In this document: positions 1 to 64,000 of the stretch, in pieces
Layout of the letters: every line of letters starts with the position of its first letter
How positions within the stretch are numbered: position 1 is the first letter of the stretch
Origin: Kiritimatiellia bacterium
GTDB lineage: Bacteria; Verrucomicrobiota; Kiritimatiellia; JAKQHR01
DNA: 64,000 nt
Reading direction: 5' to 3'
Assembly (NCBI GenBank): GCA_050178035.1
Contig: JBFXGK010000001.1
Span: forward strand, 128,679-192,678
Notes under the pieces: model-generated
Told to the model about the DNA's origin: nothing
The model's input: the letters and a program-made list of their open reading frames with translations, nothing else
Databases searched by the model: none
Position numbers and translations under genes: made by a program

Positions 1-827
1 GGGGCGAGGACAAGCTGCAGGTTTTTGAATTCACCGCACAGGGCTTTGTATGTGCTGAGAAGCGCCTTTTCTTCGCCCGGCCATGTGGATCCGCCCAGCA
101 GGATCGGGGCATTGGCGTCCATGCCGGCTGCCTTGAGAATGGACGCGACTTTTTGCTCACCCGCGGGATCTTTGCCCACCACTTCGTATTTGGCGCTCCC
201 CATCACCTTCACGTTCTGTTCGGGCGCGCCAAGGCTGATCAGGCGGCCGGCATCGGCCTGGCTCTGCACGTAGAGCATGTCCACCATCGCCAGAATTCTT
301 TTCGTAAAGATCCGCACCTTGCGGTAGCCCCGGTAGGAATGATCGGAAATGCGCCCGTTGACCAGCACGACCGGAGCGCCTTTTTTCTTTGCCAGGCGGA
401 TCAGGTTCGGCCACAGCTCGCATTCGACCAGGATCAGCGCGGCGGGATTGATCCGTTTGAGGATGCGCCGCATAACGCCCGGGAAGTCCACCGGAAAATA
501 GATGAGAACATCCTCATCGCTGATTTTCTTCCGCGCGATGGAGTAGCCCGTGGAGGTGTTCGTGGAGAGCACAAAATGCGCATTGGGATTCCGGCGGCGG
601 ATTTCCTCCATGAAGCGGAACGCGACAAAAACCTCGCCTACGCTGACGGCCTGAATCCAGATGTGGCGGTTGGCGGCCAGTTTCGCGCGGATGGACCGGC
701 TGTAGAATCCGAGGCGCTGGATGAAATTGCGGGCGTAGCCGCCGCGCCGCAGCATCCGATAGATGAATTTCGGAAGCATCAGCACGAAGCCGACCGCAAA
801 CAATATGTTGTAAACAATCCAAACCAT
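1..827 (-). CDS. waaA: 3-deoxy-D-manno-octulosonic acid (Kdo) transferase WaaA/KdtA, N-terminal part; gene continues beyond window start
   Basis: Own translation of minus strand from ATG at 827: MVWIVYNILFAVGFVLMLPK...HIWIQAVSVGEVFVAF...ECELWPNLI...VNGRISDHSYRGY, matching the conserved WaaA N-terminus. Absent from ORF track because truncated by the window edge; + strand ORF 153..881 is its antisense shadow. Confidence 0.8.
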   Translation of the reverse strand, partial: MVWIVYNILFAVGFVLMLPKFIYRMLRRGGYARNFIQRLGFYSRSIRAKLAANRHIWIQAVSVGEVFVAFRFMEEIRRRNPNAHFVLSTNTSTGYSIARKKISDEDVLIYFPVDFPGVMRRILKRINPAALILVECELWPNLIRLAKKKGAPVVLVNGRISDHSYRGYRKVRIFTKRILAMVDMLYVQSQADAGRLISLGAPEQNVKVMGSAKYEVVGKDPAGEQKVASILKAAGMDANAPILLGGSTWPGEEKALLSTYKALCGEFKNLQLVLA

Positions 828-843
828 CAGAAATCCGTTCCGG

Positions 844-1833
844 TCACGCGCGCGGGTGCGCCTGCTGGTACACCTCTTTGAGCCGCTCAACCGTTATATG
901 CGTATAAATCTGCGTGGTTGACAGGCTGGCATGGCCTAAAAGCTCCTGAACACTACGTAAATCGGCCCCGTTGTCGAGCAAATGCGTCGCAAAACTGTGC
1001 CGCAGCACATGCGGTGAATGCTCCGGGTTCAGATTGGCCGCCTGCAGATATTTTTTCATCATCCGCTCAATGGACCGCGTGGTGATCCGCCCGCCCTGCC
1101 GGTTCAGAAAAAAACCCGCGGCCCCGGGCCTTTCACCAATGCTGATGCAGAAGGCGTCCCGCTTGTCCACCGCTTCACGCAGCGAACGCGAGGCCGGTCC
1201 GCCCAGCGGGCACAGCCGCTCCTTTTTGCCCTTGCCGCGCACCTTGATGATGCCCGCAAGAAAATCCACCTGCGACGTGGTCAGCCCCGCCAGCTCGCTG
1301 ACGCGCATGCCCGTGCTGTAGAGCACTTCCAGGATGGCCTTGTCGCGGGCCGTTGCGTAATCCATCCACGCCTTGTCGCCGGGCGACTGCGGCGCTTCCT
1401 GCTGCGCGGCGACAAGTTTGGGGGCATCCAGAAGCCGGTTGACTTCGGCCACCGAGAGCACCTCCGGCAGATATTTCCCCTTCTTGGGCATCGCCAGCCC
1501 CGAGAACGGATTGAACGTCACCATTTCCTCGCGGAGCATGTACCGGAAAAACGACCGCATGCTGGATAGCTTGCGCAGAACCGTCGTCGGGTTGCGCCCG
1601 TCCTTCATCATGTGCACAAGGAACTTGCGGCCCGCGTAGCGATCGCACTGCTTCCAGCCGTAGGGCGGCTTCGCATCGGCACCCCACGAAAAGACGATGA
1701 ACTGCTTGATGTCCAAAAGGTAGTTGCTGATCGTGTGGCGCGAGGCGTTTTTCTCGCCCTCCAGATAATCCATGAACGCCGCCAGCGACGGATCGGCCTC
1801 CTTGCGCTGGTCTTTGGCTTTGCCCTCGTTCAT
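844..1833 (-). CDS. tyrosine recombinase, XerC/XerD family
   Basis: ORF 844..1875; C-terminal catalytic motifs (HVLRHSFATHLL, LLGHASLSTTQIYTH). Start moved to ATG at 1833 (MNEGKAK...) to avoid overlap with gatB; 1875 is the alternative. Confidence 0.8.
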   Translation of the reverse strand: MNEGKAKDQRKEADPSLAAFMDYLEGEKNASRHTISNYLLDIKQFIVFSWGADAKPPYGWKQCDRYAGRKFLVHMMKDGRNPTTVLRKLSSMRSFFRYMLREEMVTFNPFSGLAMPKKGKYLPEVLSVAEVNRLLDAPKLVAAQQEAPQSPGDKAWMDYATARDKAILEVLYSTGMRVSELAGLTTSQVDFLAGIIKVRGKGKKERLCPLGGPASRSLREAVDKRDAFCISIGERPGAAGFFLNRQGGRITTRSIERMMKKYLQAANLNPEHSPHVLRHSFATHLLDNGADLRSVQELLGHASLSTTQIYTHITVERLKEVYQQAHPRA

Positions 1834-1840
1834 GCCGGGT

Positions 1841-3262
1841 TCAGCCGAGATTCTTCTTGAGGATTTCGATGACAACGGCCGGATTGGCCTTGCCCCTGCT
1901 GAGTTTCATGACCTGTCCCACGAGATGCTGCAGGGCGGCTTCCTTGCCCGCTTTGTAGGCGGTCACGGATTTTTCATTTTCGGCAATCGCCTGTTTCGCC
2001 ATTGCCTCCAGCGCGCCGGTGTCGCTGACCTGCGCCAGCCCGCGCGCCTTCACAATCGCAGCCGGATCGCCGCCCTCTTCCAGCATCACGGCGAATACTT
2101 CCTTTGCGCCGGTGCTGCTGACGGTTTTGGAATCGACCAGCTTGATCAGCGCCGCCAGAGCAACGGGAACGATCTTGAGGTTCCTGATTTCAATCTCCTG
2201 CGCCGAAAGCACGCGCATGACTTCGCTCATGACCCAGTTGGAAGCCGCTTTGCCGTTGCCGGAGAGTTTTGCGGCCTCCTCAAAATAGTCGGCCACATTT
2301 TTGTCGGCCGCCAGCACGCCCGCGTCATATTCGGGAATGCCGTACTGCGCCATCATCCGCTCGCGCCGCTTCGCGGGCAGTTCAGGAAGCTGACAGCGCC
2401 ACTGCTCAACGATTTTCTCGTCCAGCACCACGGGCATGAGGTCGGGTTCCGGGAAATAGCGGTAGTCGTGCGCGTATTCCTTCGAGCGCATGGCCAGCGT
2501 GACGCCGGCCACATCATCCCAGCGACGCGTTTCCTGCAAAATGGTCCCGCCCTTTTCCAGAACGGAAATCTGCCGGGCGATCTCGGCTTTGAGTGCGCGG
2601 TGCACGCCCTTGAACGTGTTCATGTTCTTCAGTTCGGTTTTGACGCCCAGCTTCTCCTGCCCCTCGGGGCGGACGCTGCAGTTCACGTCGCAGCGCATGT
2701 TGCCCTCTTCGAGATTGCAGTCGCTGATGCCGCCGTAGACCAGAATCTGCTTGAGCGCCTGCAGATAGGCAAAAGCCTCGTCGGCCGACTCGATCACCGG
2801 CTCCGTTACAATCTCCATCAGCGGCGTGCCCGCGCGGTTGAAATCCACGCCGCTGTAATTTTCGAAATGGATGTTCTTCGCGACATCCTCTTCAAGGTGA
2901 ATGCGCGTGACATCAATCGAACGCTTGCCGGCTTCCGTTACGATATCAACCGACCCACCGAGGCACAGCGGCTGATCGTACTGTGAAATCTGGTAGTTTT
3001 TGGGCATGTCGGGATAGAAATAGCTCTTGCGGTCAAACTTGCTGTACGTGTTGATCTTGCATCCGATCATCAGCCCGGTCATTACCGTGAGGCGGACGGC
3101 CTCCTCGTTCAGCACCGGCATTGCGCCCGGATAGCCGAGGCATACCGGACAGACATGCGTGTTGGGCTCGTCGCCGAAATCCTTCCGGCATCCGCAGAAA
3201 ATCTTGCTCTGCGTCTTGAGCTGAACATGCGTTTCCAGACCTATGGTGACTTTGTAGTTCAT
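1841..3262 (-). CDS. gatB: aspartyl/glutamyl-tRNA(Asn/Gln) amidotransferase subunit B
   Basis: 473 aa; N-terminus MNYKVTIGLETHVQLKTQSKIFCGC typical of GatB; full-length. Confidence 0.95.
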   Translation of the reverse strand: MNYKVTIGLETHVQLKTQSKIFCGCRKDFGDEPNTHVCPVCLGYPGAMPVLNEEAVRLTVMTGLMIGCKINTYSKFDRKSYFYPDMPKNYQISQYDQPLCLGGSVDIVTEAGKRSIDVTRIHLEEDVAKNIHFENYSGVDFNRAGTPLMEIVTEPVIESADEAFAYLQALKQILVYGGISDCNLEEGNMRCDVNCSVRPEGQEKLGVKTELKNMNTFKGVHRALKAEIARQISVLEKGGTILQETRRWDDVAGVTLAMRSKEYAHDYRYFPEPDLMPVVLDEKIVEQWRCQLPELPAKRRERMMAQYGIPEYDAGVLAADKNVADYFEEAAKLSGNGKAASNWVMSEVMRVLSAQEIEIRNLKIVPVALAALIKLVDSKTVSSTGAKEVFAVMLEEGGDPAAIVKARGLAQVSDTGALEAMAKQAIAENEKSVTAYKAGKEAALQHLVGQVMKLSRGKANPAVVIEILKKNLG

Positions 3263-3382
3263 CTCTTCATTTCTTTCATGCCCGAGCCATTATCATAAAT
3301 GAGTGGACTGAACAAGAGATTGGTTCGAGGGATGATCAAAGACGGATATTATCTGACAGGATCAACAGGATTTACGAGATTC

Positions 3383-4228
3383 TCAGCCCAGCATTGTGTT
3401 GTCAATCAGGCGGGGTTGGCCGATCCAGACAGCAAGGGCAACAAGAGATTTCCGGTTAAGGGTTTCGATTTTCTGCAGCGTCTCCCAGTCCACGATTTCG
3501 GCGTAATCAATCCGGGCTGCGGGAAACTTCGCTATGTGTGCGCGCATCGCCTCTTTAATGGCCGCCGCCGAGCGCTCGCCTTTTGCGTGCATTTTTTCGG
3601 CAATATCCAGCGCCTGTCGCAGACACAGGGCCTGCGGGCGTTCCTCCTTTGTCAGGAATACGTTCCGTGAACTCATGGCCAGCCCGTCGGACTCACGAAC
3701 GGTCGGACCCGGAATGATTTCCAGAGGGAAGTTCAAATCTTTCACCATCTGCTGAAGAATTCGAAGCTGCTGGGCATCTTTCCGGCCAAAAACGGCGATG
3801 TCTGGCATGACGATGTTGAACAGCTTGGCGACAACCGTCAGAACCCCCTTGAAATGGCCTTCACGCGACGCCCCGCAAAGCTCGCGGCTCAGAAATTCGT
3901 TGTTCACATAGGTTGTTTCGCCGGGCGGATACATTTCCTCAACCGGCGGATGGAAAATGATGTCTACCCCTTCGCCCTCGCACATTTTGCGGTCACGCTC
4001 AATATCGCGCGGATAGGCCGCCAGGTCAGCGGCCACATTGAACTGCTTCGGGTTCACAAATATGCTGACCACGACCACATCGGAATGCTTCTTCGCGATC
4101 CGCAGCAACGACAAATGGGCCTCGTGCAGATATCCCATCGTCGGCACAAAACCAATCTTCTTCCCCTGCCGCCTCAAGTTTTGAGCGGTCTTCTGCATTT
4201 CGGCTATGGATTCGATGACTTTCATCAA
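3383..4228 (-). CDS. panC: pantoate--beta-alanine ligase
   Basis: 281 aa; motifs [16 protein letters not shown] and [12 protein letters not shown]; start overlaps panB stop (ATGA). Confidence 0.9.
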
Positions 4229-5022
4229 TACCCGTGTGATTCGGTCGGGAACCGGCCCTGCTCGACTTCGTCCTTGTAGCTGGTCAGGGCGCGGGTGATT
4301 TCGGTGCCGAGTTCGGCGTAGCGTTTCACGAAGCGCGGCTGATTCCCATGATAGAGGCCAAGCAAATCGTGCCAGACCAGCACCTGACCATCACACCCGG
4401 GGCCTGCACCGATTCCAATGGTTGGAATATTTATCGAGGCGGTAATTTCTGCCGCCAGTTTCTGCGGAATGCATTCAAGCACCAGCGAAAAAGCTCCGGC
4501 CTCGGCCAGGTCTTTCGCGTCCTGTTTGAGCTGCTCCGCATCTTGTTCTGTTTTGGCCTGAACCCTGAACCCTCCAAAAACATTTACGCTCTGCGGGGTC
4601 AAACCAAGATGGGCCTGCACCGGGATCCCGTTGGCCACCATTCGTTGAACCAGTTCAACGCGCACGGCCCCGCCCTCGACCTTGACGGCATCAGCCCCGG
4701 CTTCTTTTAAAAACCGCCCGGCATTGATCAATGCTTCGTCTTCGGAGCCCTGATAGGAAAGAAAAGGCATGTCCGCCACCACCATGGCCTGTTTCACGGC
4801 TCGCGAAACCGCGCGGGTGTGGTGAAGCATTTCTTCCATGGTGACGGGAAGCGTTGTGTCGTATCCAAGAACAGTCATGCCCAGCGAGTCTCCCACAAGC
4901 ACCAGCGGGATGCCCGCCTCGTCCGCGATCCGGGCGGATGAAAAATCATAGGCCGTGATGCAGGCAATTTTCCGCTGACCCTTCTGGGCCTTGATCGTGA
5001 GCACTGTCCACTGTTTTTTCAT
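4225..5022 (-). CDS. panB: 3-methyl-2-oxobutanoate hydroxymethyltransferase
   Basis: ORF 4225..5073; [24 protein letters not shown] motifs. Start set to ATG at 5022 (MKKQWTVL), just after folK stop. Confidence 0.9.
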
Positions 5023-5023
5023 T

Positions 5024-5527
5024 TTACCAGTCTTCCGAAACAAGCTTGGCATTCCCGGTGTCGCCGAACGCATCCAGCAGTTCTTTCACCGACATTTTTG
5101 CGCCGGGCAATTTCAAGTCGGGGCGGATATCCGCGAGCGGCCGCACCACGAATTCGCGCCTCTGCCAGCGCGGATGAGGGATGGTGAGTTTTTCCTCGTT
5201 GATCACGAGACTGCCGGTGAAGATGATATCAATGTCAATCGTGCGCGGATCGTTCGCATGCTGTCCCCGGCGGCGCCACATGCTGCTTTCGATCTGCTGC
5301 ACGGCGGACAGCCATTCAAACGGGGTTTTCACGCTTTCGAATATCAGAACCGCATTCAGGAATACCATGTCCTTGTAACACTCGCGCACATCCACGGGAC
5401 GGGTTTCATAAAGTCTCGATTTCGCCGCCAGTTCAACATCATCCAGCGCCATGAGCGCCTCCATGGCGCGGTGCAGGGAATCCTGCCGGTTTCCGATGTT
5501 GCTTCCCAGACTGAATCCCGCTTCCAT
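5024..5527 (-). CDS. folK: 2-amino-4-hydroxy-6-hydroxymethyldihydropteridine diphosphokinase
   Basis: ORF 5024..5578; FSLGSNIG...RLYETRPV...IDIDII motifs; start set to ATG at 5527 (MEAGFSLGSN). Confidence 0.85.
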   Translation of the reverse strand: MEAGFSLGSNIGNRQDSLHRAMEALMALDDVELAAKSRLYETRPVDVRECYKDMVFLNAVLIFESVKTPFEWLSAVQQIESSMWRRRGQHANDPRTIDIDIIFTGSLVINEEKLTIPHPRWQRREFVVRPLADIRPDLKLPGAKMSVKELLDAFGDTGNAKLVSEDW

Positions 5528-5531
5528 CGCC

Positions 5532-6038
5532 CTATTTCCCCGCTTTCTTCCCAAGCGCGTAATGCAGCAGGATCTCATCCGTTTTGTAGAGCCGCCTGCA
5601 GGCCTCGCGCGCGATGTTTAAAATCACCATGCCGAATATATCCTTGTCCGTTTTGTAAAGCGAATGGATCGCCTCGCGCGAAAGAATGATCAGTTCCGTG
5701 TCCTCCATCGCCACGGCGGTGGCCGAGTGCGGCTGAATGCCTATCACCGAGGTCTCGCCGAAGCACTGCCCCGTGCCGAATTCAATCAGTTCCATGGTTG
5801 TGCCGTCCACGTCCACCACCATCTTCACACGCCCCGACTGCACAATATAAATGTGGCTGGGCCTGCCGCCCTGCTCAAAAATCATCGTCCCTTCTTTATG
5901 GTGCATCGAACCCAGCAGCGGAAATATCCGATGCAGTTGCTCATCGGTCAGCCCGCCCAGCAGAGAAATCTGGTTGAGGATCGCCATGACGCGGCTCACA
6001 TCCAGCGGGAACTGCCTCTCCTGCTCGGAAAAGCTCAT
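5532..6038 (-). CDS. stand-alone cyclic-nucleotide-binding domain protein (no HTH)
   Basis: C-terminal 168 aa of ORF 5532..6401 from MSFSEQERQ; cNMP-binding fold signature (IYIVQSGRVKM...GQCFGETS...ATAVAMEDTELI). The upstream 121 aa of the ORF overlap dapB in another frame and are rejected. ATG at 6038, 1 nt after dapB stop. Confidence 0.7.
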   Translation of the reverse strand: MSFSEQERQFPLDVSRVMAILNQISLLGGLTDEQLHRIFPLLGSMHHKEGTMIFEQGGRPSHIYIVQSGRVKMVVDVDGTTMELIEFGTGQCFGETSVIGIQPHSATAVAMEDTELIILSREAIHSLYKTDKDIFGMVILNIAREACRRLYKTDEILLHYALGKKAGK

Positions 6039-6039
6039 C

Positions 6040-6843
6040 TTAGAGGCCCAGCACGTCCTGCATGGTATAAAGCCCAGGCTTTCGGCCCGCGACCCACGCA
6101 GCCGCGCGCAGTGCGCCCAAAGCAAAGGTCTCGCGGCTTGTCGCACGATGCGAAAGCTCAAGGCACTCGCCTTCGGCCGCAAACAGCACCGTGTGGTCGC
6201 CGATGATGTCTCCGCCGCGGACAGCGTGTATTCCGATCTGCTCACCCGGACGCTCGCCCACGAGGCCGGAACGCCCGTGAACGGCCACGCGGTTGAGGTC
6301 CCAGCCCAGCCCGTCCGCCGCCGACTTTGCCAGCGTGACCGCCGATCCGCTCGGGGCATCTTTCTTGCGGCGGTGATGCCGCTCGATGATTTCCACATCA
6401 TAGCCCTTGCCTGACAGCGCCTTCGACGCCTGTTTAACCAGGGAGAAGAGCAGATTCATTCCAAGGCTCATGTTGGCCGAAAAAACCACCGGCACCTTTT
6501 TAGCCGCCTCGTGGACCATGCCCTCCTCATCCGCCGACATGCCGGTGGTGCCCACCACCAGTGCAACTCCAGTCTGCGCAGAAATTCTTGCATGCTCGGC
6601 CGTGTTCGTATGGAAACTGAAGTCAATCATCACATCAGAAGCCCTGGCCGCAGCGGCCACGTCCGTCGTGAAAAAAACGCCCAGCTTGCCGGCCGCGCCG
6701 GCATCACTGCCAAGCGCTGTGAAATCGGGCCGCTCGACCGCGGCAGATATAGCGAGATCCTGCACAACCCCTGTTTGCACTGCACGGATCATGGCTTGAC
6801 CCATGCGTCCGCCGGCCCCAATAATCGCGACTTTTTTTGTCAT
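6040..6843 (-). CDS. dapB: 4-hydroxy-tetrahydrodipicolinate reductase
   Basis: 267 aa; N-terminal Rossmann VAIIGAGGRMG, ERHHRRKKDAPSG motif. Confidence 0.9.
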   Translation of the reverse strand: MTKKVAIIGAGGRMGQAMIRAVQTGVVQDLAISAAVERPDFTALGSDAGAAGKLGVFFTTDVAAAARASDVMIDFSFHTNTAEHARISAQTGVALVVGTTGMSADEEGMVHEAAKKVPVVFSANMSLGMNLLFSLVKQASKALSGKGYDVEIIERHHRRKKDAPSGSAVTLAKSAADGLGWDLNRVAVHGRSGLVGERPGEQIGIHAVRGGDIIGDHTVLFAAEGECLELSHRATSRETFALGALRAAAWVAGRKPGLYTMQDVLGL

Positions 6844-6856
6844 GTCTTTTCCTTCC

Positions 6857-7723
6857 TCAAATGAGGTTCACTTCGCGCAGGCAGTCCGCCAGCTTCTTCT
6901 TGAGCGCATCGCTCATCGGGCACAGCGGCAGACGGTAGACCTCCTCGATCCTGCCCATCATCGCAAGCGCGGCCTTCACCGGAATCGGATTGGTGTCCAG
7001 GAACAGGTCGCAGAACAAGCGGTGATACTTCAGATGAATCTTGCGCGCATCTTCCCAGCGTCCCGCCAGCGCATCGGCGACCATCGCGGATACCGGCTCC
7101 GGCGCCACGTTCGTGGCGACGCTGATCACGCCAACTGCGCCGACGACCATCATGGGGAGTGTCAGCGAATCATCGCCCGACAGAATCTCAATGTTGCACA
7201 GCCTGCGGATATGGCTCACGCGGTCCACGCTTCCGCCCGCCTCCTTCACACAGACAATCTGCGGATGCTTTGAAAGCTCGGCAATCGTCTCGACGGCGAT
7301 CTCGCGCGAGGACCGGCCGGGCACATTGTAGAGCACCACCGGCAGGCCGAGGTCGGCCACCGCCGAAAAGTGCGCGATGAGTCCCGCCTGGTTGGGCTTG
7401 TTGTAGTAGGGCGTCACCTGCAGCGTGGCGTCCACGCCCATTTCCTTCACGGCCTCCGTCAGTTCAATGGCCTCGGAAGTGGAGTTGGCGCCCGTGCCGG
7501 CGATGACCTTTGCGCGGCCCTTGCAGCGCATGGCGACGGCGCGAATCACCTCGAGGTGCTCGTTCATCTCCAGCGTAGGCGACTCGCCGGTCGTTCCGAC
7601 CGGAACGATGCCGGTCACCCCGCCTTCAATCTGCATCTCCACCAATGCGTCAAGCCTCTCGTAGTCCACCGACCCGTCCTTGCGGAACGGCGTGACAATC
7701 GCGGTATATGTACCTTCAAACAT
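6857..7723 (-). CDS. dapA: 4-hydroxy-tetrahydrodipicolinate synthase
   Basis: 288 aa; TAIVTPF...GIVPVGTTGE...YNKP motifs. Confidence 0.95.
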   Translation of the reverse strand: MFEGTYTAIVTPFRKDGSVDYERLDALVEMQIEGGVTGIVPVGTTGESPTLEMNEHLEVIRAVAMRCKGRAKVIAGTGANSTSEAIELTEAVKEMGVDATLQVTPYYNKPNQAGLIAHFSAVADLGLPVVLYNVPGRSSREIAVETIAELSKHPQIVCVKEAGGSVDRVSHIRRLCNIEILSGDDSLTLPMMVVGAVGVISVATNVAPEPVSAMVADALAGRWEDARKIHLKYHRLFCDLFLDTNPIPVKAALAMMGRIEEVYRLPLCPMSDALKKKLADCLREVNLI

Positions 7724-7752
7724 GCTTTGCCTCCATCGGCCTTTTCAAAAAG

Positions 7753-7829
7753 TTCCAATGATTGGAAGTTTCTTTCTGAAAAGTTCCAACCATTGGAAAA
7801 TCTAAACACGATTCCTCCAATGATTGGAA
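7753..7829. promoter_or_regulatory. array of three 7-1-7 palindromes TTCCAAT-N-ATTGGAA, 31-bp centre spacing, 30-106 bp upstream of dapA start
   Basis: Read directly: TTCCAATGATTGGAA 7753-7767, TTCCAACCATTGGAA 7784-7798, cTCCAATGATTGGAA 7815-7829. Confidence 0.5.
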
Positions 7830-7919
7830 GTTTTTACGCATTATTTTCCAGCGGCTGGAACTTAAAGTCAGCCTCCGGCCGACACCCGGAACGCTGGTGT
7901 CCTTCCGCAGAAAATCCGC

Positions 7920-7974
7920 GAAAATGCAAAATTTCGCAAAAAATTGGCATTTTTGACCGTTTTTTGCCATTTTT
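7920..7974. repeat. phased A/T-tract array, left part (interrupted by IS insertion)
   Basis: gaaaatgcaaaatttcgcaaaaaattggcatttttgaccgttttttgccattttt; T/A runs recur every ~10-11 bp. Confidence 0.5.
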
Positions 7975-9290
7975 GCACATCTGTCCCAGTATTACCGCCA
8001 CAGCATCAACTGGTTAGAAGAGGGAGGTGTTTCTGGGGAGGCGTCTGCCTGCTGAAAAGCCTGTAAAATGGGCACTTTTTCAAATAGCGAGACACTCAAG
8101 ACCTGTAGAATAATGTAGAGTGAAGCTTCTATTTTCAGCCGCTTCTTTATGATGGCGACCAGCAGATATACTGTGATCGCAATCCAGATTTGAGATTTAA
8201 CCGCATTGGGCGAGGTTCCGTAGAATGACTTGATCCGCAGATTCTGCTTGATCCATTTAAAAAATATTTCGATGTTCCAGCGGCCCTTGAAAAGTTCTGC
8301 AACCGTGAGGGGAGGAAGTGAAAAATTATTGGTAAGGAAAACCAGCGTCCGGTTTTCCTGATCACGATACTTGATGCGCCGGAGATGTTCCGGAAAGTAT
8401 CGGGCTGTCTGTGTACCCGTGAGAATGATGGTCTGATCGCAAAGGATGCCGCAGTCTCTATCGGATGGATGGGAGTAGATACGTTGGAACTGAAGATTGG
8501 ATCGGGCCCGTGTAACAAAATAGGCTTTAAGCGAGTGTAGCAGATAAAGGCGTTTGAAATCCAAATAGGCGCGGTCCATTACATAGTAGGCTCCGGGAAC
8601 CGGCAGGATGTGATCCAATACACTGGCATCACCTCGTTTGCCATCTGTAATCAGTATATATTCCGGGATATTGCCGGATAAGTTGAGAAGGGTATGCATC
8701 TTCACGGCCCCTTTGGTCCGGCAGAAATGAGCCCAAGGAAACATCGAAAGACACAGGTCGATCACCGTTGAGTCCAATGCGTATACATCGGCACCCAAAT
8801 CCGGCATCAGCGGATCATCCGCGTATAATCGTCTGGCCTCAGGAATCAGGACGTGAGCAAAATCAGCGTAGATGCGCCAGTCCCGGGTTTCGTTCGCAAC
8901 AGAAAGATTGTTGCGCGAGACGCGACTGTGAATCCCCAAGTGGTACAGCTTGCCGCTCACAGCCCGCAAACAGGATTCGATGTCCCGCAAACTTTCACGG
9001 CAAGTCAACTGAGCAAAGGCCATCACACGGAACTGCTCAGAGCACCGGAACGTCTTCACCTTGTAATCGCCCTGATAGCGATTCACCAACGTCTGAAATC
9101 GCCACCAGGGCAACTGCTGCATCAGCTGAGAAAATACGGTTGTTCCAGAATACATAAGGTTGATCTCCTCCTCCTGATCAACCTTATAGGAAAAACCAAT
9201 TTCAAGTCGGAAAGGATGTAATATCAACACATCCTTATGATGTAACGTGCGTTATAACTATTTTATGCGAAAACGTTGGGACAGATGTGC
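7975..9290 (-). mobile_element. IS element, IS4-family-like, ~1.3 kb, with terminal inverted repeats and flanking direct repeat
   Basis: Perfect 14-bp inverted repeats gcacatctgtccca (7975-7988) and tgggacagatgtgc (9277-9290); flanking direct repeat cattttt at 7968-7974 and 9291-9297 (7-9 bp depending on exact IR end); one DDE transposase ORF inside. Confidence 0.8.
7992..9155 (-). CDS. DDE transposase (IS4 family-like)
   Basis: ORF 7992..9230; start set to ATG at 9155 (MYSGTTVFSQLMQQLP...). Candidate DDE residues in YALDSTVIDL, YVMDRAYLDF, WNIEIFFKWIKQNLRIK. Confidence 0.85.
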   Translation of the reverse strand: MYSGTTVFSQLMQQLPWWRFQTLVNRYQGDYKVKTFRCSEQFRVMAFAQLTCRESLRDIESCLRAVSGKLYHLGIHSRVSRNNLSVANETRDWRIYADFAHVLIPEARRLYADDPLMPDLGADVYALDSTVIDLCLSMFPWAHFCRTKGAVKMHTLLNLSGNIPEYILITDGKRGDASVLDHILPVPGAYYVMDRAYLDFKRLYLLHSLKAYFVTRARSNLQFQRIYSHPSDRDCGILCDQTIILTGTQTARYFPEHLRRIKYRDQENRTLVFLTNNFSLPPLTVAELFKGRWNIEIFFKWIKQNLRIKSFYGTSPNAVKSQIWIAITVYLLVAIIKKRLKIEASLYIILQVLSVSLFEKVPILQAFQQADASPETPPSSNQLMLWR

Positions 9291-9350
9291 CATTTTTGGG
9301 CTTTTTGGGGGCATTTTTGACCATTTTTTGCACTTTTTCGTGGTTTTCAG
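9291..9350. repeat. phased T-tract array, right part (continuation across the IS)
   Basis: catttttgggctttttgggggcatttttgaccattttttgcactttttcgtggttttcag. Confidence 0.5.
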
Positions 9351-9371
9351 GTTGATGTTTTAAGGGCTTAG

Positions 9372-10739
<1,368 letters not shown>

Positions 10740-10756
10740 ATCAAATGAGACAAATC

Positions 10757-10790
10757 AAAACGGCGCCGTCCATTCAGGCGGCGCCGTTTT
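10757..10790 (+). terminator. intrinsic terminator candidate downstream of eno
   Basis: aaaacggcgccg-tccattcagg-cggcgccgtttt: GC-rich perfect inverted repeat followed by TTTT. Confidence 0.55.
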
Positions 10791-10804
10791 GACTGGATAC
10801 AGGC

Positions 10805-11113
10805 ATGACATTCTGGGACATGGTAACCAAGATTACGTGGGCGATCCTGATCGGGCTGCTGATCGTGGTGGGGATCAGCATGTTCATTCCCAGGATCCGG
10901 GAATATCATGAATATCAGCGCACGGCCGCACGACTCGCCGAGGAGACGCGCCATGAGGAGGAAATGATCAAGCATTTGAAGATGCAGCAGGAGCGTTTTC
11001 AGACCGATCCCCGCTTTGTGGAGTACATCGCCCACGAGATGGGCATGGCAAAAACAAACGAAACGATTTTCACCTTCATTGACGATCTCCCGCCAGCGGG
11101 CTCCGCGCAGTGA
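10805..11113 (+). CDS. ftsB: septum formation initiator family protein (FtsB/DivIC-like)
   Basis: 102 aa; N-terminal TM helix, coiled-coil segment, C-terminal motif FVEYIAHEMGMAKTNETIFTF resembling the FtsB conserved region; eno-ftsB adjacency is common. Confidence 0.6.
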   Translation: MTFWDMVTKITWAILIGLLIVVGISMFIPRIREYHEYQRTAARLAEETRHEEEMIKHLKMQQERFQTDPRFVEYIAHEMGMAKTNETIFTFIDDLPPAGSAQ

Positions 11114-11301
11114 AGATTGACGCACATAAGAAATTCGGGAAACGGGAATGCCCGGCGTGCGCGTGCGAGGTTTCCGCCAACAGCAACCGCTGCCCGATCT
11201 GCGGATACCCGTTCCCCAACCCCACCCCCGCACGGCGGATGTTCAAGATCATTGCCGCGCTGGTCATGCTCGGACTTTTCCTGCTGCTGATCCTGCGGTA
11301 G
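11110..11301 (+). CDS. small zinc-ribbon membrane protein (hypothetical)
   Basis: 63 aa; CPAC...CPIC zinc-ribbon pattern then hydrophobic C-terminal helix; start overlaps previous stop (ATGA). Confidence 0.4.
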   Translation: MKIDAHKKFGKRECPACACEVSANSNRCPICGYPFPNPTPARRMFKIIAALVMLGLFLLLILR

Positions 11302-11339
11302 AGATAATCAGTTTATGCAATCCGGCGGAATTCGCCCGG

Positions 11340-12395
11340 TCAGGGGGCCGGGCCTGCAACATTTACGGACGAACAGCATTTCTTCTTCGCGGGTTTGCGG
11401 CCGGACCAGAGGGCGCAGCCCAGCACAGCGGCCAGCGCAGCCGTTGACACCAGCTTCATCCAGTACGGCATCATGGCGTGCGCCATGTGGTCCACATGCA
11501 CATGATCCGGGATGATCACGTTGTCCAGCAGCAGCCCGAAGGCCAGCGCCGAAACGGCGATGGTCGCCAGATAGATCAGAACGGACTTGTTGCCCATCAT
11601 GCTGCGGATGATGGCAATGGTGGCCGCATTGGTGGCGGGGCCGGTCATCAGGAACACAAACGCGGCACCCGGCGTGATGCCCTTCATCATGAACGCCGCC
11701 GCCACGGGCACGGAAGCTGTCGCGCAGACATAGACAGGAATGCCCATCAGCATCATCACCACCATGGACAGGAAGCCGGTGCCCAGATATTCCGCAAAGA
11801 AATCCTCGGGGATCAGCGCGGTGATCAGGGCCGCTACCGCGAGGCCGATCACCATGTCGCGCGCAATGTGCTTCGGGAGGGTGATAAAGCCGTGGCGAAG
11901 CCCGTCCAGAAACCGGTTTCTTTTGTGGTCATGCTTCGCGCAGCAGGGATCTTCGCAGGGCTCAGGCACCTGATCGGGTCCCTTCCCGGATGAAAAATCC
12001 ACCAGCCATCCGCCCAGGATTCCCGTCAGCAGGGCGGCAATGGGACGCACAATCGCAAACACCATTCCCAGCAGGCTGTAGGTTACAAAAATACTGTCCA
12101 CCCCGGTCTGCGGTGTGGAAATGAGGAAAGCGGTGGTGGCACCCCTGCTGGCGCCGTGCTTGCGGAGGGAGGCGGAGACGGGGATCACGCTGCAGCTGCA
12201 CAGCGGAAGCGGCACACCAAAAGCGGAGGCCTTGATCACCGGCCATATGCCGCGGCCGCCCAGATGGCGTTCCACCGTAGAGGCGGAGAGGAACATGGAA
12301 AGAATGCCGGCCACAAAGAATCCAAACAGGAGGTATGGGGACATCTGCACGAGCACGTCCCAGAACGAATTCAAGACAGCCCAAATAGTTTCCAC
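11340..12395 (-). CDS. permease, ArsP/DUF318-like (putative metal or metalloid transporter)
   Basis: 351 aa, polytopic; Cys motif PLPLCSCSVIP reminiscent of ArsP-type permeases. Confidence 0.65.
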   Translation of the reverse strand: METIWAVLNSFWDVLVQMSPYLLFGFFVAGILSMFLSASTVERHLGGRGIWPVIKASAFGVPLPLCSCSVIPVSASLRKHGASRGATTAFLISTPQTGVDSIFVTYSLLGMVFAIVRPIAALLTGILGGWLVDFSSGKGPDQVPEPCEDPCCAKHDHKRNRFLDGLRHGFITLPKHIARDMVIGLAVAALITALIPEDFFAEYLGTGFLSMVVMMLMGIPVYVCATASVPVAAAFMMKGITPGAAFVFLMTGPATNAATIAIIRSMMGNKSVLIYLATIAVSALAFGLLLDNVIIPDHVHVDHMAHAMMPYWMKLVSTAALAAVLGCALWSGRKPAKKKCCSSVNVAGPAP

Positions 12396-12445
12396 TTCAC
12401 TATCTCCTTCCAGTAAAAATACTGCACCGATGGCTTTAGATCAAC

Positions 12446-12925
12446 TCAGAGCACCTCTTTCAGGGCGGATTCGTAGACCGAACGGTGATTGAAACCGCTG
12501 ATCTGGCGGAGCTGGCGGCCGTTCTCATAAATGCGGACATCGGGAATGCCCACTATCCCGGCAGCCTGCGCTTCGGCTGCATGTTTGTCCACATTCACCC
12601 CGACAAAGAGCACGCGGCCGGCATAATCCCCCGCGAGCTTGTCCAGCACCGGCTTGAGGCTCTTGCAGGGTGGACACCAGTCGGCATAGTAATCAACAAG
12701 AACCGCGCGGTTGCTTTGGACAATCCCCGCGATGGTTTCGCCGGGGGCAGGCAGATAAATGTTTTGCGGGGTGCGGGTGCCGATTTCATGCCACGCAATC
12801 AAACCCGCGATCACAGCGCCGATGAAGGCGCCGTTCACGGGGGCCAGATGCAGTCTTTTCACCTTCAGGCACGCAATGAACCCAATCAGTGCCCCAAAGG
12901 CCGCCGTTAAAATCAGGATCAGCAT
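12446..12925 (-). CDS. membrane-anchored thioredoxin-family protein
   Basis: 159 aa; N-terminal TM helices, WCPPC active site. Confidence 0.8.
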   Translation of the reverse strand: MLILILTAAFGALIGFIACLKVKRLHLAPVNGAFIGAVIAGLIAWHEIGTRTPQNIYLPAPGETIAGIVQSNRAVLVDYYADWCPPCKSLKPVLDKLAGDYAGRVLFVGVNVDKHAAEAQAAGIVGIPDVRIYENGRQLRQISGFNHRSVYESALKEVL

Positions 12926-12928
12926 GGA

Positions 12929-13447
12929 TCAGTCCGCTGCGGGAGCGGCCGGCGGGACGAAGACGCGCGCGGCCAGCTCGCGGTCGAGCATGAACAGGCC
13001 CTGCTTGGAATCGCCGGAAATCCGGATCTGGTCAAGGATGCCTGTAGCGTTTTCTTCTTCCTCGATCTGCTCGGTGACAAACCACTGCACAAAGATTTCA
13101 GAGGCATAATCGCCGTCTTCGCGCGAAAGCTTCATCAGGTTGTTGATGCGGGAGGTGACATATTTCTCATGCTCCAGCGTCAGTTCAAAAAGCTCCTTCA
13201 TGGAGGTTCCCTTTAATTCAGGCTTTTCGATCGCTTCCATGACCGGCAGCGCGCCCTGGCTGCAGAGATATTTGAAGAACTTGTCGGCATGAGTCATTTC
13301 TTCCAGAACCTGGACATGGAACCAGTTTGCGCAGCCTTTATAACCCTGGGTTTCCGCCTGGGCGGACATGGCATAATACAAGTAGGCCGAATAGATTTCC
13401 TTGTTGATCTGCTCGTTGATGGCTTTTGCCAGTTTCTTCGATATCAT
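12929..13447 (-). CDS. ferritin (non-haem)
   Basis: 172 aa; ferritin-like four-helix ferroxidase signature (EIYSAYLYYAMS, LEEMTHADKF). Confidence 0.85.
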   Translation of the reverse strand: MISKKLAKAINEQINKEIYSAYLYYAMSAQAETQGYKGCANWFHVQVLEEMTHADKFFKYLCSQGALPVMEAIEKPELKGTSMKELFELTLEHEKYVTSRINNLMKLSREDGDYASEIFVQWFVTEQIEEEENATGILDQIRISGDSKQGLFMLDRELAARVFVPPAAPAAD

Positions 13448-13473
13448 CTGATCTGCTCCTTATCTAAGATGAA

Positions 13474-13497
13474 GCGGGGGCCGTCATCGGCCCCCGC
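13474..13497 (-). terminator. GC-rich hairpin between dfx and ferritin gene (possible terminator/attenuator)
   Basis: gcgggggccg-tcat-cggcccccgc perfect 10-bp stem; no strong U-tract, so weak as an intrinsic terminator. Confidence 0.35.
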
Positions 13498-13518
13498 GTT
13501 CAATTGCTTGATTATGGT

Positions 13519-13896
13519 TCAGGACTTCCAGAGGCCGTGCACGTTGCAATACTCGCGTGCCGATACATTCTTAGCGCTGATGCCTTCAAAAACGGCAACA
13601 GGCTGGTCGCCCGGCTTCAGGAATTTCCGTCCCACTTTGTCATCAAACTGAATTTCGATCCATTCAATATAGTGTTCCGGGAGCATGGGATGAAGCGTGC
13701 TTCCCACGGTGACCTTGTAGCCCGTGGCGGTTTTCTCGATCAAGGGAACATGCTTCTCCTTGGTCTTGTCCGCCGTCTGTTCCACCATGAGCTTCATGGG
13801 TTCGCCGCAGCAAACCAGTTCCCCGTCGCCGGCATGCAGGACGCTGACAATATTACTGCAGGCCGCACATTTATAGATTTCCAGTCGCTTTGTCAT
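13519..13896 (-). CDS. dfx: desulfoferrodoxin (2Fe superoxide reductase)
   Basis: 125 aa; N-terminal desulforedoxin Cys cluster ([10 protein letters not shown]...CCGEPM) plus SOR domain. Confidence 0.9.
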
Positions 13897-13912
13897 TGTT
13901 CGCTCCTTGTTG

Positions 13913-14485
13913 TTACCAGTTTTCCGCCAACAGTTCGAAATGGGCCTGGGGATGGGCGCAGGCCGCGCAGATATCCGGGGCTTCTTTTCCGGTATGAATA
14001 TATCCGCAGTTCATGCAGCGCCAGACAACCGGTTTGTCTTTTTTGAAAACAGTCTGGGCGTCCACGTTGGCCTTGAGCCCGAGGAAGCGCTTCTCGTGCT
14101 GCTTCTCGGCGACGGCAATGGCTTCAAACACCTTCGCAATTTCGGGGAAACCCTCTTTGCGGGCGGTGTCGGCGTACGAGGGATACATCTCGGTCCACTC
14201 GTAGTGCTCGCCGGCTGCGCCGTGCTCAAGGTTCTCGGAGGTCGAGGCGATTGTTCCGGCCGGGAAGGACGCGGTGATCTCCACCTCGCCGCCCTTGAGA
14301 AACTTGTAAAGACGCTTTGCGTGCTCGCTTTCCTGATCAGCCGTCTCCTCGAAAACCTCGGAGATCTGGCGGAATCCCTCTTTTTTTGCCTTGCCCGCAT
14401 AAAAGGTATAACGGTTCCTTGCCTGCGATTCACCTGCGAATGCGGTCAGCAGATTTTTCTCCGTCTGGCTTCCTTTCAGTTCCAT
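13913..14485 (-). CDS. rbr: rubrerythrin
   Basis: 190 aa; diiron domain ([23 protein letters not shown]) plus C-terminal rubredoxin-like CxxC...CxxC. Confidence 0.95.
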
Positions 14486-14494
14486 TTTTCTCTC

Positions 14495-15643
14495 CTATGA
14501 CAATTTCTGTCCAAGCTGTTTTTCGTATTTTCTGAAATCCGCTGCGGACCCGGCCATTTGGATACCGACGAGTACGCCATCCTTCACCAGAAGGCCGCGG
14601 AAAATTTCAGCACTGTGCTCCAATATTACCGTATGAATCCCATTTGCGCAAGCCGGACCGATTGAATTTACGGCGAAGCCCGCGTGAGAGTAGAATATGG
14701 GCGAATCTGAAGGCTGGTGAGCCGACAGGGCCATTCCCTGCGCCGCCGAAAGCGCGTTGACTGCGGCCACCTTGCCCTGCAGCACGGCCTCCAGCGCGCA
14801 AAAGATATCTACATGGTCCCATTCAGCAATATCTCCGCAGGCAAAGACCGAAGGTGCGGATGCCTGCATCTTCATATCCACCCGTATCCCCTTCCCGCAA
14901 ACGAGCCCCGAGGATTTCGGAAGCGTCACATCGCGGCGCGCGCCCACCGCCAGCACCACCAGGTCCGCTGTCATCACGTCGCCGGACTCCATTATGAGTT
15001 GGAAATCCCCGGCATTCTGCCTGGCAATGGACGACACCGTGGTCCCCAGAAGGATTTTAACGCCCATCGACCGGAGTAAATTCTCGACGACTTCAGACGC
15101 ATCCGTGCACAAGTTGGACAGCATCAAATGCTCCAGGCGCTCCACCAGCACCACGTCCAGACCGGCAAGTGCTCCGCGATGCGCCACTTCCACCCCCAGA
15201 ATTCCGCCCCCGATCACCACCAACTTCCTGCCGGGAGCCAGCGTCCCGCGGATGTCTTCGGCATGCTCTATGTGCCATAGCGGATGAATATGTTTCCGCG
15301 CGGAATGCGCGAACGGCGGTATGGCTGGACCGGATCCGATGGAAAATATAATAGCATCATACGACTCTGTTCCCCGTCCGGATGTCAGGGTTCGCGCAGC
15401 TGAATCACAGGCCGTGACCGGAGTGTCCAGCCGCAAATCGATTTTGCGCGACGCATACCACGCCAAGTCATGCATCGTGATGTCCTCCAGCGAGGACTGC
15501 GCAAAAGCGTACCCGACCAGCTTGGGGCGGTAATACGGCAAGACCTTTTCCGCCGAATACAAATGGACTTCCGCTCCCTGCGCGGCGGCCGTTTCGGCCG
15601 CCTTCACGCCCGCATGGCCCGCGCCAATGATTCCCAGCTTCAC
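14495..15643 (-). CDS. NAD(P)H:rubredoxin oxidoreductase-like FAD-dependent pyridine nucleotide-disulfide oxidoreductase
   Basis: ORF 14495..15709; two Rossmann motifs (LGIIGAGHAG, LVVIGGGILGVE). Start set to GTG at 15643 (VKLGIIGAG), overlapping the PtsI-like stop (GTGA). Confidence 0.75.
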   Translation of the reverse strand: MKLGIIGAGHAGVKAAETAAAQGAEVHLYSAEKVLPYYRPKLVGYAFAQSSLEDITMHDLAWYASRKIDLRLDTPVTACDSAARTLTSGRGTESYDAIIFSIGSGPAIPPFAHSARKHIHPLWHIEHAEDIRGTLAPGRKLVVIGGGILGVEVAHRGALAGLDVVLVERLEHLMLSNLCTDASEVVENLLRSMGVKILLGTTVSSIARQNAGDFQLIMESGDVMTADLVVLAVGARRDVTLPKSSGLVCGKGIRVDMKMQASAPSVFACGDIAEWDHVDIFCALEAVLQGKVAAVNALSAAQGMALSAHQPSDSPIFYSHAGFAVNSIGPACANGIHTVILEHSAEIFRGLLVKDGVLVGIQMAGSAADFRKYEKQLGQKLS

Positions 15644-17253
15644 GAAACCGCCGCCTTTCGGACCGCGGGTATTGCGCGCGGGCTGCAGCTCACGGATTTT
15701 ATGCCGCATTCCATCAGTTTCCTGACCATCACCGGATCACTCGCCAGTTCGCCGCATACGGACAGCGACCGCCGGTGTTTTTCGGCGGCCGCTGCGATTC
15801 CGCGCAGCACCTGCCAGAACACCGGATGGTCAGAGGTGTATTCGTCAGTCACCAGCTCATTGCCGCGGTCCACCGCAAAAAGATATTGAGTAAGATCATT
15901 CGTGCCGATACTGGCAAATTGAGCCTCGGCCAGAATGGCATCCGCCTGAAGGGCGGCCGACGGGACTTCAAACATCACCCCGAATTCAATGCTGCCGGTT
16001 TTAATGTCCTCCACCATTTCTTTGAACATGTCGCGCAAGCGCCGGAATTGCGCAACATCAACGATCATGGGGAACATCACACGAACAGGGCCCTTCAGCG
16101 ATGCGCGTGCAATGGCACGCGCCTGATCACGAAACAGGTTCGGATGGCGGATCAGCAAACGGCTGCCGCGCAGGCCCAATGCGGGGTTTTCCTCCTTCGG
16201 AATCCTCATTGCCGGCAACGGCTTGTCTCCTCCGGCATCGAGCATCCGGAATGTGGTCACACGGCCTTCCATGGCCTCGACCACAGGCGCATAACGCGTA
16301 TACTGCGCTTCTTCAGACAGCAATTCGCCTGCGGATATGAATTCGAATTCCGTCCGGTAAAGTCCAATGCCCTCTGCCTTCATTTCGCGGGCTTCGGACA
16401 CTTCCCGGCCCAGTGTGATGTTGGCCATCACCTGAAGTTGCGGGACGGTGTCAACGGCTCCGTCACGGCGCGCCCTTCCCGCCTCGCAAGAGCAGGCGGC
16501 AATTGTTCTTTCATCCGGAGAAATGATCACTTCACCGGTGTCTCCATTCACAATCAGCTCTGTGCCGCAAGCAACGGTGCTGTGAATGTTCTTGATGCCG
16601 CTGACCGCGGGAATGCCCAGCGCGCGCGCAAGGATCGCAGCATGCGAGTTGACACCGCCATGTTCGGTGACAAATGCCAGAACCTCCCCGGTGTTCAAAC
16701 TGACGGTAAGGCTGGGCGTCAGCTCTTCGGCAATGACAATGCGGTTTTTGCCCCGGCGGCAGCGGCCGGCGCAACTGAACCCCGGTGCGGTATTGGACAG
16801 GTTGTCCAGCAGGCGGCGGCGAATCTCACCGATGTCAGACGCCCGCTCGCGAATGTACTCGTTGTCGAGAGCGCCCAGTTTCGTCTCATAGGCATCGAGC
16901 ACCGTATGAATCGCATTTTCAGCGTTGCGCAGGGCGGAACGGATGTGTTCGCGCAGCTGCTTAAGGATCATTGGATCCTCGACAATCATTTTCTGCGCAA
17001 CAAAAATGCCGGCCTCGGCCTGGCCCATCCGGTTTTCCACATGCGCGCGGATATTTTCAAGCTGCTGGGCTGTGGCTTCCACGGCATCTTCCATACGCTT
17101 GACTTCATCGTTGAGCTGTGCGGGTTCAATGGCGTAGTCGGGAACCTCCTGATGACGGTGATCATCAAAAAGGCAAACGCGGCCAAGGGCCACTCCTTTG
17201 CTCAGAGAAAGGCCTTGAACGCGTTTTTCAGCAGTTTTGTTTCCAGTGGCCAA
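15640..17253 (-). CDS. ptsI: phosphoenolpyruvate--protein phosphotransferase (PTS Enzyme I-like)
   Basis: 537 aa; EI motifs: catalytic His region GGVNSHAAILARALGIPAV, IGTNDLTQYLFAVDR, CGELASDP; N-terminal domain aligns with EI. Confidence 0.85.
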   Translation of the reverse strand: MATGNKTAEKRVQGLSLSKGVALGRVCLFDDHRHQEVPDYAIEPAQLNDEVKRMEDAVEATAQQLENIRAHVENRMGQAEAGIFVAQKMIVEDPMILKQLREHIRSALRNAENAIHTVLDAYETKLGALDNEYIRERASDIGEIRRRLLDNLSNTAPGFSCAGRCRRGKNRIVIAEELTPSLTVSLNTGEVLAFVTEHGGVNSHAAILARALGIPAVSGIKNIHSTVACGTELIVNGDTGEVIISPDERTIAACSCEAGRARRDGAVDTVPQLQVMANITLGREVSEAREMKAEGIGLYRTEFEFISAGELLSEEAQYTRYAPVVEAMEGRVTTFRMLDAGGDKPLPAMRIPKEENPALGLRGSRLLIRHPNLFRDQARAIARASLKGPVRVMFPMIVDVAQFRRLRDMFKEMVEDIKTGSIEFGVMFEVPSAALQADAILAEAQFASIGTNDLTQYLFAVDRGNELVTDEYTSDHPVFWQVLRGIAAAAEKHRRSLSVCGELASDPVMVRKLMECGIKSVSCSPRAIPAVRKAAVS

Positions 17254-17264
17254 AACGGCCTCAT

Positions 17265-17426
17265 CTATGCGACAGGCTCAAAGTCGCTTTTGGGAACACC
17301 GCATTCAGGACAAACCCAGCTGTCGGGAATGTCGGCAAAAGCGGTTCCGGGAGCAATCCCGTTGTCCGGATCTCCGACGGCGGGGTCATAAACGTATCCG
17401 CAGACGGTGCAAACATATTTCTGCAT
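17265..17426 (-). CDS. rubredoxin
   Basis: Not in ORF track (53 aa). Own translation: [53 protein letters not shown]; canonical CxxCG...WxCPxCG rubredoxin. Confidence 0.85.
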
Positions 17427-17431
17427 GTTGT

Positions 17432-18640
17432 TCACTCCTGTTTGATCTGTTTACAGATTTCCAATGCCTGATCTGCAAGCATACTACCGGCTTCCCGGCA
17501 AAGCGCAAGATCATCTGCCCGCGGCACATATTGGACCTGGATGGGCTCGCGGAGAATCCGGACTTTCATATCCTCAAGATATTCATTCACCTCCTGTGCC
17601 CCGCCCTTCGCCCAGCCATACGATCCGAATGCGAATCCCGCCTTGCCGGCGGGCTTCAAGCCCTTGAGATACGTCAGCACGGCTGCCGCCTGCGGCATCA
17701 GCGTTCCGTTCAGCGTCGGCGACCCGAAAGCAAATGTTGCCGCATCCAGCATCTCCGTGGCCAGCGTGGTGGTGTTGCTTGCCCGGATGTAGAACAGCTT
17801 GGCGTCAACTCCGGGCTTTGCGGCGCCTTCCAGGATGGCGTGCGCCATTTTCTCGGTGCTTTTCCACATGGTGTCATAAATGACCAGCACCTTGGGCTTC
17901 GGTTTGCAGACCATCCATTCGCTGTAGGCCTGCATGATTTCCTTTACATGCCTGCGCCAAATCACCCCGTGGCTGGGGGCAATCATTTCGACGTCCAGCC
18001 CACCCACCCCGCTCAGCACGCGAGCGATGGGTTTGCTGTAGAGCATCAGGATGTTTGCATAGTATGTCTTTGCCTCGAACATGACCGTGTTCAGCGGTTC
18101 CTCATCGTCAAAGCGTCCGGATGAGGCATAATGCTGGCCGAAGCCATCCATCGAGAAAAGAATCTTTTCCTCCGGCACATAGGTGGCCATGGATTCCGGC
18201 CAGTGCGCCATCGGCGTTTCCACAAAGACCAGCGTCCGCTTGCCCAGGGAGAGTTTGTCTCCGTCTTTAACAATCTTGAACTTCCAGCCGGTGATGTCGT
18301 GATGAAGCGCAAGAGCCTTCTGGCATTTGTCATCACAGACAATCTCCGCCTGCGGACAGGCGGCCACAACTTCCGGAAGAGAACCGGCATGATCCAGCTC
18401 GGCGTGATTGCAGACAATGTAATCAATCTTCCGAAGATCAATCAGCCTGCGGACATTGTCCAGCAGCTGTTTGCCAAAACCGGCCTTGACGGTGTCAATC
18501 AGCGCGTTCTTGCCGTCACGCACCAGATAGGCGTTATAGGTGGATCCGCGACGGGTTTCGTATCCATGAAAATCGCGGACATTCCAGTCCACGTATCCCA
18601 CCCAGTCAATGTTGTTCCGCAGGCTCGTGTTCATATGCAA
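17432..18640 (-). CDS. flavodiiron protein (FprA / rubredoxin:oxygen or NO oxidoreductase)
   Basis: 402 aa; metallo-beta-lactamase-like diiron domain ([14 protein letters not shown]) plus C-terminal flavodoxin domain. Confidence 0.9.
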
Positions 18641-18703
18641 TCTCCAGAATCAGCCCATATTAGACGCAACCGGCCGGGAGGTAAAGGTTCTTCGAACCGC
18701 GCA

Positions 18704-19045
18704 TCACGTCGCCGGCTGGCGAATCATGATCAGCAGCATTTTGAACTGCTTTTCCGCCCAGAGAGAATGCGGAACATTTGCCGGCATGATCACCAATTGC
18801 CCGGCCCGGGCAGTCAGCGGATTTCCGCCGATGTTGATAACCACCTCGCCGTCCAGAATCTGAACAGCCGCATCATACGGTGATGTGTGCTCGCTGAGCC
18901 CCTGCCCCGCATCAAAGGCAAACAGGGTCAATGAGCCCACGTCTTTGTTCATCAGAGTCTTGCTGACGACCGAACCGGAGGCATAGGCGACCTCTTGAAC
19001 AAGTTCAAGGGGCCGCCCTTTGTAGTCTTCGCTGCCCATGATCAC
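18704..19045 (-). CDS. cupin domain protein
   Basis: 113 aa; cupin motifs (GLSEHTSPYDAAVQILDGEV ... PANVPHSL). Confidence 0.65.
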   Translation of the reverse strand: MIMGSEDYKGRPLELVQEVAYASGSVVSKTLMNKDVGSLTLFAFDAGQGLSEHTSPYDAAVQILDGEVVINIGGNPLTARAGQLVIMPANVPHSLWAEKQFKMLLIMIRQPAT

Positions 19046-19410
19046 TCCGCGGGCGCGACAGGCGCTTCCGCCTCAGGGGCCTTTGAAACGCAGCCCGCTT
19101 TTTCCATCATCGGGCATCCGGCCTTGCCTTCAGCCTTCATGCTTTTGCAGCAGGCCATGCAACCAGGCGATCCCGCATGCTTTCCGCACTTCGGGCATAC
19201 CGCGGCGCCTTCTTTGCAGCACAGTTCCGAACCCGCAACCTGGCCGCATTTCCCGCACAGCGCGGGCGCAGCTTCCTCCGATGTCGAAGAGGCCTTCATT
19301 TCTGCTGCCGGTTCAACCGCCGCAGCGGCCTTCGCCGCGCAGCAGGGCCCGGCAAAGGAAACCGATGAAACGGCCAGCACCATTAAAATAACCATTATTC
19401 CGACTTTCAT
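19042..19410 (-). CDS. secreted cysteine-rich small protein (hypothetical, putative metal-binding)
   Basis: ORF 19042..19545; start set to ATG at 19410 (MKVGIMVILMVLAVSSVSFA signal peptide). Mature part has 14 Cys in CC and CxxC arrangements. Confidence 0.5.
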   Translation of the reverse strand: MKVGIMVILMVLAVSSVSFAGPCCAAKAAAAVEPAAEMKASSTSEEAAPALCGKCGQVAGSELCCKEGAAVCPKCGKHAGSPGCMACCKSMKAEGKAGCPMMEKAGCVSKAPEAEAPVAPAE

Positions 19411-19466
19411 AACACTCACCTTTCTTCCCTTGTGGGAATTGAAGTATACGCACCAGGGGCAATAAA

Positions 19467-20249
19467 TCAAATGGCCTTGATCGAAAGAATGTCGCCGGTG
19501 AGACTCATGACCGCTTCTTCCACCACCAAATCCTCCCGCCCGCATCTTTCAGCGGCAGCGCGAACCATCATGGTCAGTCCACCGCAGCAGGGAACCTGCA
19601 TTCTGACGACAATGACTTTGGGGATGGACGGCTCAGCAAATATATCGGCCATTTTTTCCACATAGCCGTCTGTACGATCCAGCTTTGGGCAGGCTACAAC
19701 CAAGCCCCTGCCCCGCAGAAAACGCCAGTGCACGTCAGCCGAGGCGATTGGTCCGCAGGTGCTCATCACCACCAGCTCGCGGTTCTTGAAGAACGGCGCA
19801 CCCGCCTGCACCAGATGCAGCTGCACAGGCCACTGCTGAAGCTCCGACGGAATCGCCGTGGGCATCTGCGCGTGGGTCGCCACCGCCGGCTTTGCGGCGG
19901 GAGCATCCGGCACACGCATGCGTGTGCCGGGACATCCCCCGCCCGACGGGGCCAGGCCATGCTTTTTCCCCGCCTCGTCGAACTTCACAACCGCCGCCGC
20001 GCCCTGAGTCTCCGCCACATGCATGCGCGTGGCATTGAAGTCAAAACCATCCGCCTCGCGCTCTTCAATGGTCAGCGCGCCGGTCCGGCATTCACCGATG
20101 CAGTCTCCGAAACCATCGCAGAACTGCTCCTTGACCAGTTTTGCCTTGCCGTTGACGATCTTCAGCGCGCCCTCTGCGCAGGATGTGACGCATTCGCCGC
20201 ATCCGTTGCAGAGGTCTTCATTGATCCTGATGATCTTGCGCTTTGCCAT
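19467..20249 (-). CDS. 4Fe-4S dicluster domain-containing protein
   Basis: 260 aa; N-terminal CNGCGECVTSCAEGAL and CDGFGDCIGECRTGAL ferredoxin motifs; further Cys pairs C-terminally; directly downstream of hcp. Confidence 0.7.
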   Translation of the reverse strand: MAKRKIIRINEDLCNGCGECVTSCAEGALKIVNGKAKLVKEQFCDGFGDCIGECRTGALTIEEREADGFDFNATRMHVAETQGAAAVVKFDEAGKKHGLAPSGGGCPGTRMRVPDAPAAKPAVATHAQMPTAIPSELQQWPVQLHLVQAGAPFFKNRELVVMSTCGPIASADVHWRFLRGRGLVVACPKLDRTDGYVEKMADIFAEPSIPKVIVVRMQVPCCGGLTMMVRAAAERCGREDLVVEEAVMSLTGDILSIKAI

Positions 20250-20250
20250 A

Positions 20251-21900
20251 TCACTTCCCGGCCATCATGGCCGCGACATCGGCCTGCACTTCGCCAGTCG
20301 GTTTGATGTCGAAGTTCTCAACCAGCACTTTGGCGACAGCGGGCGAAAGGAACGCCGGAAGCGTCGGCCCCAGGCGGATGCCTTTCACCCCCAGATGCAG
20401 CAGCGCCAGCAGCACCGCAACGGCCTTCTGCTCGTACCAGGCGATGTCGAACGAAAGCGGAAGGTCATTGATGGAGGCCAGACCGAACGCCTCCTTCAGC
20501 TTCAGGGCGATGACCGCCAGCGAGTAGCTGTCGTTGCACTGCCCAGCATCCAGCACGCGCGGAATGCCGCCGATGTCGCCGAGGTTCAGCTTGTTGTAAC
20601 GGTACTTCGCGCAGCCCGCGGTCAGGATGATCGTGTCCTTTGGCAGAGCCTCGGCTACTTCTGTGAAGTAGCTGCGGTTTTTGTGACGACCATCGCATCC
20701 GGCCATCACCACAAAGCGCTTGATCGCACCGGACTTGACAGCCTCCACCACCTTGCCGGCCACGGCCATGACCTGATTGTGTGCGAAACCACCGACGATT
20801 TCGCCGTTTTCAATCTCCTGCGGCGGCGGACACTTCTTCGCCTGCTCGATGATCGCGGAGAAATCCTTCTGCTTGCCCGGTTTGCGGTCGGGGATGTGCT
20901 TTGCGCCCGGCCAGCCGGCCATGCCCGTGGTGTAAAAACGGTTGAGATAAGAATCCTTCACCGGAATGATGCAGTTGGTCGTCAGCAGGATCGGCCCGTT
21001 GAACGAGGCGAATTCCTTGTCCTGAAGCCACCAGCTCCCGCCGTAGTTGCCGGCCAGGTGCTTGTATTTCTTGAAGGCCGGATAGTAATGGCACGGAAGC
21101 ATTTCTCCGTGGGTATAGACATCCACCCCCGTGCCCTCTGTCTGCTGCAGCAGTTCGTCCATGTCCTTCAGGTCGTGGCCCGAAATCAGAATGCCCGGAT
21201 TTTTGCGGACGCCGGTGGCAACTTTTGTGATTTCCGGATTGCCATAGGTCTCGGTATTGGCTTTGTCGAGCAGCGCCATGGTCGTTACGGCAATTTCGCC
21301 CGCCTTCAGGACCATGCCCACCATTTGATCAACACTGAGTTTCTGAGTGGTCGAGATCAGACCATCAACCACAAACCGGTAGATGGCGTCATCCTCATAG
21401 CCGAGAACAAGCGCGTGATCAGCGTAGGCCGCGATGCCCTTCAGGCCAATGATCAGAAGCTGCTGGAGCGACCGCACGTCCTCGTTCGGCTCGGACGGGA
21501 TGCCGACCAGAAGCGCCTTGACCTGCAGATCCTCGCCCTTCTTCGGAGCCCATGTCGCCGCGTCGGGCAGACTTTTCGCCCAGGCGGCGTCCTTCTTCTC
21601 GCACTGCTTGCGAATGGCGTCGCGCTGCGCAACAGCCTCATGGATCAGGCGGCTGATGACTGCATCGTCAAAGTTGGCATTGGTGATTGTGGAAAAAAGA
21701 CCGCGGATAATGGTCTGTCCGACTGCGCGGTCATACAGGCCCAGTTCATCGGCTTTCTTGCCGGCAATGGCCAGTCCTTTCAGAGAATGGATCAGAAGAT
21801 CCATCAGATTTGCCGTGGGCTCCTGTTTTCCGCAAACGCCCCGGACGGTGCATCCCTGATTCTTCGCGGTCTCCTGACACTGGAAGCAGAACATACTCAT
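20251..21900 (-). CDS. hcp: hybrid cluster protein / hydroxylamine reductase
   Basis: 549 aa; N-terminal [11 protein letters not shown]...CTVRGVCGK Cys cluster and full-length Hcp architecture. Confidence 0.95.
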
Positions 21901-22370
21901 GATTTTCCCTTTCCTTTTTTTGGTTGTTTATAAATTTCAGCCAGCGTTGTTTTCTCAAAGAAAGCGTTCAGGCGGTTTTGAAGAATGCAGACGGACCCCT
22001 TCATCGGGCATTTCCCGCTGTAGGGACAGGGCTGCCCCTTGCGGTTGCAGACATTCATATAGACCGGCCCCTGCACGGCCTCGACAATCCGTGCGAGGCT
22101 GATCTTCCGGGTCGGAAGGGCCAGCAGATATCCCCCGCGCTTTCCGCGCACGGTTTTCACGACTCCGGCTTTTGCGAGCGTCTGCATGATCTTGCGGAGG
22201 GCGGGCAGCGGCACTTTGCAGTCCTTCGCCAGTTCAAGCGTGTCGGTGCGGGTGCACCGCCGGTCCAGCACATGCAGTGCCCGGAGCGCGTAATCGGTCT
22301 CTCTTCTGAGTATTTCCATAAGCCATCCTTTAAATGCGACCAATTTAGTCCTATTTAACTCCCGCGTCAA
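21897..22370 (-). CDS. Rrf2-family transcriptional regulator (NsrR/IscR-like)
   Basis: 157 aa; [10 protein letters not shown]...GGYLLALP wHTH signature; C-terminal Cys residues; 4-nt overlap with hcp start. Confidence 0.85.
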
Positions 22371-22389
22371 CTAATTATATGAAATTATT

Positions 22390-22761
22390 TCAGGAAGTCT
22401 TTTTCGGCCAGGCCTTGAGGACGGCCATCACCTCTCGGACCCAGGTGCAAACGCACTTGACGGGACATCGGCCGTCCTGACCCAGATGGGAGCAGTAACC
22501 CGGACAGTCCGGTCCCCGGTAGGCACACGTCTGCCACACAGGTCCGTCGTAAAGGTTCCGGAAGTCTTCCACCGCCAGGGCAAGCGTGGTCGTGCATTCG
22601 GTCACATGGTTGAAAAGGAAATATCCCAACCGTTCCTCTTCAAAAAAAGGCTGATAGCCAAGAAATTCGACCGATGGATCTGACAGGAATGAATCCCGGT
22701 CCTTCCATGCCGTGCCGCAGGTCGTGCAGCGCTTGTAGATATGTACGCTCTCTTCTTTCAC
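22390..22761 (-). CDS. cysteine-rich hypothetical protein
   Basis: 123 aa; CTTCG, CAYRGPDCPGYCSH, CPVKCVC motifs; first gene of the hcp operon; no family recognised. Confidence 0.45.
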   Translation of the reverse strand: MKEESVHIYKRCTTCGTAWKDRDSFLSDPSVEFLGYQPFFEEERLGYFLFNHVTECTTTLALAVEDFRNLYDGPVWQTCAYRGPDCPGYCSHLGQDGRCPVKCVCTWVREVMAVLKAWPKKTS

Positions 22762-22854
22762 ATTCCCTCTTGCTCATGACAGTTTATTCGACGATCCCCG
22801 ACAAAGCAAGGGGGTGCTTCAACAATATCCGCGGCCTGCCGCCGGTTCAAAAAG

Positions 22855-22931
22855 TTCCAATCATTGGAAGTATTTCCGGGAAAAGTTCCAACCATTGGAA
22901 GTTTTGTGAAGAAAAGTTCCAATGATTGGAA
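22855..22931. promoter_or_regulatory. array of three 7-1-7 palindromes TTCCAAT-N-ATTGGAA, 31-bp centre spacing, upstream of the Cys-rich/rrf2/hcp operon
   Basis: TTCCAATCATTGGAA 22855-22869, TTCCAACCATTGGAA 22886-22900, TTCCAATGATTGGAA 22917-22931. Confidence 0.55.
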
Positions 22932-22961
22932 AAACCGCACCCTGTCTTTCGCGTGCTGCGT

Positions 22962-24107
22962 TCAGAAGCTGATGTTGCCGCCGCCATCCGTGGCGGTTCC
23001 TGCGATGTTTGTGCTCAAAACGCTGAAGCGGTTGTCAGCATACACGTTGCCGGCTGCTGAAAATACGATGCCGGTGTCAGATCCGGTGATCAGGTTGTTC
23101 TCAATGCAGTTGCGCGCGTTGTTCACATGAATGCCGTTGATCCAATTCCACGACACATTGTTGCCTGCGACATGGCAGGAAAGACTCGCGGAAAGCCCCC
23201 CGCAATCCGGGTCTCTCAGGGAGTTGTTGTTTCCAATGGTGTTGTTGTGCACCGAGCACCCGGTAGAGGCATAAATTCCCCATTCCGCATTGTGCATGCA
23301 AACGTTTTCCCCGATACGGTTGTAATCACCTCCAGAAATTCCATTTTTTGCGTTTTCAGACGCCACATTGCCCTGAATCAAACTCGAATCCCCTGCAACA
23401 ATGCCGGAACTCCCGTTTCCGCATGATGCGTTTCCGGAAACAACGCACCCCTCACCGGCATAGATGCCCCAGTATCCGTTCCCGTACACAATGCACTCTT
23501 CAACCTGCCCGCAGTTCCCTATCTCGATCCCGATTGAGCTGTTGGAAACAACTGTCACACCGTCCAGGATGCAGCCCTCAGTAGGAAAATAGATCCCGAT
23601 GCCTCCGTTGTTTATGATGCGCAGACCAGTCACCCGGTGAGCCCGAGGTTGAGATGAAAGCATAGACTCATAGGCATAAACACCGTTTGCCCCGAACTGG
23701 GCAACCGTTCCGTTGCGTACTTCCACGTTGCGCACGTTTCCGATGTAAATGCCATAGTGTGACACATCCAGCGGATTTCCCGTCAGCGTGAATCCGTTCA
23801 GATCAAGGGCAACATGATCGGCTGAAACAGAGATCCCTCCTTGTGTCACTGTCATGTTGTCTGTCAAATAATAGGATCCGCTGTTGGTGATTGCATAATG
23901 ATAGCCTGAAGAACCCGGCGTGTTGATTGCGCTCAGCGCGGTCCGCGGCTCGGACAGCAGGGTTTGCTGGTGAATTTGATACAGAGTCTTCATTGACGGG
24001 GCGGGCGCGCCCGCCGGCATCAGCAGGCCCTGGGCCAATATGCACTGGGCCCACAGAAGTGCCGACGCAAAAATCATCAGATGTTTCAAGCCAGCCTTCA
24101 TAAGCAT
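22962..24107 (-). CDS. secreted right-handed parallel beta-helix repeat protein
   Basis: ORF 22962..24299; start set to ATG at 24107 (MLMKAGLKHLMIFASALLWAQC signal peptide); Gly/Asn-rich repeats typical of beta-helix (pectate-lyase-like) folds. The N-terminal extension in the track is translation of the T-tract array. Confidence 0.7.
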   Translation of the reverse strand: MLMKAGLKHLMIFASALLWAQCILAQGLLMPAGAPAPSMKTLYQIHQQTLLSEPRTALSAINTPGSSGYHYAITNSGSYYLTDNMTVTQGGISVSADHVALDLNGFTLTGNPLDVSHYGIYIGNVRNVEVRNGTVAQFGANGVYAYESMLSSQPRAHRVTGLRIINNGGIGIYFPTEGCILDGVTVVSNSSIGIEIGNCGQVEECIVYGNGYWGIYAGEGCVVSGNASCGNGSSGIVAGDSSLIQGNVASENAKNGISGGDYNRIGENVCMHNAEWGIYASTGCSVHNNTIGNNNSLRDPDCGGLSASLSCHVAGNNVSWNWINGIHVNNARNCIENNLITGSDTGIVFSAAGNVYADNRFSVLSTNIAGTATDGGGNISF

Positions 24108-24224
24108 CCTCCCTCTTCGGCCTTTGCAGGCTTTTGTTGGAAGAAATGCTATCAAATATTCCGCAGGAAACAATCGAAGAAACGAACCGGTTTGCGCGCT
24201 TCTCGATCTTTTGCGGCGAATTAT

Positions 24225-24315
24225 GAAAAAATTGACGAAATTCGGCCAATTTTGAGCATTTTTAGCCGTTTTTGGCGTGTTTTCGCTAATTTTGGCCATT
24301 TCGATGCTTTTTCAG
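24225..24315. repeat. phased A/T-tract array
   Basis: gaaaaaattgacgaaattcggccaattttgagcatttttagccgtttttggcgtgttttcgctaattttggccatttcgatgctttttcag; T runs every ~10 bp. Confidence 0.5.
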
Positions 24316-24330
24316 GCCCTGCGAAGAACA

Positions 24331-24540
24331 TCATTTGTTACAGCAGGAACCGGCGGATTTCAGACCCATTTTTTTGAAGATCATCTCCGCGGGGCAGAAA
24401 CCCGTAAAGGCGGACTGGATCAAATTGACGCCCACAAAGCAGGCCAGCAACAGCCACCATTGATTCACAAAATGCGCCAGCGCCACACTCACCAGCACAA
24501 GCGTTCCCGCTAGAATACGAATTGCATTTTCAACTGTCAT
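24331..24540 (-). CDS. DUF2892-like small inner-membrane protein (YgaP-like TM domain)
   Basis: 69 aa; two hydrophobic helices and C-terminal FTGFCP motif. Confidence 0.5.
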   Translation of the reverse strand: MTVENAIRILAGTLVLVSVALAHFVNQWWLLLACFVGVNLIQSAFTGFCPAEMIFKKMGLKSAGSCCNK

Positions 24541-24555
24541 GGTTTCTCTCCTGAT

Positions 24556-25815
24556 TTAGAAACTGTAGCGGGCGGAGGCATACACGTTATTGTTGTCCTC
24601 AAATTGCCCGAAGAACGTATAATCCTCGCTGCCCATAAAGACATTCCCGCCAAGCGTGAACTTCCAGTCATCTGTCGCCTTGTACGAAACCGACGGGCGC
24701 AAATAGGCATCCTCGTCCGAGGGCGAATAGAAGGCGAAGAATGACAGCATCAGGTTCTGGTTGAGAAGCTGCTGCGTGAGCCGCAGGGTCAGCACATGGC
24801 GGTCCTCATCCGCCGCATTCATTCCCACTGGCAGAGTCTCTTCGTAAGCATCGTAATCCGCCATCAGTTCCAAATAATATTGAACCGCAAGGGTTAAATC
24901 CTGCATCAGTTCCTGCTGGTATCCGGCCATCAGGCGGGTTTCGCTGTTGCGGATCATAGGGTCATCCCCGTCACAGTCATCGCGCGAGTCATAATAGCCC
25001 GCCTCCAGGTTCGCGATGCCCTTCATGAACTGACCGCGCAGGCTTGCGCCGTACACGCCCAGCTCAGGGAATATCGCGCGGCCGGTCGCCATGTCGGAAC
25101 CTGCCGGACTCTTCCAGAATCCCTCATGGCCATAAACCGCAAGTTCATAACCTTTCACATTGCGTGATACACGGACGCTGATTTCATCGTCCTCGAACCA
25201 TTCATCGGGAATGTCGGCCTCCACAACGGCATCCTGTCCCGATCGCGCGCCGAGCCCGGCGTTCCAGAAGGAAATGCGGTCGCCGGAAATATAACGGTCG
25301 TGATCAAAACGCGGCGTGTAGACCACATCAATGTTCGCCCACGACGGGAACAGGCTCAGCTTCAGCGCATCAGACGGGGCCTTCAAATATTCCTCGTCGC
25401 GACCGATGAAAAATGAATTCCAATCTTTTGGGAACATGTCGTTGATGAACAGCAGGTCGCCCGTGCCCCAGGTCAGGATCTGGCGGCCGGCCTTCAGGTC
25501 CGCCCAGCTCACCGGCGATGCCGAAACATTGGCCTCGCGCAGGTCGATGGCCCCCTCGCCCGTTTCCAGGTCAATGTCATGCTCGTCCAGAACCCAGTCA
25601 TAGAGGAAATCCGACCGTAACTGGAGCGTCAGCGGACCCGCATACTCCAGAACGTCAAGCTGCAGGCGCAGTTCTCCAAGGCTTTCTTTCTCCTGGTTCG
25701 GATCAGTCTGCGTCCGCACGCCCGCGCGCACATCGGCAAAGCCATGCAGATCAACTGCCCGCGCAGCCCCGGCGGCGAGCATGAAGACGGTGAGAAAAAC
25801 AAGCGATCTTTTCAT
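24556..25815 (-). CDS. putative outer-membrane beta-barrel protein
   Basis: 419 aa; signal peptide MKRSLVFLTVFMLAAGAARA, alternating amphipathic strands, C-terminal aromatic YSF. Confidence 0.65.
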   Translation of the reverse strand: MKRSLVFLTVFMLAAGAARAVDLHGFADVRAGVRTQTDPNQEKESLGELRLQLDVLEYAGPLTLQLRSDFLYDWVLDEHDIDLETGEGAIDLREANVSASPVSWADLKAGRQILTWGTGDLLFINDMFPKDWNSFFIGRDEEYLKAPSDALKLSLFPSWANIDVVYTPRFDHDRYISGDRISFWNAGLGARSGQDAVVEADIPDEWFEDDEISVRVSRNVKGYELAVYGHEGFWKSPAGSDMATGRAIFPELGVYGASLRGQFMKGIANLEAGYYDSRDDCDGDDPMIRNSETRLMAGYQQELMQDLTLAVQYYLELMADYDAYEETLPVGMNAADEDRHVLTLRLTQQLLNQNLMLSFFAFYSPSDEDAYLRPSVSYKATDDWKFTLGGNVFMGSEDYTFFGQFEDNNNVYASARYSF

Positions 25816-25823
25816 TTCACTCC

Positions 25824-26612
25824 TCAGCGGGTGGCTTCACGCGGCGGACGTTTCAAAAAGCGCTCGGAGAAAATGGCGTCGTTCAGTCCAATATCGTACT
25901 TCACGCCGCTGAACGCATTGACGGTTTTACCGCCAGTGTTCAGGTCGCTGACCACCGATTCCATGACCGTCGGATACCCCTGAATGGTCTCAACCTTCGT
26001 GCCCTCGACGCGGCGGTAGAGTTTGCCGTTCTTGTCGTAATACTCGGCTTTGCGCGGAAGGAATGTGTCCCGATCAATCCAGACATTGTAAAAGGAAAAC
26101 TCCACTGATCCGGGATCTTTGGGAGTGTTCTTGATCTGGTACTGGCCGCCCTCAGAGGAGACCAGTTCATGCTCATCCGCATTCAGGTTGCGGCCGGATA
26201 CATCCTCGTACACGAAATCCGAACCGACAAAGCTCGTGCGCTTGTCGCCGGGAGCGATGCGGCGGACCAGATCCAGCGCCGGCAGATACATCCATCGGTC
26301 ATCATCCTGCCCCTCGCCCACTTTCTTCCAGACCAGATACACCATGCGGCGCACATCGGCGGGTTCATTGAAATAGACATAGAACTTCTGATTCTTGTCC
26401 TCCGTGTTCAGGCGCAGGATGCGGAACTCGCGGACACGTTCGCCGCCTTTGGCGTCGGTGATCGACATCTTCACATCCGCCTGTCCGTCTTTGCCCGCGT
26501 AATACGCGGCATCATTGGCCTTCGTGATGATTTCATCAACGGTCAAATCAGCGGCAGAAGCAATACCAGCAAATGCAATTATGAATAATGCAGCAAGATA
26601 TATGGTCTTCAT
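25824..26612 (-). CDS. LolA-like outer-membrane lipoprotein-sorting family protein
   Basis: 262 aa; signal peptide; domain family usually paired with MMPL transporters. Confidence 0.55.
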   Translation of the reverse strand: MKTIYLAALFIIAFAGIASAADLTVDEIITKANDAAYYAGKDGQADVKMSITDAKGGERVREFRILRLNTEDKNQKFYVYFNEPADVRRMVYLVWKKVGEGQDDDRWMYLPALDLVRRIAPGDKRTSFVGSDFVYEDVSGRNLNADEHELVSSEGGQYQIKNTPKDPGSVEFSFYNVWIDRDTFLPRKAEYYDKNGKLYRRVEGTKVETIQGYPTVMESVVSDLNTGGKTVNAFSGVKYDIGLNDAIFSERFLKRPPREATR

Positions 26613-26624
26613 ATCAGTCTCCTC

Positions 26625-29603
26625 TCAATTCTCTGTTTCATTCTTGAAAAGCACCTTCCGCAGCAATGTCACAAGCGCCACGAGAATAAACAGCGTCGCC
26701 AGCCAGGACACGAGCATGATCGCGGCCATGAAAAAGCCAACCGTCTTGTAGGGCACCAGCGGTGCGGCCAGCAGAGGGGTAAAACCAAAAGCAATCACAA
26801 TTGCATTGCGGCTGATGGCCATGGCCGGTTCCTTGAACATCTCGCGGCAGGCCAGTTTCCAGCTTCCGGCCTGCTTCTGGATTTCACGGGCGCGCTCAAG
26901 GAAGTGGATCGCAAAGTCCACGCTCAGGCCCAGGGTCAGCGCCGAGAGCACCGCCACCGGCATGTCGTAGTCCTTGCCGACGAGGCCGATCAGGCCATAG
27001 ATGAACGAAATGGTGACGGTCAGCGGGAGCATGGAGAGCAAACCCATCAGCGGCGAACGGAACAGAACCATCATCATAATGAGGACGATAATGAAACTGC
27101 TGCCGAGCGATGATAGCATGCCAACCACCATCTTATCCTGCCAGACGACATTCAAATAGGTCAGCCCGGCCCAGCCCGCCTGCAGGCCGCCCGGAGGAGG
27201 ATTGACCGCCATGTAATCTTCGACATCTTTCACCACAGCTTCCATGAACTTGTTGTCGCCGCTCTTGAGCTGCACCCAGATGTTGGCCTGCTGATAGTCT
27301 TTGGTCACCAGGTGGAACAGGCTGTCCTTTTTCTTGGAGCCCTCGAGCTGGGTGAACACCTGTGCGCAGGCGGAAGGTGTCTGCGGAATCGAATAGAAGG
27401 ATTCGTTGCGCTTTTTGTCGCCGTCATTTCCAGGCTCGAGATAGTTCAGTTCATACGAAGCCTTTTTCAATGCATCCACCGCCGAGCTGACTTTGCCGAC
27501 CACCTCATTCCCGACAATGTGCGCCTGCAGCTTCTCCACATAGGCGAGCACCTCCGGCTGCTTGAACAGCGGCGCGGAAAGATTGGCCTCCATTTCATAA
27601 ACAAACTCGCTGAACGACAGCGCCGTATATTCGTCACAAACCGCCAGCGCGGCGTTCTGCAAATCAGCGGCCGTGAGATTTTTCTGAGCTTCCAACTTCG
27701 ACAGCAGCGCAGCCCTGTCGCCCTCCCCCGCGCCCGCAGTTGCGTTGACGGCGGAAACCAGCGCGTCAAATGTCAGGCCTTCGGGATCAAGATAGTTGAT
27801 CTGGTCCGCCAGCGCATACCAGGAGGCCGAGGCTTCCTGATCAATCGCTTCGGCAGCCCGCACAAGACTTACAAAACATTTCCGCAAATCAGCCGACTGG
27901 ATATTCCGGTGCAACTGCTCCTGCTGCGCCAGTTGCGCAAGAAACCGCTTCAACGCTTCCGGCATTTTTTCGCCAAAACGCTTCTGAGCCTCTTCGCGAA
28001 TGATGGCCGCCTTCTCGAAGCAGTTAACAGCCTGCACTTCGGGTGAAGCCAGCGTCAGATAAGCGGTATACGTTCCGCCGAAATGATGATTCAGCACATC
28101 ATCCGCGACCCGGATGCGGTGCGATTTCACAAACCATTTGACGGGATTGTCGTTCACCTCGATGCGGGTTATGCCATAGACGGCGATCCCGATCACCAGA
28201 AGCGTTGCCACAATAATGAATTTCCAGCGCGCATACGAAAACTCTCCCAGCCATTCAAGGAACCGATCCAGCCTGGAATCCTTCATTTCACAACTGTGCT
28301 GGTCGTGAACTCTGCAGGCCTTGTCGAGCGACTTCTTCGAGACAAATATCATGATGTATGCCGGAACCAGCGTCATCGTGAGAACCCACGCCAGCATCAC
28401 GCCGAAGGCGACATGCAAACCAAAAACCTTGACCGGAGGAATCGGAGTGGTGGCCAGAGACGCAAAGCCCGCAATCGTGGTCAGGCTGGTGTAGAGCATG
28501 GGCATGAAAAGATGGCTGATCACATGCTGGATGGTTTTGCTTTTGTCCTGAAAGCGGTGATAAGTGTCGAAAAACTCGCTCAGGATATGAACCGAATCCG
28601 CCACGGAAATAGGCATCAGAAAAATGGCGATCATCGAGCTCATGATGTGCACATCATAACCCAGCCCAATCAGCAGCCCCATGGTGGTGATCACGCTGAC
28701 AATCGCGACTATCATCGGCGGGATGATCAGCGATATCCTGCGGAAGAACAGCAGCAGGAGCAGGAAAATCGCGACGCCGGCCAGCGGCGCGGAGGTGGCC
28801 ATCTGCACCAGCATCTCAACGCCAAATGTGTCCTGCGCCACCGGCTGACCGGTAATCAGCACGCGGTCCTCCGCAGGCCAGTCTTTCGTAAGCGCTTCCA
28901 CCAGATTGGCGACATTGAAACTGTAGGTTTTGGCGATGATTGGAATGTATACGCAGACAGCCTTTTCATCCTCGGAGACCAGCATCCCGTTATAGAGCGG
29001 GTTGTTCATGGCATCCTTGCGGATGGCCATGGCTTCCTCCCGAGTCTGCGGGGGCTTCTCCATGAGGTATTCGATCTTGAGCTGTCCCATGGCCGCCTGC
29101 TTGATGTTGTCCACCACGCCGGGGGCCATGATCTCGGGATTGATGATGACGCTTTGCCCCTCTCCATCGAACAGATTGTTCACGTCATGCCTGAACACAA
29201 CGCCCAGGGCGCGTTTCCACAAGCTCGCAGGGCGCAGCTCGGGAGTGACCACCTGGCCATCCGCGGGATTCACAACCGCCGGGCGGCCATCCTCCGTGCG
29301 GTTGAGACTGATGAGCTGCTTTGTCAGCGCATCCACACGGCCAAGAGTTGCGACATTGAAAATGCCGTCCGCGTGATTCGTGTTCACAATGCCGACGATC
29401 ACAAAATCATAGAGATTATACTTCTGCTTGATCTGGTTGTGGAACACCCGGACATATTCCTCCGGGGAAAGCATGTTCTCCGGGTCGTTGTCGAACTTCA
29501 CTTTTGGAAACTGAAGGGAAAACCCAATCACCATGGCCAGCACTGCAGCCATGACAAGCCACGGGTGCCGCACGCTGAAATTCGTCATTGCCAGTCTTTT
29601 CAT
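26625..29603 (-). CDS. MMPL/RND-superfamily transporter
   Basis: 992 aa; two 6-TM bundles each following a large periplasmic domain. Confidence 0.85.
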   Translation of the reverse strand: MKRLAMTNFSVRHPWLVMAAVLAMVIGFSLQFPKVKFDNDPENMLSPEEYVRVFHNQIKQKYNLYDFVIVGIVNTNHADGIFNVATLGRVDALTKQLISLNRTEDGRPAVVNPADGQVVTPELRPASLWKRALGVVFRHDVNNLFDGEGQSVIINPEIMAPGVVDNIKQAAMGQLKIEYLMEKPPQTREEAMAIRKDAMNNPLYNGMLVSEDEKAVCVYIPIIAKTYSFNVANLVEALTKDWPAEDRVLITGQPVAQDTFGVEMLVQMATSAPLAGVAIFLLLLLFFRRISLIIPPMIVAIVSVITTMGLLIGLGYDVHIMSSMIAIFLMPISVADSVHILSEFFDTYHRFQDKSKTIQHVISHLFMPMLYTSLTTIAGFASLATTPIPPVKVFGLHVAFGVMLAWVLTMTLVPAYIMIFVSKKSLDKACRVHDQHSCEMKDSRLDRFLEWLGEFSYARWKFIIVATLLVIGIAVYGITRIEVNDNPVKWFVKSHRIRVADDVLNHHFGGTYTAYLTLASPEVQAVNCFEKAAIIREEAQKRFGEKMPEALKRFLAQLAQQEQLHRNIQSADLRKCFVSLVRAAEAIDQEASASWYALADQINYLDPEGLTFDALVSAVNATAGAGEGDRAALLSKLEAQKNLTAADLQNAALAVCDEYTALSFSEFVYEMEANLSAPLFKQPEVLAYVEKLQAHIVGNEVVGKVSSAVDALKKASYELNYLEPGNDGDKKRNESFYSIPQTPSACAQVFTQLEGSKKKDSLFHLVTKDYQQANIWVQLKSGDNKFMEAVVKDVEDYMAVNPPPGGLQAGWAGLTYLNVVWQDKMVVGMLSSLGSSFIIVLIMMMVLFRSPLMGLLSMLPLTVTISFIYGLIGLVGKDYDMPVAVLSALTLGLSVDFAIHFLERAREIQKQAGSWKLACREMFKEPAMAISRNAIVIAFGFTPLLAAPLVPYKTVGFFMAAIMLVSWLATLFILVALVTLLRKVLFKNETEN

Positions 29604-29788
29604 ATAATCTCCTGATCCTCTTCGGGCGTTTTATACCACAAAAACGGCTTGTCCGAAGCAAAAACATAGCTCAAAATATCATTATATCTTGATATGTCAA
29701 TATATAGATTGCGTTTTCTGCGGAAAATCCTTTTGTTTGAATCCCGCACGCCCATCGGGTAACCTGTATCCGCTTTTAGAGTACGGAG

Positions 29789-31246
29789 ATGAACATGCAG
29801 AAATATGCGGACATTGGCGTGATCGGACTCGCCGTCATGGGCGAGAACCTGATTCTTAATATGGAGTCAAAAGGCTTCACGGTCGCCTGCTTCAACCGCA
29901 CTGCCGCCCGTGTGGAGGAGTTCACCGCCGGCCGCGCAAAAGACAAAAACATCATCGGATGCCGCACGCTCGCAGAACTCGTTGCTTCGCTTCAGAGACC
30001 CCGGAAGATCATGATGATGGTCAGGGCCGGCGCAGCCGTTGATGACCTGATCGAATCCCTCCTTCCCCTGCTCGAACCCGGTGACATCATCATTGATGGC
30101 GGGAATTCCCACTACCCGGACACCATCCGTCGCGTGAAATATGTTGAGCGCAAAGGCCTGCTCTATATCGGCACCGGAATTTCCGGCGGTGAGGAAGGCG
30201 CCCTGACCGGCCCGTCCATCATGCCCGGAGGCTCTCCTGCCGCATGGCCGGCGGTGAAACCGATTTTCCAGAAGATCGCGGCCAGAACCGCCGACGGGGA
30301 AATCTGCTGCGACTGGGTCGGAGAAGGCGGCGCCGGGCATTTTGTGAAGATGGTTCACAACGGCATCGAGTACGGCGACATGCAGCTCATCGCCGAAGCT
30401 TATCATATGATGAAATCCGGCCTGCGCCTCTCCAACGAGGAAATGCACATTATTTTCGCCAACTGGAGCAGCGGTCCGCTGGATTCCTATCTCATCGAAA
30501 TCACGAGCGATATTCTTGCATACCAGGAGGATGGGGATTTCCTCCTCGACAAGATTCTGGATGCCGCAGGACAGAAAGGCACCGGCAAATGGACGGCCGC
30601 CGCGGCGCTCGATCTGGGCCAGCCGCTCACGCTCATCGCGGAGGCGGTTTATGCCAGAGGCCTCTCCGCCCTGAAAGAGGAACGAACCGCAGCCAGCAGG
30701 GTCTATGATTTTCCTCCCGCCATGGTTACCGGGCACACCAGCGAATCAGTCCAGCAGCTTGAATCCGCGCTCTATGCGTCAAAAATCGTCTCCTATGCGC
30801 AGGGCTATCAGCTCATGCGGGCCATGGCCCAGGATCAGAAATGGAATCTCAATTACGGAGGAATCGCGCTCATGTGGCGCGGGGGCTGCATCATCCGGTC
30901 AGCGTTTCTAGGAAAGATCAAGGAGGCCTTTGACCGGAATCCGGAACTCACCAACCTCCTTCTCGATCCGTTCTTCAAGGATGCCATCATAAAGGCGCTT
31001 CCCGGCTGGCGGCGAGTGGTCGCCGGCGGAGCGATGACCGGCATTCCGCTTCCGGCGATGGGCAGCGCCCTTTCCTGGTTCGACGGATATCACAGCGAGA
31101 ATCTCCCGGCCAACCTGATCCAGGCCCAGCGCGATTATTTTGGAGCTCACACGTATGAGCGCACGGACAGGCCGCGCGGCGAGTTCTTTCACACCAACTG
31201 GACCGGACGCGGCGGAACAACGGCCGCCGGCACCTACGGGGCGTAG
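29789..31246 (+). CDS. gnd: 6-phosphogluconate dehydrogenase (decarboxylating)
   Basis: 485 aa; IGVIGLAVMGENLILN Rossmann, full-length Gnd motifs (GAGHFVKMVHNGIEYGDMQLIAE). Confidence 0.95.
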   Translation: MNMQKYADIGVIGLAVMGENLILNMESKGFTVACFNRTAARVEEFTAGRAKDKNIIGCRTLAELVASLQRPRKIMMMVRAGAAVDDLIESLLPLLEPGDIIIDGGNSHYPDTIRRVKYVERKGLLYIGTGISGGEEGALTGPSIMPGGSPAAWPAVKPIFQKIAARTADGEICCDWVGEGGAGHFVKMVHNGIEYGDMQLIAEAYHMMKSGLRLSNEEMHIIFANWSSGPLDSYLIEITSDILAYQEDGDFLLDKILDAAGQKGTGKWTAAAALDLGQPLTLIAEAVYARGLSALKEERTAASRVYDFPPAMVTGHTSESVQQLESALYASKIVSYAQGYQLMRAMAQDQKWNLNYGGIALMWRGGCIIRSAFLGKIKEAFDRNPELTNLLLDPFFKDAIIKALPGWRRVVAGGAMTGIPLPAMGSALSWFDGYHSENLPANLIQAQRDYFGAHTYERTDRPRGEFFHTNWTGRGGTTAAGTYGA

Positions 31247-32643
31247 GATAGAAGATAATCCTTTGCCCACTGGCTGACGACTTCGACATCGCCGGCGCCA
31301 ATCACAAGAAACAGGTCGCCGGGCTGAAGCATTATGCGGGCCTTGTTCCACGCATCCTGAAGCGATTCGGCCAGTTCAACATTCAGCGCGTTTGCCTTTA
31401 AAAAGTGCCCGTGCAAATCGCCAATGCGGCCGCCGTCAAGCGGAGCTTCGGAAGCCGGATAAACCGGTGCGAGAATCAATTGATCAACCCCTGCGCACGC
31501 GGGAACGAACTGTGGGCCGAGCGCCAGTGTGCGCGTGTAGCGGTGCGGCTGAAATACAGCGATAATCCGCTTGTGCGGCTGCATCCGCGCAAGGTCAATG
31601 AGCGCGCGGATTTCCGTGGGATGATGGGCATAGTCCGAAATCACCCGCACGCCATTCAAATCGCAAACCTGCTCAAACCGGCGGCGTGCAAGACGCAGAC
31701 TTGAAAATCCTTTTCTGATTTCATCGAAACTGCACCCGTACAAATGTGCCACCGCCGCCGCACTGGCCGCATTGAGTGCATTGTGCCGGCCCGCGACCGC
31801 ATACGTGAACAGCCCCTGATCATCTCCCCGCCAAAAAAGCCGGATCGTCGCGGAATCGGCCGACATGGTTTCAACAGCCGCACGGCAGTCGGCATCGCCG
31901 GAAAAACCAAAAGTGACACCGCCATTCAAATCGCTGAGGACGCGGCAAAGCCCCGGATCATCTTTGCACCATACAACATTTTTTCGGGCGGCGCGCGCAA
32001 AGGTCAGGAAGCAGTTTTCCATGTCCGCTTCATTTCTGAAATGCTCCATGTGATCGTATTCGATGTTGGTCAGCACGGCCGTCTCGGGCCGGTACAGCGC
32101 AACCGTCCCGTCACTCTCATCAGCCTCCGCAACCAGCAATGGCCCCCCGCCCGCGCCCGCCACGGCGCCATCGCCCGCAACCTCCGCGCCGATGCAGAAT
32201 GACGGATCGCGCCCGCACGCGGTCAGAAGCTGCGCAGTGAATGTGGCGGTCGTGGTTTTCCCGTGCGTGCCCGTAACCGCAATGGAGGCGCGGCCATCGA
32301 TCAGCGCGGCCAGCACGGCTCCGCGCATATAAACCGGGATTCCCTGCTCCCTTGCGCGGCTCACTTCCGGCGCGTTCGATTTCACGGCTGTGGTCCGGAC
32401 AACGGCCGTGACGGTGTCGTCAATGTGCACCGGGTCATGGCCCGTGAAAACTTCTATGCCGTTCGCGCGAAGCCATGCGGTGATGCGGGATTCAAGAAGA
32501 TCGCATCCGGAGACCCGTATGCCGGTTTTGCTGGCGAGAAAGGCAAGGCCGGCCATGCCGACACCGCCAATGCCGACAAAATGCGCGTGACCGCGGCCGG
32601 ACTGAAGCCAGCGCCGGATGGATGGGACGTCGCGTTCCGGCAT
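31234..32643 (-). CDS. murC: UDP-N-acetylmuramate--L-alanine ligase
   Basis: 469 aa; HFVGIGGVGMAGLA, GTHGKTTTA P-loop. Confidence 0.95.
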   Translation of the reverse strand: MPERDVPSIRRWLQSGRGHAHFVGIGGVGMAGLAFLASKTGIRVSGCDLLESRITAWLRANGIEVFTGHDPVHIDDTVTAVVRTTAVKSNAPEVSRAREQGIPVYMRGAVLAALIDGRASIAVTGTHGKTTTATFTAQLLTACGRDPSFCIGAEVAGDGAVAGAGGGPLLVAEADESDGTVALYRPETAVLTNIEYDHMEHFRNEADMENCFLTFARAARKNVVWCKDDPGLCRVLSDLNGGVTFGFSGDADCRAAVETMSADSATIRLFWRGDDQGLFTYAVAGRHNALNAASAAAVAHLYGCSFDEIRKGFSSLRLARRRFEQVCDLNGVRVISDYAHHPTEIRALIDLARMQPHKRIIAVFQPHRYTRTLALGPQFVPACAGVDQLILAPVYPASEAPLDGGRIGDLHGHFLKANALNVELAESLQDAWNKARIMLQPGDLFLVIGAGDVEVVSQWAKDYLLSYAP

Positions 32644-33749
32644 CAGACCGGCTCCCGGCTCCCGGTGGCGGTCTGCTCAACCAGGTCCGCCAAAGCCTCG
32701 GCACCGCGTCCGCTGGAGCGCTTTCGGGCTGCCGCACTCATGGCAGTCAAACGTTCCGGCGACACGAGAATCCTGGAGAGATAATCCACCAGAAATTCGC
32801 AAGTCATGTCTTTTTCATCCACAACATCGGCGGCCTGCTTCTTTTCGATGGCGCGGGCATTGGCCGTCTGGTGATCCTTGGCCGCGAACGGATAAGGAAC
32901 CAGAAGCGCGGGGATTCCAAATGCCGAAAGTTCAGCGCAGGAGGCCGCGCCGGAGCGGCAGATGGCCAGATGGGTTTTCGCATAAACCGGGGCCATGTGC
33001 TGAATGAAAGCCTCGACGCTATGAGGAACACCCGTTTCCTCATAGAGGCTCCGCACTTCTTTTTCATCAGGAATACCGGTCAGGTGAATCACTTCAACCG
33101 GGATCCCCTTCCGGTGCACTTCGCAGATCGCACGGGACGCGACCTCATTCAGTTTTCGCGCTCCGCGGCTGCCGCCCATGATCAGAACCGTGAAGGGGCC
33201 ATCGGCAGGTTTGCGCGGAATATCGCCGGCAGCCGCATCTTCAAGCTCCTTGCGGAGGGGCATGCCCGTGAGCACAATATCCTTGCGTTTCAGATAATAC
33301 CGGGTTTCCTCAAAGCATCCGGCCACAGCCGAGGCGCGGCGGGCGTACAGGGCCGTTGTGCGGCCGGGCAAAACGTTGGACTCGTGCAGCACCACCGGGA
33401 TCTTCAGCCGGAGGGCCGCCCCAACCGGCCCGACGGAAGCATAGCTGCCCATGGCGAGCACCACATCCGGACGGTCATTGCGCATGATCTTCCGGCACTT
33501 GAGGATGGCGGCCATCAGCTGCCACGCGGCCCCGAGCGCTTTCAGAGAAAATCCGTGAGGGAATCCGCGGGCTTTCACGGTGAGAACGGGCCCGTCCCAT
33601 CCGGCCAGGGCCGTGCTTTCGACATCCTTGCCGGACATCCAGAGGGTGACTTCATGCCCGCGGGCCCGGAGAACATGCGCCGTGGCCATGCCGGGGAAAA
33701 TGTGTCCGCCGGTGCCGCCGCAAGCCAAAGCTATTTTCAGTTTCTTCAT
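32643..33749 (-). CDS. murG: undecaprenyldiphospho-muramoylpentapeptide beta-N-acetylglucosaminyltransferase
   Basis: 368 aa; GGTGGHIFP N-terminal motif, GT-B fold. Confidence 0.95.
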   Translation of the reverse strand: MKKLKIALACGGTGGHIFPGMATAHVLRARGHEVTLWMSGKDVESTALAGWDGPVLTVKARGFPHGFSLKALGAAWQLMAAILKCRKIMRNDRPDVVLAMGSYASVGPVGAALRLKIPVVLHESNVLPGRTTALYARRASAVAGCFEETRYYLKRKDIVLTGMPLRKELEDAAAGDIPRKPADGPFTVLIMGGSRGARKLNEVASRAICEVHRKGIPVEVIHLTGIPDEKEVRSLYEETGVPHSVEAFIQHMAPVYAKTHLAICRSGAASCAELSAFGIPALLVPYPFAAKDHQTANARAIEKKQAADVVDEKDMTCEFLVDYLSRILVSPERLTAMSAAARKRSSGRGAEALADLVEQTATGSREPV

Positions 33750-33788
33750 GTGTTCAAATCCGGCGGCACATCATAGCGGGAGAGCCGC

Positions 33789-35105
33789 TTAAATAAAGTT
33801 CAATCTGCCCTGCTCCAATTCCAGCACCTCGCCCGCCAGATACAGCGAACCGGTGATGCAAACCATCCCGCCGTTTTCCGCGGCCCATTTTTTGGCCGAT
33901 GCCAGCGCCTCCGGAAGCGCAGCCGTTTCGCAGGGAATCTGATGCCTCCGTAAAACCGAAACAATATCCGCAACCGGGCGGGCGCGCTCGCCGTGAAGCT
34001 GGACAGCCCACGCATGTTCGGCCATACGGCTGAAGTGTTTCAAAAACCCGTCCGCATCCTTGTCAGCCAGAAAGCTGACCACCAGACGCAGCGGGCGCTT
34101 GCCCTTCAGGCTCTTCAATGTGCGCGCGAGGGCTTCCCCGCCGTCTGTATTGTGGGCGCCGTCGAGGATGACCGGCGGCTCGCGGCTGAGGATCTGGCAC
34201 CGCGCGGGCCAGAATGTTTTTTCCAGGCCCTTTTTGATCACCTCGGGAGGGATGTCCGTTCCAAGGCGGTCCGCAAGTGTTTCCAGGGCTGCGACGGCAA
34301 TTGCCGTATTCTCAAGCTGATGATCGCCAAGCAGCGGAAGCAGAACCGGCGGACAGCTCCCCTGCTGCGTTTCGATGCTGATCCGCTGGCCGTCCAGATC
34401 CTGATTCATGCGGCGCACCGACGCGTATTGGGCGGCATCCACGGCAGGAGCTCCCAGTTCCTTTGCGCGGCGCAGAATGACCGCAGAGGCCTCTTCCGGC
34501 ATTTTCCCGAAAACAACCGGTACGCCGGGTTTGATGATGCCGCTTTTTTCGCCGGCAATCTTTTCCAGCGTGCTGCCCAGATACTCCATGTGATCCATGC
34601 CGATGCGCGTGATGACAGAAACCAGCGGAGTGATCACATTCGTGGAATCCCACGTCCCGCCCATGCCGGTTTCAATGACCGATATTTCCGCATTCTGCCG
34701 CGCGAAATATTCAAAGGCGAGCGCCGTGGCTATTTCAAAAAAGGTGGCGGGCCTCAGTCCGTGCTTTTGAGAAACCGCATCGGCGGCCGCATCCGAATTT
34801 TCCAGAAGCGCGGCCAGTTCTTCATCCGCAATGGGCTGTCCGGCAATGCGGAAGCGTTCGTTGAAGCGGACCAGATGGGGCGAAGTGTAGAACGCGGTCC
34901 TGATGCCGGCGGCGCGCAGCACGGATTCGACCATGGCCGCCACCGAGCCCTTCCCGTTGGTTCCCGCGACATGGACGCAGGGGATTTTCCGGTGAGGATT
35001 TCCGAGTTCCGCAAGGATGGCTTCCGTGACCTCCAAGCCGGGCTTGATTCCAAAGGCTGTGCGCCGGAAAAGTTTTTCCAGCGCATCCGGAAGCGAAATG
35101 CTCAC
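33789..35105 (-). CDS. folC: bifunctional folylpolyglutamate synthase / dihydrofolate synthase
   Basis: 438 aa; VAGTNGKGS P-loop and Mur-ligase family architecture. Confidence 0.9.
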   Translation of the reverse strand: MSISLPDALEKLFRRTAFGIKPGLEVTEAILAELGNPHRKIPCVHVAGTNGKGSVAAMVESVLRAAGIRTAFYTSPHLVRFNERFRIAGQPIADEELAALLENSDAAADAVSQKHGLRPATFFEIATALAFEYFARQNAEISVIETGMGGTWDSTNVITPLVSVITRIGMDHMEYLGSTLEKIAGEKSGIIKPGVPVVFGKMPEEASAVILRRAKELGAPAVDAAQYASVRRMNQDLDGQRISIETQQGSCPPVLLPLLGDHQLENTAIAVAALETLADRLGTDIPPEVIKKGLEKTFWPARCQILSREPPVILDGAHNTDGGEALARTLKSLKGKRPLRLVVSFLADKDADGFLKHFSRMAEHAWAVQLHGERARPVADIVSVLRRHQIPCETAALPEALASAKKWAAENGGMVCITGSLYLAGEVLELEQGRLNFI

Positions 35106-35971
35106 GATGCCTTGGCCTCACCCGGACGCGACGGACGGAAAAAGTCCAGGAGCTGGATCAGTGTGGACTTGAGTTCCTTGCGGTTCACCACCATGTCCAG
35201 CAGGCCGTGCTTGAGCAGGAATTCCGATTTCTGGAAACCGTCCGGCAGATCCTGCTGTGTCGTTTCCTTGATGACGCGCGGGCCGGCAAAGCCGATCAGC
35301 GCATCGGGTTCGGCCACGATGACATCGCCCAGCGTGGCAAAGCTGGCCATGACGCCGGCCATGGTCGGATGCGTCAGCACAGGAATGTAGGGAAGCCCCG
35401 CGGCCGCGTGGCGCGCCAGCGCGCCGCTGGTCTTGGCCATTTGCATCAGGCTGAAGAGCCCCTCGTACATGCGCGCGCCGCCGGAGGTGCAGACGATCAC
35501 CACTGGAAGCCGCTCGGCAGTTCCGCGCTCGATCAGGCGGGTGATTTTTTCGCCTACGACAGAACCCATGCTGGCGCCGAGGAAATCAAAATCCATCACG
35601 GCAAACGCCACCGCATGCTCGCCCATGCGCCCCTTGCCGCAGAGCACTGCATCCTTGCGGCCGGTTTTCTTCATGTTGGATTCCAGCTTGGAGACATAAG
35701 AGGAAGTGCCGGTGAACTCCAGCAGGTCCATGGACTCCAGGCCGGCGTCCCATTCCTCAAAGGACTTGGGCTCGAGAAGCATTTCGAGGCGCTCGGTGCA
35801 GCTCAGCGGAAAATGGAATCCGCATTTCGCGCAGACCCCGTGCTCCCGGTGCATCTGCTTGCGGTACACCATTTCGCCGCACGAGGGGCACTTGGTCCAC
35901 AAGCCGTCCGGGATATCCCTCTTCTCCGACGTCAGCCTTGCTATTTTCTTCCTGAAAAACGGAAACATCAT
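35102..35971 (-). CDS. accD: acetyl-CoA carboxylase carboxyltransferase subunit beta
   Basis: 289 aa; N-terminal zinc ribbon CPSCGEMVY...CAKCGFHF and CT-beta domain. Confidence 0.95.
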   Translation of the reverse strand: MMFPFFRKKIARLTSEKRDIPDGLWTKCPSCGEMVYRKQMHREHGVCAKCGFHFPLSCTERLEMLLEPKSFEEWDAGLESMDLLEFTGTSSYVSKLESNMKKTGRKDAVLCGKGRMGEHAVAFAVMDFDFLGASMGSVVGEKITRLIERGTAERLPVVIVCTSGGARMYEGLFSLMQMAKTSGALARHAAAGLPYIPVLTHPTMAGVMASFATLGDVIVAEPDALIGFAGPRVIKETTQQDLPDGFQKSEFLLKHGLLDMVVNRKELKSTLIQLLDFFRPSRPGEAKAS

Positions 35972-35979
35972 TTCTCCTC

Positions 35980-36690
35980 TTAACCGCGGGCCACGGTCAG
36001 CACATAAACCCTCGCGGCGCCGCTGTTCTTGAGCGCCCTGGATGCCTCATGCACCGTGGCTCCGGTGGTCATGACATCATCAATCAAAAGAATTCGCTTA
36101 CCCTCAATCCAGCCGCGGCTGACGGCCGAAAAAGCATCCTTGACGTTAGCCAGCCGATCCCCCGCTGTCAAATCCGTTTGCGTGGGAGTTGCGCGGATAC
36201 GCCGGAAACCCTTTGAGATAAAAGGCTTGTGCATGAGCTTTGCAAGCTCCGCCGCGAGCACCTTGGACTGGTTATAGCCGCGCTGACGCTGACGGGCGCC
36301 GTACAGGGGCACGGCGCAGATCACGTCAATGGATTCCGCGTCGAAGTGGGCGCGCGCGCAGATTTCAAGTATCCGGGCCAGATCGCGCACCAGCCAGACG
36401 GCATCATGATATTTCAGGTCGCGGAGCATCTGCCGCACGACCCCCTCGTAGCGCGCTACCGACCGCGCCTTGTCGAAAGCCGGATGGTTGTCCGCGCAGA
36501 AGGAGCAGATGTATTCGTGGTCGATGAATCCCGACACCGGATCCCCGCACTGCGAACAGAACGGAGGCTGGATGAACAGGATCGAGGCCTGGCAGTCCCA
36601 GCAGAGATAAGGGGAATTTTCCGGGGCCTGTGCGCCGCATCCCGTACAGGCGCGCGGATACACAATATCCAGGATCGCGCCCGGGTTCAT
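35980..36690 (-). CDS. comF: ComF family protein (phosphoribosyltransferase-like)
   Basis: C-terminal 236 aa of ORF 35980..37428 from MNPGAILDIV; Cys pairs N-terminally, PRTase motif ILLIDDVMTTGAT. Upstream part of the ORF overlaps the CPBP gene and is rejected. ATGA overlap at 36687-36690. Confidence 0.8.
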   Translation of the reverse strand: MNPGAILDIVYPRACTGCGAQAPENSPYLCWDCQASILFIQPPFCSQCGDPVSGFIDHEYICSFCADNHPAFDKARSVARYEGVVRQMLRDLKYHDAVWLVRDLARILEICARAHFDAESIDVICAVPLYGARQRQRGYNQSKVLAAELAKLMHKPFISKGFRRIRATPTQTDLTAGDRLANVKDAFSAVSRGWIEGKRILLIDDVMTTGATVHEASRALKNSGAARVYVLTVARG

Positions 36691-37634
36691 GCTGCGACCA
36701 TCTTTTGTTTGCGGGCGTACAGCAGGACGGCCGCCGTGAAAAAGAGAATCACCTCGAGGATGGCCATGCCGCTCTTGGCCACGGACATGCTCGGCCCGAA
36801 CATCATCACCAGCACATTGTCGTCGCGGTCCAGCAGATAGCCGCCGATGCGCATCAGCCAGACCCAGCCGGCGTGAAGGCCGATTGCCAGATACAGATTG
36901 CCGTAGGCGGCATACAGATAGCAGAGCGTCATGCTCATGAAGAAAACGGTGATGAACATGAAACCGAACTCCCAGCGCATGTCCAGGTCGGTGATTAAAT
37001 ATGGGAACATCTGAAAGCCCGAATACCAGTGGCCGCGGACAACGCCGACCGCCGGCTCCGGCGTCGCGAAATGCGCGAACGCGAAAACAAAGCTCAGCAG
37101 CAGGGCGGCGGGCAGAAGTTTCATGCTCTTGCGCAGCATCCCCAGCGCCGCGCCGCGGAAAAGAATCTCCTCGATAATCCCGACCACCACCGCGCCGATC
37201 ATGTAGCTGATGACCTTCCCCACAAGCGGCCAGCCGATGCGGCCGGGAAGATAAAACATCGCGCCCGACGCCCAGCCCGTCAGCAGGAGGACAATCATTG
37301 AAACCGTTCCAATGCTCCAGCCCGACCAGAAAAGTTTCACGCCGCGATGATCCCGGGAAAGGCCGAGCGCCTTCCAGTTGTTGAGGCCGGTGATGCGGAT
37401 GGCCGGATAAAGCGCCAGCAAAACGCAAACCAGCACGCAGCGGTTCATCACCTTCTCGAATTCGGTCTTGCGCAGGCTTTCAAGCCACGCGAACTCGCGG
37501 CCGAGCCAGGTGACCAGATTGAAAACCGGAGGCGCGAGCAGCGTGCCCGCGACCAGCGCCAAAGCGAAAAACAGCAGCGCGGCCACACCCGGCCGGCATG
37601 CCGTCCATTTCCGTTCTGTAGGCGACAACGTCAT
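36687..37634 (-). CDS. CPBP family intramembrane metalloprotease (CAAX protease-like)
   Basis: ORF 36687..37865; start set to ATG at 37634 (MTLSPTERK); EEILFRG motif and polytopic membrane profile. The Lys-rich N-terminal extension in the track is translation of the T-tract array. Confidence 0.75.
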   Translation of the reverse strand: MTLSPTERKWTACRPGVAALLFFALALVAGTLLAPPVFNLVTWLGREFAWLESLRKTEFEKVMNRCVLVCVLLALYPAIRITGLNNWKALGLSRDHRGVKLFWSGWSIGTVSMIVLLLTGWASGAMFYLPGRIGWPLVGKVISYMIGAVVVGIIEEILFRGAALGMLRKSMKLLPAALLLSFVFAFAHFATPEPAVGVVRGHWYSGFQMFPYLITDLDMRWEFGFMFITVFFMSMTLCYLYAAYGNLYLAIGLHAGWVWLMRIGGYLLDRDDNVLVMMFGPSMSVAKSGMAILEVILFFTAAVLLYARKQKMVAA

Positions 37635-37707
37635 TTGAAGCAGAGAATGACTGTAAACATGGCGTTTCGCAATCCATTTTGCGGCATCCCTTGAAAAGCA
37701 TAAAAAT

Positions 37708-37800
37708 GCGGTTTTAACCTGTTTTTGGCCATTTTTGAGCATTATTAGCCGTTTTTTGGCCTTTTTGAGCACTTTTTGGGCATTTTTAAGAGAATTTTCA
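37708..37800. repeat. phased T-tract array (best example)
   Basis: gcggttttaacctgtttttggccatttttgagcattattagccgttttttggcctttttgagcactttttgggcatttttaagagaattttca; T runs start at about 37712, 37722, 37732, 37752, 37762, 37773, 37784, 37795. Confidence 0.55.
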
Positions 37801-37928
37801 CCATTATGAAGATTTATCGCGCAGACTTGTCCGCCTATGGTGGAGGCGCAGTGACGCAGAGGCAACAGATATTCTGAATGCTTCCTTCGGCCTAAAGGAC
37901 TACAGCCTAAAAGACTTCTTCCCCGGAA

Positions 37929-38666
37929 TCAGGCTTTGAGTTTGCGGTTAAGGGCGTACATGGCGATGCTGCCGGCCACGGAGGCGTTGAGGGAGTTGAT
38001 CTGGCCGTGCTGTTCGATGCGGACCACATAATCCGCCATGTTCAGGATGTACTGGCCGACGGACTTGTCTTCGCCGCCGATCACCAGCATCACGCGGTCA
38101 TTCGCGGAAACATTCACCTCTTCCAGCGCGGTCTTTCCGGCCCCGTCGAGCGCAATGATGGTGAAGCCCGCCTCATGAGCCTTGCGCGCGTAGAGGTTGG
38201 CCGCGGAATCCTTGCAGATTTTCAGAAACTCGGTTGCGCCCGCCGAGACCTTGACCACCGAGGGATAGATGTCCGGCACGCCCTTCATCGGCGCCAGAAT
38301 GCTGCTGAAGCCGAAAATTTCCGCCGTGCGGAGGATCGCGCCGACGTTATGCGGGTCTTCGACATTATCGAGCAGAAGCACGCGCTGCGCGCTGATCACT
38401 TCCTCAAAGGAAACGTACGGATAGGTGCTGGAGCGGATGACAGCCCCCTGGTTGTCCTTGCTTCCGGACAGGTCCATCACGCGCCCCTTCTCCACCCACT
38501 CCACCGGAATCTCCTTGCGGACGAGATATTCCTCCAGCTTCTTGATGCGGGGATTGTTTGCGGATGAAAGACTGAGAAACGCCTGCTTGATGTTTCGACG
38601 CCCGGCGCGCACCACCTCGAATATCGGGTTGATTCCGTAAATATACTCGACGGAGCGCTGGCTCAT
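37929..38666 (-). CDS. rlmB: 23S rRNA 2'-O-ribose methyltransferase, SpoU/TrmH family (RlmB-like)
   Basis: ORF 37929..38822; start set to ATG at 38666 (MSQRSVEYIYG) just after efp stop; SPOUT motifs (LLLDNVEDPHNVGAILRTAE, VIGGEDKSV, SLNASVAGSI). Confidence 0.8.
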   Translation of the reverse strand: MSQRSVEYIYGINPIFEVVRAGRRNIKQAFLSLSSANNPRIKKLEEYLVRKEIPVEWVEKGRVMDLSGSKDNQGAVIRSSTYPYVSFEEVISAQRVLLLDNVEDPHNVGAILRTAEIFGFSSILAPMKGVPDIYPSVVKVSAGATEFLKICKDSAANLYARKAHEAGFTIIALDGAGKTALEEVNVSANDRVMLVIGGEDKSVGQYILNMADYVVRIEQHGQINSLNASVAGSIAMYALNRKLKA

Positions 38667-38668
38667 GG

Positions 38669-39235
38669 TCAGGCCCTTGAGACGAAGGCTTTGGTGCGGG
38701 TGTCCACGCGAATCACTTCGCCCTGCGATATATATTCGGGAACAAGAACCGTGAGCCCGGTGGTCATGGTCGCCGGCTTGTTCCGCGCGGTGGCGGAGGC
38801 GCCCTTGATGGACGGATCGCACTGTTCAATTTTCATCTCGACCACGTCCGGCATGCGGATGCAGAGCACGCGGCCGTCGCTCATCAAAGCGGTGATGCCC
38901 TCCATGTCCTCGACCAGATAAGGAATGGCATCCTCAATATCCGCCTCGTTCAGTTCAAACTGCGAATAATCCTCCACATCCATGAAGGTATAGATATCGC
39001 CGTTCTTGTAGAGATACTGGACCTCGCGCGTGTCAAAATCGGCCTCCTTGAACGGGTCATCGCCCCGCAGGGTCTGGTCCACCTTCTGCTGCGTCTTGAT
39101 GTTGCGGAAGCGGATTTTATAGAGCGTTGCCCCGCCGCGCGCAGAGGGGGTCTGCACGACGATGTTTTCCACCGTATGCGGCGCACCTGCGATTTCCACA
39201 ACCGAATTCTTTGTAATGTTGCATGCCTTGATCAC
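38669..39235 (-). CDS. efp: elongation factor P
   Basis: 188 aa; full-length EF-P with KPG-equivalent region and OB domains. Confidence 0.95.
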   Translation of the reverse strand: MIKACNITKNSVVEIAGAPHTVENIVVQTPSARGGATLYKIRFRNIKTQQKVDQTLRGDDPFKEADFDTREVQYLYKNGDIYTFMDVEDYSQFELNEADIEDAIPYLVEDMEGITALMSDGRVLCIRMPDVVEMKIEQCDPSIKGASATARNKPATMTTGLTVLVPEYISQGEVIRVDTRTKAFVSRA

Positions 39236-39309
39236 AGCTTCTTCTCCTGTTCCAACGGGGGCGCAGTGTAGAACATGGAGCCCGCGCGTGCAATCCGAAG
39301 GTTAAACTT

Positions 39310-40041
39310 TCATTCCGGAAGCACTTCGAAATCGCACACCAGCGGGAGATGGTCTGAAAGCGTGACATGCGGCGCCCAGAAGCAGGTGGGCCGGATCCGG
39401 GGGCTGTGCAGGATGAAATCCAGCGACCGCTTTGGCGCCCAGCTTGGATGCGTGGGCAGGCCGGGCGGGCCGGCCTGCGTCAGGCCCGAGGCCGCCAGAA
39501 AAAGACTGATTTCGACGTCGCCCCAGAACGCGTTGAAATCTCCGGCCACGATGAGCGGCTTCTTTGTGTTGCGCACAAGCTGGTACAAATGCTCAAGCTG
39601 ATGGTGCCGGATCTTGAAGCCGAGCGCGAGGTGCACGAGGAAAATCGTGACGTTCTCCAGTTCCAGTTCGATGACCAGTCTTTTCATTCCGCGGGCAAAA
39701 TAGTGGAATTTCAATTCGGCAAAGGAGTCCTTTGTGACAAACGCGTTCCCCTGCTTGTTCAAAAGCGGCAGGCGGTTGGCCAGATGCGTTTCATGATATT
39801 TCGACGCATAGGCGTGGTAATGACCGAGGCGCGAGGCGATGAGTTCGGCCTGGTTGTTGCGGGCGGAACGGTAAGACCCGGCATCCACCTCGACGAGTCC
39901 GATAACGTCCGGATTCAGCGTGTGGAAGAAGCTGATGATTTCCTCCAGGTTGGCGTTGGTCCGACGGAGATAGTTCATAAAGGGAACCACCCGGCTCCGT
40001 CCGCCGGTGGCATAGCACATGTTGTAGAGCACAAACCTCAT
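39310..40041 (-). CDS. endonuclease/exonuclease/phosphatase (EEP) family protein
   Basis: 243 aa; EEP catalytic motifs (IGLVEVD, AGDFN, SDHLPL). Confidence 0.75.
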   Translation of the reverse strand: MRFVLYNMCYATGGRSRVVPFMNYLRRTNANLEEIISFFHTLNPDVIGLVEVDAGSYRSARNNQAELIASRLGHYHAYASKYHETHLANRLPLLNKQGNAFVTKDSFAELKFHYFARGMKRLVIELELENVTIFLVHLALGFKIRHHQLEHLYQLVRNTKKPLIVAGDFNAFWGDVEISLFLAASGLTQAGPPGLPTHPSWAPKRSLDFILHSPRIRPTCFWAPHVTLSDHLPLVCDFEVLPE

Positions 40042-40130
40042 TTGCCGGATATTTTACAGCGATCGCCCCGAATGTGAAGCAGGAAGCAATAGGATTTGAA
40101 AATCCCGATGCACACCGCTAAGCTGTAACT

Positions 40131-41660
40131 ATGAACTGGACTTCATTCACGGAGCGGTTTCCCGGATCGGCCGTGCCCATGCCCTGGTGGGAGTGGGCAT
40201 CCGTGGCCGGGCTCCTGCATCTGCTCTGCTTCACACTGGTTCTGCTTCATTGTCTTCGGCATCGCCGCGAAGCCCCTGCGACGCTGCTCTGGATTTTTGT
40301 GGCGTGGGGCTTCCCGTTTGTCGGGCCGCTGATTTATCTGGCGCTCGGAATAGACCGGGTGCCCCAGAAGATATTCCGGAAGCGCAGCAAAGATCAGGCG
40401 CTGTGGACGGAGCTCAAGGCGCGCAACGCCGAGACGCTTCCCCTTGCCTATTGGCGCGCCGTGCACGAGTCGGCCGCGGAAATCCCGCACGGGCAGCCGG
40501 GCTACCGGTTTAACCGCGCGGTGAACTCCATTCTTGCCCATCACCCGCTTCTGGACGGGAACCGCATCCGGCCGCTTGTTACCGGCGATGAGGCCTATCC
40601 CAAAATGATGGAGGCTATCCGGTCGGCCGGCCATCACATCCATCTGCAGTGTTTTATCATCAGCAACGATGACACCGGGCGGGCCTTCCTGGATCTGCTG
40701 GCCGAAAAAGCGCGTGAAGGCGTCACCGTTCGCCTGCTCTATGACCGGTTCGGATGCACCAAAGCCGTTTTTTCGGGCTTGTTCCGGAAGTACCGGCGCA
40801 TTCCCAACCTCCACATCGCCGGCTGGACGCTGGCGAATCCTCTCAAGAGGCAGTTCCAAATCAATCTGCGCAACCACCGCAAAAGCCTGATCGTGGACGG
40901 ACGCCTCGCCTTCACGGGCGGAATCAATATCTCCTTGGACAATGTCGCCCGGGACATGCAGCCTGCCATTCGCGACTATCATTTTGAGGTCGTCGGCCCC
41001 ATTGTGCAGGAGCTGCAGTACACCTTCCTGCGCGACTGGTATTTCATTACCGATGAAGACCCAGACAACTTTCTGCAGGAGGTCTATTTCCCTCAGCTCC
41101 CGGCCATTGGCGCCGCGAAAGTGCGGCAGGTGGACAGCGGCCCGTCGCATGTCTCCGAAATCCTGACGGATGTCTATTTTGCGGCCATTGTGTCGGCACG
41201 GAACGAGCTGATGATCGTAACTCCCTATTTCATTCCCAACCGCGACCTGGTGCGCGCGCTGCGCGCGGCGGCCTTGCGCGGCGTCAACGTGCGCCTGGTG
41301 GTTCCCCGGAAGAACAACCACCGCTATGCGGGGCTCGCAGGCCAGGCGCTTTACGAGGAACTGCTGGAAGCCGGAGTACGCATATTCGAGCGCCGGCCGC
41401 CGTTTCTGCATGCGAAAGCCCTCATCGTCGACGATGCGGCCGCGCTGGTGGGCACGGCGAATTTCGACGCCCGCAGTTTCCGTCTCAATTTCGAAAGCAC
41501 CATGGTTGTCTTGGACGAAGCGTTCTGCAATCAGCTGAAGCCCGTCGTGCTCGCCGACCTTGCGGAAAGTGATGAAGTGATCCTGGAGGAATGGCAGAAG
41601 CGCCCCAACCGCCGGAAGATGCTGGAAAATCTCGCGTTCCTGATGATGCCGGGGCTGTAG
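40131..41660 (+). CDS. cls: cardiolipin synthase (phospholipase D family)
   Basis: 509 aa; N-terminal TM helices and two HKD motifs (HRKSLIVDG, HAKALIVDD). Confidence 0.9.
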   Translation: MNWTSFTERFPGSAVPMPWWEWASVAGLLHLLCFTLVLLHCLRHRREAPATLLWIFVAWGFPFVGPLIYLALGIDRVPQKIFRKRSKDQALWTELKARNAETLPLAYWRAVHESAAEIPHGQPGYRFNRAVNSILAHHPLLDGNRIRPLVTGDEAYPKMMEAIRSAGHHIHLQCFIISNDDTGRAFLDLLAEKAREGVTVRLLYDRFGCTKAVFSGLFRKYRRIPNLHIAGWTLANPLKRQFQINLRNHRKSLIVDGRLAFTGGINISLDNVARDMQPAIRDYHFEVVGPIVQELQYTFLRDWYFITDEDPDNFLQEVYFPQLPAIGAAKVRQVDSGPSHVSEILTDVYFAAIVSARNELMIVTPYFIPNRDLVRALRAAALRGVNVRLVVPRKNNHRYAGLAGQALYEELLEAGVRIFERRPPFLHAKALIVDDAAALVGTANFDARSFRLNFESTMVVLDEAFCNQLKPVVLADLAESDEVILEEWQKRPNRRKMLENLAFLMMPGL

Positions 41661-41689
41661 ATTTCTGCTTGTGTCCAGGCCCCAAAGAA

Positions 41690-42199
41690 ATGATGATGAT
41701 TCCCATGCGAGCATTTGTTTACATGTTGATTGCGGCGGCATGCGTGCTTCACGTCCGCGCCGCCGAGCAAATCATAGATGTCGGTATGCCGGAAGCCCGG
41801 GAACATCTCGGCTACGGCTGGGGCGGCGACGAGCGCGGGCGCGGCGGAAGGTTCGCGTGGATCAAGGAACTGGAAGGCGATGTCCGGTTTGATCTGGATG
41901 CCGTCGCAGACACGGAGATCACGATTCGGGCGGTTCCCTATTATGTGGCTGACCGGAAGCAGATCGTGGCGCTTTACATCAACAACCGCTTTGTGAAGGA
42001 ATGGATTTGCACACACACGCGCCAGTGGAACTATGATCCATATACGATCAAGGTTCCGGCAGAAATGCTTCAGCAGGGCCGAAACCAAATGACACTCCGC
42101 ATGGGATACCGCGCGCGCGGAAACAAGCGGTATCACGCGCTGGCGGTTGAATCCATCCTGATCCGTTCCAACGCGCCCGATGAAAAAAAGGACAACTGA
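41690..42199 (+). CDS. secreted hypothetical protein
   Basis: ORF 41591..42199; start set to ATG at 41690 (MMMIPMRAFVYMLIAAACVLHVRAA signal peptide), after cls stop. Confidence 0.5.
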   Translation: MMMIPMRAFVYMLIAAACVLHVRAAEQIIDVGMPEAREHLGYGWGGDERGRGGRFAWIKELEGDVRFDLDAVADTEITIRAVPYYVADRKQIVALYINNRFVKEWICTHTRQWNYDPYTIKVPAEMLQQGRNQMTLRMGYRARGNKRYHALAVESILIRSNAPDEKKDN

Positions 42200-42201
42200 A
42201 C

Positions 42202-42627
42202 ATGGCCGACAGGATATCCATCGAACTTCCGGAACAGTTCCCCTTCACCACGCGTCTTACGGTGCGCATTGGCGACATCAACTACGGCAATCATGTCGGC
42301 AATGACGCCATGCTGCGCCTGATGCAGGATGCGCGTCTCCGGTTCCTGGCCGAACGCGGCTGGAGCGAACTGGATGCGGCCGGCGCCAGTCTCATCATGA
42401 CCGATGCCGCCGTGATCTACAGGTCGCAGGCGCGGTTCGGGGATGAACTCCAGATCGGCGTGGCGGTGCGGGATCTGACGCGCACCGGATTCGCTTTCGT
42501 GTACCGTATTTCGCAGGTCAAGGACGGAGCAGAAGTCGCCCGCGGGCAGACGGGCATGGCCTTTTTTGATTATACCCGCAACCGCGTGGCCCGCATGCCC
42601 GAGGCCTTCCGTCAGGCCTTCGGCTGA
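42202..42627 (+). CDS. acyl-CoA thioesterase, hotdog fold (YbgC/4HBT-like)
   Basis: 141 aa; hotdog thioesterase motifs (DINYGNHVGNDAML, MAFFDY). Confidence 0.75.
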   Translation: MADRISIELPEQFPFTTRLTVRIGDINYGNHVGNDAMLRLMQDARLRFLAERGWSELDAAGASLIMTDAAVIYRSQARFGDELQIGVAVRDLTRTGFAFVYRISQVKDGAEVARGQTGMAFFDYTRNRVARMPEAFRQAFG

Positions 42628-43313
42628 TCCGCTCTGGCTGACTCGCGCTTTTTCCTTGCTTCCATCCAAAGGCGGTGGGCGATGAGCGCAGCAATCAAAA
42701 CCGTCGTGAAAATCACCGGGATTTCGGAATTGATGTTCTCCAGCCAGCCGTAAAGATTGTCGTACGTGTAAAGCCAGCAGACCGCCGCCGACAGGGTCCC
42801 CAGCGTGACCGTCACCATGTTGGTCCACGTTTTGAGTCCGAGCAGATAACCCAGCACGGCGCCCACAACCACGCCGGTCATGAAAAATGGCAGCCACACG
42901 AAAACTAAAATGCCGATGATTTTATATTTCGCAAAGCGGTTGACGTTCTTCTCCGCCGATTCAATGATGCCCTTCATGCGTTCGTCCACGAACCGCCCCT
43001 CGAGCAGGTTGCGGTACGCCAGGATCAGAACGGGGTAAAACAGAAAGACTGTGACGGCATCTATATAGGTGGCAAGGAATATGATCAGGCCGTTGTGCAT
43101 ATCCATCTCCACAGCCTTGGCGATGGCGACCCCGCGGCCGAGGATCAGTTCGGTGAAGCCCATGATGACCCACTGCTCCCACGGGTGCCCGAGACGCCAC
43201 AGGACGGCAACCGCCAGAAGCCATGCGATAAGCATCCAGCTTCCGACGACAAACACGCTGCTCTCCTCCGAGAGCATAATCTGCTGTCTAAAACGTCCCG
43301 GCTGCAGTTTCAT
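42612..43313 (-). CDS. polytopic membrane protein (uncharacterised)
   Basis: 233 aa; about 5-6 predicted TM helices; no confident family assignment. Confidence 0.5.
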   Translation of the reverse strand: MKLQPGRFRQQIMLSEESSVFVVGSWMLIAWLLAVAVLWRLGHPWEQWVIMGFTELILGRGVAIAKAVEMDMHNGLIIFLATYIDAVTVFLFYPVLILAYRNLLEGRFVDERMKGIIESAEKNVNRFAKYKIIGILVFVWLPFFMTGVVVGAVLGYLLGLKTWTNMVTVTLGTLSAAVCWLYTYDNLYGWLENINSEIPVIFTTVLIAALIAHRLWMEARKKRESARADQPKA

Positions 43314-44422
43314 TGCAGACCACTTTCCACATTATATTCCATGGCGGCAAGCAATTTTGCGCCTGCGCTGTTCACAAGATCGTATCCTTCTTTCGAAAAA
43401 CGCGTCGCGTGACGCCTGCCGGTAAATGCATCAATCCAGCACGCGACAAGATTCAGCGAAGGGACCACCAGAAGCACATCGTGCCCCGAATGACCCTGAG
43501 CCAGGAAGGCATCCTCCGGCAGTGCCGGGAGCAGGCGCTGACCCTTCTTATCCTTTCCATTCACCCACCAGGTGTAGCTGTAGCTCCCAAGGTGCCTTTC
43601 CTGATTTGCGCCGGAACCCAGACTGCGCTGGTTTTCGATCATCTCCGTCTCCACCTGTTCCGTGCGCGGGAAATCCGGAGGCAGAGGAGAAGAAACCGCC
43701 TGCACCGCCAGGTCTCGCGGAACAATTTGCTTGCGGCCCCACCGGCCCCTGTTCAGGTACAGAAGCCCGAACCGCGCAAAGTCGCGCACCGAAATCCTCA
43801 GGCGGCCGGGATGCGACCGCTCGTGATGCAGCGTGGCGCCGTCCTGGAATCCAAGCGGTCCGGCCAGATATTTGTCCAGAATATCAATATCTGCGCCGTC
43901 ATACCCCACTTCATGAACATAGAACACCAGCGTATCGGCCAGAAGCGCCGCCTGGTAATCGCTGTAGTTGAACGCCGTGCCGGGCAGCTCCTCCATGCCG
44001 TAGCAGGCCGTCTGTTGCAGCAAATGACGCCAGGTGACTTCCCTGTCCTTGAATCCGAGCGGTTCATTGATGCGCCCCAGATCGGGCTGATGCAAACCGA
44101 CCTTCTCATCCAAATCCCTGATCACGCCCTCCTTGATGGACATATAGACAAAGTGGGCATAGACCGGTTTGCAGGCGGAGGAAACATCCAGCAGATGCGC
44201 ATAATGACCCCACCGCTTCACCACATAACCGTGTCGCACAATAATGCCGTGTCCGCCCACTTCCTTCACAAACTCCGCGAGACGGTCGGGCATAAAACCC
44301 GCGCGTTCCGGCGCGATGTGCTCCCAGTGCTCCCCGGGGAAGACCGGCTTCACCCGCCGATTGTCCGCGCATCCGGCCGAAAACAGAGCCGCGCAGAACA
44401 GGATGTGCAACAAATTCTTCAT
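43310..44422 (-). CDS. lipoprotein, serine hydrolase / beta-lactamase-like
   Basis: 370 aa; lipoprotein signal (LFSAGCADN), SxxK motif (SACK). Confidence 0.55.
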   Translation of the reverse strand: MKNLLHILFCAALFSAGCADNRRVKPVFPGEHWEHIAPERAGFMPDRLAEFVKEVGGHGIIVRHGYVVKRWGHYAHLLDVSSACKPVYAHFVYMSIKEGVIRDLDEKVGLHQPDLGRINEPLGFKDREVTWRHLLQQTACYGMEELPGTAFNYSDYQAALLADTLVFYVHEVGYDGADIDILDKYLAGPLGFQDGATLHHERSHPGRLRISVRDFARFGLLYLNRGRWGRKQIVPRDLAVQAVSSPLPPDFPRTEQVETEMIENQRSLGSGANQERHLGSYSYTWWVNGKDKKGQRLLPALPEDAFLAQGHSGHDVLLVVPSLNLVACWIDAFTGRRHATRFSKEGYDLVNSAGAKLLAAMEYNVESGLQ

Positions 44423-44510
44423 GCCTGCATACTAAACAGCGGCTGGACGCCTGAACAGGGAATAATAAGTCCGAAATTGAATCGCCGCGCGGATTATGTA
44501 TATTCATTGC

Positions 44511-44744
44511 ATGAAAGTAACAGTTAACCATACGGCCCATCTGAAACTGACGGGCATAGAACCGGGCAAGTCGGCGGAGATTGAAACCGGCGCCTCCATC
44601 GCCGATTTACTGCGAAAGTGCGGCGTGCAGGAATCCCATCTGCAGTTTGTGACACCCTATGTCAACGGGAAGGAAGTCCGCATCCATCACGTCCTTCAGG
44701 ACGGCGATGAATTAAAACTTTTCCTTCCGGTCGGCGGAGGCTGA
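44511..44744 (+). CDS. ThiS/MoaD-family sulfur-carrier-like small protein
   Basis: ORF 44496..44744; from MKVTVNH, 77 aa, ends in ...LFLPVGGG (C-terminal Gly-Gly). Confidence 0.6.
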   Translation: MKVTVNHTAHLKLTGIEPGKSAEIETGASIADLLRKCGVQESHLQFVTPYVNGKEVRIHHVLQDGDELKLFLPVGGG

Positions 44745-44747
44745 AAC

Positions 44748-44793
44748 TTCCAATCATTGGAAGTATTATAACGAATAGTTCCAGGGATTGGAA
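44748..44793. promoter_or_regulatory. two 7-1-7 palindromes, 31-bp centre spacing, 63-108 bp upstream of iorA
   Basis: TTCCAATCATTGGAA 44748-44762; TTCCAGGGATTGGAA 44779-44793 (degenerate left half). Confidence 0.5.
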
Positions 44794-44855
44794 CTTTTAC
44801 AAAGGCCTGCCTCCTTGCATAAATTCTTTCATTTGTTAAAGTCGGCCATTCTTGT

Positions 44856-46631
44856 TTGCGGCAGGATATGAAACCGACAAAAACACTGATGCTGGGAAAT
44901 GAAGCGATTGCGCGCGGCGCCTGGGAAGCCGGCGTGCGCGTGGCCACGGCCTATCCCGGCACTCCCAGCACCGAAGTCACCGAACACATCGCGCAGTACA
45001 AGGAAATAGATTCCGAGTGGTCGGTGAATGAAAAAGTCGCACTGGAAGTAGCGATTGGCGCTTCCGTGGCCGGCGCGCGCGCAGTCTGCACGATGAAGCA
45101 CGTTGGCCTCAATGTGGCCATGGATCCCCTGCTCTCGATTTCTTATCCCGGCGTCAATGCGGGGCTGGTGGTCGTGGTGGCGGACGACCCCGGACAGCAC
45201 AGTTCCCAGAACGAGCAGGACACCCGCTATTTCGGCATGGCCGGAAAGCTGCCGGTGCTCGAACCGTCCGACAGCCGCGAGTGCCGCGATTTCATGATCC
45301 GCGCGTTTGAAATCAGCGAGAAATTTGACACCCCTGTGATCGTTCGCACAACCACGCGCGTGGCCCACGCCTATGGTCTCGTGGATCATGGCGAGCGCGC
45401 TGACGTTCCGCTGCGCGAGTACGACAGCCGATTCGGGAAATACATGGTCGCGCCCGCATTCTCGCGCAAGCGCCGCGTGGTGGCCGAGGAGCGTCTTGGG
45501 AAACTGCGCGGGTTCGCGGAAACCACCGACTTGAATGTTTATGAGGAAGGCCGGTCTGATACCTGCATCGTCACCGGGAGCATTGCTTATCAGTACTGCA
45601 AGGAAGTCATGCCCGAGGCCGGTTTCTGCAAACTGGGGCTTTCGTATCCCCTGCCCGAAAAGAAGCTGAAAGATTTCTGCAGACGGTACCAGCAGGTTTT
45701 CGTTGTTGAGGAACTGGAACCCATTTTCGAAAACCACCTGAAGACGCTCGGAATCCCAGTGATTGGAAAAGATAAAGTTCCAATCATTGGAGAATTGAGC
45801 ACGGAGATCGTCCGAAAGGCGCTGACCGGGATTGCTCCGAAGCCGGCAGCATCCCAATTTGAAAACCTTCCTGTTCGTCCTCCGGTGCTCTGCCCCGGAT
45901 GCCATCACCGCGGACCGTTCTATGTGATGAAGAAACTCAAGCTGAAAGTGGCCGGCGACATCGGATGCTACACGCTGACCGCCTCGCCGCCGCTGAGCAT
46001 CATGGACACCGCGATCTGCATGGGCGCGGGCATCGGCATGGCCTTCGGCATGCAGAAGGCGCGCGGAAAGGATTTCGCGGGAAAATCTATCGCGGTCATC
46101 GGCGACTCGACCTTCTGGCATTCCGGCATGACCGGCCTCCTGGACATTGTCTATAACCGCGGCATCACCACGGTTGTCATTTTGGACAACAGCATCACCG
46201 CGATGACCGGGCATCAGGAGAATCCATCCAGCGGCAGGACTCTCAGCGGAGAAACCGTGCCTGCGATCAGCTTTGCGGATTTTGCAAAATCCATCGGCAT
46301 CAGGCATGTGCGCGAAGTGGATGCCTTCAACCTGAAGGAACTCGAAACAGTCATGCGCGAGGAACTGGCGCGCGAGGAGCCGTCGGTGATCATCACCAAA
46401 CGCATCTGCATCCTGCACCCGTGTGCGGTCAGGCATTTCCCGCTGAAGGTGAATCCGGATCTCTGCAAGAGCTGCATGAAATGCCTTTCGATCGGATGCC
46501 CCGCCATTTCCTTCGACGGCGACAAGGTGAAGATTGATCAGGTGCTTTGCGTGGGATGCGAACTGTGCGCGGGCATATGCCCGTTCCATGCGATTGAAAA
46601 GCAGCCCAAACCCGACGGAGGCGAATCTTGA
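44856..46631 (+). CDS. iorA: indolepyruvate ferredoxin oxidoreductase subunit alpha
   Basis: 591 aa; TPP-binding and 4Fe-4S ferredoxin motifs (CKSCMKC...CPAISF, CVGCELCAGICP). Confidence 0.95.
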   Translation: MRQDMKPTKTLMLGNEAIARGAWEAGVRVATAYPGTPSTEVTEHIAQYKEIDSEWSVNEKVALEVAIGASVAGARAVCTMKHVGLNVAMDPLLSISYPGVNAGLVVVVADDPGQHSSQNEQDTRYFGMAGKLPVLEPSDSRECRDFMIRAFEISEKFDTPVIVRTTTRVAHAYGLVDHGERADVPLREYDSRFGKYMVAPAFSRKRRVVAEERLGKLRGFAETTDLNVYEEGRSDTCIVTGSIAYQYCKEVMPEAGFCKLGLSYPLPEKKLKDFCRRYQQVFVVEELEPIFENHLKTLGIPVIGKDKVPIIGELSTEIVRKALTGIAPKPAASQFENLPVRPPVLCPGCHHRGPFYVMKKLKLKVAGDIGCYTLTASPPLSIMDTAICMGAGIGMAFGMQKARGKDFAGKSIAVIGDSTFWHSGMTGLLDIVYNRGITTVVILDNSITAMTGHQENPSSGRTLSGETVPAISFADFAKSIGIRHVREVDAFNLKELETVMREELAREEPSVIITKRICILHPCAVRHFPLKVNPDLCKSCMKCLSIGCPAISFDGDKVKIDQVLCVGCELCAGICPFHAIEKQPKPDGGES

Positions 46632-47227
46632 AGTCCGCGACCAACATCCTGATTGCCGCCGTAGGCGGACAGGGCGCGCTGCTGGCTTCGAAGATTCTGG
46701 GAGCCTGCGCGACCGCGCGCGGCGACGATGTGAAGATGTCGGAAATCCACGGCATGGCCCAGCGCGGCGGAAGCGTGGTGACCCATGTGCGGTTCGGGCA
46801 GAAGGTTTTTTCGCCGACCATCGAACAGGGAACTGCGGATGTGCTGCTGGCCTTTGAGATGCTGGAAGCGGCACGTTACGCAACGATGTTGAAAGCCGGC
46901 GGGACCGTGATTTTGAACACGCAGGCCATCGCGCCGCTCCCGGTGCTCACCAACGAAATGCCCTACCCCGCCGATATCATCGGCCGTTTGCAGAAAATGG
47001 ATCTCCGGGTGTGGCACGTGGATGCCCTCGACCTTGCGCGAAAGGCCGGCCATGTCAAAACCGTGAACACCGTCCTCATCGGCATGTATGCGCGGATGGA
47101 CGGCGGATCCGCCGAACCATGGCTGAAGGTGCTTTCAGAAAATCTGCCCGAACGGCTTTTTAAAGTGAACCAGGCCGCCTTCATGGCCGGTTATGAAATC
47201 AGTCCTCCGTGGACAAAGCAGGAGTAA
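46628..47227 (+). CDS. iorB: indolepyruvate oxidoreductase subunit beta
   Basis: 199 aa; IAAVGGQGALLASKIL motif; TTG start overlapping iorA stop. Confidence 0.9.
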   Translation: MKSATNILIAAVGGQGALLASKILGACATARGDDVKMSEIHGMAQRGGSVVTHVRFGQKVFSPTIEQGTADVLLAFEMLEAARYATMLKAGGTVILNTQAIAPLPVLTNEMPYPADIIGRLQKMDLRVWHVDALDLARKAGHVKTVNTVLIGMYARMDGGSAEPWLKVLSENLPERLFKVNQAAFMAGYEISPPWTKQE

Positions 47228-47230
47228 TCC

Positions 47231-48532
47231 GTGATCTGGAATAGAATCTTTGAATGCATGTCCCGCAATGAATTAACCGCATGGCAGACCAAGCGCCTGA
47301 AGGAGACTGTAGAGCGGGTCTATGAAAAAGTTCCCTTCTACCGTCGCAAGATGGATGAGCTGGGCATCAAGCCGAAGGATATTAAAAGCCTTGAGGATAT
47401 CCGGCATCTGCCCATGACCACCAAGCAGGATCTGCGCGACAACTATCCCTTTGGGATGTTCTCCTCGCCCATGTCCGAAATCATCCGCCTGCACGCCTCG
47501 TCGGGCACAACCGGTAAACCCACCGTAGTCGGCTATGCGCGGGAGGACATTGATCTGTGGGCCGACGTCATGGCGCGCACGCTCTGCAGCGCGGGCGCGA
47601 CGGAACACGATATCATCCAGATTGCCTACGGCTACGGCCTTTTCACCGGTGGGCTTGGCGTGCACTACGGGGCGGAAAAGCTCGGTGCAACGGCCATCCC
47701 GGTTTCGGGCGGCAACACCCAGCGGCAGATTCAGATTCTGCAGGATTTCGGGCCCACGCTGCTTGCCTGCACCCCGTCCTATTCCCTTTTCCTCGCGGAA
47801 GCGCTCGCGGAGCGCAATATTCATCCGGGCGATCTCAAGCTCAAGGCCGCCGTGCTGGGCGCGGAGCCGTGGACCGAGAACATGCGCACCGCCATTGAAA
47901 AGAATCTTGGCGTCAAGGCCATTGATATTTACGGCCTCAGCGAAATCATCGGCCCCGGAGTGGCCTATGAATGCATGGAGCAGAATGGCCTGCACATCAA
48001 CGAGGATCATTTCTATCCCGAGATCATAGATCCTTCCACGCTGAAGGTTCTTGAGCCGGGGCAGCACGGCGAACTGGTCTTCACCACGATCACGAAGCAG
48101 GGAATGCCGCTCCTGCGCTACCGCACGCGCGACCTGACCAGCCTGATTACGGAAACCTGCCCTTGCGGGCGCACCACCGTCCGCATGCACAAGTGCCAGG
48201 GCCGCAGCGACGACATGCTCATCATCCGCGGCGTGAACGTATTCCCGTCGCAGATCGAAAGTGTTCTGCTGGAAATGGACGGAACGCGCCCGCACTACCT
48301 GCTCATCATTGACCGCGTGAACAATCTCGATCAGCTCACGCTCCAGGTTGAGGTGGACGCGCAGTTCTTCTCGGACGAGATCAAGCAGCTCGAGGCGCTG
48401 AGCAGGCGCATCAAGCACAATGTGGAAAGCACGCTGGGCCTGTCGGTGAACGTAAGACTGGTGGAGCCGCAGACCATCGAACGAAGCGAGGGCAAGGCCA
48501 AACGCGTGATAGACAACCGCAAACTTTCATAA
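47231..48532 (+). CDS. paaK: phenylacetate--CoA ligase family protein
   Basis: 433 aa; [14 protein letters not shown]-binding motif and PaaK-type N-terminal domain. Confidence 0.9.
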
Positions 48533-48544
48533 GGAGGATTCGCC

Positions 48545-48970
48545 ATGATCATTCAGCAGGTTTCAATATTTCTTGAAAACAAATCCGGGCGGCTGGTGGA
48601 AGTCACCGGGGCTTTGGCTGAAGCCGGCGTCAACATCTCCGCGCTGAGTATTGCGGAGACGTCTGACTATGGCGTGCTTCGCTGCGTCGTATCGCATCCC
48701 CAGAAGGCCATGGATCTTCTCAAGGCCAAACACTTCTCGGCCCGCCTGACGGATGTCATCTGCATGGCGACGCCCAACCAGCCGGGAGCACTGCACCGCT
48801 GCCTGAAAATACTCGCTGATGCCAATATCAGTGTGGAATACATGTATGCCTTCGCCATCGGCGACCGCGCGCTGGTCGTCATCCGCACCGACAACATCAA
48901 GGAAACCATCAGTGTCCTTCAGCACCACAAAGTGGACCTGCTGAAATCGAGCGAACTGTATCAGGTGTGA
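48545..48970 (+). CDS. ACT domain-containing protein
   Basis: 141 aa; two ACT-like segments; commonly follows paaK-like ligases in anaerobes. Confidence 0.8.
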   Translation: MIIQQVSIFLENKSGRLVEVTGALAEAGVNISALSIAETSDYGVLRCVVSHPQKAMDLLKAKHFSARLTDVICMATPNQPGALHRCLKILADANISVEYMYAFAIGDRALVVIRTDNIKETISVLQHHKVDLLKSSELYQV

Positions 48971-49070
48971 GCAGTTTTTGGCGCCTGGGGAGCCATGGCC
49001 ATACGACGAGCCATGATGATTAGGCCTTTTGTCTGTCTTTAGCGGGAGGGCGTAGTGTATATAGAAATTC

Positions 49071-50063
49071 ATGCGCAGGATGACTGTCATCTTGGTTCTG
49101 GCGGCGGCCGTTTGGATGCCGGCGGCTGATGGCCGGGATTACCTTGTTTTCGATGTGGTCGGCGACAGCATTTCCGCGGGGGTGAATCCGGAGTGCGGAA
49201 CCTATGGCTGGGTCCACATGCTGTTTGGACAAACGAACTGCGGGCAGGCGCTTAATTCCCAAACCCTCACAAACCTCTGGCCCGGCATCACTGCTTACAA
49301 CAGCGCCGTTTCTGGCTCCACCGCGAGGCAGTGGGCATGGGCGGCGCCTTCTTATCTGCAGACTGTCTCCAACCACCATCCCGATCTTGTCGTGGTTTTC
49401 ATCGGCGGAAATGACGGACTCGGCTATGCGTGCGACGGTTTCTATTCACCGCAGGAACAGGGAGAGTTTCGAACCAACCTGACGCTGATCCTGCAAAAGC
49501 TCCACAGTTTCTGCCCCGCGCCGGAAATCATCGTCGCAAACTACTACGACCTCTTCGACGGCTTCAGCAGCAGCCTTCCCCCGCTCTACGCGGCCTATAC
49601 CAATCTTTCCGCCGCTGTGCGCGAGGGAAACCGCATGATTGAAGAGATTGCATTCAGCAACGGATGCTTCCATGTGGACGTTCATTCAGAGTTCATGCAC
49701 CACTGCTATGGCGCGGAACTGGGTGACACGAACCATCTCTCCCCCGCCTACGTGCGCACGCCGCTCTCGGCATTCGACATTCATCCCGTGACTGCGGGCC
49801 ACAATACGATCCGAGAACTGATATTCGAACGGCTCACAGAGCTGCATCGGATTCCCGAGTTCACGGCGGCTTCCGCCGGGATCAGCACCATCAGCCTCCA
49901 ATGGAGGAGCGGCATCGGCCAGAGCTATGTGGTTGAACGCTCAACGAATTTGACCGGAGCATTCATCGGAGTGGCCACCAACATCGCCACGCCGCCGGCC
50001 AATGTGTTCAACGAGGACATCGGGGAAATCAACCGCGCATTCTATCGCATCAGGGTTGAATAG
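49071..50063 (+). CDS. secreted SGNH/GDSL-family hydrolase
   Basis: 330 aa; signal peptide, GDSIS block, GGNDG block, DxxH catalytic motif region. Confidence 0.75.
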   Translation: MRRMTVILVLAAAVWMPAADGRDYLVFDVVGDSISAGVNPECGTYGWVHMLFGQTNCGQALNSQTLTNLWPGITAYNSAVSGSTARQWAWAAPSYLQTVSNHHPDLVVVFIGGNDGLGYACDGFYSPQEQGEFRTNLTLILQKLHSFCPAPEIIVANYYDLFDGFSSSLPPLYAAYTNLSAAVREGNRMIEEIAFSNGCFHVDVHSEFMHHCYGAELGDTNHLSPAYVRTPLSAFDIHPVTAGHNTIRELIFERLTELHRIPEFTAASAGISTISLQWRSGIGQSYVVERSTNLTGAFIGVATNIATPPANVFNEDIGEINRAFYRIRVE

Positions 50064-50069
50064 CCGTCA

Positions 50070-51638
50070 TTATGCCGTGCGAATGCCTTCCGAGTCCGTG
50101 TGGATCAAGCCGTTTATCAAGTGCCCTTTGCCCGCCAGACCCAGGATGAAGCAGACGGCGGCGGCGAGCAGATAGCCGTGGCCGACACTTGATGTGAGTG
50201 CGATTTGCATTTTGGGGGAATGGATCACGCCCACGAAGCTCAGCAGCGCAGCCGCGAGGAAGAATCCGGCGGCCTTTTTGAGCTGGCGGTCAATCAGCGC
50301 AGCGGTTGCCGCGCCCCAAAGGAGTCCGACCACAATCGCGCCGCCGGCGACAGTGGTGTGCCCCGTCACATACGCGCCCTGCTGCAGCATGTTTTTCATC
50401 AGTTCAGGATCGGTCACGATCGCAGGCGCCGTTGTGTCGCCCATCGCGCGCAGGGCCTGCAGCAGGCTTCCCCACTGCTTCACGAGCAGATCGGAGACGT
50501 GCGGAATGAGCGCAATGCCCACGGCCATGGCATGGTGCTTCGGGCAGGCCGTGAAGGCCTGGCCGGTGATCACCAGCGCAATATAGACCAGCATGGGCGC
50601 GACCGCGGCAATCGGGATGATCTTGTGCATGAAGCCCACAAAGCCCAGCACGGCGCCGAGGCAAAGCACAACGCCCACGGCGAGGGCATAGCCCGCGCGC
50701 GCGTTCATGCGTTTGTAGCCGGGGTGGCCGATATAAACGGTCGTCGGAAAGGCCGAACCGCAGAGCGCGCCAACCATAGTTCCCACTCCGTCCATGATCT
50801 GGCATTTTCGGACATCATACTTGTCGCCGGCGGCCTCGGCGGATTCAACGTTGTTCATGGTCTCGAGGAAGTTGTAGATCTCCACTGGAATAATGATGGC
50901 CAGCAGTTCCGGATGCGAGAAGAGCGCTTTCATGCCGACGATGATATCCTTGATCACGGGAACCGGAAAATGAAAACCAAGCTGTTCAAATTCCACTTTC
51001 GTGTGGCCCATGCAAAGGGAAATTACAGACCCGACAATTACGGCCAAAAGTCCCGCGGGAATGCCAAACGGCAGGCGGAGACCGGCCACCAGCCCGATAA
51101 GGATGATGATCATGGCTGGAAAGCCGATCAGGGGCGCTTCGAAGATTTCCGCAAAGGGAACGACCGCGATCCATGCGATGGCAATGCCCGCAAGGGTGCC
51201 CAGCATGCCCGCGCGCGGCGTGACGCGCTTGATCACCGGCCCGATCACGCTTCCCAGCGCCTCGATCACTCCGCCAAGAAGGGCGGCCGCTATGCCAACC
51301 TGCCAGGCGAGAACCGGATCCTGCGTGGCAAAATAAATCGGGCCGATCACGCCGAAAAGATAAACGAACATGACGGGCGTGCTGATGCCATAGGGAAGCG
51401 CCGTCACATTATCGCGTCCCTCTTTCTTGGCGAGCTGGACGGCAAGATAAGCGTAGAATGCGAGGCCGACGATCAATCCAACGCCAACGCCGGGCAGGAT
51501 GCGGCCAAAGACGATGGAGTCCGGCATTTTGAAGACAAACTTGCAGACACCGCTCAGAATGATCATGTTCGCGAGGTTGTCCGCAAACAACGCCCAAAAT
51601 GCGTTCCATTCGCCCTTTGAGAATATTCTTCCGCCCAT
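50070..51638 (-). CDS. NCS2-type (xanthine/uracil/vitamin C or AzgA-like) permease
   Basis: 522 aa; 13-14 TM helices; weak similarity by eye to purine permeases; family assignment tentative. Confidence 0.55.
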   Translation of the reverse strand: MGGRIFSKGEWNAFWALFADNLANMIILSGVCKFVFKMPDSIVFGRILPGVGVGLIVGLAFYAYLAVQLAKKEGRDNVTALPYGISTPVMFVYLFGVIGPIYFATQDPVLAWQVGIAAALLGGVIEALGSVIGPVIKRVTPRAGMLGTLAGIAIAWIAVVPFAEIFEAPLIGFPAMIIILIGLVAGLRLPFGIPAGLLAVIVGSVISLCMGHTKVEFEQLGFHFPVPVIKDIIVGMKALFSHPELLAIIIPVEIYNFLETMNNVESAEAAGDKYDVRKCQIMDGVGTMVGALCGSAFPTTVYIGHPGYKRMNARAGYALAVGVVLCLGAVLGFVGFMHKIIPIAAVAPMLVYIALVITGQAFTACPKHHAMAVGIALIPHVSDLLVKQWGSLLQALRAMGDTTAPAIVTDPELMKNMLQQGAYVTGHTTVAGGAIVVGLLWGAATAALIDRQLKKAAGFFLAAALLSFVGVIHSPKMQIALTSSVGHGYLLAAAVCFILGLAGKGHLINGLIHTDSEGIRTA

Positions 51639-51689
51639 ATCACTCCTCCAATGTTATGCAGCCGCTGAATGAAGATTTTAAAGAAATTT

Positions 51690-51785
51690 AGGTGTTTTTA
51701 AGCATTTTCGAGCATATTTTGGCCGTTTTTTGCCATTTTTAGGCATTTTTTAGCCCTTTTTGCTCATTTTTGAGCATTTTTTAAG
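51690..51785. repeat. phased T-tract array
   Basis: ggtgtttttaagcattttcgagcatattttggccgttttttgccatttttaggcattttttagccctttttgctcatttttgagcattttttaagccc; nine T runs at ~10-11 bp period. Confidence 0.55.
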
Positions 51786-51792
51786 CCCTGAA

Positions 51793-53208
51793 TTATTTTG
51801 CTTTCAAATGTTTGGCAAGGCCCTCGTAGGCCTTTTTGAACGGGTCCATCGGTGCGTTCAGCACGCCCGCGCCCACCTGCCCCACGCCGGGCTCCTTGTG
51901 AGCCACGCCGGTGTCAATGAACGGCAGAATGTTCTTTTCAACCACCTTCACAACATCAATGCCCGTCGGTGTACCGCGGAAGTTCAGGGATGGAATCTGA
52001 TACATGTTGTTTTCCGCCGCCGTGATTTCGTACATCGTCATCGTGTACTGCAGCGCATCCGCCGCGGTTCCGCCCACGAACTGCACAATGGCCGGCGAGG
52101 CTGCGATCGCGAAGCCGCCGAGCCCGCCCGTTTCCGTGATGGCGCTGTCGCCAATGTCGCGCGCAGCGTCGGCCTTGCTGAAGCCGGGGAAATACAGCGC
52201 ATCCGGAACCAGCGCTTCGCCGACATACCACTTCCCTCCGGTGGCGGAAATCTGCACGCCGAAGTCCGTGCCGTTGCGGGCCATGACCGTCGCGACGCTG
52301 CTGTTTTTGATCCCGCGCGCGGCATCCAGCACGCATTTGCTGGCGGGCATGGACAGGTTCAGGAAGAAATGGTCGTTGCTGTGGATGAACTCCAGGACGG
52401 CCGCCGCATCGGTGCGGTTCCCGGTGGTCTTGATGATGGCCGGGGCCAGCAGGCGATAGAGAAGCGAAGTTCCCGCGCGGTTGCGGTTGTGCACTTCGTC
52501 GCCCATGTGCAGGGCCTGCGCGATCAGGTTCTTGAGATCAATGAAGCCAAGCTGTTCAACCGCACGCTGCAGGACCGGATAGAGCACCTTTTCCATCCAG
52601 CGCAGGCGATCAATCACCTCCGGGCTGTAGGCTCCGTAGCGGAGCACCTTGCCGAGTCCCTCGTTCAGCGTGCAGTAGGCCTTGTTGCCAAAGGTCTTGT
52701 TTTCGATGATCCACACCGGCATCGAAGGCGTGACCACGCCCGCCATCGGGCCGACCGCGCAGTGCTCGTGGCAAGGCGCAAATTTCAATTTCCCTGACTT
52801 GGCTAACTTCTCCGCCTCTGCCGGGGTTTTCGCCATGCCCTCATAAAGCAGTCCGCCCATCATTGCGCCGCGCATCGGGCCGCACATGCGGTCCCAGGTG
52901 ATCGGCGGGCCGGAATGCAGGAACAGATTCTTTTTCATTCCGGGGATCACGTCAATCGCGCGCGCAAGGCCCACCACGCGCGGCATGCCGCGCAGGATGA
53001 TGTCCATCGCCTTCTTGTTGGCCTTTTCGATCTGGGCCTTTTTGCCAGCAATGATTCGAACCGCCTCCGGCGAAACATCCACCGGCGGCTTCCACTGCAC
53101 CTGAATGGCGGGCGTCCCGACTTCGTCCAGCGCGGCCTTGAAGGATTCGAGTCCAATATTGACCACTTTAACTTGACTGTTGAAAAGTTCTTTCACGGCC
53201 ATGATCAT
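51793..53208 (-). CDS. DUF1116 domain protein (YlbE-like)
   Basis: 471 aa; near-collinear to E. coli YlbE as I recall it (HSGPP, CHEHCAVGPM, NEGLGKVLRYGAY, FFLNLSMPASK, GIAHKEPGVGQVGAG). Confidence 0.85.
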   Translation of the reverse strand: MIMAVKELFNSQVKVVNIGLESFKAALDEVGTPAIQVQWKPPVDVSPEAVRIIAGKKAQIEKANKKAMDIILRGMPRVVGLARAIDVIPGMKKNLFLHSGPPITWDRMCGPMRGAMMGGLLYEGMAKTPAEAEKLAKSGKLKFAPCHEHCAVGPMAGVVTPSMPVWIIENKTFGNKAYCTLNEGLGKVLRYGAYSPEVIDRLRWMEKVLYPVLQRAVEQLGFIDLKNLIAQALHMGDEVHNRNRAGTSLLYRLLAPAIIKTTGNRTDAAAVLEFIHSNDHFFLNLSMPASKCVLDAARGIKNSSVATVMARNGTDFGVQISATGGKWYVGEALVPDALYFPGFSKADAARDIGDSAITETGGLGGFAIAASPAIVQFVGGTAADALQYTMTMYEITAAENNMYQIPSLNFRGTPTGIDVVKVVEKNILPFIDTGVAHKEPGVGQVGAGVLNAPMDPFKKAYEGLAKHLKAK

Positions 53209-54743
53209 TCTCCCAGTTTTTCAATGATGCTGCCGGCCAGCCTGCAGGCTTCCGCATTGGTCGGCATAACGATTGCGCCCGCCTTGCGCAGGGTTTCCCT
53301 GACCTTGCTCCGGTTCTGCGGATCGCGGGCGGTGCCCGTGATCGAACAGACCACCAGCACTTTTTTGCAGGCCTTTTTAATGACGTCCTGAAGTTCCCCT
53401 GCGGGATCCATGTTGGAACCGTATCCCAGCACCACATCGAGCAGAATGACGGCTGTTTCAGGGTCGCTGGCCTCCTGCAGGATGCGCTGGTTGCGGAGCG
53501 AGAAATCAATCATCGGATGCGGACGGCCCACTGTGAATTCGTCCTCGCCAAGATCAATGACGGTGTTCTTCCGGCTCCTGAGCAGATCCTTTAACTGCTT
53601 CGCGGTTCCGGAAGGCGAATTGGCATACAGCCCGCCCGGCAGCTTCTGGAAAAGAATCTGTGCCTCGGTGCAGAAGGTGCCGCCGCTGAACAGGCCGCGC
53701 AGATATTTCTGCTTGGGCTTGCAGCGGTTCGCGAGCGCCGAGGCCTGCGACCGGATGGCCGCATCATTTGCGGCCAGCTGGCTGTCCACATCCCTGACCT
53801 TTGCGCCGCGCGAAAGCGCCACCGCCTTGAGGGCGGCCTCTTCCAGCGTGACCGCCATCAAAGCATCCTTTGGCTTAGCCCCAAGGAACATTGAGACCAC
53901 CGGCTTGCTGATTTTTGCCGTGATTTTTCCGATCTCGCGCATCACGCTCTCATGCGGCGGCTTTGAAACCAGCAGGATGACCTTCGTCTGCCGGTCTTCC
54001 GCCAGCGCCTTCAACGCCTCGATGAACATGATGCCGCCGATGTCCTTTTTGACATCGCGGCCGCCTGTGCCGATCGCCTGCGATATGCCGCAGCCTTCGT
54101 TGGAAATGATGCAGGTGACTTCCTGGCAGCCCGTGCCGGAAGCGGCCACCACGCCGATGTCGCCACGGTTCACGACATTCGCAAACGCCAGCGGAACGCC
54201 GTTGATGATGGCTGTTCCGCAGTCGGGCCCCATGACCAGCAGGCCTTTCCTGCGGGCAAAGAGTTTCAGCTTCTTCTCATCCTCAATGGAAACATTGTCG
54301 GAAAACAGCATCACATGCAGCCCTTTTTCGAGCGCCTTCATGGCTTCGGCCGCTGCATATCGGCCGGCAATGGAAATGATGGCGAGGTTTGCGTCGGGAA
54401 CTTTCTCCAGCGCGCTGGCAAGGTTCGTGGCGGTGGCCGATGCCTGTCCTCCGGAGGATACCTTCTTGCGGCTTGCCGAAAGCAAATCCTCGGCGGCCTT
54501 CAACGCCGCCTCGGCCGCGGCCTGCGTTTTTGCGCGAATGCCGATCAGCAGGTCTGTATCCGTGGCATTTTTGAACTCGTTCAGCAGAAGCCCCGAATTA
54601 GCCAGGATACTCCTGTTTTCCTTCGTGCCCATCACCACGGCGGCATCCACAACGCCATCGCGGGCGGAAAGTTCACGGCCCACATTCATCAGCGCCACAG
54701 AATCAAAGTAGGCGCCCTTTTTAATCACACCTTTAACCACCAT
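53205..54743 (-). CDS. fdrA: FdrA family protein (CoA-binding, succinyl-CoA synthetase-alpha-like)
   Basis: ORF 53205..54797; start set to ATG at 54743 (MVVKGVIKKGAYFDSVALM); motifs KLPDANLAIISIAG, GLLVMGPDCGTAIINGVPLAFANV, LGEDEFTVGRPHPMID. Confidence 0.85.
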   Translation of the reverse strand: MVVKGVIKKGAYFDSVALMNVGRELSARDGVVDAAVVMGTKENRSILANSGLLLNEFKNATDTDLLIGIRAKTQAAAEAALKAAEDLLSASRKKVSSGGQASATATNLASALEKVPDANLAIISIAGRYAAAEAMKALEKGLHVMLFSDNVSIEDEKKLKLFARRKGLLVMGPDCGTAIINGVPLAFANVVNRGDIGVVAASGTGCQEVTCIISNEGCGISQAIGTGGRDVKKDIGGIMFIEALKALAEDRQTKVILLVSKPPHESVMREIGKITAKISKPVVSMFLGAKPKDALMAVTLEEAALKAVALSRGAKVRDVDSQLAANDAAIRSQASALANRCKPKQKYLRGLFSGGTFCTEAQILFQKLPGGLYANSPSGTAKQLKDLLRSRKNTVIDLGEDEFTVGRPHPMIDFSLRNQRILQEASDPETAVILLDVVLGYGSNMDPAGELQDVIKKACKKVLVVCSITGTARDPQNRSKVRETLRKAGAIVMPTNAEACRLAGSIIEKLGE

Positions 54744-54757
54744 GATACAAACTCCCT

Positions 54758-56921
<2,164 letters not shown>

Positions 56922-57081
56922 TTACCTCTTTTTATCCTGCGCAATTCACATGAACTGCTCTTGTGGGCGCAGAAAATGAATGAAATGTCATTTCGAATCA
57001 AGCATCTTTCTTCAAATTCTTGCTATCAGCCGGGAAATCTGGAAATAATGATCCGTTCAAACAAATGAAAGTGTTTCAATC

Positions 57082-58701
57082 ATGAACAGCAAAGTATCGC
57101 ACGCGGCAAACGCTTATGCGGCAGGCGGCCGGAAAACCGTTGATCCGTCCAATATTGTCCCTTTTCTCGAGGCCGTGCTGAAGCCCGGCATCCGCGTGTG
57201 CCTCGAGGGCGACAACCAGAAACAGGCTGATTTTCTGGCCCAGGCTCTCACGCAGGTGAATCCGGAAAAGGTCAACCGCCTGCACATGGTGCAATCGTCG
57301 CTGGTGCTGCCGGAGCACCTTGATGTTTTTGAGAAAGGCATCGCCGAGAAACTTGATTTTGCGTACTCCGGCCCGCAGGCCAAGCGCCTTTACAAGATGG
57401 TGGGTGAAGGCAAGGTCAAGATCGGCTCGATTCACACCTACCTTGAACTGTATTCCCGGTATTTCTCCGATCTGAATCCGCAGGTCTCTCTGATTGTGGC
57501 GGACTACGCTGATCCCTCGGGGAATCTTTACACGGGATACAACACGGAAGACACCCCGCTCATCTGCGAGGCCACCGCATTCAACCGCGGCATTGTCATC
57601 GCGCAGGTGAAGGAGGTTCGAGACGCCCTGCCCCGTGTGGACATCCCGGGCGACTGGGTGGATTTTGTCGTGCCCACCGGAAAGAATTACTATATTCAGC
57701 CGCTGTTCACAAAGGATCCGGCAAAGATTTCCGAGATGCAGATTCTGCTGGCCATGATGGTTATCAAGGGGATCTACGAGAAATACAAAATCAATTCGCT
57801 GAATCACGGGGTCGGCTACAATGCAGCAGCCATCGAACTGCTGCTCCCAAAACTCGCCGGCCACCTGAAGGGCAAAATCTGCCAGTACTGGGCGCTGAAC
57901 CCCCATCCCACGCTGATCCCCGCCATCGAAAGCGGCTTTGTAAAGCGCATCTATTCCTTTGGAGGCGAGCCGGGCATGGAGGAATACTGCAAAGCCCATC
58001 CGGACATCTTCTCCATCGGTCCCGACGGATCCATGCGGAGCGGACGGTTGAACGCCCAGCTTCTGGGTTTGTACGGGGTGGACTGCTTCGTGGGCTCCAC
58101 GCTCCAAATTGACCGGTTTGGCAACTCCTCAACCGCCATTGACGGCATGATCGCCGGCTTCGGCGGCGCACCCAACCTCGGCAGCACGCCTCCCGGACGC
58201 CGGCATTCCTCGCCGACCTGGGAAAAGAGCTCACGCGAAAACAAGACCTTTAAGAAGTATACCGGTTATAAATCCGGCCGCAAAATCGTGGTTCAGATGA
58301 CGCCGACCGTGAGCGAGAAAAAGGAAATACCCGTATTCGTGGAGGAACTGGACGCAGCGAAACTTTTCAGGAGCGGGAAGTTTGAAACCCCGCCGGTCAT
58401 GCTCTATGGGGACAGCATCACACACATTGTCACCGAATGCGGCATCGCCAACCTGATGAAATGCGCCTCGCCCAGAGAGCGCATGAAGGCCGTGGCCTCC
58501 GTCGCCGGCAGCACCGATGTGGGCAAAGCATCCACCGCCGAAGACAAGGCCGCGCTGCGGAAGAAGGGCATTCTGCAGACACCTGAAGATTTGGGCATTG
58601 ACCCGGCAGCGGCCAAAAAGGATTTGCTGGCCGCGCACAGTTTGGAGGACCTCGTGAAATGGTCCAAGGGGCTCTATCACATTCCGGAGGGACTGAAATG
58701 A
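57082..58701 (+). CDS. malonate decarboxylase alpha-subunit homologue (MdcA-like acyl/CoA transferase)
   Basis: 539 aa; strong collinearity by memory with MdcA (LEGDNQKQADFL, LDFAYSGPQ, IGSIHTYLELY, GNLYTGYNTEDTP, LNPHPTLIPAIESG, GSTLQIDRFGNSS); no other mdc subunit genes in the window. Confidence 0.75.
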   Translation: MNSKVSHAANAYAAGGRKTVDPSNIVPFLEAVLKPGIRVCLEGDNQKQADFLAQALTQVNPEKVNRLHMVQSSLVLPEHLDVFEKGIAEKLDFAYSGPQAKRLYKMVGEGKVKIGSIHTYLELYSRYFSDLNPQVSLIVADYADPSGNLYTGYNTEDTPLICEATAFNRGIVIAQVKEVRDALPRVDIPGDWVDFVVPTGKNYYIQPLFTKDPAKISEMQILLAMMVIKGIYEKYKINSLNHGVGYNAAAIELLLPKLAGHLKGKICQYWALNPHPTLIPAIESGFVKRIYSFGGEPGMEEYCKAHPDIFSIGPDGSMRSGRLNAQLLGLYGVDCFVGSTLQIDRFGNSSTAIDGMIAGFGGAPNLGSTPPGRRHSSPTWEKSSRENKTFKKYTGYKSGRKIVVQMTPTVSEKKEIPVFVEELDAAKLFRSGKFETPPVMLYGDSITHIVTECGIANLMKCASPRERMKAVASVAGSTDVGKASTAEDKAALRKKGILQTPEDLGIDPAAAKKDLLAAHSLEDLVKWSKGLYHIPEGLK

Positions 58702-59519
58702 AAAAGTGTGTCGTATCCTGCGTGCAAATGTTCATCCGTCCTCTGGACGTGCTCGGCAACACCGAACGCGCCCTCCATTTTCTGGAAAAGGCCAAAAAGG
58801 ACTGCAAATCCGACCTGGTTGTCTTTCAGGAATCCGTGACGACCGGTTTTACGCCCAACATGCCCGCGAAGGAGTTTCTGAAGGTCATTGACAAGGTTCC
58901 CGGCAAGCAGATTGCACCGATCCTGGATGCAGCCAAGAAACTGAAACTGCACATTGTGTGGCCGGATTACGAGAAAGTCGGCCAGAAAATATTCAACTCC
59001 GCATTCCTGATCGGCTCGAACGGAAAGATCATTGGCAAGTACTGCAAAACGCATCCGTTCGACAAAGAGAGCACCGAACGCGGCGGATGGACCACACCCG
59101 GCACCGAGATGCGAGTTTTCCAGACGCCGTTTGCGAAAATCGGCATGATCATTTGTTTTGACGGCGACTATTCCGAGGCTTCGCGCCTGCTGGCCAAAAA
59201 GGGCGCTGAAATCATCGCCCGCCCGTCGGCCCTGCTGCGGAACTATGAAATCTGGTCGCTCACCAACCGCGCACGCGCGTTCGACAATCACGTCTTTCTG
59301 GCGGCCGCGAATGCGACCGGGTTTGACGCCGCGGGCAGGCACTATTACGGGCACAGCATGATCGTCGGCCCCGCAGGAAACATCATGGCGCTGGCGGCCG
59401 CGCAGGAGGACATAATCAGCGCAGAGCTCGACCCGAAAATGATCCGCCAGACGTTCCCGGGCTCCCCCGCGCAGCGGGTATACGACCATCTCGCCGACCT
59501 GAATCCGCGTTTGAAGTAA
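58698..59519 (+). CDS. carbon-nitrogen hydrolase (nitrilase-superfamily amidase)
   Basis: ORF 58659..59519; start set to ATG at 58698 (MKKCVVSCVQM), overlapping the MdcA-like stop (ATGA); catalytic E-K-C triad context (VVFQESVTT, CKTHPF, MIICFDGDY). Confidence 0.8.
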   Translation: MKKCVVSCVQMFIRPLDVLGNTERALHFLEKAKKDCKSDLVVFQESVTTGFTPNMPAKEFLKVIDKVPGKQIAPILDAAKKLKLHIVWPDYEKVGQKIFNSAFLIGSNGKIIGKYCKTHPFDKESTERGGWTTPGTEMRVFQTPFAKIGMIICFDGDYSEASRLLAKKGAEIIARPSALLRNYEIWSLTNRARAFDNHVFLAAANATGFDAAGRHYYGHSMIVGPAGNIMALAAAQEDIISAELDPKMIRQTFPGSPAQRVYDHLADLNPRLK

Positions 59520-59528
59520 GCGGTTTTC

Positions 59529-60821
59529 ATGAGAATCCGGACAAAAATGATCATCGGAATCGGACTGCCGGTTCTGCTGATGTGGGCCCTCACGGCATGG
59601 GCCCTTCGGGGCATATCCTCAGCCGCGATCATTTTGGAAGTCACCATCATAGCGACCCTGGCCTCCATCGCGGCCGGAGCCATGCTGGTTCGTTCTGTTC
59701 TCTATCCGATCCGCAAACTCCGGGACAGCGCAGAACGGCTCGCAAACGGCGACATGTCTTTCAGGATCAACGATTCCGGATCGGACGAAGTGGCTGATCT
59801 TTGCCAAACTTTTAATGATATGGTTGCCAGGCTTGCGCACTGCCGCGAGGAAACAGAGACCAAGCTTCAGGCCCAGACCGAAAAGATATCCTCCAATCTC
59901 AAGGTCTATGCCGAACAGCGCCAGGAACTGGAGGACAACCGCATTGCAATGGAGAAGGTGATGGACAGTTTGCGCCTTAAGCAGGCTGAACTGCTTGAGG
60001 AAGTGAACCAGAGAAAACTCGCCGAGGCCCGTCTGAAAAACCGCGTGGAAGAGGTTGAGATCCTCAACAGGGGCATGACGAACCTGCTGGAGGATCTGCA
60101 GGAGGCCAGCCGGCTGCAGACCCGAACCACTGCGCAACTGAAGGAGGCCAACAAGGAGCTGGAATCATTCTCTTATTCCGTGTCTCACGACTTGCGCGCG
60201 CCGCTGCGCGCCATCAAAGGTTTTGCGGATGCCCTTTTGGAAGAAGCCGGGGATCAAGTCGGGGAGGCCGGACGCCACTATATTGACGTGATCACCCGGA
60301 ATGCGCGAAGCATGGGACAGCTCATCGAAGATCTGCTCGCATTCTCCCGCCTGGGCCGGAAACCGCTGGAACGGGTCACGGTTGACATTGATCGAATGGT
60401 CAGGGAGGCGGTTGCGGATTGCAAGCCAGATCCGGCGATGCGCAGTGTCGAGTTTCAAATCGAGTCCCTGCCGCCGGCGCAGGCTGATGCTGCTTTGATG
60501 CGCCAGGTCTGGATTAATCTCATATCCAATGCCGTGAAATTCACCGGGCGGAAGAAGAAGGCCGAGATCAGGATCTGGTCATTCGAAGAAAACGGTCAGA
60601 TTGTTTATGCCATCCGGGACAACGGCGTGGGCTTCAACATGGATTACATCGACAAAATATTCGGGGTCTTTCAGCGCCTGCACCGGCCGGAGGATTTCGA
60701 GGGCACCGGTGTCGGCCTGGCCATTGTCCAGCGCATCATCGAACGTCATGGCGGAACTATCCGTGCCGAGGGTAAGGAAAACGAAGGTGCCGCGTTTTTC
60801 TTCACAGTTCCGGCATCCTGA
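59529..60821 (+). CDS. sensor histidine kinase (TM-HAMP-coiled coil-HisKA-HATPase)
   Basis: 430 aa; H-box FSYSVSHDLRAPLRAIKGF, N/G boxes (NLISNAVKFT, DNGVGF, GTGVGLAIV). Confidence 0.85.
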   Translation: MRIRTKMIIGIGLPVLLMWALTAWALRGISSAAIILEVTIIATLASIAAGAMLVRSVLYPIRKLRDSAERLANGDMSFRINDSGSDEVADLCQTFNDMVARLAHCREETETKLQAQTEKISSNLKVYAEQRQELEDNRIAMEKVMDSLRLKQAELLEEVNQRKLAEARLKNRVEEVEILNRGMTNLLEDLQEASRLQTRTTAQLKEANKELESFSYSVSHDLRAPLRAIKGFADALLEEAGDQVGEAGRHYIDVITRNARSMGQLIEDLLAFSRLGRKPLERVTVDIDRMVREAVADCKPDPAMRSVEFQIESLPPAQADAALMRQVWINLISNAVKFTGRKKKAEIRIWSFEENGQIVYAIRDNGVGFNMDYIDKIFGVFQRLHRPEDFEGTGVGLAIVQRIIERHGGTIRAEGKENEGAAFFFTVPAS

Positions 60822-60830
60822 CCGACGCGG

Positions 60831-62045
60831 TCAGCGCAGTTGAGCAAACCGGTCCACGACGGCTTGCAGCCAGGCTGTTCCCGAGCGGGCCTCTTCCGGC
60901 GTGAGGCTTTTTACAGCCTTGAGGTAATCGTGATCCTGTTTTGAGACGCGGTCCCAGGCCGAGGCAAATGTGTCCTGAAGCTGATCAACGTCAAAATCCG
61001 GCTCCGGCTCCTTGCGCAGGCACTCTTCAAGGCGCGGCCACGATTCTGCAAAGGCGCGCTGCGCTGCAAGTTCGGGGCCGTCGCCTTCTGCGGCAAGAAT
61101 CGCGATGGACTCACGCAAATTCTTTGCAAGTTCGCCAAGTCGCTTGATCCTTTCAGACCGGTTATCTTCCAGAAGGCGGAGGGCGCCGTTGTAACAGGCG
61201 CGTTCAAAAGCATTGCCATCCATGAAATGACGGCGGATAAACCGGTACCATTGTGTCAGGGCCCAAAGGTTGCCGATGTAATTCAGGTTATTGGAGACAA
61301 TGCGTGCAATTCCCCGATAGGCGCCGATCTTGCAGGGCATGGGCTGTCCGGTCCCGCGGGACTTTTCCGTCAGCAACATGTTCGGCTGCAATGCATCTCC
61401 ACGCCAAACCGTTCCGGCCGCTGAAACACATCCGTATTCAATCCGGACCGGCCCCACCAGACCGCCCTGCCCTCCGAGAAATATGGGATCGCTGTTCAAC
61501 ATCACTCCGCGCGGAACATCTCCAATGAGCGACGGCGTCGCCTTGTCGCGATGAGGCGTGTAATTGAAATGAATGAATGACGAACCGATTTCGCTGTGCT
61601 CCCTGCGGCTGCGGCCGCCCGCCATCAACGCGTCGCAGAAATTAATCAGGCTCCCGGCCGTGACATAGGGCAGGAAAATGGTCTGCTTGAATCCGACCGC
61701 GTGAGCGCCGCTGGCCGCCTCTTCAAGGAGCGTACCCGGGCGCACATGGGCACAGGGGCCCATGGAGGACTTGTCCAAAAACACCGAGCCCTCAAACGAG
61801 CCGCCCTGCAGCTTCACTCCGCTGCCCAGCTGGCAGTTTTTCAGCGTCACCGGACCTTCCTCACCGAGAACGGAGCCCGGACCGACGCTGGTGTGCTCGC
61901 CCAGCAGTTTCGTCCCGGTATGCAGGACTACGCCCGGCGCGATCAGTGCCGGGTTTAGCCGTTCATCCACTTCGACCGACACGGGCGCGGGAATGGAGAC
62001 TCCCCGTTCAATCAGTCCTCTGACATGTGGCGGCAGTGTCATCAT
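60831..62045 (-). CDS. hexapeptide-repeat (left-handed beta-helix) protein, function unknown
   Basis: 404 aa; N-terminal half shows Gly/Val-rich hexapeptide-like periodicity; C-terminal helical domain. Confidence 0.5.
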   Translation of the reverse strand: MMTLPPHVRGLIERGVSIPAPVSVEVDERLNPALIAPGVVLHTGTKLLGEHTSVGPGSVLGEEGPVTLKNCQLGSGVKLQGGSFEGSVFLDKSSMGPCAHVRPGTLLEEAASGAHAVGFKQTIFLPYVTAGSLINFCDALMAGGRSRREHSEIGSSFIHFNYTPHRDKATPSLIGDVPRGVMLNSDPIFLGGQGGLVGPVRIEYGCVSAAGTVWRGDALQPNMLLTEKSRGTGQPMPCKIGAYRGIARIVSNNLNYIGNLWALTQWYRFIRRHFMDGNAFERACYNGALRLLEDNRSERIKRLGELAKNLRESIAILAAEGDGPELAAQRAFAESWPRLEECLRKEPEPDFDVDQLQDTFASAWDRVSKQDHDYLKAVKSLTPEEARSGTAWLQAVVDRFAQLR

Positions 62046-62071
62046 TTTTGCGGATTCCCTAAATTGCGCAT

Positions 62072-62248
62072 TTACTTCAGCAGAAGCCCGATCACCACTC
62101 CGATGCTGGTGAAAAGGAGCAGAGCCAGCGGTGTGTGCATGTGCACCTTGCCGACGCCCAGATTGACAGTGGTGCTGCCGCTCGTGAAAATCAGCACAAT
62201 GGCGACCAGCGCGATTATAAGCAGGGCAATGACGGTTCTCTTACTCAT
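62072..62248 (-). CDS. small membrane protein (58 aa, hypothetical)
   Basis: Not in ORF track. Own translation: MSKRTVIALLIIALVAIVLIFTSGSTTVNLGVGKVHMHTPLALLLFTSIGVVIGLLLK; two hydrophobic helices. Confidence 0.4.
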   Translation of the reverse strand: MSKRTVIALLIIALVAIVLIFTSGSTTVNLGVGKVHMHTPLALLLFTSIGVVIGLLLK

Positions 62249-62930
62249 TGTTTCTCTCCGTTTTCTTCACCGGTTGCTGAAGCATGTTCAGTTCCTTCAG
62301 CTGCATGTAAATCCGGCGGCTGATCCAGGCATCCGTGGCGGCGTATGCAATCTGATGCTGCGACAGTTTTCTCCTTGCCCAGTTCGTAAGCTGGGCCCGC
62401 TTGGAAATCCTTTCTCCAAGAAGAACGGCAGCCAGACCCTTGAGGCCCAGATTCTTGATGCCGCCCAGGCGGCCCGCCTCTGAGACATCAAAGAAGCCAG
62501 CCGATTCGAACGGGGCCAGAGCCTTGAGTTCAAGGGCATCACGCCCGGGTGCAACCCCCGCCTTGATCACGGACGGGTTGGACAGAATCTCAACGAGCGG
62601 CTTCGGAAGACCGATAAGATTCAACTGAAATATGCAAACCGTGTTTTCTCCCGCCAACTGCAGAAGTGCGGGCTTGTAGTTGGTGCCTTTGGTGAAGGAT
62701 GGACGGGTTTCGGTGTCAAAGCCCAGAATGGAATCTCCACTGAGCGCGGCGACGGCCGCAGGCACATCTTCCGGAACGCTGACCAGCAACACCGGGCCGT
62801 TATAGGAAGTCAGAGGAAGGACATTGATTTCATGATGAGACATACGATAATCATAACCCGGGCGGCCGACCGGCTTCTCTGCCTGAGGAATGATATCCGG
62901 CGTATCGTTATTCATCTTTGTCTTTGACAA
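62241..62930 (-). CDS. 3'-5' exonuclease domain protein (RNase D / DEDDy-like)
   Basis: 229 aa; exo motifs (LGFDTETRP; YAATDAWISRRIY). Confidence 0.75.
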   Translation of the reverse strand: MSKTKMNNDTPDIIPQAEKPVGRPGYDYRMSHHEINVLPLTSYNGPVLLVSVPEDVPAAVAALSGDSILGFDTETRPSFTKGTNYKPALLQLAGENTVCIFQLNLIGLPKPLVEILSNPSVIKAGVAPGRDALELKALAPFESAGFFDVSEAGRLGGIKNLGLKGLAAVLLGERISKRAQLTNWARRKLSQHQIAYAATDAWISRRIYMQLKELNMLQQPVKKTERNNE

Positions 62931-63945
62931 GCTTGAAACGGCCGCCGGTTGTGCGTGAAAGTTCTTTCATGAAATCAATGGCTCTTTGGCCCTTTTCATT
63001 ATTATACGGTTTGTAGGCAATCGTATTGATTTTCACCTGCCGGCCAAAGCTGGATTCAATGTTGCGTGCGAAATCAAGAATCTCTTTTTGATGTTCCGGC
63101 AATTCCACACCCGACTCAAAGTCGCCCTTTTTCAAATACGGCGGATCATCCGTGAGCACAAACATGGTGTCGCAGCCCATCTCAACGGCAAGTTTAATGG
63201 CATCTCCCGGGGTGCTGCCCGAATAACCCCGCTTGTTGCCCATTCTACGGCCATCAAACTGCTGATTGAGCCATGCGATTCCCGCCAGCCGGTTGGTTTT
63301 GGTCCCGTAGACCATCTGCGGCGAGAACGGCTGGGCGCCATCCACAAACACAATGACATTGAACTTGGTGTTTGGATTGAGAGCTTCAAGCATCTTGAGC
63401 GCTTCGGCCCGGACATCCTCCACAACGCCCTTGGCAACCATACTGGGGCTGATGTCCATCAGGATGCAGACGGCTCGGGTGCGGATGTTCTGACCGAAGA
63501 ACTGCGCATCCGAATAGCCCATGCCTCCGGTCAACCCGCGGCCGGCGCCGCCCCCTTCCCCGCCAAGCCCGCCCAAAGAGGATCCGGCCTTGGAGCGCGA
63601 CATGATGGTGTCGCGCATGTTTTTCATGTCCGGCACTTCCATCTCAGGAAGTTCCGGCAATGCCACCGACGACGGAGTTTTGGAAACCATCCTTTGCAGA
63701 ATCTGCGGCTTGCGCACCTGCTTTTCCATCTGCTTCACGCGGATCGCATGCTCCAGTTTCTTGGCGGGAACGGAAGGCGGCTCCTTGCCCTCGAACATCA
63801 GCTTCTGCCGCCCCTGAATCACCAGCACCGTTACAGACGCCGCGCCGATCAGAAGCAGAATGTGCACGACAATGCTGGCGACAATTCCCTCCAGCTTGAG
63901 GCGTGCCCCCTTGGATACATGATGCGGATGGGCGCCGTTTGTCAC
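62908..63945 (-). CDS. von Willebrand factor A (vWA) domain protein with N-terminal TM anchor
   Basis: 345 aa; TM helix then vWA fold with MIDAS-like DISPSM motif. Confidence 0.75.
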   Translation of the reverse strand: MTNGAHPHHVSKGARLKLEGIVASIVVHILLLIGAASVTVLVIQGRQKLMFEGKEPPSVPAKKLEHAIRVKQMEKQVRKPQILQRMVSKTPSSVALPELPEMEVPDMKNMRDTIMSRSKAGSSLGGLGGEGGGAGRGLTGGMGYSDAQFFGQNIRTRAVCILMDISPSMVAKGVVEDVRAEALKMLEALNPNTKFNVIVFVDGAQPFSPQMVYGTKTNRLAGIAWLNQQFDGRRMGNKRGYSGSTPGDAIKLAVEMGCDTMFVLTDDPPYLKKGDFESGVELPEHQKEILDFARNIESSFGRQVKINTIAYKPYNNEKGQRAIDFMKELSRTTGGRFKLVKDKDE

Positions 63946-64000
63946 ATCTCCTCCACAGCAAAGGTTACATTGTTGATCTTGGCGTCCGCGCAGGCATTGA

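Follow-up and report, generated by a model that had tools for sequence, protein, structure and literature searches.

Gene content and synteny of an iorA–iorB–paaK–ACT operon and a neighboring ThiS-like gene in an anaerobic Kiritimatiellia bacterium

Genes and features at the locus

The stretch of DNA analyzed here (64,000 nucleotides, referred to as the window) contains five consecutive genes, which were confirmed, with the coordinates given earlier, in the order ThiS-like, iorA, iorB, PaaK-family ligase, and double-ACT. Profile searches and PDB matches bore out the identities given to these genes (ThiS/MoaD-like, iorA, iorB, paaK, and ACT) in a first-pass annotation. The genes and the noncoding features upstream of iorA are as follows:

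44477–44504, plus strand: promoter-like element of the ThiS-like gene, TTGAAT-16-TATATT, a candidate from a consensus scan only
44511–44744, plus strand: ThiS/MoaD-family β-grasp gene (PF02597), 77 aa, read as an orphan that is independent of the ior operon
44746–44795, no strand: two palindrome copies, 31 nt apart, AAAAGTTCCAAYSATTGGAASTTTT, from sequence and repeat detection
44746–44764: palindrome 1, between the ThiS-like gene and iorA, ACTTCCAATCATTGGAAGT
44777–44795: palindrome 2, between the ThiS-like gene and iorA, AGTTCCAGGGATTGGAACT
44809–44847, plus strand: conserved iorA leader with candidate promoter, a near-invariant block in the window, L014, and L004
44815–44842, plus strand: candidate iorA promoter, with TTGCAT at 44815–44820, a 16-nt spacer, and TAAAGT at 44837–44842
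44868–46631, plus strand: iorA, indolepyruvate/arylpyruvate:ferredoxin oxidoreductase alpha subunit (TIGR03336), with TPP and [4Fe-4S] domains
46628–47227, plus strand: iorB, beta subunit (NF005325, PF01558), with a 4-nt overlap with iorA
47231–48532, plus strand: PaaK-family (AMP-forming type) aryl-acetate-CoA ligase (AMP-binding, AMP-binding_C_2)
48545–48970, plus strand: stand-alone double-ACT (ACT_8) ligand-binding protein (PF19571)

The open reading frame of iorA (44856–46631) opens at a TTG at 44856; the ATG at 44868, which aligns with the start in contig L004, is the probable start codon. IorA scored 689.4 bits against TIGR03336, the IOR_alpha equivalog model, which is above the cutoff of 650.9. 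The protein contains POR_N, TPP_enzyme_C, and Fer4 domains, the last of these at residues 531–585, and its translation shows two [4Fe-4S] cysteine motifs, CKSCMKCLSIGCP and CVGCELCAGICP. The second subunit was assigned as IorB by its matches to NF005325 (246.1; cutoff 230) and PF01558 (3e-40). As a TPP/[4Fe-4S] enzyme, IorAB would interconvert arylpyruvate, CoA, and oxidized ferredoxin with arylacetyl-CoA, CO2, and reduced ferredoxin, the predicted substrates being indole-, phenyl-, and hydroxyphenyl-pyruvate. The window also encodes rubrerythrin, hybrid-cluster protein, and flavodiiron protein, which points to an anaerobic host and fits with a ferredoxin-dependent enzyme.

The ligase combines the PF00501 core with a short AMP-binding_C_2 C-terminal domain (PF14535, 8e-35), and it matches over its full length solved PaaK structures, namely PaaK1 (2y27, 3e-144), 2y4o (8e-137), and a Bacteroides enzyme (4r1l, 3e-122). 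These domains and the similarity to solved structures place it among the PaaK-family adenylate-forming enzymes. Because its score against TIGR02155 (619.2) falls just under the cutoff (646.3), the protein was filed as a PaaK-family aryl-acetate-CoA ligase and not as a Paa-pathway enzyme. It would link arylacetyl-CoA and free aryl-acetate via ATP, AMP, and PPi.

The ACT protein matched residues 1–139 of the 141-position PF19571 model (119.6 bits, 1e-34) and PDB entry 2f06 (3e-40). A double-ACT gene directly 3′ of a gene for a PaaK-type ligase of 432–433 aa was found in all three distant genomes examined (Iocasia, a KSB1 bacterium, and Chitinispirillum), and the same adjacency occurs in L004 and the window. 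PaaK and ACT form a conserved two-gene module in Halanaerobiales, KSB1, and Chitinispirillum, in each case without ior; in the KSB1 bacterium, the pair is followed by an aminotransferase gene, with thrA/B/C genes alongside. The double-ACT protein is the conserved partner of the ligase and most likely acts as an amino-acid sensor that tunes the pathway. Taken as a whole, iorA–iorB–paaK–ACT is an ordinary operon for aromatic keto-acid/aryl-acetate interconversion in an anaerobic Kiritimatiellia bacterium, which agrees with the general reading given earlier.

Direction of the arylpyruvate/aryl-acetate pathway

Among the closest known systems are those of Bacteroides thetaiotaomicron and Bacteroides fragilis, in which a two-subunit IOR likewise adjoins a PaaK-family ligase. 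The structure 4r1l, matched by the ligase, is from B. thetaiotaomicron, the match of the ACT protein to 2f06 adds to the likeness with the Bacteroides system, and both hosts are anaerobes. The systems differ in phylum, that of the window being Kiritimatiellia of the PVC group, and the four genes of the window, including the ACT gene, lie in one tight operon. The Bacteroides ligase has been shown to be an arylacetate-CoA ligase, and the Bacteroides IOR, which colocalizes with this AMP-forming enzyme, may act biosynthetically (PMC13285125).

The Pyrococcus IOR/ADP-forming acyl-CoA synthetase system and the clostridial HpdDEFG/HpdJ/HpdK system have the first chemical step in common with the window operon. 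They differ from it in making ATP by substrate-level phosphorylation, through a kinase or, as in the ATP-yielding variant of Pyrococcus, an ADP-forming synthetase, whereas in the window this place is taken by a PaaK-family ligase of the AMP-forming type, and a gain of ATP is therefore not what one would expect by default. In the common step, arylpyruvate and CoA give arylacetyl-CoA, CO2, and reduced ferredoxin, and ATP-yielding variants of the arylpyruvate oxidoreductase have been documented together with a phosphotransacylase and kinase pair (PMC13285125). The first-pass annotation had described the operon as a known route with ATP formation; characterized PaaK-family members are AMP-forming, and this part of the claim is not established.

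We lean slightly toward an operon that runs in the direction of assimilation, for two reasons: the AMP-forming type of the ligase and the ACT sensor that accompanies it. Aryl-acetate would then be activated and reductively carboxylated, yielding an aromatic amino acid, and such assimilation is at least as likely as the ATP-yielding route. A purely fermentative operon, as put forward in the first-pass annotation, in which transamination of aromatic amino acids would be followed by oxidation of arylpyruvates by IorAB and energy would be conserved by the ligase working in reverse, is possible, but we consider it somewhat doubtful. The ligase step would in that case convert arylacetyl-CoA, AMP, and PPi to aryl-acetate, ATP, and CoA, and the AMP-forming acetyl-CoA synthetase of Syntrophus, which is used in reverse, provides a precedent. 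The host looks like an anaerobic fermenter, and a glutamate dehydrogenase gene is found 7 kb away. As summarized in PMC13285125, IOR is used for amino-acid fermentation in Pyrococcus, and work cited there links the B. thetaiotaomicron IOR to phenylacetate production, so that at least one organism carrying this gene pair does use the catabolic direction. Nevertheless, AMP-forming ligases usually prefer making acyl-CoA to breaking it down (PMC13285125), the operon contains neither a phosphotransacylase/kinase pair nor an ADP-forming synthetase, and biosynthetic feedback control is a better fit to the ACT partner and to the KSB1 context with its aminotransferase and thr genes.

Limits of the ior unit and the palindrome array

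We estimate with roughly 80% probability that the four genes iorA–iorB–paaK–ACT constitute a unit that is complete in itself and has a promoter of its own, and that the ThiS-like gene is an unrelated neighbor that arrived there via rearrangement. The homology between L004 and the window is restricted to 44744–48974 (IorA, 92% identical), and in L004 the whole iorA–iorB–paaK–ACT unit is flanked by topA and MatE, without a ThiS-like gene. In L001, L015, and L016, homology with the window ends at 44801, and the approximately 5 kb downstream do not contain ior; L003 carries the ThiS-like gene and lacks ior. Genes closely related to the ThiS-like gene (81% identity) have the same upstream neighbors and the palindromes, with ior absent downstream. 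Since 44744/44801 and 48974 are the exact points at which DNA homology breaks, the conserved unit comprises the palindromes, the promoter-like leader, and the four genes. Accordingly delimited, 44744–48974 would be a unit of REP-like palindrome array, conserved leader, and iorA–iorB–paaK–ACT, transcribed from its own promoter. The gene 5′ of iorA in L004 is a divergent topA, and iorA must therefore be transcribed from the intergenic region in that contig; retention of the conserved leader there, despite the divergent upstream gene, argues that the ior unit has a promoter of its own.

Only the window and the near-identical strain L014 (97–99.5% nucleotide identity over ior) showed adjacency of the ThiS-like gene and ior, which is absent from L001, L015, L016, L003, and L004. 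With L014 as a second contig, a single assembly error does not account for the adjacency. A rearrangement at the palindrome array, where the homology of L001/L015/L016 ends (44801) and that of L004 starts (44744), would have brought the ThiS-like gene beside ior in this lineage only.

The palindrome pair, initially seen as a specific separator of the ThiS-like gene and iorA, turned out to be part of a dispersed family. The same motif is arrayed at 7751–7833 and 22853–22933, with 14 strand-matches in the window compared with 0.04 expected by chance. Within the window, arrays thus occupy three intergenic sites, and they also occur in seven related contigs, which is the distribution of a REP-like dispersed palindrome. 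The palindrome region has a predicted folding energy of −29.1 kcal/mol (z −5.9). Because the array recurs at two further sites within the window, the palindromes are a dispersed REP-like repeat with 31-nt phasing and not an ior-specific operator.

It could still be argued that a dimeric regulator governing ior along with a regulon of other genes uses the palindromes as operators, and that they are not passive REP-like repeats: their dyad symmetry is perfect, their spacing of exactly 31 nt amounts to about three helical turns, they are conserved while the spacers diverge, and the arrays lie immediately 5′ of iorA, beside the candidate promoter, in the window, L014, and L004. We consider this quite unlikely, given that in L001, L015, and L016 these arrays are found between convergent genes, a place where one would not expect a promoter, that the other arrays adjoin a transposase/dapA and a NosD-like gene with no functional link to ior, and that the ior unit travels without any regulator gene.

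As dispersed REP-like repeats, the window palindromes resemble enterobacterial REP/BIME elements, which are likewise short, imperfect, intergenic, multicopy palindromes in small clustered arrays. They differ from these in their unrelated sequence and in a strict phasing of 31 nt. For the window palindromes, no RAYT-type transposase came to light, and, as far as we checked, this palindrome family has not been described earlier. The palindromes in the window coincide with rearrangement breakpoints.

The ThiS-like protein and its relatives

The ThiS-like protein matched PF02597 with 35.9 bits (cutoff 22.5), and its AF2 model (pLDDT 85.6) gave SAMP1, MoaD, and ThiS as best fold matches. With a β-grasp fold, a Pfam score above the cutoff, and a C-terminal Gly-Gly, the protein belongs to the ThiS/MoaD superfamily. 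C-terminal glycines had been noted earlier; there are three of them (…LPVGGG) and not two. The dN/dS of 0.08–0.23 relative to five relatives shows that the gene is real and under purifying selection. Scores were below the cutoffs for ThiS proper (TIGR01683; 21.5, cutoff 37.45) and for archaeal-type MoaD (TIGR01687; 22.4, cutoff 49.5), and a ferredoxin identity was rejected because the protein has a single, nonconserved cysteine. No gene for a ThiF/MoeB-type E1 was found within the 64-kb window (best tblastn E value 0.45, for ThiF), the 54 window ORFs scanned gave no Thi/Moa Pfam matches and hence no cognate E1 or ThiG/MoaE acceptor, and no TPP riboswitch turned up in the stretch from 44300 onward, in which the entire upstream region of the gene lies.

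The ThiS-like gene belongs, as an orphan, to a distinct family of 77-aa “LPVGGG” proteins of the sulfur-carrier type. In two lineages, a family member (31–45% identity) is followed 2–3 nt downstream by a ThiF gene, the product of which scores 251 and 215 bits, respectively, against NF006395 (cutoff 159). These ThiS–ThiF pairs (ThiF family 2, TIGR02354/NF006395) resemble the window copy in their 77-aa β-grasp protein with C-terminal GG, whereas no E1 gene accompanies the window copy within 64 kb. In other Kiritimatiellia, the family gene lies inside YgfK–SsnA–Xdh (uric-acid/molybdenum-hydroxylase) clusters, wedged with a 4-nt overlap between genes for a truncated YgfK-like Fe-S reductase and SsnA; the same clusters carry an Xdh-type molybdenum hydroxylase and XdhC. 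Distant family members thus have ThiF adenylyltransferase or uric-acid/molybdenum-hydroxylase neighbors, and never ior. An AllG/FdrA/AllH oxamate-carbamoyltransferase cluster is located approximately 7 kb from the ThiS-like gene in the window. One may speculate, although we regard it as unlikely, that the “LPVGGG” proteins are a distinct, undescribed sulfur-carrier-type family that serves primarily in anaerobic purine/uric-acid catabolism, the window copy being an orphan of that system. If so, the protein could supply the sulfur (or selenium) ligand of the molybdenum-hydroxylase cofactor, and the window copy would lie beside ior by chance, owing to a rearrangement at the 31-nt-phased palindrome array.

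Recruitment of the ThiS-like protein to ior in this lineage, as sulfur donor, β-grasp partner/electron-transfer adaptor, or modifier cotranscribed with iorA, is highly improbable and, judged from comparative sequence context, already largely refuted: the two genes share a strand, a gap of just 123 nt without a strong intrinsic terminator on the plus strand, and adjacency in two contigs, and the fold matches include the RnfH subunit (8ahx_H) of the RNF NADH:ferredoxin oxidoreductase, but the next-closest relatives on both sides lack the adjacency, homology breaks off between the two genes, the conserved leader of ior persists where the ThiS-like gene is absent, the fetched flanks of nine distant ior loci (L005–L013) contain no small GG-ended ORF, the partners conserved elsewhere are ThiF or Xdh/YgfK/SsnA, and the lone cysteine speaks against a ferredoxin. 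The co-option by ior that the first-pass annotation had considered therefore fails on the very comparison it had proposed, conservation of the adjacency in other genomes; in distant relatives, these genes pair with ThiF or with Xdh/YgfK/SsnA clusters unlinked to ior, which is the outcome that the annotation itself had named as refuting. Its fallback, that the gene is merely adjacent, is what the evidence shows, and the ThiS-like protein is without a demonstrable role in the ior pathway.

As terminators, the palindromes are weak, their stems being AT-rich and the plus strand having just 4 T, and transcripts from the ThiS-like gene may read through into iorA. The candidate promoter of the ThiS-like gene ends 6 nt 5′ of the ATG, which points to a transcript with no leader or a very short one, and the TGTATATT motif is retained 5–15 nt 5′ of the ATG in L001, L002, and L003.

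Genes and gene set of the ior locus

The locus consists of five co-directional genes, and the gene set and coordinates proposed in the first-pass annotation were confirmed by the ORF list and by Pfam, NCBIfam, and PDB matches.

Genes of the ior locus (window coordinates, strand, description)
44511–44744, +, ThiS-like gene, 77 aa; Pfam ThiS PF02597, 35.9 bits (cutoff 22.5); C terminus ...LPVGGG
44856–46631 (ORF; probable ATG at 44868), +, iorA; TIGR03336, the NCBIfam equivalog for IOR alpha, 689.4 (cutoff 650.9)
46628–47227, +, iorB; NF005325, an IOR beta equivalog, 246.1 (cutoff 230)
47231–48532, +, PaaK-family adenylate-forming ligase; AMP-binding and AMP-binding_C_2 domains
48545–48970, +, full-length ACT_8 double-ACT protein; PDB 2f06, 3e-40

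The iorA product has POR_N and TPP_enzyme_C domains and two Cys motifs of the ferredoxin type. The ligase scores slightly below the TIGR02155 cutoff (619.2 versus 646.3) and matches the solved PaaK structures 2y27 (3e-144) and, from Bacteroides, 4r1l (3e-122). The ior operon thus encodes a two-subunit TPP/Fe-S IOR-type 2-oxoacid:ferredoxin oxidoreductase, an AMP-forming-type PaaK-family ligase, and a stand-alone double-ACT protein. The IOR and arylacetate-CoA ligase of Bacteroides form the same kind of gene set, of which the window operon is a routine Kiritimatiellia instance; such sets have already been characterized in Bacteroides of the gut and in further anaerobes.

The ThiS-like gene and its link to ior

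The ThiS-like gene is a real gene (dN/dS 0.08–0.23), and its protein has an exact NCBI entry on a MAG contig (“MoaD/ThiS family protein [Kiritimatiellia bacterium]”). A β-grasp fold is predicted with confidence (pLDDT 85.6), with SAMP1, MoaD, and ThiS as best structural matches, in agreement with a profile search of PDB sequences; the protein does not reach the curated cutoff for either ThiS or archaeal MoaD. An exhaustive HMMER search placed it in a coherent family (141 clusters), most of whose members are precisely 77 aa long with a (L/I)P(V/I)GGG C terminus. A -10-like motif, TGTATATT, lies 5–15 nt before the ATG and is kept in all relatives (window 44496–44511; related contigs L001, 6990–7003, and L003, 490–505), suggesting that the mRNA may be leaderless or near-leaderless.

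The first-pass annotation had considered that this gene might be tied to ior, and conservation of its adjacency to iorA bears directly on that idea. Among the contigs compared with the window, the arrangement of the ThiS-like gene followed by ior recurs only in L014, an activated-sludge contig of a near-identical strain, and it is absent from five related contigs. An upstream block of a 4HBT thioesterase, a small MDR-export protein, a beta-lactamase-like gene, and the ThiS-like gene is kept in L001 and L015, and L016 retains the part of it proximal to the ThiS-like gene. In these three contigs, the ThiS-like proteins are 81% identical to the window copy and three palindrome copies are kept, and the ThiS-like gene is followed by a convergent GDSL lipase gene and a gene for a roughly 990-aa membrane protein, with no ior. 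L003 has unrelated genes after the ThiS-like gene and no ior. In L004, the four ior-operon genes (IorA 92%, IorB 86%, PaaK 92%, and ACT 88% identical to the window) are flanked by a divergent topA on one side and a MatE transporter gene on the other, with no ThiS-like gene. By blastn, window homology to L001, L015, and L016 stops at 44801, and homology to L004 covers only 44744–48974, beginning at the stop codon of the ThiS-like gene and ending 4 nt past the ACT stop. The conserved unit is therefore the palindromes, the leader, and iorA–iorB–paaK–ACT, without the ThiS-like gene. A simple insertion of an ior cassette into an otherwise collinear region was rejected as a model, as the 3′ flank of ior likewise has no homology to L001, L015, and L016, nor are the GDSL genes related.

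Over window positions 44496–48076, L014 shows nucleotide identities of 86.5% in the ThiS-like segment, 77.5% in the palindrome region, and 97–99.5% in ior, except for two patches of 86–88% (46062–46261 and 47662–47861). This mosaic, together with the absence of the beta-lactamase gene on the left side of L014, points to recombination at the palindrome array; the mosaic also suggests that recombination between lineages may have occurred within the operon.

Distant loci gave the same picture. Near the nine distant ior loci (Synergistaceae, Planctomycetota, Lentisphaerota, Angelakisella, and Paludibacter), a search for a concealed ThiS-like gene yielded GG-ending ORFs of 50–130 aa that were all spurious, none of them near or upstream of ior. 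Conversely, genomic contexts were compared for five distant members of the 77-aa family, and none of the five contained ior. Two have a short ThiF gene 2–3 nt downstream, whose product scores above the equivalog cutoffs of NF006395 and TIGR02354. Another two, from other Kiritimatiellia, lie between genes for a 595–600-aa YgfK-N-terminal-like Fe-S protein (4-nt overlap) and SsnA, in clusters that also hold a second amidohydrolase, an Xdh-type molybdenum hydroxylase, and XdhC; the fifth is divergent from such a cluster.

Members of the 77-aa LPVGGG family at uric-acid/Xdh-type clusters of other Kiritimatiellia
L022, L023, and L024, 4217–7578
L028, 4202–7578
L025, 5003–6264

The YgfK-like protein of these clusters is truncated, without the C-terminal flavin/NAD(P)H half. 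A recent paper identified YgfK, SsnA, and XdhD as the reductive uric-acid degradation pathway and makes no mention of a sulfur carrier in the YgfK/SsnA cluster (PMC12507026). The association of the family with uric-acid/molybdenum-hydroxylase clusters is mildly new and lies outside the finding as originally stated. In the window itself, tblastn with the two ThiF proteins and the YgfK-like protein gave no significant match to an E1 partner, no ThiF/MoeB-type gene is present, and Pfam scans of 54 ORFs revealed no thiamine or molybdopterin (Thi, Moa) genes. By the standard that the first-pass annotation had itself set, these contexts count against a link of the gene to ior. Judged by these sequence comparisons, the ThiS-like gene is an unrelated neighbor, outside the ior operon.

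Palindrome arrays and the iorA leader

Two palindromes separate the ThiS-like gene from iorA, within a gap of 123 nt, as the first-pass annotation had noted. The motif, AAAAGTTCCAAYSATTGGAASTTTT, is dispersed (14 matches versus 0.04 expected), with arrays at two further window loci. A solitary match at 4413, inside panB, was rejected as a family member.

Palindrome arrays in the window and in related contigs
7751–7833, window, between an IS4-type transposase gene and dapA
22853–22933, window, adjoining a NosD-like gene
44746–44795, window, ThiS-like/iorA gap
7238–7320, L001
740–825, L003
5808–5920, L004
824–905, L014
5236–5317, L015
1566–1647, L016

Each array has two to four copies with a start-to-start spacing of always exactly 31 nt and diverged spacers, and the neighboring genes of arrays in related contigs are variously co-directional, convergent (L001), or divergent (L004). 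From their distribution, the arrays behave as a REP-like dispersed repeat and not as an ior operator; REP-like elements, terminators, or protein-binding sites are candidate roles. Synteny between related Kiritimatiellia contigs breaks at the arrays. Such a phased, lineage-specific palindrome family, flagging rearrangement breakpoints, is likewise mildly new and outside the finding as stated.

The palindrome region has a strong predicted fold (−29.1 kcal/mol, z −5.9). Since its hairpins are AT-rich with short T-tails, some read-through from the ThiS-like gene into iorA is possible. Directly 5′ of iorA, a block of ~40 nt, GCC.CCTTGCATAAATT.TTTCAT.TG.TAAAGTCGGCC, shows almost no variation among the window, L014, and L004. 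Because the upstream gene in L004 is divergent, iorA must there be transcribed from this conserved leader region. The likely ior promoter is TTGCAT (44815–44820), a 16-nt spacer, and TAAAGT (44837–44842), preferred for its conservation over a predicted TTTACA-18-TAAATT (44796–44825), whose -35 part is not conserved in L004. An Rfam scan of 44300–49200 (E ≤ 1) gave no match anywhere, and hence no riboswitch or leader family ahead of either the ThiS-like gene or iorA.

Within iorA (45754–45792), two palindrome-like half-matches, TCCCAGTGATTGGAA and TTCCAATCATTGGAG, lie 24 nt apart and encode PVIGKDKVPIIGE. Both are retained in L004 (6875–6913) and at least the second in L014 (about 1888); they may be a coincidence arising from repetition of the P(V/I)IG peptide, or else an intragenic site for a putative palindrome binder. 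An IS4-family DDE transposase gene (DUF4372 and DDE_Tnp_1; 7992–9230, −) directly adjoins one array, and a XerC/D-type tyrosine recombinase gene (844–1875, −) lies near the window start.

The PaaK–ACT module and the direction of the pathway

The closest homologues of the ACT protein occur widely, and the ACT gene always comes directly after that of a 432–433-aa PaaK-type ligase, with no ior adjacent, in Iocasia (Halanaerobiales), a KSB1 bacterium, and Chitinispirillum (Fibrobacterota).

PaaK-type ligase and ACT_8 pairs (gaps of 13–31 nt)
L029, 4684–6426
L030, 4689–7648
L031, 4671–6417

This constant neighborhood in three lineages identifies PaaK–ACT as a conserved two-gene module, here joined with iorAB in one operon. 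In the Lentisphaerota loci, ior is also linked to a paaK homologue, in a different gene order. The ACT protein would sense an amino acid and modulate the ligase; a literature search for ACT proteins accompanying IOR or PaaK turned up no relevant paper, and the function of the ACT partner appears unstudied.

The Bacteroides ligase adjoining IOR was shown to be an AMP-forming arylacetate-CoA ligase, a type argued to favor acyl-CoA synthesis and thus reductive carboxylation of aryl-acetates for aromatic amino acids (PMC13285125). In the KSB1 bacterium, PaaK–ACT is followed by an aminotransferase gene, with threonine-biosynthesis genes alongside. We lean, at about 55%, toward an assimilatory direction, in which aryl-acetates would be reductively carboxylated for aromatic amino-acid biosynthesis. 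Aryl-acetate production with ATP gain, assumed in the first-pass annotation, is not the default expectation for an operon with an AMP-forming-type ligase. In Pyrococcus, the ATP-yielding route uses an ADP-forming synthetase. Other routes documented to yield ATP rely on a pair of phosphotransacylase and kinase (PMC13285125), and these partners differ from the ligase found here. We lean away from fermentation but keep it as a serious contender, because the B. thetaiotaomicron IOR has been tied to phenylacetate formation (cited in PMC13285125). The combination of IOR, AMP-forming-type ligase, and ACT sensor, here documented for Kiritimatiellia of sludge and digester communities, bears on whether these bacteria scavenge aryl-acetates for aromatic amino acids or excrete them.

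The remaining window ORFs encode housekeeping and anaerobe stress proteins (rubrerythrin, hybrid-cluster protein, and flavodiiron protein). Oxamate carbamoyltransferase genes of purine/allantoin catabolism lie on the minus strand (AllG, 51793–53208; FdrA-like CoA-ligase protein, 53205–54797; AllH, 54758–55591), followed by a glutamate dehydrogenase gene (55572–56918). Next to AllG, a 522-aa polytopic membrane protein (50070–51638, −) has no Pfam or NCBIfam match. At 57082–59519 (+), a gene resembling that of the malonate decarboxylase alpha subunit (790 bits) runs into the start of a carbon-nitrogen hydrolase gene, an unusual pairing, with no further mdc genes visible in the window.

What the first reader, a model, noticed from the sequence alone, without database searches (positions are those of the whole stretch)
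44748..44793. Palindrome pair upstream of iorA, plus two weaker in-frame copies inside iorA
Sites at 44748-44762 and 44779-44793 (31-bp spacing again) lie 63-108 bp upstream of iorA, immediately after the ThiS-like gene. Inside iorA, at 45754-45768 and 45778-45792, two degenerate copies (TCCCAGTGATTGGAA, TTCCAATCATTGGAg) are spaced 24 bp apart and encode P-V-I-G and P-I-I-G in frame. The internal pair may be a coding coincidence, since CCA-NTN-ATT-GGA is palindromic by itself, or a genuine intragenic operator.
Basis: seen in the sequence. Interest (0 to 1): 0.6.

Follow-up and report, generated by a model that had tools for sequence, protein, structure and literature searches.

The report
Phased palindrome array upstream of iorA
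The two palindromes in front of iorA are real, but they are one local copy of a previously undescribed 15-bp palindrome that Kiritimatiellia-type bacteria (and some of their phages) scatter through their genomes in arrays spaced by whole DNA turns and even write into genes through rare codons, so they are most likely docking sites for an unknown abundant DNA-binding protein rather than a private switch for iorA.

Summary
Observation confirmed exactly. TTCCAATCATTGGAA (44748-62) and TTCCAGGGATTGGAA (44779-93) lie 31 bp apart, between a ThiS-like gene and iorA. The core TTCCA-N5-TGGAA occurs 9 times in the window against 0.06 expected. It forms further 31-bp arrays before dapA and an hcp operon.

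All come from Kiritimatiellia-type PVC MAGs. Twenty-one viral contigs also matched.

Arrays hold 2-8 sites, spaced 22, 31/32 or 42 bp. They occur in tandem, divergent and convergent gaps, next to about 125 unrelated protein families. This is not a pathway regulon.

At iorA the array is conserved in 92-98% relatives with 2, 3 or 4 copies. It keeps a fixed distance from an invariant promoter-like block, even where the upstream gene differs.

The intragenic copies sit on peptides conserved in all IorA. They use rare codons (CCA is 5% of Pro). Orthologues from genomes with no motif detected encode the same peptides without the palindrome. A panB site is identical across saturated synonymous divergence.

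Best reading: cooperative binding sites of an unidentified oligomerising DNA-binding protein. That protein and its function remain unknown.

The parts
44748..44762 (.). Distal site of the iorA array, TTCCAATCATTGGAA (perfect 7-1-7 palindrome). It begins 3 nt after the ThiS-like stop codon.
   Evidence: 24.0 bits. It aligns with the TTCCAACCATTGGAA site in L120-L123.
44779..44793 (.). Proximal site of the iorA array, TTCCAGGGATTGGAA, 31 bp from the distal site.
   Evidence: 19.8 bits. The position is invariant relative to the downstream conserved block in L120-L123. The sequence is TTCCAATGATTGGAA in the 92% relatives.
44815..44842 (+). Inferred sigma-70-type promoter of iorA: TTGCAT, 16 nt, TAAAGT preceded by TGn. 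If it is the promoter, the site centres fall near -63 and -94.
   Evidence: This block (CCTTGCATAAATT..TTTCAT.TG.TAAAGTCGGCC) is invariant between the window and the 92-98% relatives, while the 15 nt between it and the proximal site vary. It is an inference only; no TSS data exist. The consensus scan instead proposed TTTACA-N18-TAAATT at 44796-44825.
45754..45768 (+). Intragenic site 1 in iorA, TCCCAGTGATTGGAA, codons ATC CCA GTG ATT GGA AAA (I-P-V-I-G-K).
   Evidence: 15.4 bits. It becomes an exact core, TTCCAGTCATTGGAA, in the 92% relatives.
45778..45792 (+). Intragenic site 2 in iorA, TTCCAATCATTGGAG, codons (AAA) GTT CCA ATC ATT GGA GAA (K-V-P-I-I-G-E). It is the best match the invariant Glu codon allows, and its AAAG flank matches this genome's extended consensus.
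   Evidence: 22.0 bits. The peptide P-x-I-G-E is invariant or nearly so in 121 IorA sequences. L139 has the same peptide encoded as GTG CCG ATC ATC GGT GAG.
7753..7860 (.). Four-site array of the same family (7753, 7784, 7815, 7846; 31-bp period). It ends 29 nt upstream of the dapA start (7723, minus strand) and lies downstream of an IS transposase gene.
22855..22931 (.). Three-site array of the same family (22855, 22886, 22917). It lies 93 nt upstream of a 123-aa Cys-rich ORF, which is followed by Rrf2, hcp and ferredoxin genes (minus strand). It lies 30 nt after the stop of the 445-aa gene upstream.
4413..4427 (-). Single intragenic site in panB, TTCCAACCATTGGAA on the coding strand, codons ATT CCA ACC ATT GGA ATC (I-P-T-I-G-I).
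   Evidence: The identical 15-mer is present in panB of L168, at 63% protein identity and with 54% of identical residues differing synonymously.

Best explanation
The iorA pair is one array of a lineage-wide family of 15-19-bp palindromes. The consensus is aaa-tT-TTCCAAnSnTTGGAA-Aa-ttt, with the centre always C or G. I propose these are cooperative binding sites on double-stranded DNA for an unidentified, abundant, dimeric DNA-binding protein. That protein would oligomerise along one face of the helix or wrap the DNA, in the style of a nucleoid-associated or global architectural protein.

Shown:
- The motif is hugely over-represented.
- It is arranged at spacings that are whole helical turns.
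- It occurs at gene boundaries of every type, inside genes and in phages.
- It is kept by selection at the DNA level.
- At iorA it is conserved with variable copy number and a fixed register to a conserved promoter-like block.

Inferred:
- A protein binds it.
- At iorA the bound array acts as a promoter-upstream architectural or boundary element. It would modulate the iorA-iorB-paaK-ACT promoter, with site centres near -63 and -94, and/or insulate it from transcription coming from upstream.
- The two intragenic copies are additional, weaker docking points of the same protein, placed where the protein sequence allows.
For: 1. Over-representation. 9 cores against 0.06 expected in the window. At least 119 genomic stretches with pairs, from 64 assemblies, against roughly 1-2 expected in 596 Gb (my own estimate assuming equal base frequencies).

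2. Phasing. Outside the seeded 30-33 bp class, neighbouring sites lie at 21-22 (23 cases), 41-43 (6), 51/53 (2) and 61-66 (6). None falls between these classes. Single genomes use almost only 31 or only 32. Spacer sequence is free while spacer length is fixed.

3. Sequence conservation, not covariation. The centre is C/G in 98% of sites, and the flanks are symmetric whatever the direction of transcription. This fits a symmetric dimer on DNA rather than an RNA stem.

4. Not tied to gene function. 107 neighbouring genes fall into 99 clusters and 125 Pfam families. Arrays fall in tandem, divergent and convergent gaps at 68/27/11, against 195/70/47 for all gaps. Clean convergent cases exist.

5. 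DNA-level selection inside genes.
- 3 of 5 PxIG peptides in the window are spelled CCA-NNN-ATT-GGA, against 0.017 expected.
- Coding sequence compared with synonymous shuffles gives 7 against 2.2 in the window, and 23 against 3.5 in other loci.
- The peptide FQxLE occurs 11 times against 1.2 expected, and all 11 carry the core.
- The panB 15-mer is identical across saturated synonymous divergence.
- IorA and GluRS orthologues keep the peptide without the motif in genomes that lack the motif or are poor in it.

6. At iorA. There are 2, 3 or 4 copies in the window, L121, and L120/L122/L123. The proximal site has a fixed register to an invariant promoter-like block. The array stays with iorA when the upstream ThiS-like gene is replaced by a divergent gene.

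7. Phage contigs carry the arrays in intergenic positions. This fits a signal read by a host factor.
Against: - No binding protein was identified. The only transcription-factor lead, a PerR-like gene behind an array in L105, has its own different box in orthologues.
- Selection strong enough to fix rare codons is unusual for ordinary transcription-factor or nucleoid-protein sites. It fits drive-type elements better.
- Some arrays are mosaics with GC-rich hairpin modules, as in BIMEs.
- No promoter element is found at a fixed distance from arrays in general.
- At dapA the array ends 29 nt before the start codon, so its position relative to promoters is not uniform.
- In the isolate Tichowtungia aerotolerans, the 21-kb sample has only single sites, 4 of 6 of them in coding sequence.
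- Gene calls in foreign loci come from my own codon-usage caller, and those loci were selected for having arrays.
Confidence: 0.5

Rival explanations
1. The element is a REP/BIME-like mosaic repeat. It would be a dispersed palindromic element spread and resized by a transposase or recombination process. It would be tolerated mainly after stop codons and possibly co-opted for mRNA 3'-end stabilisation or attenuation, or as a gyrase or nucleoid-protein site. The iorA copy would then be a generic intergenic passenger.
For: - Copy number varies between close relatives, at 2, 3 or 4.
- Arrays occur in all types of intergenic gap in proportion to availability.
- In tandem gaps they lie nearer the upstream stop codon, 50 against 15.
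- They form mosaics with GC-rich hairpin modules: ATCCCGCGTGGGCGGGAT in L006 and L010, and GTAGCCGCGCACGGTGGGCGCGG.. in L169.
- A Y1 transposase gene is present in L167.
- Small GC-rich in-frame insertions lie exactly inside motif sites of gltX.
- Neighbouring copies can pair into long hairpins, with z about -4.6.
Against: - The core is conserved across many Kiritimatiellia-type assemblies, with only dialect changes. REPs are usually specific to a species or family.
- Spacers differ in sequence, so arrays are not recent tandem copies.
- Sites inside genes arise by codon choice without any insertion, and they persist through saturated divergence. A copy-and-paste element does not explain this.
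- The 7-1-7 AT-rich unit is a poor stem-loop.
- No RAYT-like gene was found in 1.25 Mb of array loci.
Confidence: 0.2
2. The element is an uptake-signal-like motif or another drive-type genomic signature, analogous to DUS/USS or HIP1. The motif would accumulate wherever it is tolerated, because DNA carrying it is preferentially taken up, recombined or repaired. Its placement at iorA would then be incidental.
For: - About half of the sites in the unbiased samples lie in coding sequence.
- Codon-level and even amino-acid-level shaping is seen.
- Lineage dialects exist, TTCCAA..TTGGAA against TTCCAC..GTGGAA.
- Single palindromes lie in convergent gaps.
- Density varies greatly between genomes, from 2 to 17 per 21 kb.
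Against: - To my knowledge, known uptake sequences are asymmetric, unphased and not arrayed. Here a strict palindrome occurs in arrays of up to 8 at spacings of whole helical turns.
- The iorA array keeps a fixed register to a promoter block.
- Phages carry arrays.
- To my knowledge, competence has not been described in this group.
Confidence: 0.08
3. The element acts at the RNA level. The transcribed palindromes would fold into hairpins that terminate transcription bidirectionally or protect the 3' end of the upstream mRNA (thiS-like here).
For: - The first site starts 3 nt after the ThiS-like stop codon.
- In this lineage the sites are flanked by AAAAG...CTTTT, and the pair folds to -33 kcal/mol (z -4.6) followed by CUUUU.
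- Arrays often abut stop codons, including after phage capsid-type genes.
- Arrays lie in convergent gaps.
Against: - In the 92% relatives the same array lies in a divergent gap, with no gene end upstream.
- Divergent gaps are not depleted of arrays.
- There is no polarity with respect to transcription, and in general no U-run after the sites.
- The sequence is conserved without covariation.
- Quantised spacings are not needed for RNA hairpins.
- Rfam finds nothing.
Confidence: 0.07
4. This is the first reader's implied model: an operator pair for a dedicated transcription factor that controls iorAB-paaK (aromatic amino-acid or arylacetate metabolism), with the other arrays forming a small regulon.
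For: - The pair lies upstream of a conserved promoter-like block, and its register is conserved.
- It stays with iorA when the upstream gene changes.
- The palindrome has the 7-1-7 layout typical of dimeric regulators.
Against: - The same motif lies next to dapA, hcp, sulfatases, pheS, secA, murF, glycosyltransferases and others, in about 125 families.
- It lies in promoter-less convergent gaps, in coding sequence and in phages.
- No regulator gene is linked to arrays.
- Distant iorA operons (L124-L140) have no such sites.
Confidence: 0.05

Closest known systems
Lrp/AsnC (feast/famine) protein binding-site arrays, and likewise NrdR box pairs and NtrC-type enhancer site pairs
   Same: These are 13-16-bp palindromes, bound by dimers that assemble into higher oligomers. 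Neighbouring sites lie about three helical turns (30-32 bp) apart, 2-6 per promoter. This description rests on my own knowledge of the literature on E. coli Lrp at pap and ilvIH, on Pyrococcus FL11 and on NrdR boxes. The geometry of the iorA, dapA and hcp arrays matches it.
   Different: The motif sequence is unrelated. The sites here are not confined to promoters or to amino-acid or nucleotide genes. They occur in convergent gaps, in coding sequence with codon-level selection, and in phages. No Lrp, AsnC or NrdR gene was found near arrays.
REP / BIME elements of enterobacteria and pseudomonads
   Same: Both are dispersed palindromes at gene boundaries, often just after stop codons. Both form arrays whose copy number varies between close relatives, and both are mosaics with other short modules. 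To my knowledge REP/BIMEs also bind host DNA proteins (IHF, gyrase) and serve as targets for insertions.
   Different: Here the unit is a short AT-rich 7-1-7 palindrome with free spacers of fixed length. It is conserved across many Kiritimatiellia-type assemblies. It is present inside genes through synonymous codon choice. No RAYT was found.
Genome-wide over-represented motifs kept inside genes: DUS/USS uptake sequences and cyanobacterial HIP1
   Same: All show strong over-representation in both coding and non-coding DNA, shaping of codon choice, lineage dialects, and inverted copies between convergent genes.
   Different: Those motifs are 8-12 nt and are neither arrayed nor helically phased. 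This one is a 15-19-bp dyad in arrays of up to 8.
ParB-family operator sites (parS, Noc NBS, KorB OB)
   Same: These are palindromic sites of 13-16 bp found in both genes and intergenic DNA. The KorB operator TTTAGCSGCTAAA is an odd palindrome with a central S, like this motif. The half-sites GTTTCAC (parS) and ATTTCCC (NBS) resemble TTTTCCA(A/C). This comparison rests on memory and is a lead only.
   Different: The half-sites here are separated by 3 bp. There appear to be several sites per 20-60 kb sampled, which would mean hundreds per genome if that density holds. They are arrayed at 31-32 bp. No ParB paralogue is linked to them. The ParB-like gene in L168 scores as an ordinary ParB/Spo0J domain protein.
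Fur-family 7-1-7 boxes and DnaA boxes
   Same: The 7-1-7 layout with an inner AAT-N-ATT is that of Fur/PerR/Zur boxes. The TTTTCCACA half of the 'CAC dialect' fits the DnaA-box consensus TTWTNCACA.
   Different: PerR-like orthologues have their own box, TAGTAATnATTACTA, and no TTCCA arrays. The window's dialect, TTCCAAT, does not fit a DnaA box. To my knowledge DnaA specificity does not normally vary within a class.

Membership tests
Gene- or pathway-specific transcription-factor operator (regulon) | Sites are restricted to promoter regions of functionally related genes. | tested here: not met
   Neighbouring genes fall into 99 clusters and 125 Pfam families. There are 11 arrays in convergent gaps, and sites occur in coding sequence.
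Gene- or pathway-specific transcription-factor operator (regulon) | A cognate regulator gene is linked to, or autoregulated by, the sites. | tested here: not met
   No transcription-factor family recurs next to arrays. The PerR-like gene behind the L105 array has a different box in four orthologous loci.
REP/BIME | Strictly extragenic location. | tested here: not met
   Sites lie in panB, iorA, gltX and others, conserved through codon choice.
REP/BIME | A 20-40-nt GC-rich imperfect palindrome that forms a stable stem-loop, with a conserved GTAG-type end recognised by a RAYT transposase. | tested here: not met
   The unit is an AT-rich 15-mer with one central base. No RAYT hit was found in 1.25 Mb of loci. 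That sample is partial, so RAYT absence at the genome level remains open.
REP/BIME | Arrays with variable copy number and mosaic linkers. | tested here: met
   There are 2, 3 or 4 copies at iorA in relatives. GC-rich modules lie between sites in L006, L010 and L169.
Lrp/AsnC-type phased arrays | Palindromes of about 15 bp at about three helical turns, in arrays of 2-6. | tested here: met
   Spacing is 31 bp (117 cases) or 32 bp (65 cases), and arrays hold 2-8 sites.
Lrp/AsnC-type phased arrays | Bound by an Lrp/AsnC-family protein. | not testable with these tools
   No Lrp-like gene lies in the window or loci. Whole genomes could not be searched.
Fur-family box | The box lies upstream of the fur-family gene and its stress or metal regulon in orthologous loci. 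| tested here: not met
   L141-L144 have TAGTAATnATTACTA upstream of the gene and no TTCCA sites in 6-10 kb.
Uptake signal sequences (DUS/USS) | Strong over-representation in coding and non-coding DNA, with codon shaping and dialects. | tested here: met
Uptake signal sequences (DUS/USS) | An asymmetric motif, in single copies or simple inverted pairs, with no phased arrays. | tested here: not met
   The motif is an obligate dyad, in arrays of up to 8 at spacings of 22, 31/32 or 42 bp.
Intrinsic (Rho-independent) terminator | A GC-rich stem followed by a U-run on the transcribed strand, at 3' ends only. | tested here: not met
   The flanks are symmetric and there is no U-run in general. Arrays occur in divergent gaps. 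Two to three G-C pairs per unit is my reading of the sequence.
Known RNA families (Rfam 15) | A match at the gathering score. | tested here: not met
   There were 0 matches in the whole window.
DnaA boxes | A 9-mer matching TTWTNCACA. | tested here: not met
   The window's sites read (G/C)TTCCAAT. Only the CAC dialect of other genomes fits.
Sigma-54 promoter with enhancer sites | GG-N10-GC (-24/-12) downstream of the sites. | tested here: not met
   The window has GG-N11-GC. The 92% relatives have no GG at the required position.

The most novel reading that the evidence does not exclude
Many Kiritimatiellia-type bacteria may possess a previously unknown chromosome-wide 'lattice' system. A sequence-specific protein would polymerise or load on phased TTCCAAnSnTTGGAA arrays at gene boundaries, and on single sites written into genes. 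It would act as a general insulator or roadblock, or as a clamp-loading signal. That signal would partition transcription units or organise the nucleoid, and the bacteria's phages would copy it. Protein and motif would co-evolve, which would account for the dialects and for the genome-specific 31- or 32-bp lattice constant. The iorA array would be one such boundary element.
Probability: 0.25. Interest if true: 0.85.

Novelty: new variant of a known kind. Interest (0 to 1): 0.7.

Why it matters
If a protein reads this motif, it would define a major layer of genome organisation or global regulation that no one has studied, in a widespread and poorly characterised group of polysaccharide-degrading anaerobes. 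It would also be a rare case in which a long DNA signal visibly constrains codon choice, and even protein sequence.

In practical terms:
- The motif may prove a useful sequence marker for this lineage and its phages in metagenomes, but this needs an uncapped scan.
- It cautions against reading any single array, such as the one at iorA, as a pathway-specific operator.
- It is directly testable, because a cultured isolate with a complete genome, Tichowtungia aerotolerans, carries the motif.

Tried and rejected
1. Sigma-54 promoter with enhancer sites. The GG..GC spacing is one base too long in the window and the element is absent in relatives.

2. The pair itself acting as a promoter (TTGGAA-N17-TCCAAT). 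It lacks the essential A at -11, and across 106 arrays there is no positional enrichment of -10 or -35 elements downstream.

3. A Fur/PerR-family binder. This idea came from the 7-1-7 layout and from an array upstream of a PerR-like gene in L105. Four orthologous loci show a different PerR-type box and no TTCCA sites.

4. Lrp, NrdR, Fur, IHF, HU, Fis, Noc, DnaA domain IV and RAYT genes near arrays. tblastn found only the single L105 Fur-family match.

5. An RNA family or an intrinsic terminator. Rfam is empty, and there is no polarity or U-run.

6. Conservation of arrays at orthologous genes across distant genomes. Only 4 cross-genome coincidences were found among 107 targets, which I estimate is about what chance would give.

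7. Literature. Three full-text searches found no description of the motif or of any Kiritimatiellia regulon.

8. More distant motif-bearing iorA orthologues. The protein database jumps from 92% to 68% identity, and the two 67-68% orthologues examined (L137, L139) lack the motif. The internal-site test therefore relied on codon statistics, on panB and on gltX instead.

9. The ParB-like gene next to gltX in L168. It scores as an ordinary ParB/Spo0J domain protein.
Full report
**1. The observation**

The coordinates are exact.
- 44748-44762 is TTCCAATCATTGGAA, a perfect 7-1-7 palindrome.
- 44779-44793 is TTCCAGGGATTGGAA, 31 bp further on.
- The first site starts 3 nt after the stop of an 82-aa ThiS-family ORF (44496-44744).
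- Downstream lie iorA (ATG 44868 to 46631), iorB, a phenylacetate-CoA-ligase-like gene and an ACT-pair protein.

The core TTCCA-N5-TGGAA occurs 9 times in the window against 0.06 expected. The other copies are:
- a four-site array ending 29 nt before dapA (7753-7860);
- a three-site array before a Cys-rich-ORF/Rrf2/hcp/ferredoxin operon (22855-22931);
- one site inside panB (4413).

All arrays have a 31-bp period. The two intragenic iorA copies are as described and are in frame. Scored with a matrix built from other genomes, they reach 15.4 and 22.0 bits. Intergenic sites score 17-28 bits.

**2. Distribution beyond the window**

I scanned one genome per species (596 Gb) for two cores separated by 15-17 nt. 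By my estimate, assuming equal base frequencies, chance would give about 1-2 hits.
- Every stretch that carries a specific name is Kiritimatiellia, Kiritimatiellales, Pontiellaceae or Tichowtungia.
- The rest carry coarse PVC labels or are simply called 'uncultured bacterium'.
- Some genomes contribute more than ten loci.

Pooling 434 sites gives the consensus aaa-tT-TTCCAA(t/g)S(a/c)TTGGAA-Aa-ttt. The central base is C or G in 98% of sites.

Spacings outside the seeded class fall only at 21-22 (23 cases), 41-43 (6), 51/53 (2) and 61-66 (6). None falls in between. These values are whole numbers of helical turns.

Arrays hold up to 8 sites. Spacer sequences differ while their lengths are fixed.

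Genomes have their own habits:
- almost only 31 bp (RZZM, the window) or almost only 32 bp (CAIVKH, SCQF);
- a minority dialect, TTCCAC..GTGGAA.

Twenty-one IMG/VR viral contigs also carry arrays. Several sit just after capsid-type genes or upstream of a terminase-like gene.

Not every related genome has the motif. Loci L137 and L141-L144 (GC 0.65-0.72, one labelled Kiritimatiellae) show none in 6-14 kb.

I found no description in three full-text literature searches. Rfam has no match in the window.

**3. Not a pathway regulon**

I called genes with a codon-usage caller trained on the window.
- The 107 genes facing arrays fall into 99 similarity clusters.
- 100 of them, scanned against Pfam, hit 125 families. 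These include sulfatases, radical-SAM enzymes, SecA, PheS, Mur ligases and glycosyltransferases.
- Arrays occupy tandem, divergent and convergent gaps at 68/27/11. All gaps of 60 nt or more split 195/70/47.
- Clean cases exist of arrays filling the space between two stop codons: L040, L087, L108 and L069.
- In tandem gaps, arrays lie nearer the upstream stop than the downstream start (50 against 15). The median distances are 56 and 143 nt.
- There is no polarity with respect to transcription.
- No promoter element lies at a fixed distance from arrays.

Unbiased 21-kb samples, chosen through gltX rather than through the motif, give:
- 6 exact cores in the isolate Tichowtungia aerotolerans, 4 in coding sequence and 2 in convergent gaps;
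- 3 in L167;
- 2 in L168;
- 17 in L169.

**4. The iorA array in relatives**

Metagenome contigs encode IorA at 98% identity (L121) and 92% identity (L120, L122, L123). All keep the array, with 3 and 4 sites against 2 in the window.
- The proximal site keeps the same distance to an invariant block, CCTTGCATAAATT..TTTCAT.TG.TAAAGTCGGCC.
- The 15 nt between the site and the block vary.
- I read the block as a promoter (TTGCAT, 16 nt, TGn-TAAAGT). That would place the site centres near -63 and -94. This is an inference.
- In L121 the ThiS-like gene is upstream, as in the window.
- In the 92% relatives it is absent, and a gene on the other strand appears to start about 45 nt from the array (my reading of the sequence).

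The array therefore travels with the iorA 5' region, not with a gene end. More distant iorA operons (46-68% identity, L124-L140) have no such sites.

**5. The intragenic pair**

The peptides are ancestral. In 121 IorA sequences from many phyla, V/I-P-x-I-G-E-L is almost invariant (P 120, I 111, G 120, E 121). The alignment has no insertion in the window's IorA. The first copy, P-V-I-G-K, is less conserved; P occurs in only 16 sequences.

The palindrome, however, is not forced by the peptide.
- L139 (68% identical, GC 0.59) encodes the same IPVIGK..VPIIGE as ATC CCT GTC ATC GGC AAG .. GTG CCG ATC ATC GGT GAG.
- In the window, CCA is 5% of Pro codons, GGA 19% of Gly and ATT 36% of Ile.
- Three of the five PxIG peptides in the window's genes (two in iorA, one in panB) are spelled CCA-NNN-ATT-GGA. 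The expected number is 0.017.
- Site 2 (AAA GTT CCA ATC ATT GGA GAA) takes the motif-matching codon at every position and misses only where the invariant Glu forbids a match. The joint codon probability is about 1.6e-4 from the frequencies.
- The 92% relatives keep both sites, although 33% of identical residues differ synonymously. The first site becomes an exact core in them.

The same holds more generally.
- Coding sequence of the window has 7 near-matches against 2.2 in synonymous shuffles.
- Genes of other loci, away from arrays, have 23 exact cores against 3.5.
- The peptide FQxLE (TTC CAR NNN YTG GAA) occurs 11 times against 1.2 expected, and always carries the core.
- The panB 15-mer is identical in the window and in L168. 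The two proteins are 63% identical, and 54% of identical residues differ synonymously.
- The GluRS peptide VFQTLEK..(F/L)QxLE is conserved in Kiritimatiellales. FQxLE occurs at least once in 102 of 120 sequences and twice in 57.
- That peptide carries the motif in five genomes (both sites exact in four). In the motif-poor L167 it reads TTT CAA ACC TTA GAA.

The internal copies are therefore maintained at the DNA level. Their 24-bp spacing is simply eight codons and is not an array spacing.

**6. What it most likely is**

Four features point to a symmetric dimeric protein that binds double-stranded DNA cooperatively on one face, or wraps it:
- a strict dyad with conserved sequence and no covariation;
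- an invariant C/G centre;
- symmetric A/T flanks;
- spacings of whole helical turns, with a genome-specific lattice constant.

The geometry is closest to Lrp/AsnC arrays, NrdR boxes or enhancer-binding-protein sites.

Other features say the protein is a general, abundant factor rather than a pathway regulator. These are the genome-wide spread, the indifference to gene function and gap type, the presence in genes and phages, and the dialects. At iorA the conserved register to the promoter block suggests a promoter-upstream architectural or boundary role.

I could not identify the protein.
- The PerR-like lead failed.
- No Lrp, NrdR, IHF/HU, Fis, Noc, DnaA or RAYT gene lies in the 1.25 Mb of fetched loci.

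**7. Rivals**

- *A REP/BIME-like mobile mosaic.* In favour: copy-number variation, GC-rich modules between sites, and insertions inside sites. Against: it does not explain sites made by codon choice, or conservation across many assemblies.
- *An uptake-signal-like drive.* It explains the coding-sequence enrichment and the dialects. It does not explain the obligate dyad, the phased arrays or the fixed register at iorA.
- *An RNA-level terminator.* In favour: the hairpin-plus-CUUUU look in this lineage. Against: divergent-gap arrays, symmetric flanks and the lack of U-runs.
- *A dedicated iorA operator.* The distribution contradicts it.

**8. Limits**

- Taxon labels are NCBI record titles.
- Foreign gene calls come from my own caller, and those loci were chosen for having arrays.
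- Promoter assignments are inferred.
- No binding or expression data exist.

Noticed in passing
L170:2963-4357 (gltX); proteins P0273, P0275, P0283, P0291, P0334: Some Kiritimatiellales GluRS genes carry in-frame GC-rich insertions exactly inside the two motif sites. One is 66 nt (peptide HPTEGxEAGLPQA..., which includes a GGGAGGCC..GGCCTCCC-type hairpin), inserted after GTTTT(T/C). The other is 24 nt (peptide PALSEVEG), inserted between TTG and GAA. The 66-nt type occurs at either site in different genomes. This suggests a small mobile element that targets the palindrome.
   Followed up: partly
L006:2647-2900, L010:3436-3586, L169:2829-4033: Arrays can be mosaics. The 41-42-bp spacers in two different genomes hold the same hairpin, ATCCCGCGTGGGCGGGAT. 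In L169 a GC-rich module, GTAGCCGCGCACGGTGGGCGCGG...CCCGCACCTAC, sits between TTCCAA sites twice. Both recall BIME linkers and REPs.
   Followed up: partly
L006, L010, L014, L053, L054, L073, L083 (for example L053:4923-5011): A minority dialect, TTTTCCAC(A/G)nnGTGGAAAA, often alternates 22- and 30/31-bp spacings. TTTTCCACA-G-TGTGGAAAA reads as two inverted DnaA-box consensus 9-mers one base apart.
   Followed up: partly
loci of assemblies CAIVKH, SCQF (32 bp) and RZZM, window (31 bp): Each genome uses almost exclusively one array period: 22 of 25 spacings are 32 bp in CAIVKH, and 14 of 14 are 31 bp in RZZM. The 'lattice constant' seems to be a heritable property of the lineage.
   Followed up: partly
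L145-L164 (IMG/VR contigs): Putative phage contigs carry the arrays. In L145, L146/L156, L149 and L151 they lie a few to about 50 nt after capsid-type genes or the small gene that follows them. In L147 and L148, 4-6 sites lie upstream of homologous terminase-like genes.
   Followed up: partly
window:7992-9230 (minus strand): A 412-aa transposase-like ORF ends 131 bp from the dapA array. I identified it as IS4/IS5-like from the sequence only and did not check it against Pfam. The window's GC drops to 0.52 there. It may have displaced the original context upstream of dapA.
   Followed up: no
window:19467-22761 (minus strand): This operon holds a 123-aa Cys-rich ORF with no Pfam or NCBIfam match, an Rrf2-family regulator, the hybrid-cluster protein Hcp and a 260-aa ferredoxin-domain protein. 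It lies behind the three-site array. The Rrf2 protein is the likely local regulator and presumably has its own, different operator.
   Followed up: partly
L141-L144, about 40-60 nt upstream of the PerR-like gene: A PerR-type 7-1-7 box, TAGTAAT-N-ATTACTA, is conserved upstream of PerR-like genes. These genes are followed by peroxiredoxin or ferritin/rubrerythrin genes, in relatives that lack TTCCA arrays.
   Followed up: yes
window:5532-6038 (minus strand): A cyclic-nucleotide-binding-domain ORF of about 168 aa (MSFSEQERQ...) with no DNA-binding domain sits between dapB and folK. My gene caller missed it.
   Followed up: no
L167:16240-16707: A Y1 (IS200/IS605-type, PF01797) transposase gene is present in a motif-poor Kiritimatiellales genome. 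It has no TTCCA site nearby.
   Followed up: no
window:1-64000: There is no Rfam family match at gathering score anywhere in 64 kb, on either strand.
   Followed up: yes

Follow-up and report, generated by a model that had tools for sequence, protein, structure and literature searches.

The spacer between allG and a downstream permease gene in the window, by which we mean the whole 64-kb stretch of DNA analysed here, contains a regular array of nine helically phased A-tracts (array E). Array E is one copy of a clade-specific, dispersed intergenic family of phased A-tracts, in which the unit A5-6 YGSYC recurs every 10-11 bp and three units make up a module of 31 bp, or three helical turns. The most likely explanation, with somewhat less than an even chance, is that array E is a curved-DNA upstream element of an internal permease promoter; put more broadly, and with about the same confidence in the two together, it is either such an element or a docking site for a DNA-wrapping or nucleoid-type protein. 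The locus comprises the following features.

50070..51638, minus strand: permease gene (downstream gene), encoding a 522-aa membrane protein labelled from the source names of its homologues
51639..51694, minus strand: proximal spacer from array E to the permease ATG, with a T-rich stretch, a candidate -10, the leader CTGCATAACATTGGAGG and a Shine-Dalgarno sequence
51695..51782, minus strand: array E, nine helically phased A-tracts on the sense strand, each A4-6 plus a GC-rich spacer of 4-6 bp, arranged in three super-units of ~31 bp
51793..53208, minus strand: allG (AllG/DUF1116; Pfam, NCBIfam), the upstream gene and the final gene of a tightly packed gdh-allH-fdrA(allF)-allG block
53205-54797, minus strand: fdrA/allF (Pfam/NCBIfam), in the allG block
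54758-55567, minus strand: allH, in the allG block
55572-56918, minus strand: gdh (glutamate dehydrogenase), in the allG block

On the + strand, positions 51695-51782 contain nine T-runs (4-6 T) with start-to-start steps of 10, 12, 9, 10, 10, 11, 10 and 10 bp (mean 10.25 bp, range 9-12 bp); each of these A/T tracts is at least 4 bp long and free of TpA steps. Since both flanking genes are encoded on the minus strand, these T-runs are A-tracts on the sense strand of both genes, and the term T-tracts used in the original prediction is correct for the + strand and is refined here accordingly. The sense strand reads CTT AAAAAATGCTC AAAAATGAGC AAAAAGGGCT AAAAAATGCCT AAAAATGGC AAAAAACGGCC AAAATATGCTCG AAAATGCTT AAAAACACCT, and many of the array units are CAAAAATG. 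Tandem Repeats Finder (TRF) detected 8.5 copies at period 10 and, scoring better (96), 3.1 copies at period 31. The array lies 11 bp past the allG stop and 57-147 bp upstream of the permease ATG, with a local GC content of 0.36 compared with 0.57 for the window. The longest phased series observed has nine tracts, compared with three in 200 dinucleotide shuffles of the whole 64-kb window, and when the AT-rich 154-bp spacer alone was shuffled 2000 times, 0.25% of the shuffles reached five runs, with a maximum of six. Both the nine runs with a period of about 10-11 bp and the geometry originally described, with the permease ATG at 51638 and the allG stop at 51793-51795, both on the minus strand, were thus confirmed.

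The gene map was derived from a self-trained codon model combined with Pfam. Longest-ORF gene maps are misleading in this GC-rich window, where antisense shadow ORFs of 400-680 aa overlap real genes (e.g. 15775-17391 (+), 20023-21933 (+), 40143-41741 (-) and 44829-46883 (-)); codon-usage scoring, Pfam and the gene calls of contig L084 resolve them. Among the gene labels assigned earlier, FdrA and AllG were recovered with Pfam and NCBIfam, while the permease label derives solely from the source names of homologues: no Pfam-A or NCBIfam model matched the 522-aa protein at E <= 0.001, and its more than 1000 homologues (E < 1e-100) from many phyla are named xanthine/uracil/vitamin C, AGZA or NCS2 permease. 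The minus-strand genes at 51793-56918 start with gdh, followed by allH, fdrA(allF) and allG with overlapping stop/start codons, and then the permease gene; a module of the oxamate-carbamoyltransferase type is thereby present in a Kiritimatiellia-like genome that is apparently anaerobic. The relatives L001/L083 (89% identical) instead have two ABC ATPase genes ahead of the permease gene, and their 61-bp spacer lacks an array.

The window contains several further members of the family, one of which is interrupted by an insertion sequence.

7944..7976, minus strand: array A, the proximal half of the same dapA/eno array as array B, with three A-tracts, followed by phased T-tracts at 7904-7945
7975..9290, minus strand: IS4-family insertion sequence within array A/B, encoding a 412-aa DDE_Tnp_1 plus DUF4372 transposase
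9293..9347, minus strand: array B, distal half of an originally single array located between the divergent genes dapA and eno
24250..24293, minus strand: array C, five tracts upstream of a NosD-like secreted protein gene, abutting a TTGGCC-18-CATAAT promoter-like site
29640..29676, plus strand: weak, degenerate family remnant of three tracts (AAAAACGGCT ... AAAAA ... AAAA), upstream of the + strand gene gnd
37712..37798, minus strand: array D, eight tracts, 78 bp ahead of the start codon (ATG, 37634) of a gene for a CAAX-protease-like membrane protein

Arrays A, B, C, D and E all carry T on the + strand, as determined by a phased-run scan of the window. Four loci share the three-unit core AAAAN{5,7}AAAAACGGYYAAN{2,3}ATGCY (four matches versus zero expected), which corresponds to the 31-bp period. 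Array D is among the loci with this core, in agreement with the kinship to the repeat at 37708-37800 that had been proposed earlier. The remnant upstream of gnd (6-phosphogluconate dehydrogenase) is the sole trace of the family in the window with A-tracts on the + strand. The family is present in 4-5 copies in 64 kb, or about one per 13 kb, and four of the approximately ten intergenic spacers of at least 120 bp (about 40%) contain an array. Arrays this dense suggest a global factor more than a specific regulator, which favors an explanation that we consider doubtful, namely that the arrays are sites for a putative clade-specific DNA-binding or DNA-wrapping protein reading the YGSYC spacers once per helical turn. 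Such a protein might be a nucleoid-associated protein, a gyrase-type wrapper or an oligomerizing winged-helix regulator, and the arrays would then be silencing, topological-barrier or domain-boundary elements and not promoter activators, which amounts to a DNA-level form of the insulator role originally suggested. The spacer consensus (CGGCC, TGCTC, TGGCC, TGCCC) and the 31-bp module, which are common to loci and species, also point to a sequence-reading protein.

Arrays A and B are contiguous in L084 (ENA contig, 99% identity), which lacks the insertion sequence, and therefore represent a single array that was split. The IS4-family element has 13-bp terminal inverted repeats (GCACATCTGTCCC) and is flanked by a target-site duplication of 7-9 bp of array (GCCATTTTT, + strand), and the corresponding empty site is located at L084:3200-3290. 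As the 99% identical L084 lacks the element, the insertion is recent, and it may reflect a preference for bent or A-tract targets. That an array tolerated an insertion without obvious harm is compatible with a neutral or selfish minisatellite, in which an A-rich 31-bp module grows by slippage or gene conversion wherever intergenic space tolerates it, with any orientation bias resulting only from selection against U-runs in transcripts. We consider this unlikely. The arrays are not associated with dispersal machinery, no flanking inverted repeats or target duplications were found around them and the units are direct repeats, with neither a palindromic unit of the REP/BIME or MITE type nor terminal inverted repeats combined with a target-site duplication. 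The sole inverted pair, in which an array unit and the permease coding sequence are 89% complementary over 18 nt, is most likely due to chance.

A second intergenic family in the window consists of the palindrome TTCCAATCATTGGAA, which occurs in sets of two or three copies exactly 31 bp apart, a spacing equal to the super-period of the A-tract arrays. Sets are located at 7753-7829 (upstream of dapA), 22855-22931 (upstream of the gene that ends at 22761) and 44748-44793 (upstream of the gene with its start at 44868), and the family is also represented at 4413-4427 and 45754-45792. Allowing up to three mismatches, 24 strand-hits were obtained (~12 palindromic sites counted on both strands) compared with 2.6 expected. 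Judged from sequence, these sets resemble operators arrayed in phase for a regulator that is dimeric or oligomeric.

The best named matches to the enolase are from Kiritimatiellia, Lentisphaerota and Verrucomicrobiota metagenome-assembled genomes (MAGs), and the closest genome representative is a Verrucomicrobiota MAG with an 89% identical permease. No array of at least three tracts was identified in ~70 kb from the relatives L001/L083, L085, L206/208, L209 and L210, which share 84-87% identity in eno or 89% in the permease. Likewise, 1.37 Mb around permease homologues of other phyla contained no array with at least five tracts. By contrast, a pattern scan, which also gave many chance matches, identified ~18 metagenome contigs (0.55-0.62 GC, mostly from sludge or digesters) with arrays of 5-12 tracts composed of the same units (AAAAACGGCC, AAAAATGCTC and AAAAATGGCC), consistent with the unit A5-6 YGSYC. 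The arrays are therefore multi-copy, intergenic and clade-restricted, as are dispersed repeats. Restriction to a narrow clade, with absence from ~70 kb of relatives, would also be expected for a lineage-specific protein and its sites, whereas the array of L139, a near-perfect 31-bp tandem, is what a minisatellite would produce.

Two metagenomic loci differ from the others in their surroundings. At L135:8142-8792, two 5-tract arrays in the same orientation and ~600 bp apart bracket a stretch without a confidently called gene, and the same locus is present in L129, L147, L160 and L184 (97-100% identity, five contigs). At L182:5510-5687, a 6-tract array lies 49 bp past the 3' end of tRNA-Gly(GCC) with T-tracts on the tRNA strand; next to this convergent tRNA gene, it is a family member without an adjacent protein-gene start.

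Curvature was predicted with two dinucleotide wedge models (Bolshoy-Trifonov and AA-wedge); controls behaved as expected, with in-phase A5N5 strongly curved and A5N10 straight. In both models, array E ranks first in curvature among the 130-bp segments of the 64 kb, with a modelled end-to-end/contour ratio of 0.24-0.34, and the top five places are taken by arrays E, D, B, C and A. Summing the vectors of the tract centres, which requires no model, yielded a phasing efficiency that peaks at 0.95-0.96 for array E at 10.2-10.34 bp/turn (0.96 at 10.34 bp/turn), and the predicted bend is ~150 degrees when reckoned at 18 degrees per tract. With its tracts, helical spacing and high static curvature as modelled, array E has the predicted properties of intrinsically curved DNA. 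Across 22 arrays with 148 intervals, spacings of 10 bp (58%), 11 bp (25%) and 9 bp (11%) predominate, with a mean of ~10.2 bp, and A-runs have lengths of 4 (33), 5 (72) and 6 (42). All 22 arrays have a period within 0.2 bp of the helical repeat, which slippage alone does not predict and which thus argues against a minisatellite. Compensation between successive spacings (phase-locking) was not detected across the intervals (permutation p = 0.40), in part because one interrupted tract adds a 20-bp spacing.

Comparison of orthologous loci indicated how the arrays evolve. In L138 (98.1% identical overall), array E is 95.7% identical, with one tract broken by two substitutions and no length change; a 31-bp length polymorphism between the window and L138 was ruled out by alignment, which showed the L138 array to be full-length. 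The sister species represented by L082 (86.6% nucleotide identity overall) shares the allG-permease synteny. Its array is 66.7% identical to array E and two units (21 bp) shorter, keeps seven phased A-tracts and has units shifted to AAAATTGSC. Identity is 92% in the neighboring coding DNA, and the last 25 nt upstream of the ATG are conserved as well. The whole-unit length difference between species and the faster evolution of array E compared with coding DNA would fit a minisatellite, and the drift of the L082 array to AAAATTGSC-type units indicates that strict sequence recognition, as expected for a binding protein, is not universal. Conversely, the orthologous loci L139 and L182b (79% identity) have arrays that are 89% identical and thus more conserved than the flanking genes (78-82%), in favor of such a protein. 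Contig L164 matches the window at 97% identity across the gene for the CAAX-protease-like protein and into the proximal part of array D; within this array the match stops, and a different, divergently oriented neighbor lies beyond it. As the upstream neighbor differs, array D travels with its downstream gene. This linkage across a rearrangement, together with the persistence of arrays at orthologous sites over about 13-21% nucleotide divergence, speaks against neutral repeat growth. Phasing is kept everywhere compared, and unit sequence is conserved in some lineages and drifting in others.

In most tandem contexts (~7/9; C, D, E, L139/L182b and L203), the A-strand of the array is the sense strand of the next gene. 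A strict rule to this effect held in the window but failed in L196 and L171a, where T is on the sense strand (gene strands fixed by Pfam), leaving a bias. Where the flanking genes diverge (dapA/eno, L158, L100), an array necessarily faces one gene on either side. Across the family, between 0 and >250 bp separate an array from the next start codon. The arrays of L139 and L182b occupy the entire spacer, and the next gene, which encodes a signal-peptide protein, has its start codon inside the last unit. Several members of the family begin at most 20 bp past the preceding stop codon, and the arrays of L196, L171a and L182a (the last by a tRNA) are located just past a gene 3' end and far from any start. 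This variable position relative to gene starts and ends is in line with a minisatellite, and the many arrays that hug the 3' end of the upstream gene agree with boundary-type sites for a binding protein. The variable distance and the arrays by 3' ends also count against a promoter element, as does the start codon within the last unit of L139 and L182b, which leaves no room for a classical promoter past the array.

A function in RNA was also considered, in which array E would form an A-rich, unstructured intercistronic leader in an allH-fdrA-allG-permease transcript and promote ribosome loading (e.g. via S1 or Hfq) or RNase processing. The usual sense orientation of the A-strand in tandem contexts, the start of array E immediately past the allG stop, the lack of a terminator between allG and the permease gene, the start codons within the last unit in L139/L182b and a predicted RNA that is largely unstructured are all in accordance with this idea. 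We nevertheless regard it as quite improbable: a period of 10.2 bp is meaningless for RNA, L196 and L171a carry T on the sense strand, the divergent dapA/eno spacer serves both strands, several upstream AUGs would be present in the leader, and no Rfam match was obtained. The occurrence of both orientations relative to genes fits a role of the duplex better than one of the RNA. As the Rfam search of the array had no match at E <= 1, a known RNA family was ruled out. In L139 and L182b, the array is free of stops in the frame of the downstream gene, but array E has sense-frame stops; given these stops, and since openness follows trivially from unit composition, a coding function was rejected as a general explanation.

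The original prediction proposed that the T-runs might separate and insulate the two transcription units, and an intrinsic terminator or attenuator ending the fdrA/allG transcript would be one means of doing so. Array E is located right after the allG stop, and a hairpin followed by a T-run is present at 51761-51776. However, this only hairpin with a T-run is on the + strand and thus antisense to both genes. A search of the sense strand at array E for a hairpin followed by a U-run was negative; the sense transcript would contain A-runs and no U-tail, and RNA folding was not significant on either strand (z = -1.5 for sense and -0.8 for antisense). Furthermore, the same family occurs in divergent promoter regions, where no terminator is needed. 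Insulation by termination is therefore not supported, and we regard a terminator as highly improbable.

The helical period, the phasing kept despite drift, the occurrence in either orientation and the linkage to downstream genes together argue for a role based on DNA structure, exerted in the 5' control region of the gene downstream, with curvature as the presumably selected property. In the preferred reading, array E would act at the level of DNA: ~90-100 bp curved by a predicted ~150 degrees directly upstream of the permease gene would wrap or contact RNA polymerase, as UP elements or upstream curved activators do, or, as an alternative step, dock a nucleoid-type protein that sets promoter activity. 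The proximal spacer contains the Shine-Dalgarno sequence GGAGGAG at 51643-51649, before the permease ATG, and the leader CTGCATAACATTGGAGG, which is conserved in L138 and in the sister species L082. The hexamer TAAAAT at 51675-51680, kept in L138 and without a -35 element, is a sequence-based candidate for the -10 of a permease promoter, relative to which array E would span about -30 to -120. We thus infer a promoter between array E and the ATG from these sequence features, and a new permease transcription start downstream of the array is plausible. A sigma-70 scan detected no full promoter in arrays E, D and A/B or between array E and the ATG, and its one match was the TTGGCC-18-CATAAT site abutting array C. 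The E. coli UP consensus AAAWWTWTTTTNNNAAA had 23 matches (up to three mismatches) versus 17.8 expected, including one in array E with three mismatches, so that an rrnB P1-type UP element as defined by this consensus was not matched above chance. Both negative scan results at array E weigh against a promoter element, and the promoter-like pair beside array C speaks in favor of one. In related Kiritimatiellia, the eno promoters look sigma-70-like (TTGCxx-N17-TAxxxT), whereas the permease upstream region has a good -10-like TAAAAT and no -35. This is a setting in which A-tracts located further upstream are known to make up for the missing element; A-tracts are reported to be able to replace the -35 element (PMC9825172). 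Curvature alone does not predict the spacer consensus, the recurrent three-unit order or the conservation of the L139/L182b arrays, which point to sequence-specific recognition or homogenization; together with the 31-bp module and the clade restriction, which are likewise left unexplained by curvature alone, this consensus keeps a sequence-reading binding protein under consideration.

The arrays share features with several known systems. In the kinetoplast minicircle bent region, CA5-6T tracts at 10-bp intervals produce extreme planar curvature in a single region per circle. Many of the array units are likewise of the CA5-6T type, but they occur in chromosomal bacterial intergenic copies beside ordinary genes and not on a eukaryotic mitochondrial minicircle. 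REP/BIME and ERIC sequences are palindromic and act largely as RNA hairpins, and MIRUs are 40-100-bp units with small ORFs. Similar to these repeats, the arrays are multi-copy, strictly intergenic, often located within or between operons, clade-specific, apparently variable in unit number and targets of insertion sequences; unlike them, they are direct repeats without a palindrome, their period is one helical turn, and no significant RNA structure is predicted for them. The periodicity of 10-11 bp would also fit direct-repeat sites of the OmpR/PhoB type, but arrays of 9-12 units and the genome-wide density argue against a single specific regulon.

Phased A-tracts are documented upstream of bacterial and phage promoters (PMC9825172; also PMC516772 and PMC3940949). 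The arrays resemble such curved upstream promoter DNA in having A4-6 tracts without TpA every 10-11 bp within ~150 bp of a gene start, and differ from the classical cases (3-6 tracts, no shared spacer) in their 9-12 very regular tracts, YGSYC consensus, 31-bp super-unit and multi-copy dispersal in one clade. In Campylobacter jejuni, a periodic AT signal replaces the -35 box of RpoD promoters (Petersen et al., 2003, as cited in PMC9825172), and the Helicobacter pylori sabA gene has a T-tract 'rheostat' (PMC4081817). As proposed for array E, upstream periodic or repetitive A/T tracts and not a -35 hexamer set promoter strength in these two cases, and changes in repeat length alter the geometry. 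Both organisms are AT-rich, however, and their signal is a statistical bias or a single homopolymer, in contrast to the discrete GC-spaced arrays in a 57% GC genome described here. A full-text literature search with the unit sequences and with Kiritimatiellaeota plus A-tract, in a scope excluding most subscription journals, returned nothing specific. The kind of element, phased A-tract curved DNA near promoters, has thus long been known, whereas its form, long regular consensus arrays dense in one clade, appears to be new.

For annotation, these T-runs should not be taken for terminators. The bacterial role of phased A-tracts is debated, with RNA polymerase wrapping, nucleoid-protein docking and genome packaging under discussion, and has usually been inferred from weak statistical periodicities. 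More speculatively, and in our estimate improbably, the family could belong to a clade-specific chromosome-architecture system in which a putative wrapping or filament protein reads the 31-bp module on pre-bent DNA at hundreds of intergenic sites. If true, boundaries of a topological or transcriptional nature would be created between neighboring units, and the system would be a bacterial counterpart of insulators or positioned nucleosome-like particles and would have arisen recently within Kiritimatiellia. The uncultured Kiritimatiellia-like lineage, with its regular arrays of 5-12 tracts and close relatives that lack them, offers a natural presence/absence contrast, which, combined with the phasing retained at orthologous loci despite drift, would make it a clean system for distinguishing selection on curvature itself from selection through a protein that reads it.

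Follow-up and report, generated by a model that had tools for sequence, protein, structure and literature searches.

The closest described relatives of the protein at the centre of this locus are the malonate decarboxylase alpha subunits MdcA and MadA (structures 5vit and 6mpr), which act as acetyl-S-ACP:malonate ACP-transferases. A CoA-ester side activity has been reported for the MdcAs of Acinetobacter and Pseudomonas, and a malonate CoA-transferase activity (EC 2.8.3.3) occurs in anaerobes that decarboxylate malonate via malonyl-CoA, e.g. Sporomusa malonica; to our knowledge, the latter has not been linked to any gene. Malonamate is hydrolyzed to malonate and ammonia by malonamidase E2 (MAE2) of Bradyrhizobium japonicum (1ock), an amidase-signature (AS) enzyme with Ser-cisSer-Lys catalytic residues, and monoamides of dicarboxylates are hydrolyzed by the omega-amidases Nit2 and Nit3. 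Malonate is also reached, through barbiturate and ureidomalonate, in the aerobic oxidative pyrimidine pathway of Rhodococcus and Nocardia, which consists of uracil/thymine dehydrogenase, barbiturase and ureidomalonase. This pathway is mentioned in PMC4051656 and PMC3758960. Finally, the Escherichia coli oxamate carbamoyltransferase AllFGH, which is accompanied by the carbamate kinase AllK, is the only characterized member of its family and acts on oxalurate, not malonurate, yielding oxamate and carbamoyl phosphate (PMC11326118). YahEFG-YahI-YahJ constitutes an uncharacterized paralogous set in the same organism.

The window, i.e. the whole 64-kb stretch of DNA analyzed here, encodes an MdcA-like protein and a carbon-nitrogen hydrolase (CNH) facing a divergent operon:

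57082-58701, + strand: MdcA-like class II transferase, 539 aa, ATG start (PF16957, 790 bits)
58686-58701, + strand: translational coupling signal, a GGAGGG Shine-Dalgarno sequence plus ATGA overlap (read from the sequence)
58698-59519, + strand: nitrilase-superfamily CN hydrolase (CNH), 273 aa (PF00795, 168 bits)
59529-60821, + strand: HAMP-HisKA-HATPase sensor histidine kinase (Pfam), 9 nt after CNH
56919-57081, no strand: 163-bp spacer separating the divergent gdhA and MdcA-like genes, presumably with both promoters
55572-56918, - strand: GdhA, NADP-specific glutamate dehydrogenase (NF006929, 747 bits, cut-off 536)
54758-55567, - strand: DUF2877/AllH(YahE)-like subunit (PF11392 AllH, 75 bits)
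53205-54743, - strand: FdrA/AllF(YahF)-like subunit, 512 aa (NF004760 FdrA, 520 bits, cut-off 433)
51793-53208, - strand: DUF1116/AllG(YahG)-like subunit, 471 aa (PF06545 AllG, 328 bits)
50070-51638, - strand: polytopic membrane protein, 522 aa, downstream of the AllG-like gene with a 154-nt gap

Homology and gene context, on which all functional assignments here are based, suggest that the MdcA-CNH pair catalyzes the two final reactions of a pathway (amide to malonate to malonyl-CoA) encoded by a widespread gene cluster. We propose, with a probability of roughly 0.55, that the pair is an amide-to-thioester exit module fed by the AllHFG-type trio of the divergent operon (malonurate to malonamate to malonate to malonyl-CoA).

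The 539-aa protein is MdcA-like along its length, as the preliminary description held. Residues 10-536 align with positions 15-541 of the 546-position PF16957 profile (Mal_decarbox_Al, E = 1.4e-237), the solved MdcA structures 6mpr and 5vit match at E = 1e-169, and full-length alignment with bona fide Acinetobacter and Pseudomonas MdcAs gives 52-59% identity. The protein is full length rather than a truncated copy, and it is assigned to the MdcA family only and not to the citrate lyase alpha subunit: Pfam and NCBIfam searches gave no CitF match and, besides MdcA, just a 20-bit FadX fragment. Unlike MdcA and MadA, however, it remains below the equivalog cut-off of TIGR01110 (mdcA; 757.7 versus 789.15 bits), and its gene has no mdc partners nearby. 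Indeed, a tblastn search of the 64-kb window with about 200 MdcB/C/D/E/G/H, MadB, MadH and MadL/M queries found no mdc or mad gene, in agreement with the earlier reading of the sequence; the sole match was the housekeeping accD (35102-35971, ~25% identity). In the phylogeny of MdcA and its stand-alone homologues, the protein belongs to a separate, monophyletic stand-alone clade from the PVC group, and none of the 19 loci of this clade has mdcC, mdcD or mdcE within ~10 kb.

The malonate-binding and oxyanion-hole residues of Pseudomonas aeruginosa MdcA (PMC5534430), whose numbering is used here, are N59, Y134, N258, N292, F312, R341, Q345 and G381; all of them are identical in the MdcA-like protein. 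Since the protein has no catalytic acidic residue, as in MdcA, the class II anhydride mechanism would apply to it as well. By contrast, the MdcC-interface positions 424, 428, 466 and 490 are occupied by V, E, C and S. Among 40 operon-linked MdcAs, position 424 is Phe or Tyr, position 466 is Glu and position 490 is aromatic (40/40 in each case), and position 428 is Met in 90%, whereas all four are variable among 42 stand-alone MdcA homologues. The F424A substitution by itself disrupts the malonate decarboxylase holoenzyme. Operon-linked MdcAs have 243 positions with a conservation of at least 90%, of which the stand-alone proteins keep 200. These comparisons show the predicted malonate pocket to be kept and the corresponding MdcC-docking residues to be replaced. 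We predict that the MdcA-like protein works independently of ACP, as an acyl-CoA:malonate CoA-transferase, which would use the anhydride mechanism and malonate pocket of MdcA with free acyl-CoA instead of acetyl-ACP; the CoA donor could be acetyl-CoA or succinyl-CoA. Such a reaction (malonate + acyl-CoA to malonyl-CoA + acid), predicted here from sequence only, would correspond to EC 2.8.3.3.

The downstream CNH matches PF00795 (CN_hydrolase) at E = 3.6e-49, and its catalytic triad, Glu45-Lys117-Cys153, is invariant in nine orthologues. The best solved relatives are omega-amidases, yeast Nit3 (1f89, E = 6e-32) and mouse Nit2 (2w1v, E = 4e-27), which have the same triad, although the similarity is distant and the genomic context wholly different; the best NCBIfam match (115 bits versus a cut-off of 500) does not reach any equivalog. 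We predict that CNH is a malonamate (dicarboxylate monoamide) amidohydrolase releasing malonate and NH3, or acting on methylmalonamate where the substrate derives from thymine. This would be the reaction of malonamidase E2, carried out by a nitrilase-superfamily Glu-Lys-Cys enzyme rather than an amidase-signature one. The two genes overlap as noticed earlier: the MdcA-like stop codon (TGA, 58699-58701) and the CNH start codon (ATG, 58698-58700) form ATGA at 58698-58701, and GGAGGG lies at 58686-58691, within the final codons of the MdcA-like gene and 6 nt upstream of the CNH ATG. The N-termini of nine orthologues and the 273-aa gene calls in relatives place the start at 58698 and not at the in-frame upstream ATG at 58659. 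The histidine kinase gene is adjacent, as had been pointed out, and may be co-transcribed with CNH; it is missing at the corresponding place in 92% identical relatives (L001, L086-L088) and is not a conserved partner of the pair.

The preliminary description correctly placed gdhA divergent to the pair, but gdhA is not the only divergent neighbour. It is the first gene of an operon that had been overlooked, in which AllH-, FdrA/AllF- and AllG-like genes follow on the same strand, and which most probably supplies the amide; the permease-like gene comes next on that strand. The same gdhA-AllH-AllF-AllG/MdcA-CNH arrangement is common to 91-93% identical relatives (L086-L088, L098). Within the intergenic region, one sigma-70-like match is found at 57020-57049 (+); the scanned region has 5 matches versus 4.2 expected in shuffled sequence, i.e. 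no enrichment. GdhA would assimilate the released NH3. All three oxamate carbamoyltransferase subunit families (FdrA, DUF1116 and DUF2877) are encoded by consecutive abutting or overlapping genes. The AllH-like gene has a probable GTG start at 55567 (longest ORF to 55591; 270 aa in the gene calls of relatives), the AllF-like gene starts with ATG at 54743 (longest ORF to 54797), and the last 4 nt of the AllF-like gene are shared with the start of the AllG-like gene. In order (H-F-G) and subunit sizes (269/512/471 aa), the trio resembles YahE/F/G and not AllFGH (order F-G-H, 555/419/271 aa). Neither its FdrA nor its DUF1116 subunit is nearer in sequence to AllFGH than to YahEFG: the AllF-like subunit shares 41-43% identity with AllF and YahF of E. 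coli and 58% with its counterpart in locus L082, and for the AllG-like subunit the values are 43-44% with AllG and YahG of E. coli and 52-71% with AllGs of the pathway clusters described below. Moreover, the window contains no homologue of AllB/C/D/E. By analogy with AllFGH, the trio is predicted to phosphorolyze an N-acylurea to carbamoyl phosphate and an amide, with ATP being formed via carbamate kinase, and its genomic surroundings favour malonurate over oxalurate as the substrate. The trio may also have a broader or different role, given that two loci (L178, L179) have AllF-AllG pairs, with AllG ~72% identical, but no pathway neighbours. For the 522-aa membrane protein, Pfam, NCBIfam and PDB searches gave no match; its homologues (51-64% identity) are labelled by NCBI and JGI as xanthine/uracil permeases, AGZA family or NCS2. 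It is a probable divergent NCS2/AzgA-type nucleobase permease, linked to the pathway only by adjacency in this lineage.

The distribution of these genes was followed across ~180 related loci, including 80 metagenomic loci with CNH orthologues. MdcA and CNH are adjacent in at least eight lineages and in three arrangements, with MdcA first, CNH first or the two genes divergent; examples are four Verrucomicrobiota loci (L002, L004, L006, L017), L057/L140, L166 and the Omnitrophota/Elusimicrobia loci L092-L095. Within 10 kb of many PVC MdcA genes, no CNH is encoded. AllF/AllG directly adjoin MdcA in a Chlamydiota MAG (L013) and lie ~15 kb or less from it on contig_18 (L082/L085). CNH orthologues of the metagenomic set are mostly found within AllF-CNH-AllG-Cyclase-XDH clusters. 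Where both flanks extend for 4 kb or more (21 loci), AllF/G, Cyclase or XDH is present in 20 loci and AllF/AllG in 15, and 15 encode a CoA-transferase, which belongs to family III in 14 cases and is MdcA in one. Furthermore, MdcA (21 pathway loci) and the family III enzyme (29 loci) are mutually exclusive, no locus having both. Scores of 404 bits for SUGCT, 271 for YfdE and ~200 for Frc assign the family III enzyme to the succinyl-CoA:dicarboxylate type. Two Firmicutes loci (L028, L030) have the order PucR-AllH-AllF-AllG-Cyclase-M42-MadB-MadA-ACP..., i.e. a complete Na+ malonate decarboxylase, and MmdA/MmdC/MmdB adjoin Cyclase-CNH or the CoA-transferase in three others (L103, L128, L142). Carbamate kinase is encoded in the cluster in two loci (L102, L114). 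In L082, an AS-family amidase takes the place of CNH; its best solved relative is malonamidase E2 (E = 6e-53), as predicted beforehand, this being the best among many amidase-signature matches (183 versus 164 bits). Such a replacement would be a case of non-orthologous displacement, the two amidases not being homologous. The cluster permeases score as uracil permease/RutG (374-377 bits) rather than xanthine permease (186-235 bits). The preliminary description had speculated that an amidase releases a dicarboxylate such as malonate, which the MdcA-like enzyme then activates with CoA. The kept malonate pocket and lost MdcC-docking residues argue for this order of events, as do the recurrent adjacency of MdcA and CNH, the pairing of CNH elsewhere with a family III dicarboxylate CoA-transferase, never together with MdcA, and the malonamidase-E2-like replacement and decarboxylases of the sister clusters.

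The overall route would run from uracil to barbiturate, malonurate, carbamoyl phosphate plus malonamate, malonate and malonyl-CoA. In the fuller clusters, uracil would be hydroxylated to barbiturate by an XDH-family molybdenum hydroxylase, the ring would be opened by amidohydrolases of the Cyclase family (PF04199), of which there are one or two, and carbamate kinase would form ATP from carbamoyl phosphate; a uracil/RutG-type permease and a Na+-pumping (methyl)malonyl-CoA or malonate decarboxylase are further components. The window would encode just the last three steps, starting with the phosphorolysis of malonurate (ureidomalonate) to carbamoyl phosphate and malonamate by the trio, a YahEFG-type paralogue of oxamate carbamoyltransferase that probably makes the amide, plus gdhA and the nucleobase-permease-like gene. 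Genes for XDH, Cyclase, carbamate kinase and decarboxylase are all missing from the 64 kb, which counts against the proposal, as it leaves the earlier and later steps without genes here; the hydroxylase and ring-opening genes are either elsewhere in the genome or absent. The proposed intermediates uracil, barbiturate, ureidomalonate and malonate are those of the aerobic oxidative pathway, and a molybdenum hydroxylase would likewise come first in the sister clusters. Unlike in the aerobic pathway, ring opening would be due to a Cyclase-family enzyme and not an AtzD-type barbiturase, which is found in none of the Pfam-annotated neighbour lists; ureidomalonate would be phosphorolyzed to carbamoyl phosphate and malonamate instead of being hydrolyzed to urea and malonate; and amidase and CoA-transferase steps would be added.

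Three other explanations were weighed against an exit module fed by the trio. The least probable, and a highly improbable one, is that the MdcA-like protein is an ordinary acetyl-S-ACP:malonate ACP-transferase, with the other mdc/mad genes elsewhere in the genome and CNH unrelated to it. Its full-length similarity to bona fide MdcAs and the presence of every catalytic residue would be expected under this explanation, and the mdc/mad search covered the 64-kb window; yet the TIGR01110 score is below the equivalog cut-off, the residues that dock MdcC in 40 operon-linked MdcAs are replaced, including at the holoenzyme-breaking position 424, the partner genes are absent also from 19/19 PVC-clade loci, and adjacency to CNH is kept across phyla and gene orders. 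We regard as very unlikely that the locus represents the oxalurate/oxamate branch of anaerobic allantoin (purine) degradation, in which the trio would be an oxamate carbamoyltransferase, CNH an oxamate amidase and the MdcA-like protein a producer of oxalyl-CoA. The malonate pocket, with R341, N292, Q345 and the F312 that stacks over C2, is the same as in MdcA, and sister clusters encode malonate or (methyl)malonyl-CoA decarboxylases, whose carboxyl-transfer chemistry cannot act on oxalyl thioesters. The uracil/RutG-like permeases and the YahEFG-type order and sizes of the trio point the same way, and across the ~180 loci the only AllB/C/D/E homologues are a 29% identical AllB-like protein (L022) and an AllC-like protein at a canonical mdc-operon locus of Psychrobacter (L059). 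The oxamate assignment draws on the activity of the only characterized AllFGH, on oxamate being likewise a dicarboxylate monoamide, on the PucR-type regulators and XDH-family enzymes that occur in sister clusters, and on the oxalate enzymes Frc and YfdE among family III CoA-transferases, although the cluster enzyme scores far higher as SUGCT-type than as either.

It is also unlikely that the pair is unrelated to the AllFGH-type operon and serves salvage, with the MdcA-like protein converting free malonate to malonyl-CoA for fatty-acid synthesis or detoxification, CNH being a general omega-amidase or metabolite-repair enzyme, and the gdhA-AllHFG divergence a coincidence of this lineage. The Omnitrophota and Elusimicrobia pairs have housekeeping genes as neighbours (for an aldo-keto reductase, SucCD and FabF) and lack AllFGH in their vicinity, the stand-alone MdcAs of Dialister and Syntrophales adjoin malonate or solute transporters only, and both the omega-amidase relatives of CNH and the two AllF-AllG loci without pathway neighbours fit such a role. 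However, 20/21 well-flanked CNH orthologues reside in AllF-CNH-AllG-Cyclase-XDH operons, the MdcA-linked CNHs are nested among cluster CNHs in the CNH tree, three more phyla have MdcA or Mad genes next to AllF/AllG, and MdcA and the cluster family III transferase exclude each other. The presence of accD, moreover, makes the organism independent of malonate for malonyl-CoA.

The cluster as a whole probably lets anaerobes degrade pyrimidines and make ATP from carbamoyl phosphate. More tentatively, and at somewhat less than even odds, the pair may be the exit module of a new energy-conserving anaerobic oxidative pyrimidine pathway that is widespread in uncultured PVC bacteria, Elusimicrobia, Omnitrophota, Firmicutes and other anaerobes. 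In such a pathway, a new XDH-family enzyme would hydroxylate uracil or thymine to (methyl)barbiturate, a Cyclase-family 'barbiturase' would open the ring, the trio would use phosphate to give carbamoyl phosphate and (methyl)malonamate, and the dedicated CNH would deamidate the amide. The resulting dicarboxylate would be activated by a family III CoA-transferase or by MdcA without an acyl carrier protein, with optional Na+-pumping decarboxylation. The literature searched contains no description of this gene cluster. If true, the proposal would provide a first function for the YahEFG-type paralogue family, for a PF04199 subfamily and for thousands of proteins annotated as 'malonate decarboxylase subunit alpha'. 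Many of the clusters also encode an NmrA-like oxidoreductase, as well as another Cyclase paralogue; neither has a place in the proposed scheme.

The 539-aa MdcA-like protein matches, as the preliminary description had stated, the malonate decarboxylase alpha family and not citrate lyase alpha: PF16957 covers its whole length (E 1.4e-237), it aligns full-length (E about 1e-169) with 6mpr and 5vit, solved structures of MdcA that are >50% identical to it, and no citrate-lyase match was found in Pfam or NCBIfam. The reported lack of mdc neighbours was also confirmed: a tblastn search using some 200 sequences of Mdc and Mad subunits revealed no further mdc or mad gene within the 64-kb window, and the sole weak match, MdcD-like at 35102–35971, is the housekeeping accD beside a folC-like gene. 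The stop codon of the MdcA-like gene and the start of a carbon-nitrogen hydrolase gene (CNH; PF00795, E 3.6e-49) overlap in the ATGA at 58698–58701, and a Shine-Dalgarno sequence, GGAGGG, is found 6 nt before the CNH ATG. The genes of this region are as follows.

57082–58701, plus strand: MdcA-like gene, 539 aa, PF16957
58698–59519, plus strand: CNH gene, 273 aa, PF00795; its ATG at 58698 overlaps the MdcA-like TGA
3' of the CNH gene: HAMP/HisKA histidine kinase gene, from profile matches
55572–56918, minus strand: gdhA, divergent from the MdcA-like gene and heading a tightly packed operon
54758–55567, minus strand: DUF2877/AllH-like gene, in the gdhA operon
53205–54743, minus strand: FdrA/AllF-like gene, in the gdhA operon
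51793–53208, minus strand: DUF1116/AllG-like gene, its start overlapping the AllF-like stop by 4 nt
50070–51638, minus strand: gene for a 522-aa polytopic membrane protein, after a gap of 154 nt behind the AllG-like gene

The gene overlap, the divergent gdhA and the adjacent histidine kinase had been correctly recognized in the preliminary description, which missed the AllHFG-type operon behind gdhA and the membrane protein. The window stems from a MAG lineage of the Verrucomicrobiota/Kiritimatiellia type, and the layout gdhA-AllH-AllF-AllG/MdcA-CNH is common to relatives of 91–93% identity. The kinase is not shared and, because it is missing in 92% identical relatives, was ruled out as a conserved regulator. 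Promoter and terminator matches between 49.8 and 61 kb were left unused because they are not commoner than in shuffles (5 versus 4.2; 18 versus 13.0, sd 3.3). ORFs were called with conservation and GC3 weighting. Longest-ORF calls were rejected: they produced antisense shadow ORFs, appearing as false genes without Pfam matches, in GC-rich loci and at 40–47 kb of the window, and masked the CNH genes in three comparison loci (L002, L004 and L017).

The 522-aa membrane protein has no match in Pfam, NCBIfam, PHROGs or PDB, and appears to represent a permease family outside current profile libraries. Its thousands of homologues (50–64% identical) are named xanthine, uracil, AGZA or NCS2 permease in NCBI and JGI, and these source-given names, taken by themselves, suggest an NCS2/AzgA permease. 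Since its contexts elsewhere are uninformative, the protein was not counted toward the pathway. Three independent assemblies of the window lineage (L086–L088) stop about 420 nt past the AllG-like gene, where the permease-like gene stands in the window; this end point is possibly a strain-variable junction or repeat.

Functional residues of MdcA were taken from the structure of the P. aeruginosa Mdc holoenzyme (PMC5534430), the numbering of which is used here. The window protein retains every residue of the malonate pocket and oxyanion holes (N59, Y134, N258, N292, F312, R341, Q345 and G381). The positions contacting MdcC are altered: position 424 is Phe or Tyr, 466 is Glu and 490 is aromatic in 40/40 operon-linked MdcAs, and 428 is Met in 90% of them, while the window protein has Val, Cys, Ser and Glu, respectively. 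All four are variable among 42 stand-alone MdcAs, those without mdcC/D/E nearby; by strict identity only 428 and 466 are group-specific, and 424 and 490 appear once F, Y and H are pooled. In the holoenzyme, F424A alone is sufficient to split the complex (PMC5534430). Of 243 positions conserved in at least 90% of operon-linked MdcAs, 200 are still conserved in the stand-alone ones. The NCBIfam equivalog score of the window protein (757.7) is slightly below the cut-off (789.15). Its malonate catalytic core is intact and its carrier-protein docking surface is gone, a pattern expected for an enzyme using a free CoA thioester. The window protein resembles MdcA in the active site but differs from the decarboxylase subunit in equivalog cut-off, MdcC interface and operon context.

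We collected 80 genomic loci of the closest MdcA homologues and clustered their neighbours; about half are canonical operons and the remainder lack mdcC/D/E. The canonical order in Acinetobacter and Psychrobacter is madLM-mdcA-C-D-E-G-B-H, and the canonical loci of anaerobes are Mad-type operons with MadB/MadH. Trees of MdcA and CNH were built by neighbour-joining from small samples. In the MdcA tree, the window protein falls in a PVC clade that is monophyletic and comprises 19 stand-alone loci, and stand-alone groups from Dialister and Syntrophales branch within the Mad clade. The Dialister loci (L024–L026, L032, L033 and L069) comprise madL-madM-mdcA and a LytS/LytTR two-component system without mdcCDE, whereas those of Syntrophales (L016, L019, L021, L023, L029, L034, L036 and L079) contain genes for PEBP, an SSS symporter and mdcA, with a family III CoA-transferase adjoining MdcA in L019 and L021. 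Both groups are independently derived and look like modules for malonate uptake and CoA transfer. In four loci of Verrucomicrobiota/Kiritimatiellae (L007, L008, L009 and L012), a 900-aa aconitase, not CNH, precedes the stand-alone MdcA; L009 and L012 also have a MarR/ArsR-type regulator upstream.

Co-occurrence of MdcA and CNH, proposed earlier as a check, extends to adjacency in Verrucomicrobiota, Omnitrophota and Elusimicrobia, with the two genes in three different arrangements. In Verrucomicrobiota loci, CNH orthologues 46–49% identical abut MdcA, either preceding it (L002, L006 and L017) or following it (L004); the two genes are divergent in L057. The closest MdcA relatives (72–73% identical) belong to Omnitrophota and Elusimicrobia and lie in housekeeping surroundings: aldo-keto reductase, MdcA, CNH, SucC, SucD, FabF. 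In one Elusimicrobia locus (L095, 11972–19951), an 8-kb restriction/defence island encoding an MmeI-type restriction-modification enzyme, DUF3800 and an SNF2/PLD helicase-nuclease is placed exactly between MdcA and CNH, which are adjacent in the island-free sister contigs L092–L094. CNH is absent within 10 kb of MdcA in many PVC loci. The catalytic triad Glu45-Lys117-Cys153 is invariant among CNH orthologues. CNH is a bona fide member of the nitrilase superfamily. Two omega-amidases, Nit3 from yeast and Nit2 from mouse, are its best solved and nearest characterised relatives, and their substrates are dicarboxylate monoamides. It would catalyse the same reaction as the unrelated malonamidase E2.

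When metagenomes were scanned with the CNH alignment, 80 loci were obtained. CNH is mostly found in clusters of the type [AllH]-[family III CoA-transferase]-AllF-CNH-AllG-Cyclase-[NmrA-like]-XDH(FAD, FeS, Mo)-CoxG or PucR-AllH-AllF-AllG-Cyclase-CNH, where the Cyclase (PF04199) is often present in two copies. In 21 loci, the sequence extends at least 4 kb to each side of CNH; of these, 20 contain AllF/G, Cyclase or XDH, 15 contain AllF/AllG, and 15 contain a CoA-transferase (14 family III and one MdcA). Across all loci with these pathway genes, MdcA is found in 21, the family III transferase in 29, and both in none; therefore, two unrelated CoA-transferase families appear to occupy one slot after CNH. 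In the CNH tree, the hydrolases linked to MdcA branch from within those linked to AllFG. The cluster family III enzyme scores best with SUGCT (404 bits) and the NCBIfam succinate-glutarate model (416), well above the oxalate enzymes YfdE (271) and Frc (about 200), and is probably of the succinyl-CoA:dicarboxylate transferase type. Within AllF-CNH-AllG clusters, two PF04199 paralogue types are fused or tandem (L115, L132, L133 and L138), as in the 559-aa protein with two Cyclase domains at 10220–11899 of L115, suggesting two separate hydrolytic steps. Seven further loci (L145, L147, L150, L162, L165, L170 and L172) encode CNH homologues 43–47% identical in PucR-permease-XDH-CoxG-CNH clusters with caprolactamase/hydantoinase-like genes and without AllF/AllG; they may represent a related heterocycle pathway with another ring-opening or cleavage strategy.

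The oxamate carbamoyltransferase AllFGH of E. coli converts oxalurate by phosphorolysis into carbamoyl phosphate and oxamate (PMC11326118). The window trio comprises the same three families, but its genes are ordered and its subunits sized as in the uncharacterised E. coli paralogues YahE/F/G (269/512/471 aa in the window, 287/515/472 in Yah and 271/555/419 in All). Its FdrA and DUF1116 subunits are 41–44% identical to both E. coli sets, and the trio is paralogous rather than orthologous to AllFGH. The pathway assignment is qualified, rather than supported, by AllF-AllG pairs in a 6.5-Mb contig and in Candidatus Vecturithrix (L178, 8323–12697; L179, 8301–12551), the AllG of which is about 72% identical to that of the window: they adjoin a TrkA-type K+ channel gene, and AllH, Cyclase, XDH and CNH are absent beside them.

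Malonate as the likely dicarboxylate, and a pyrimidine as the likely ring, are indicated by several independent lines of evidence. The malonate pocket of MdcA is unchanged in the window protein. In two Firmicutes loci, the genes after AllH-AllF-AllG-Cyclase encode an entire Na+-translocating malonate decarboxylase (MadB, MadA, ACP, carboxyltransferase, MadH, MdcG and MdcB), and in L103, L128 and L142, MmdA with MmdC or MmdB, components of the Na+-pumping (methyl)malonyl-CoA decarboxylase, adjoin Cyclase-CNH or the family III transferase. In contig_18, an AllH-AllF-AllG-Cyclase-XDH operon closes with an amidase-signature enzyme in place of CNH; as predicted beforehand, its best solved relative is malonamidase E2 (E 6e-53), and a stand-alone MdcA is found about 8 kb beyond. 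Cluster permeases score higher with uracil permease/RutG (374–377 bits) than with xanthine permease (186–235 bits), and carbamate kinase is encoded in-cluster in L102 and L114. The oxalurate-making allantoin enzymes AllB/C/D/E have almost no homologues in the loci: tblastn yielded just a 29% AllB-like match in L022 and one AllC-like match, the latter in a canonical Psychrobacter mdc locus. Finally, AllF-AllG lie directly 5' of MdcA in a Chlamydiota MAG (L013).

We propose that uracil or thymine would be oxidized to (methyl)barbiturate by an XDH-type hydroxylase and opened to malonurate by a Cyclase-family amidohydrolase; XDH, Cyclase, carbamate kinase and decarboxylase genes are all absent from the 64-kb window. 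By analogy with AllFGH, the DUF2877/FdrA/DUF1116 trio would then cleave malonurate, an N-acylurea, by phosphorolysis into carbamoyl phosphate and malonamate, from which CNH would release NH3 and malonate. The MdcA-like enzyme, with its conserved pocket and lost ACP surface, would transfer CoA from a putative donor onto malonate. Two ammonia equivalents could be assimilated by GdhA, and malonyl-CoA could enter fatty-acid synthesis or undergo decarboxylation. This scheme assigns no role to the NmrA-like oxidoreductase or to the second copy of Cyclase. The earlier suggestion of an amidase releasing malonate for CoA transfer is supported and extended by the retained pocket, the lost MdcC contacts and the CNH clusters. 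The overall route is similar to the oxidative pathway by which Rhodococcus degrades pyrimidines aerobically but would differ in the family of the ring-opening enzyme, in a phosphorolytic step that yields ATP and in the additional amidase and CoA-transferase.

If this is correct, many 'malonate decarboxylase subunit alpha' annotations in anaerobic MAGs would denote ACP-independent malonate CoA-transferases, supplying a gene for the EC 2.8.3.3 activity long known in anaerobes, and a class II ACP-transferase would have lost a defined docking surface and thereby reverted to using free CoA. Strict anaerobes could degrade pyrimidines oxidatively, with carbamoyl phosphate as a source of ATP and (methyl)malonyl-CoA decarboxylation possibly building up a sodium gradient; such a route would bear on how nucleic acids are turned over in sediments, sludge and guts. 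Furthermore, N-acylureas besides oxalurate would become testable substrates for DUF2877/FdrA/DUF1116 paralogues, including yahEFG of the E. coli y-ome. No description of the MdcA/CNH pair or cluster was found in the open-access full-text literature; the cluster treated in a 2025 preprint, on the reductive degradation of uric acid, is a different one.

Elsewhere in the window, an indolepyruvate/2-oxoacid:ferredoxin oxidoreductase pair (44856–48970, plus strand; TPP and 4Fe-4S, POR gamma), with a PaaK-type aryl-acetate CoA ligase and an ACT-pair protein encoded 3' of it, is a typical module of anaerobic aromatic amino-acid fermentation. Together with a hybrid-cluster (prismane) protein gene (20251–21900, minus strand), the ferredoxin oxidoreductases are consistent with a strictly anaerobic lifestyle. 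An IS4-like transposase (7992–9230, minus strand; DUF4372 and DDE_Tnp_1) has a third-position GC of 0.57, compared with about 0.72 in neighbouring genes, and was therefore probably recently inserted.
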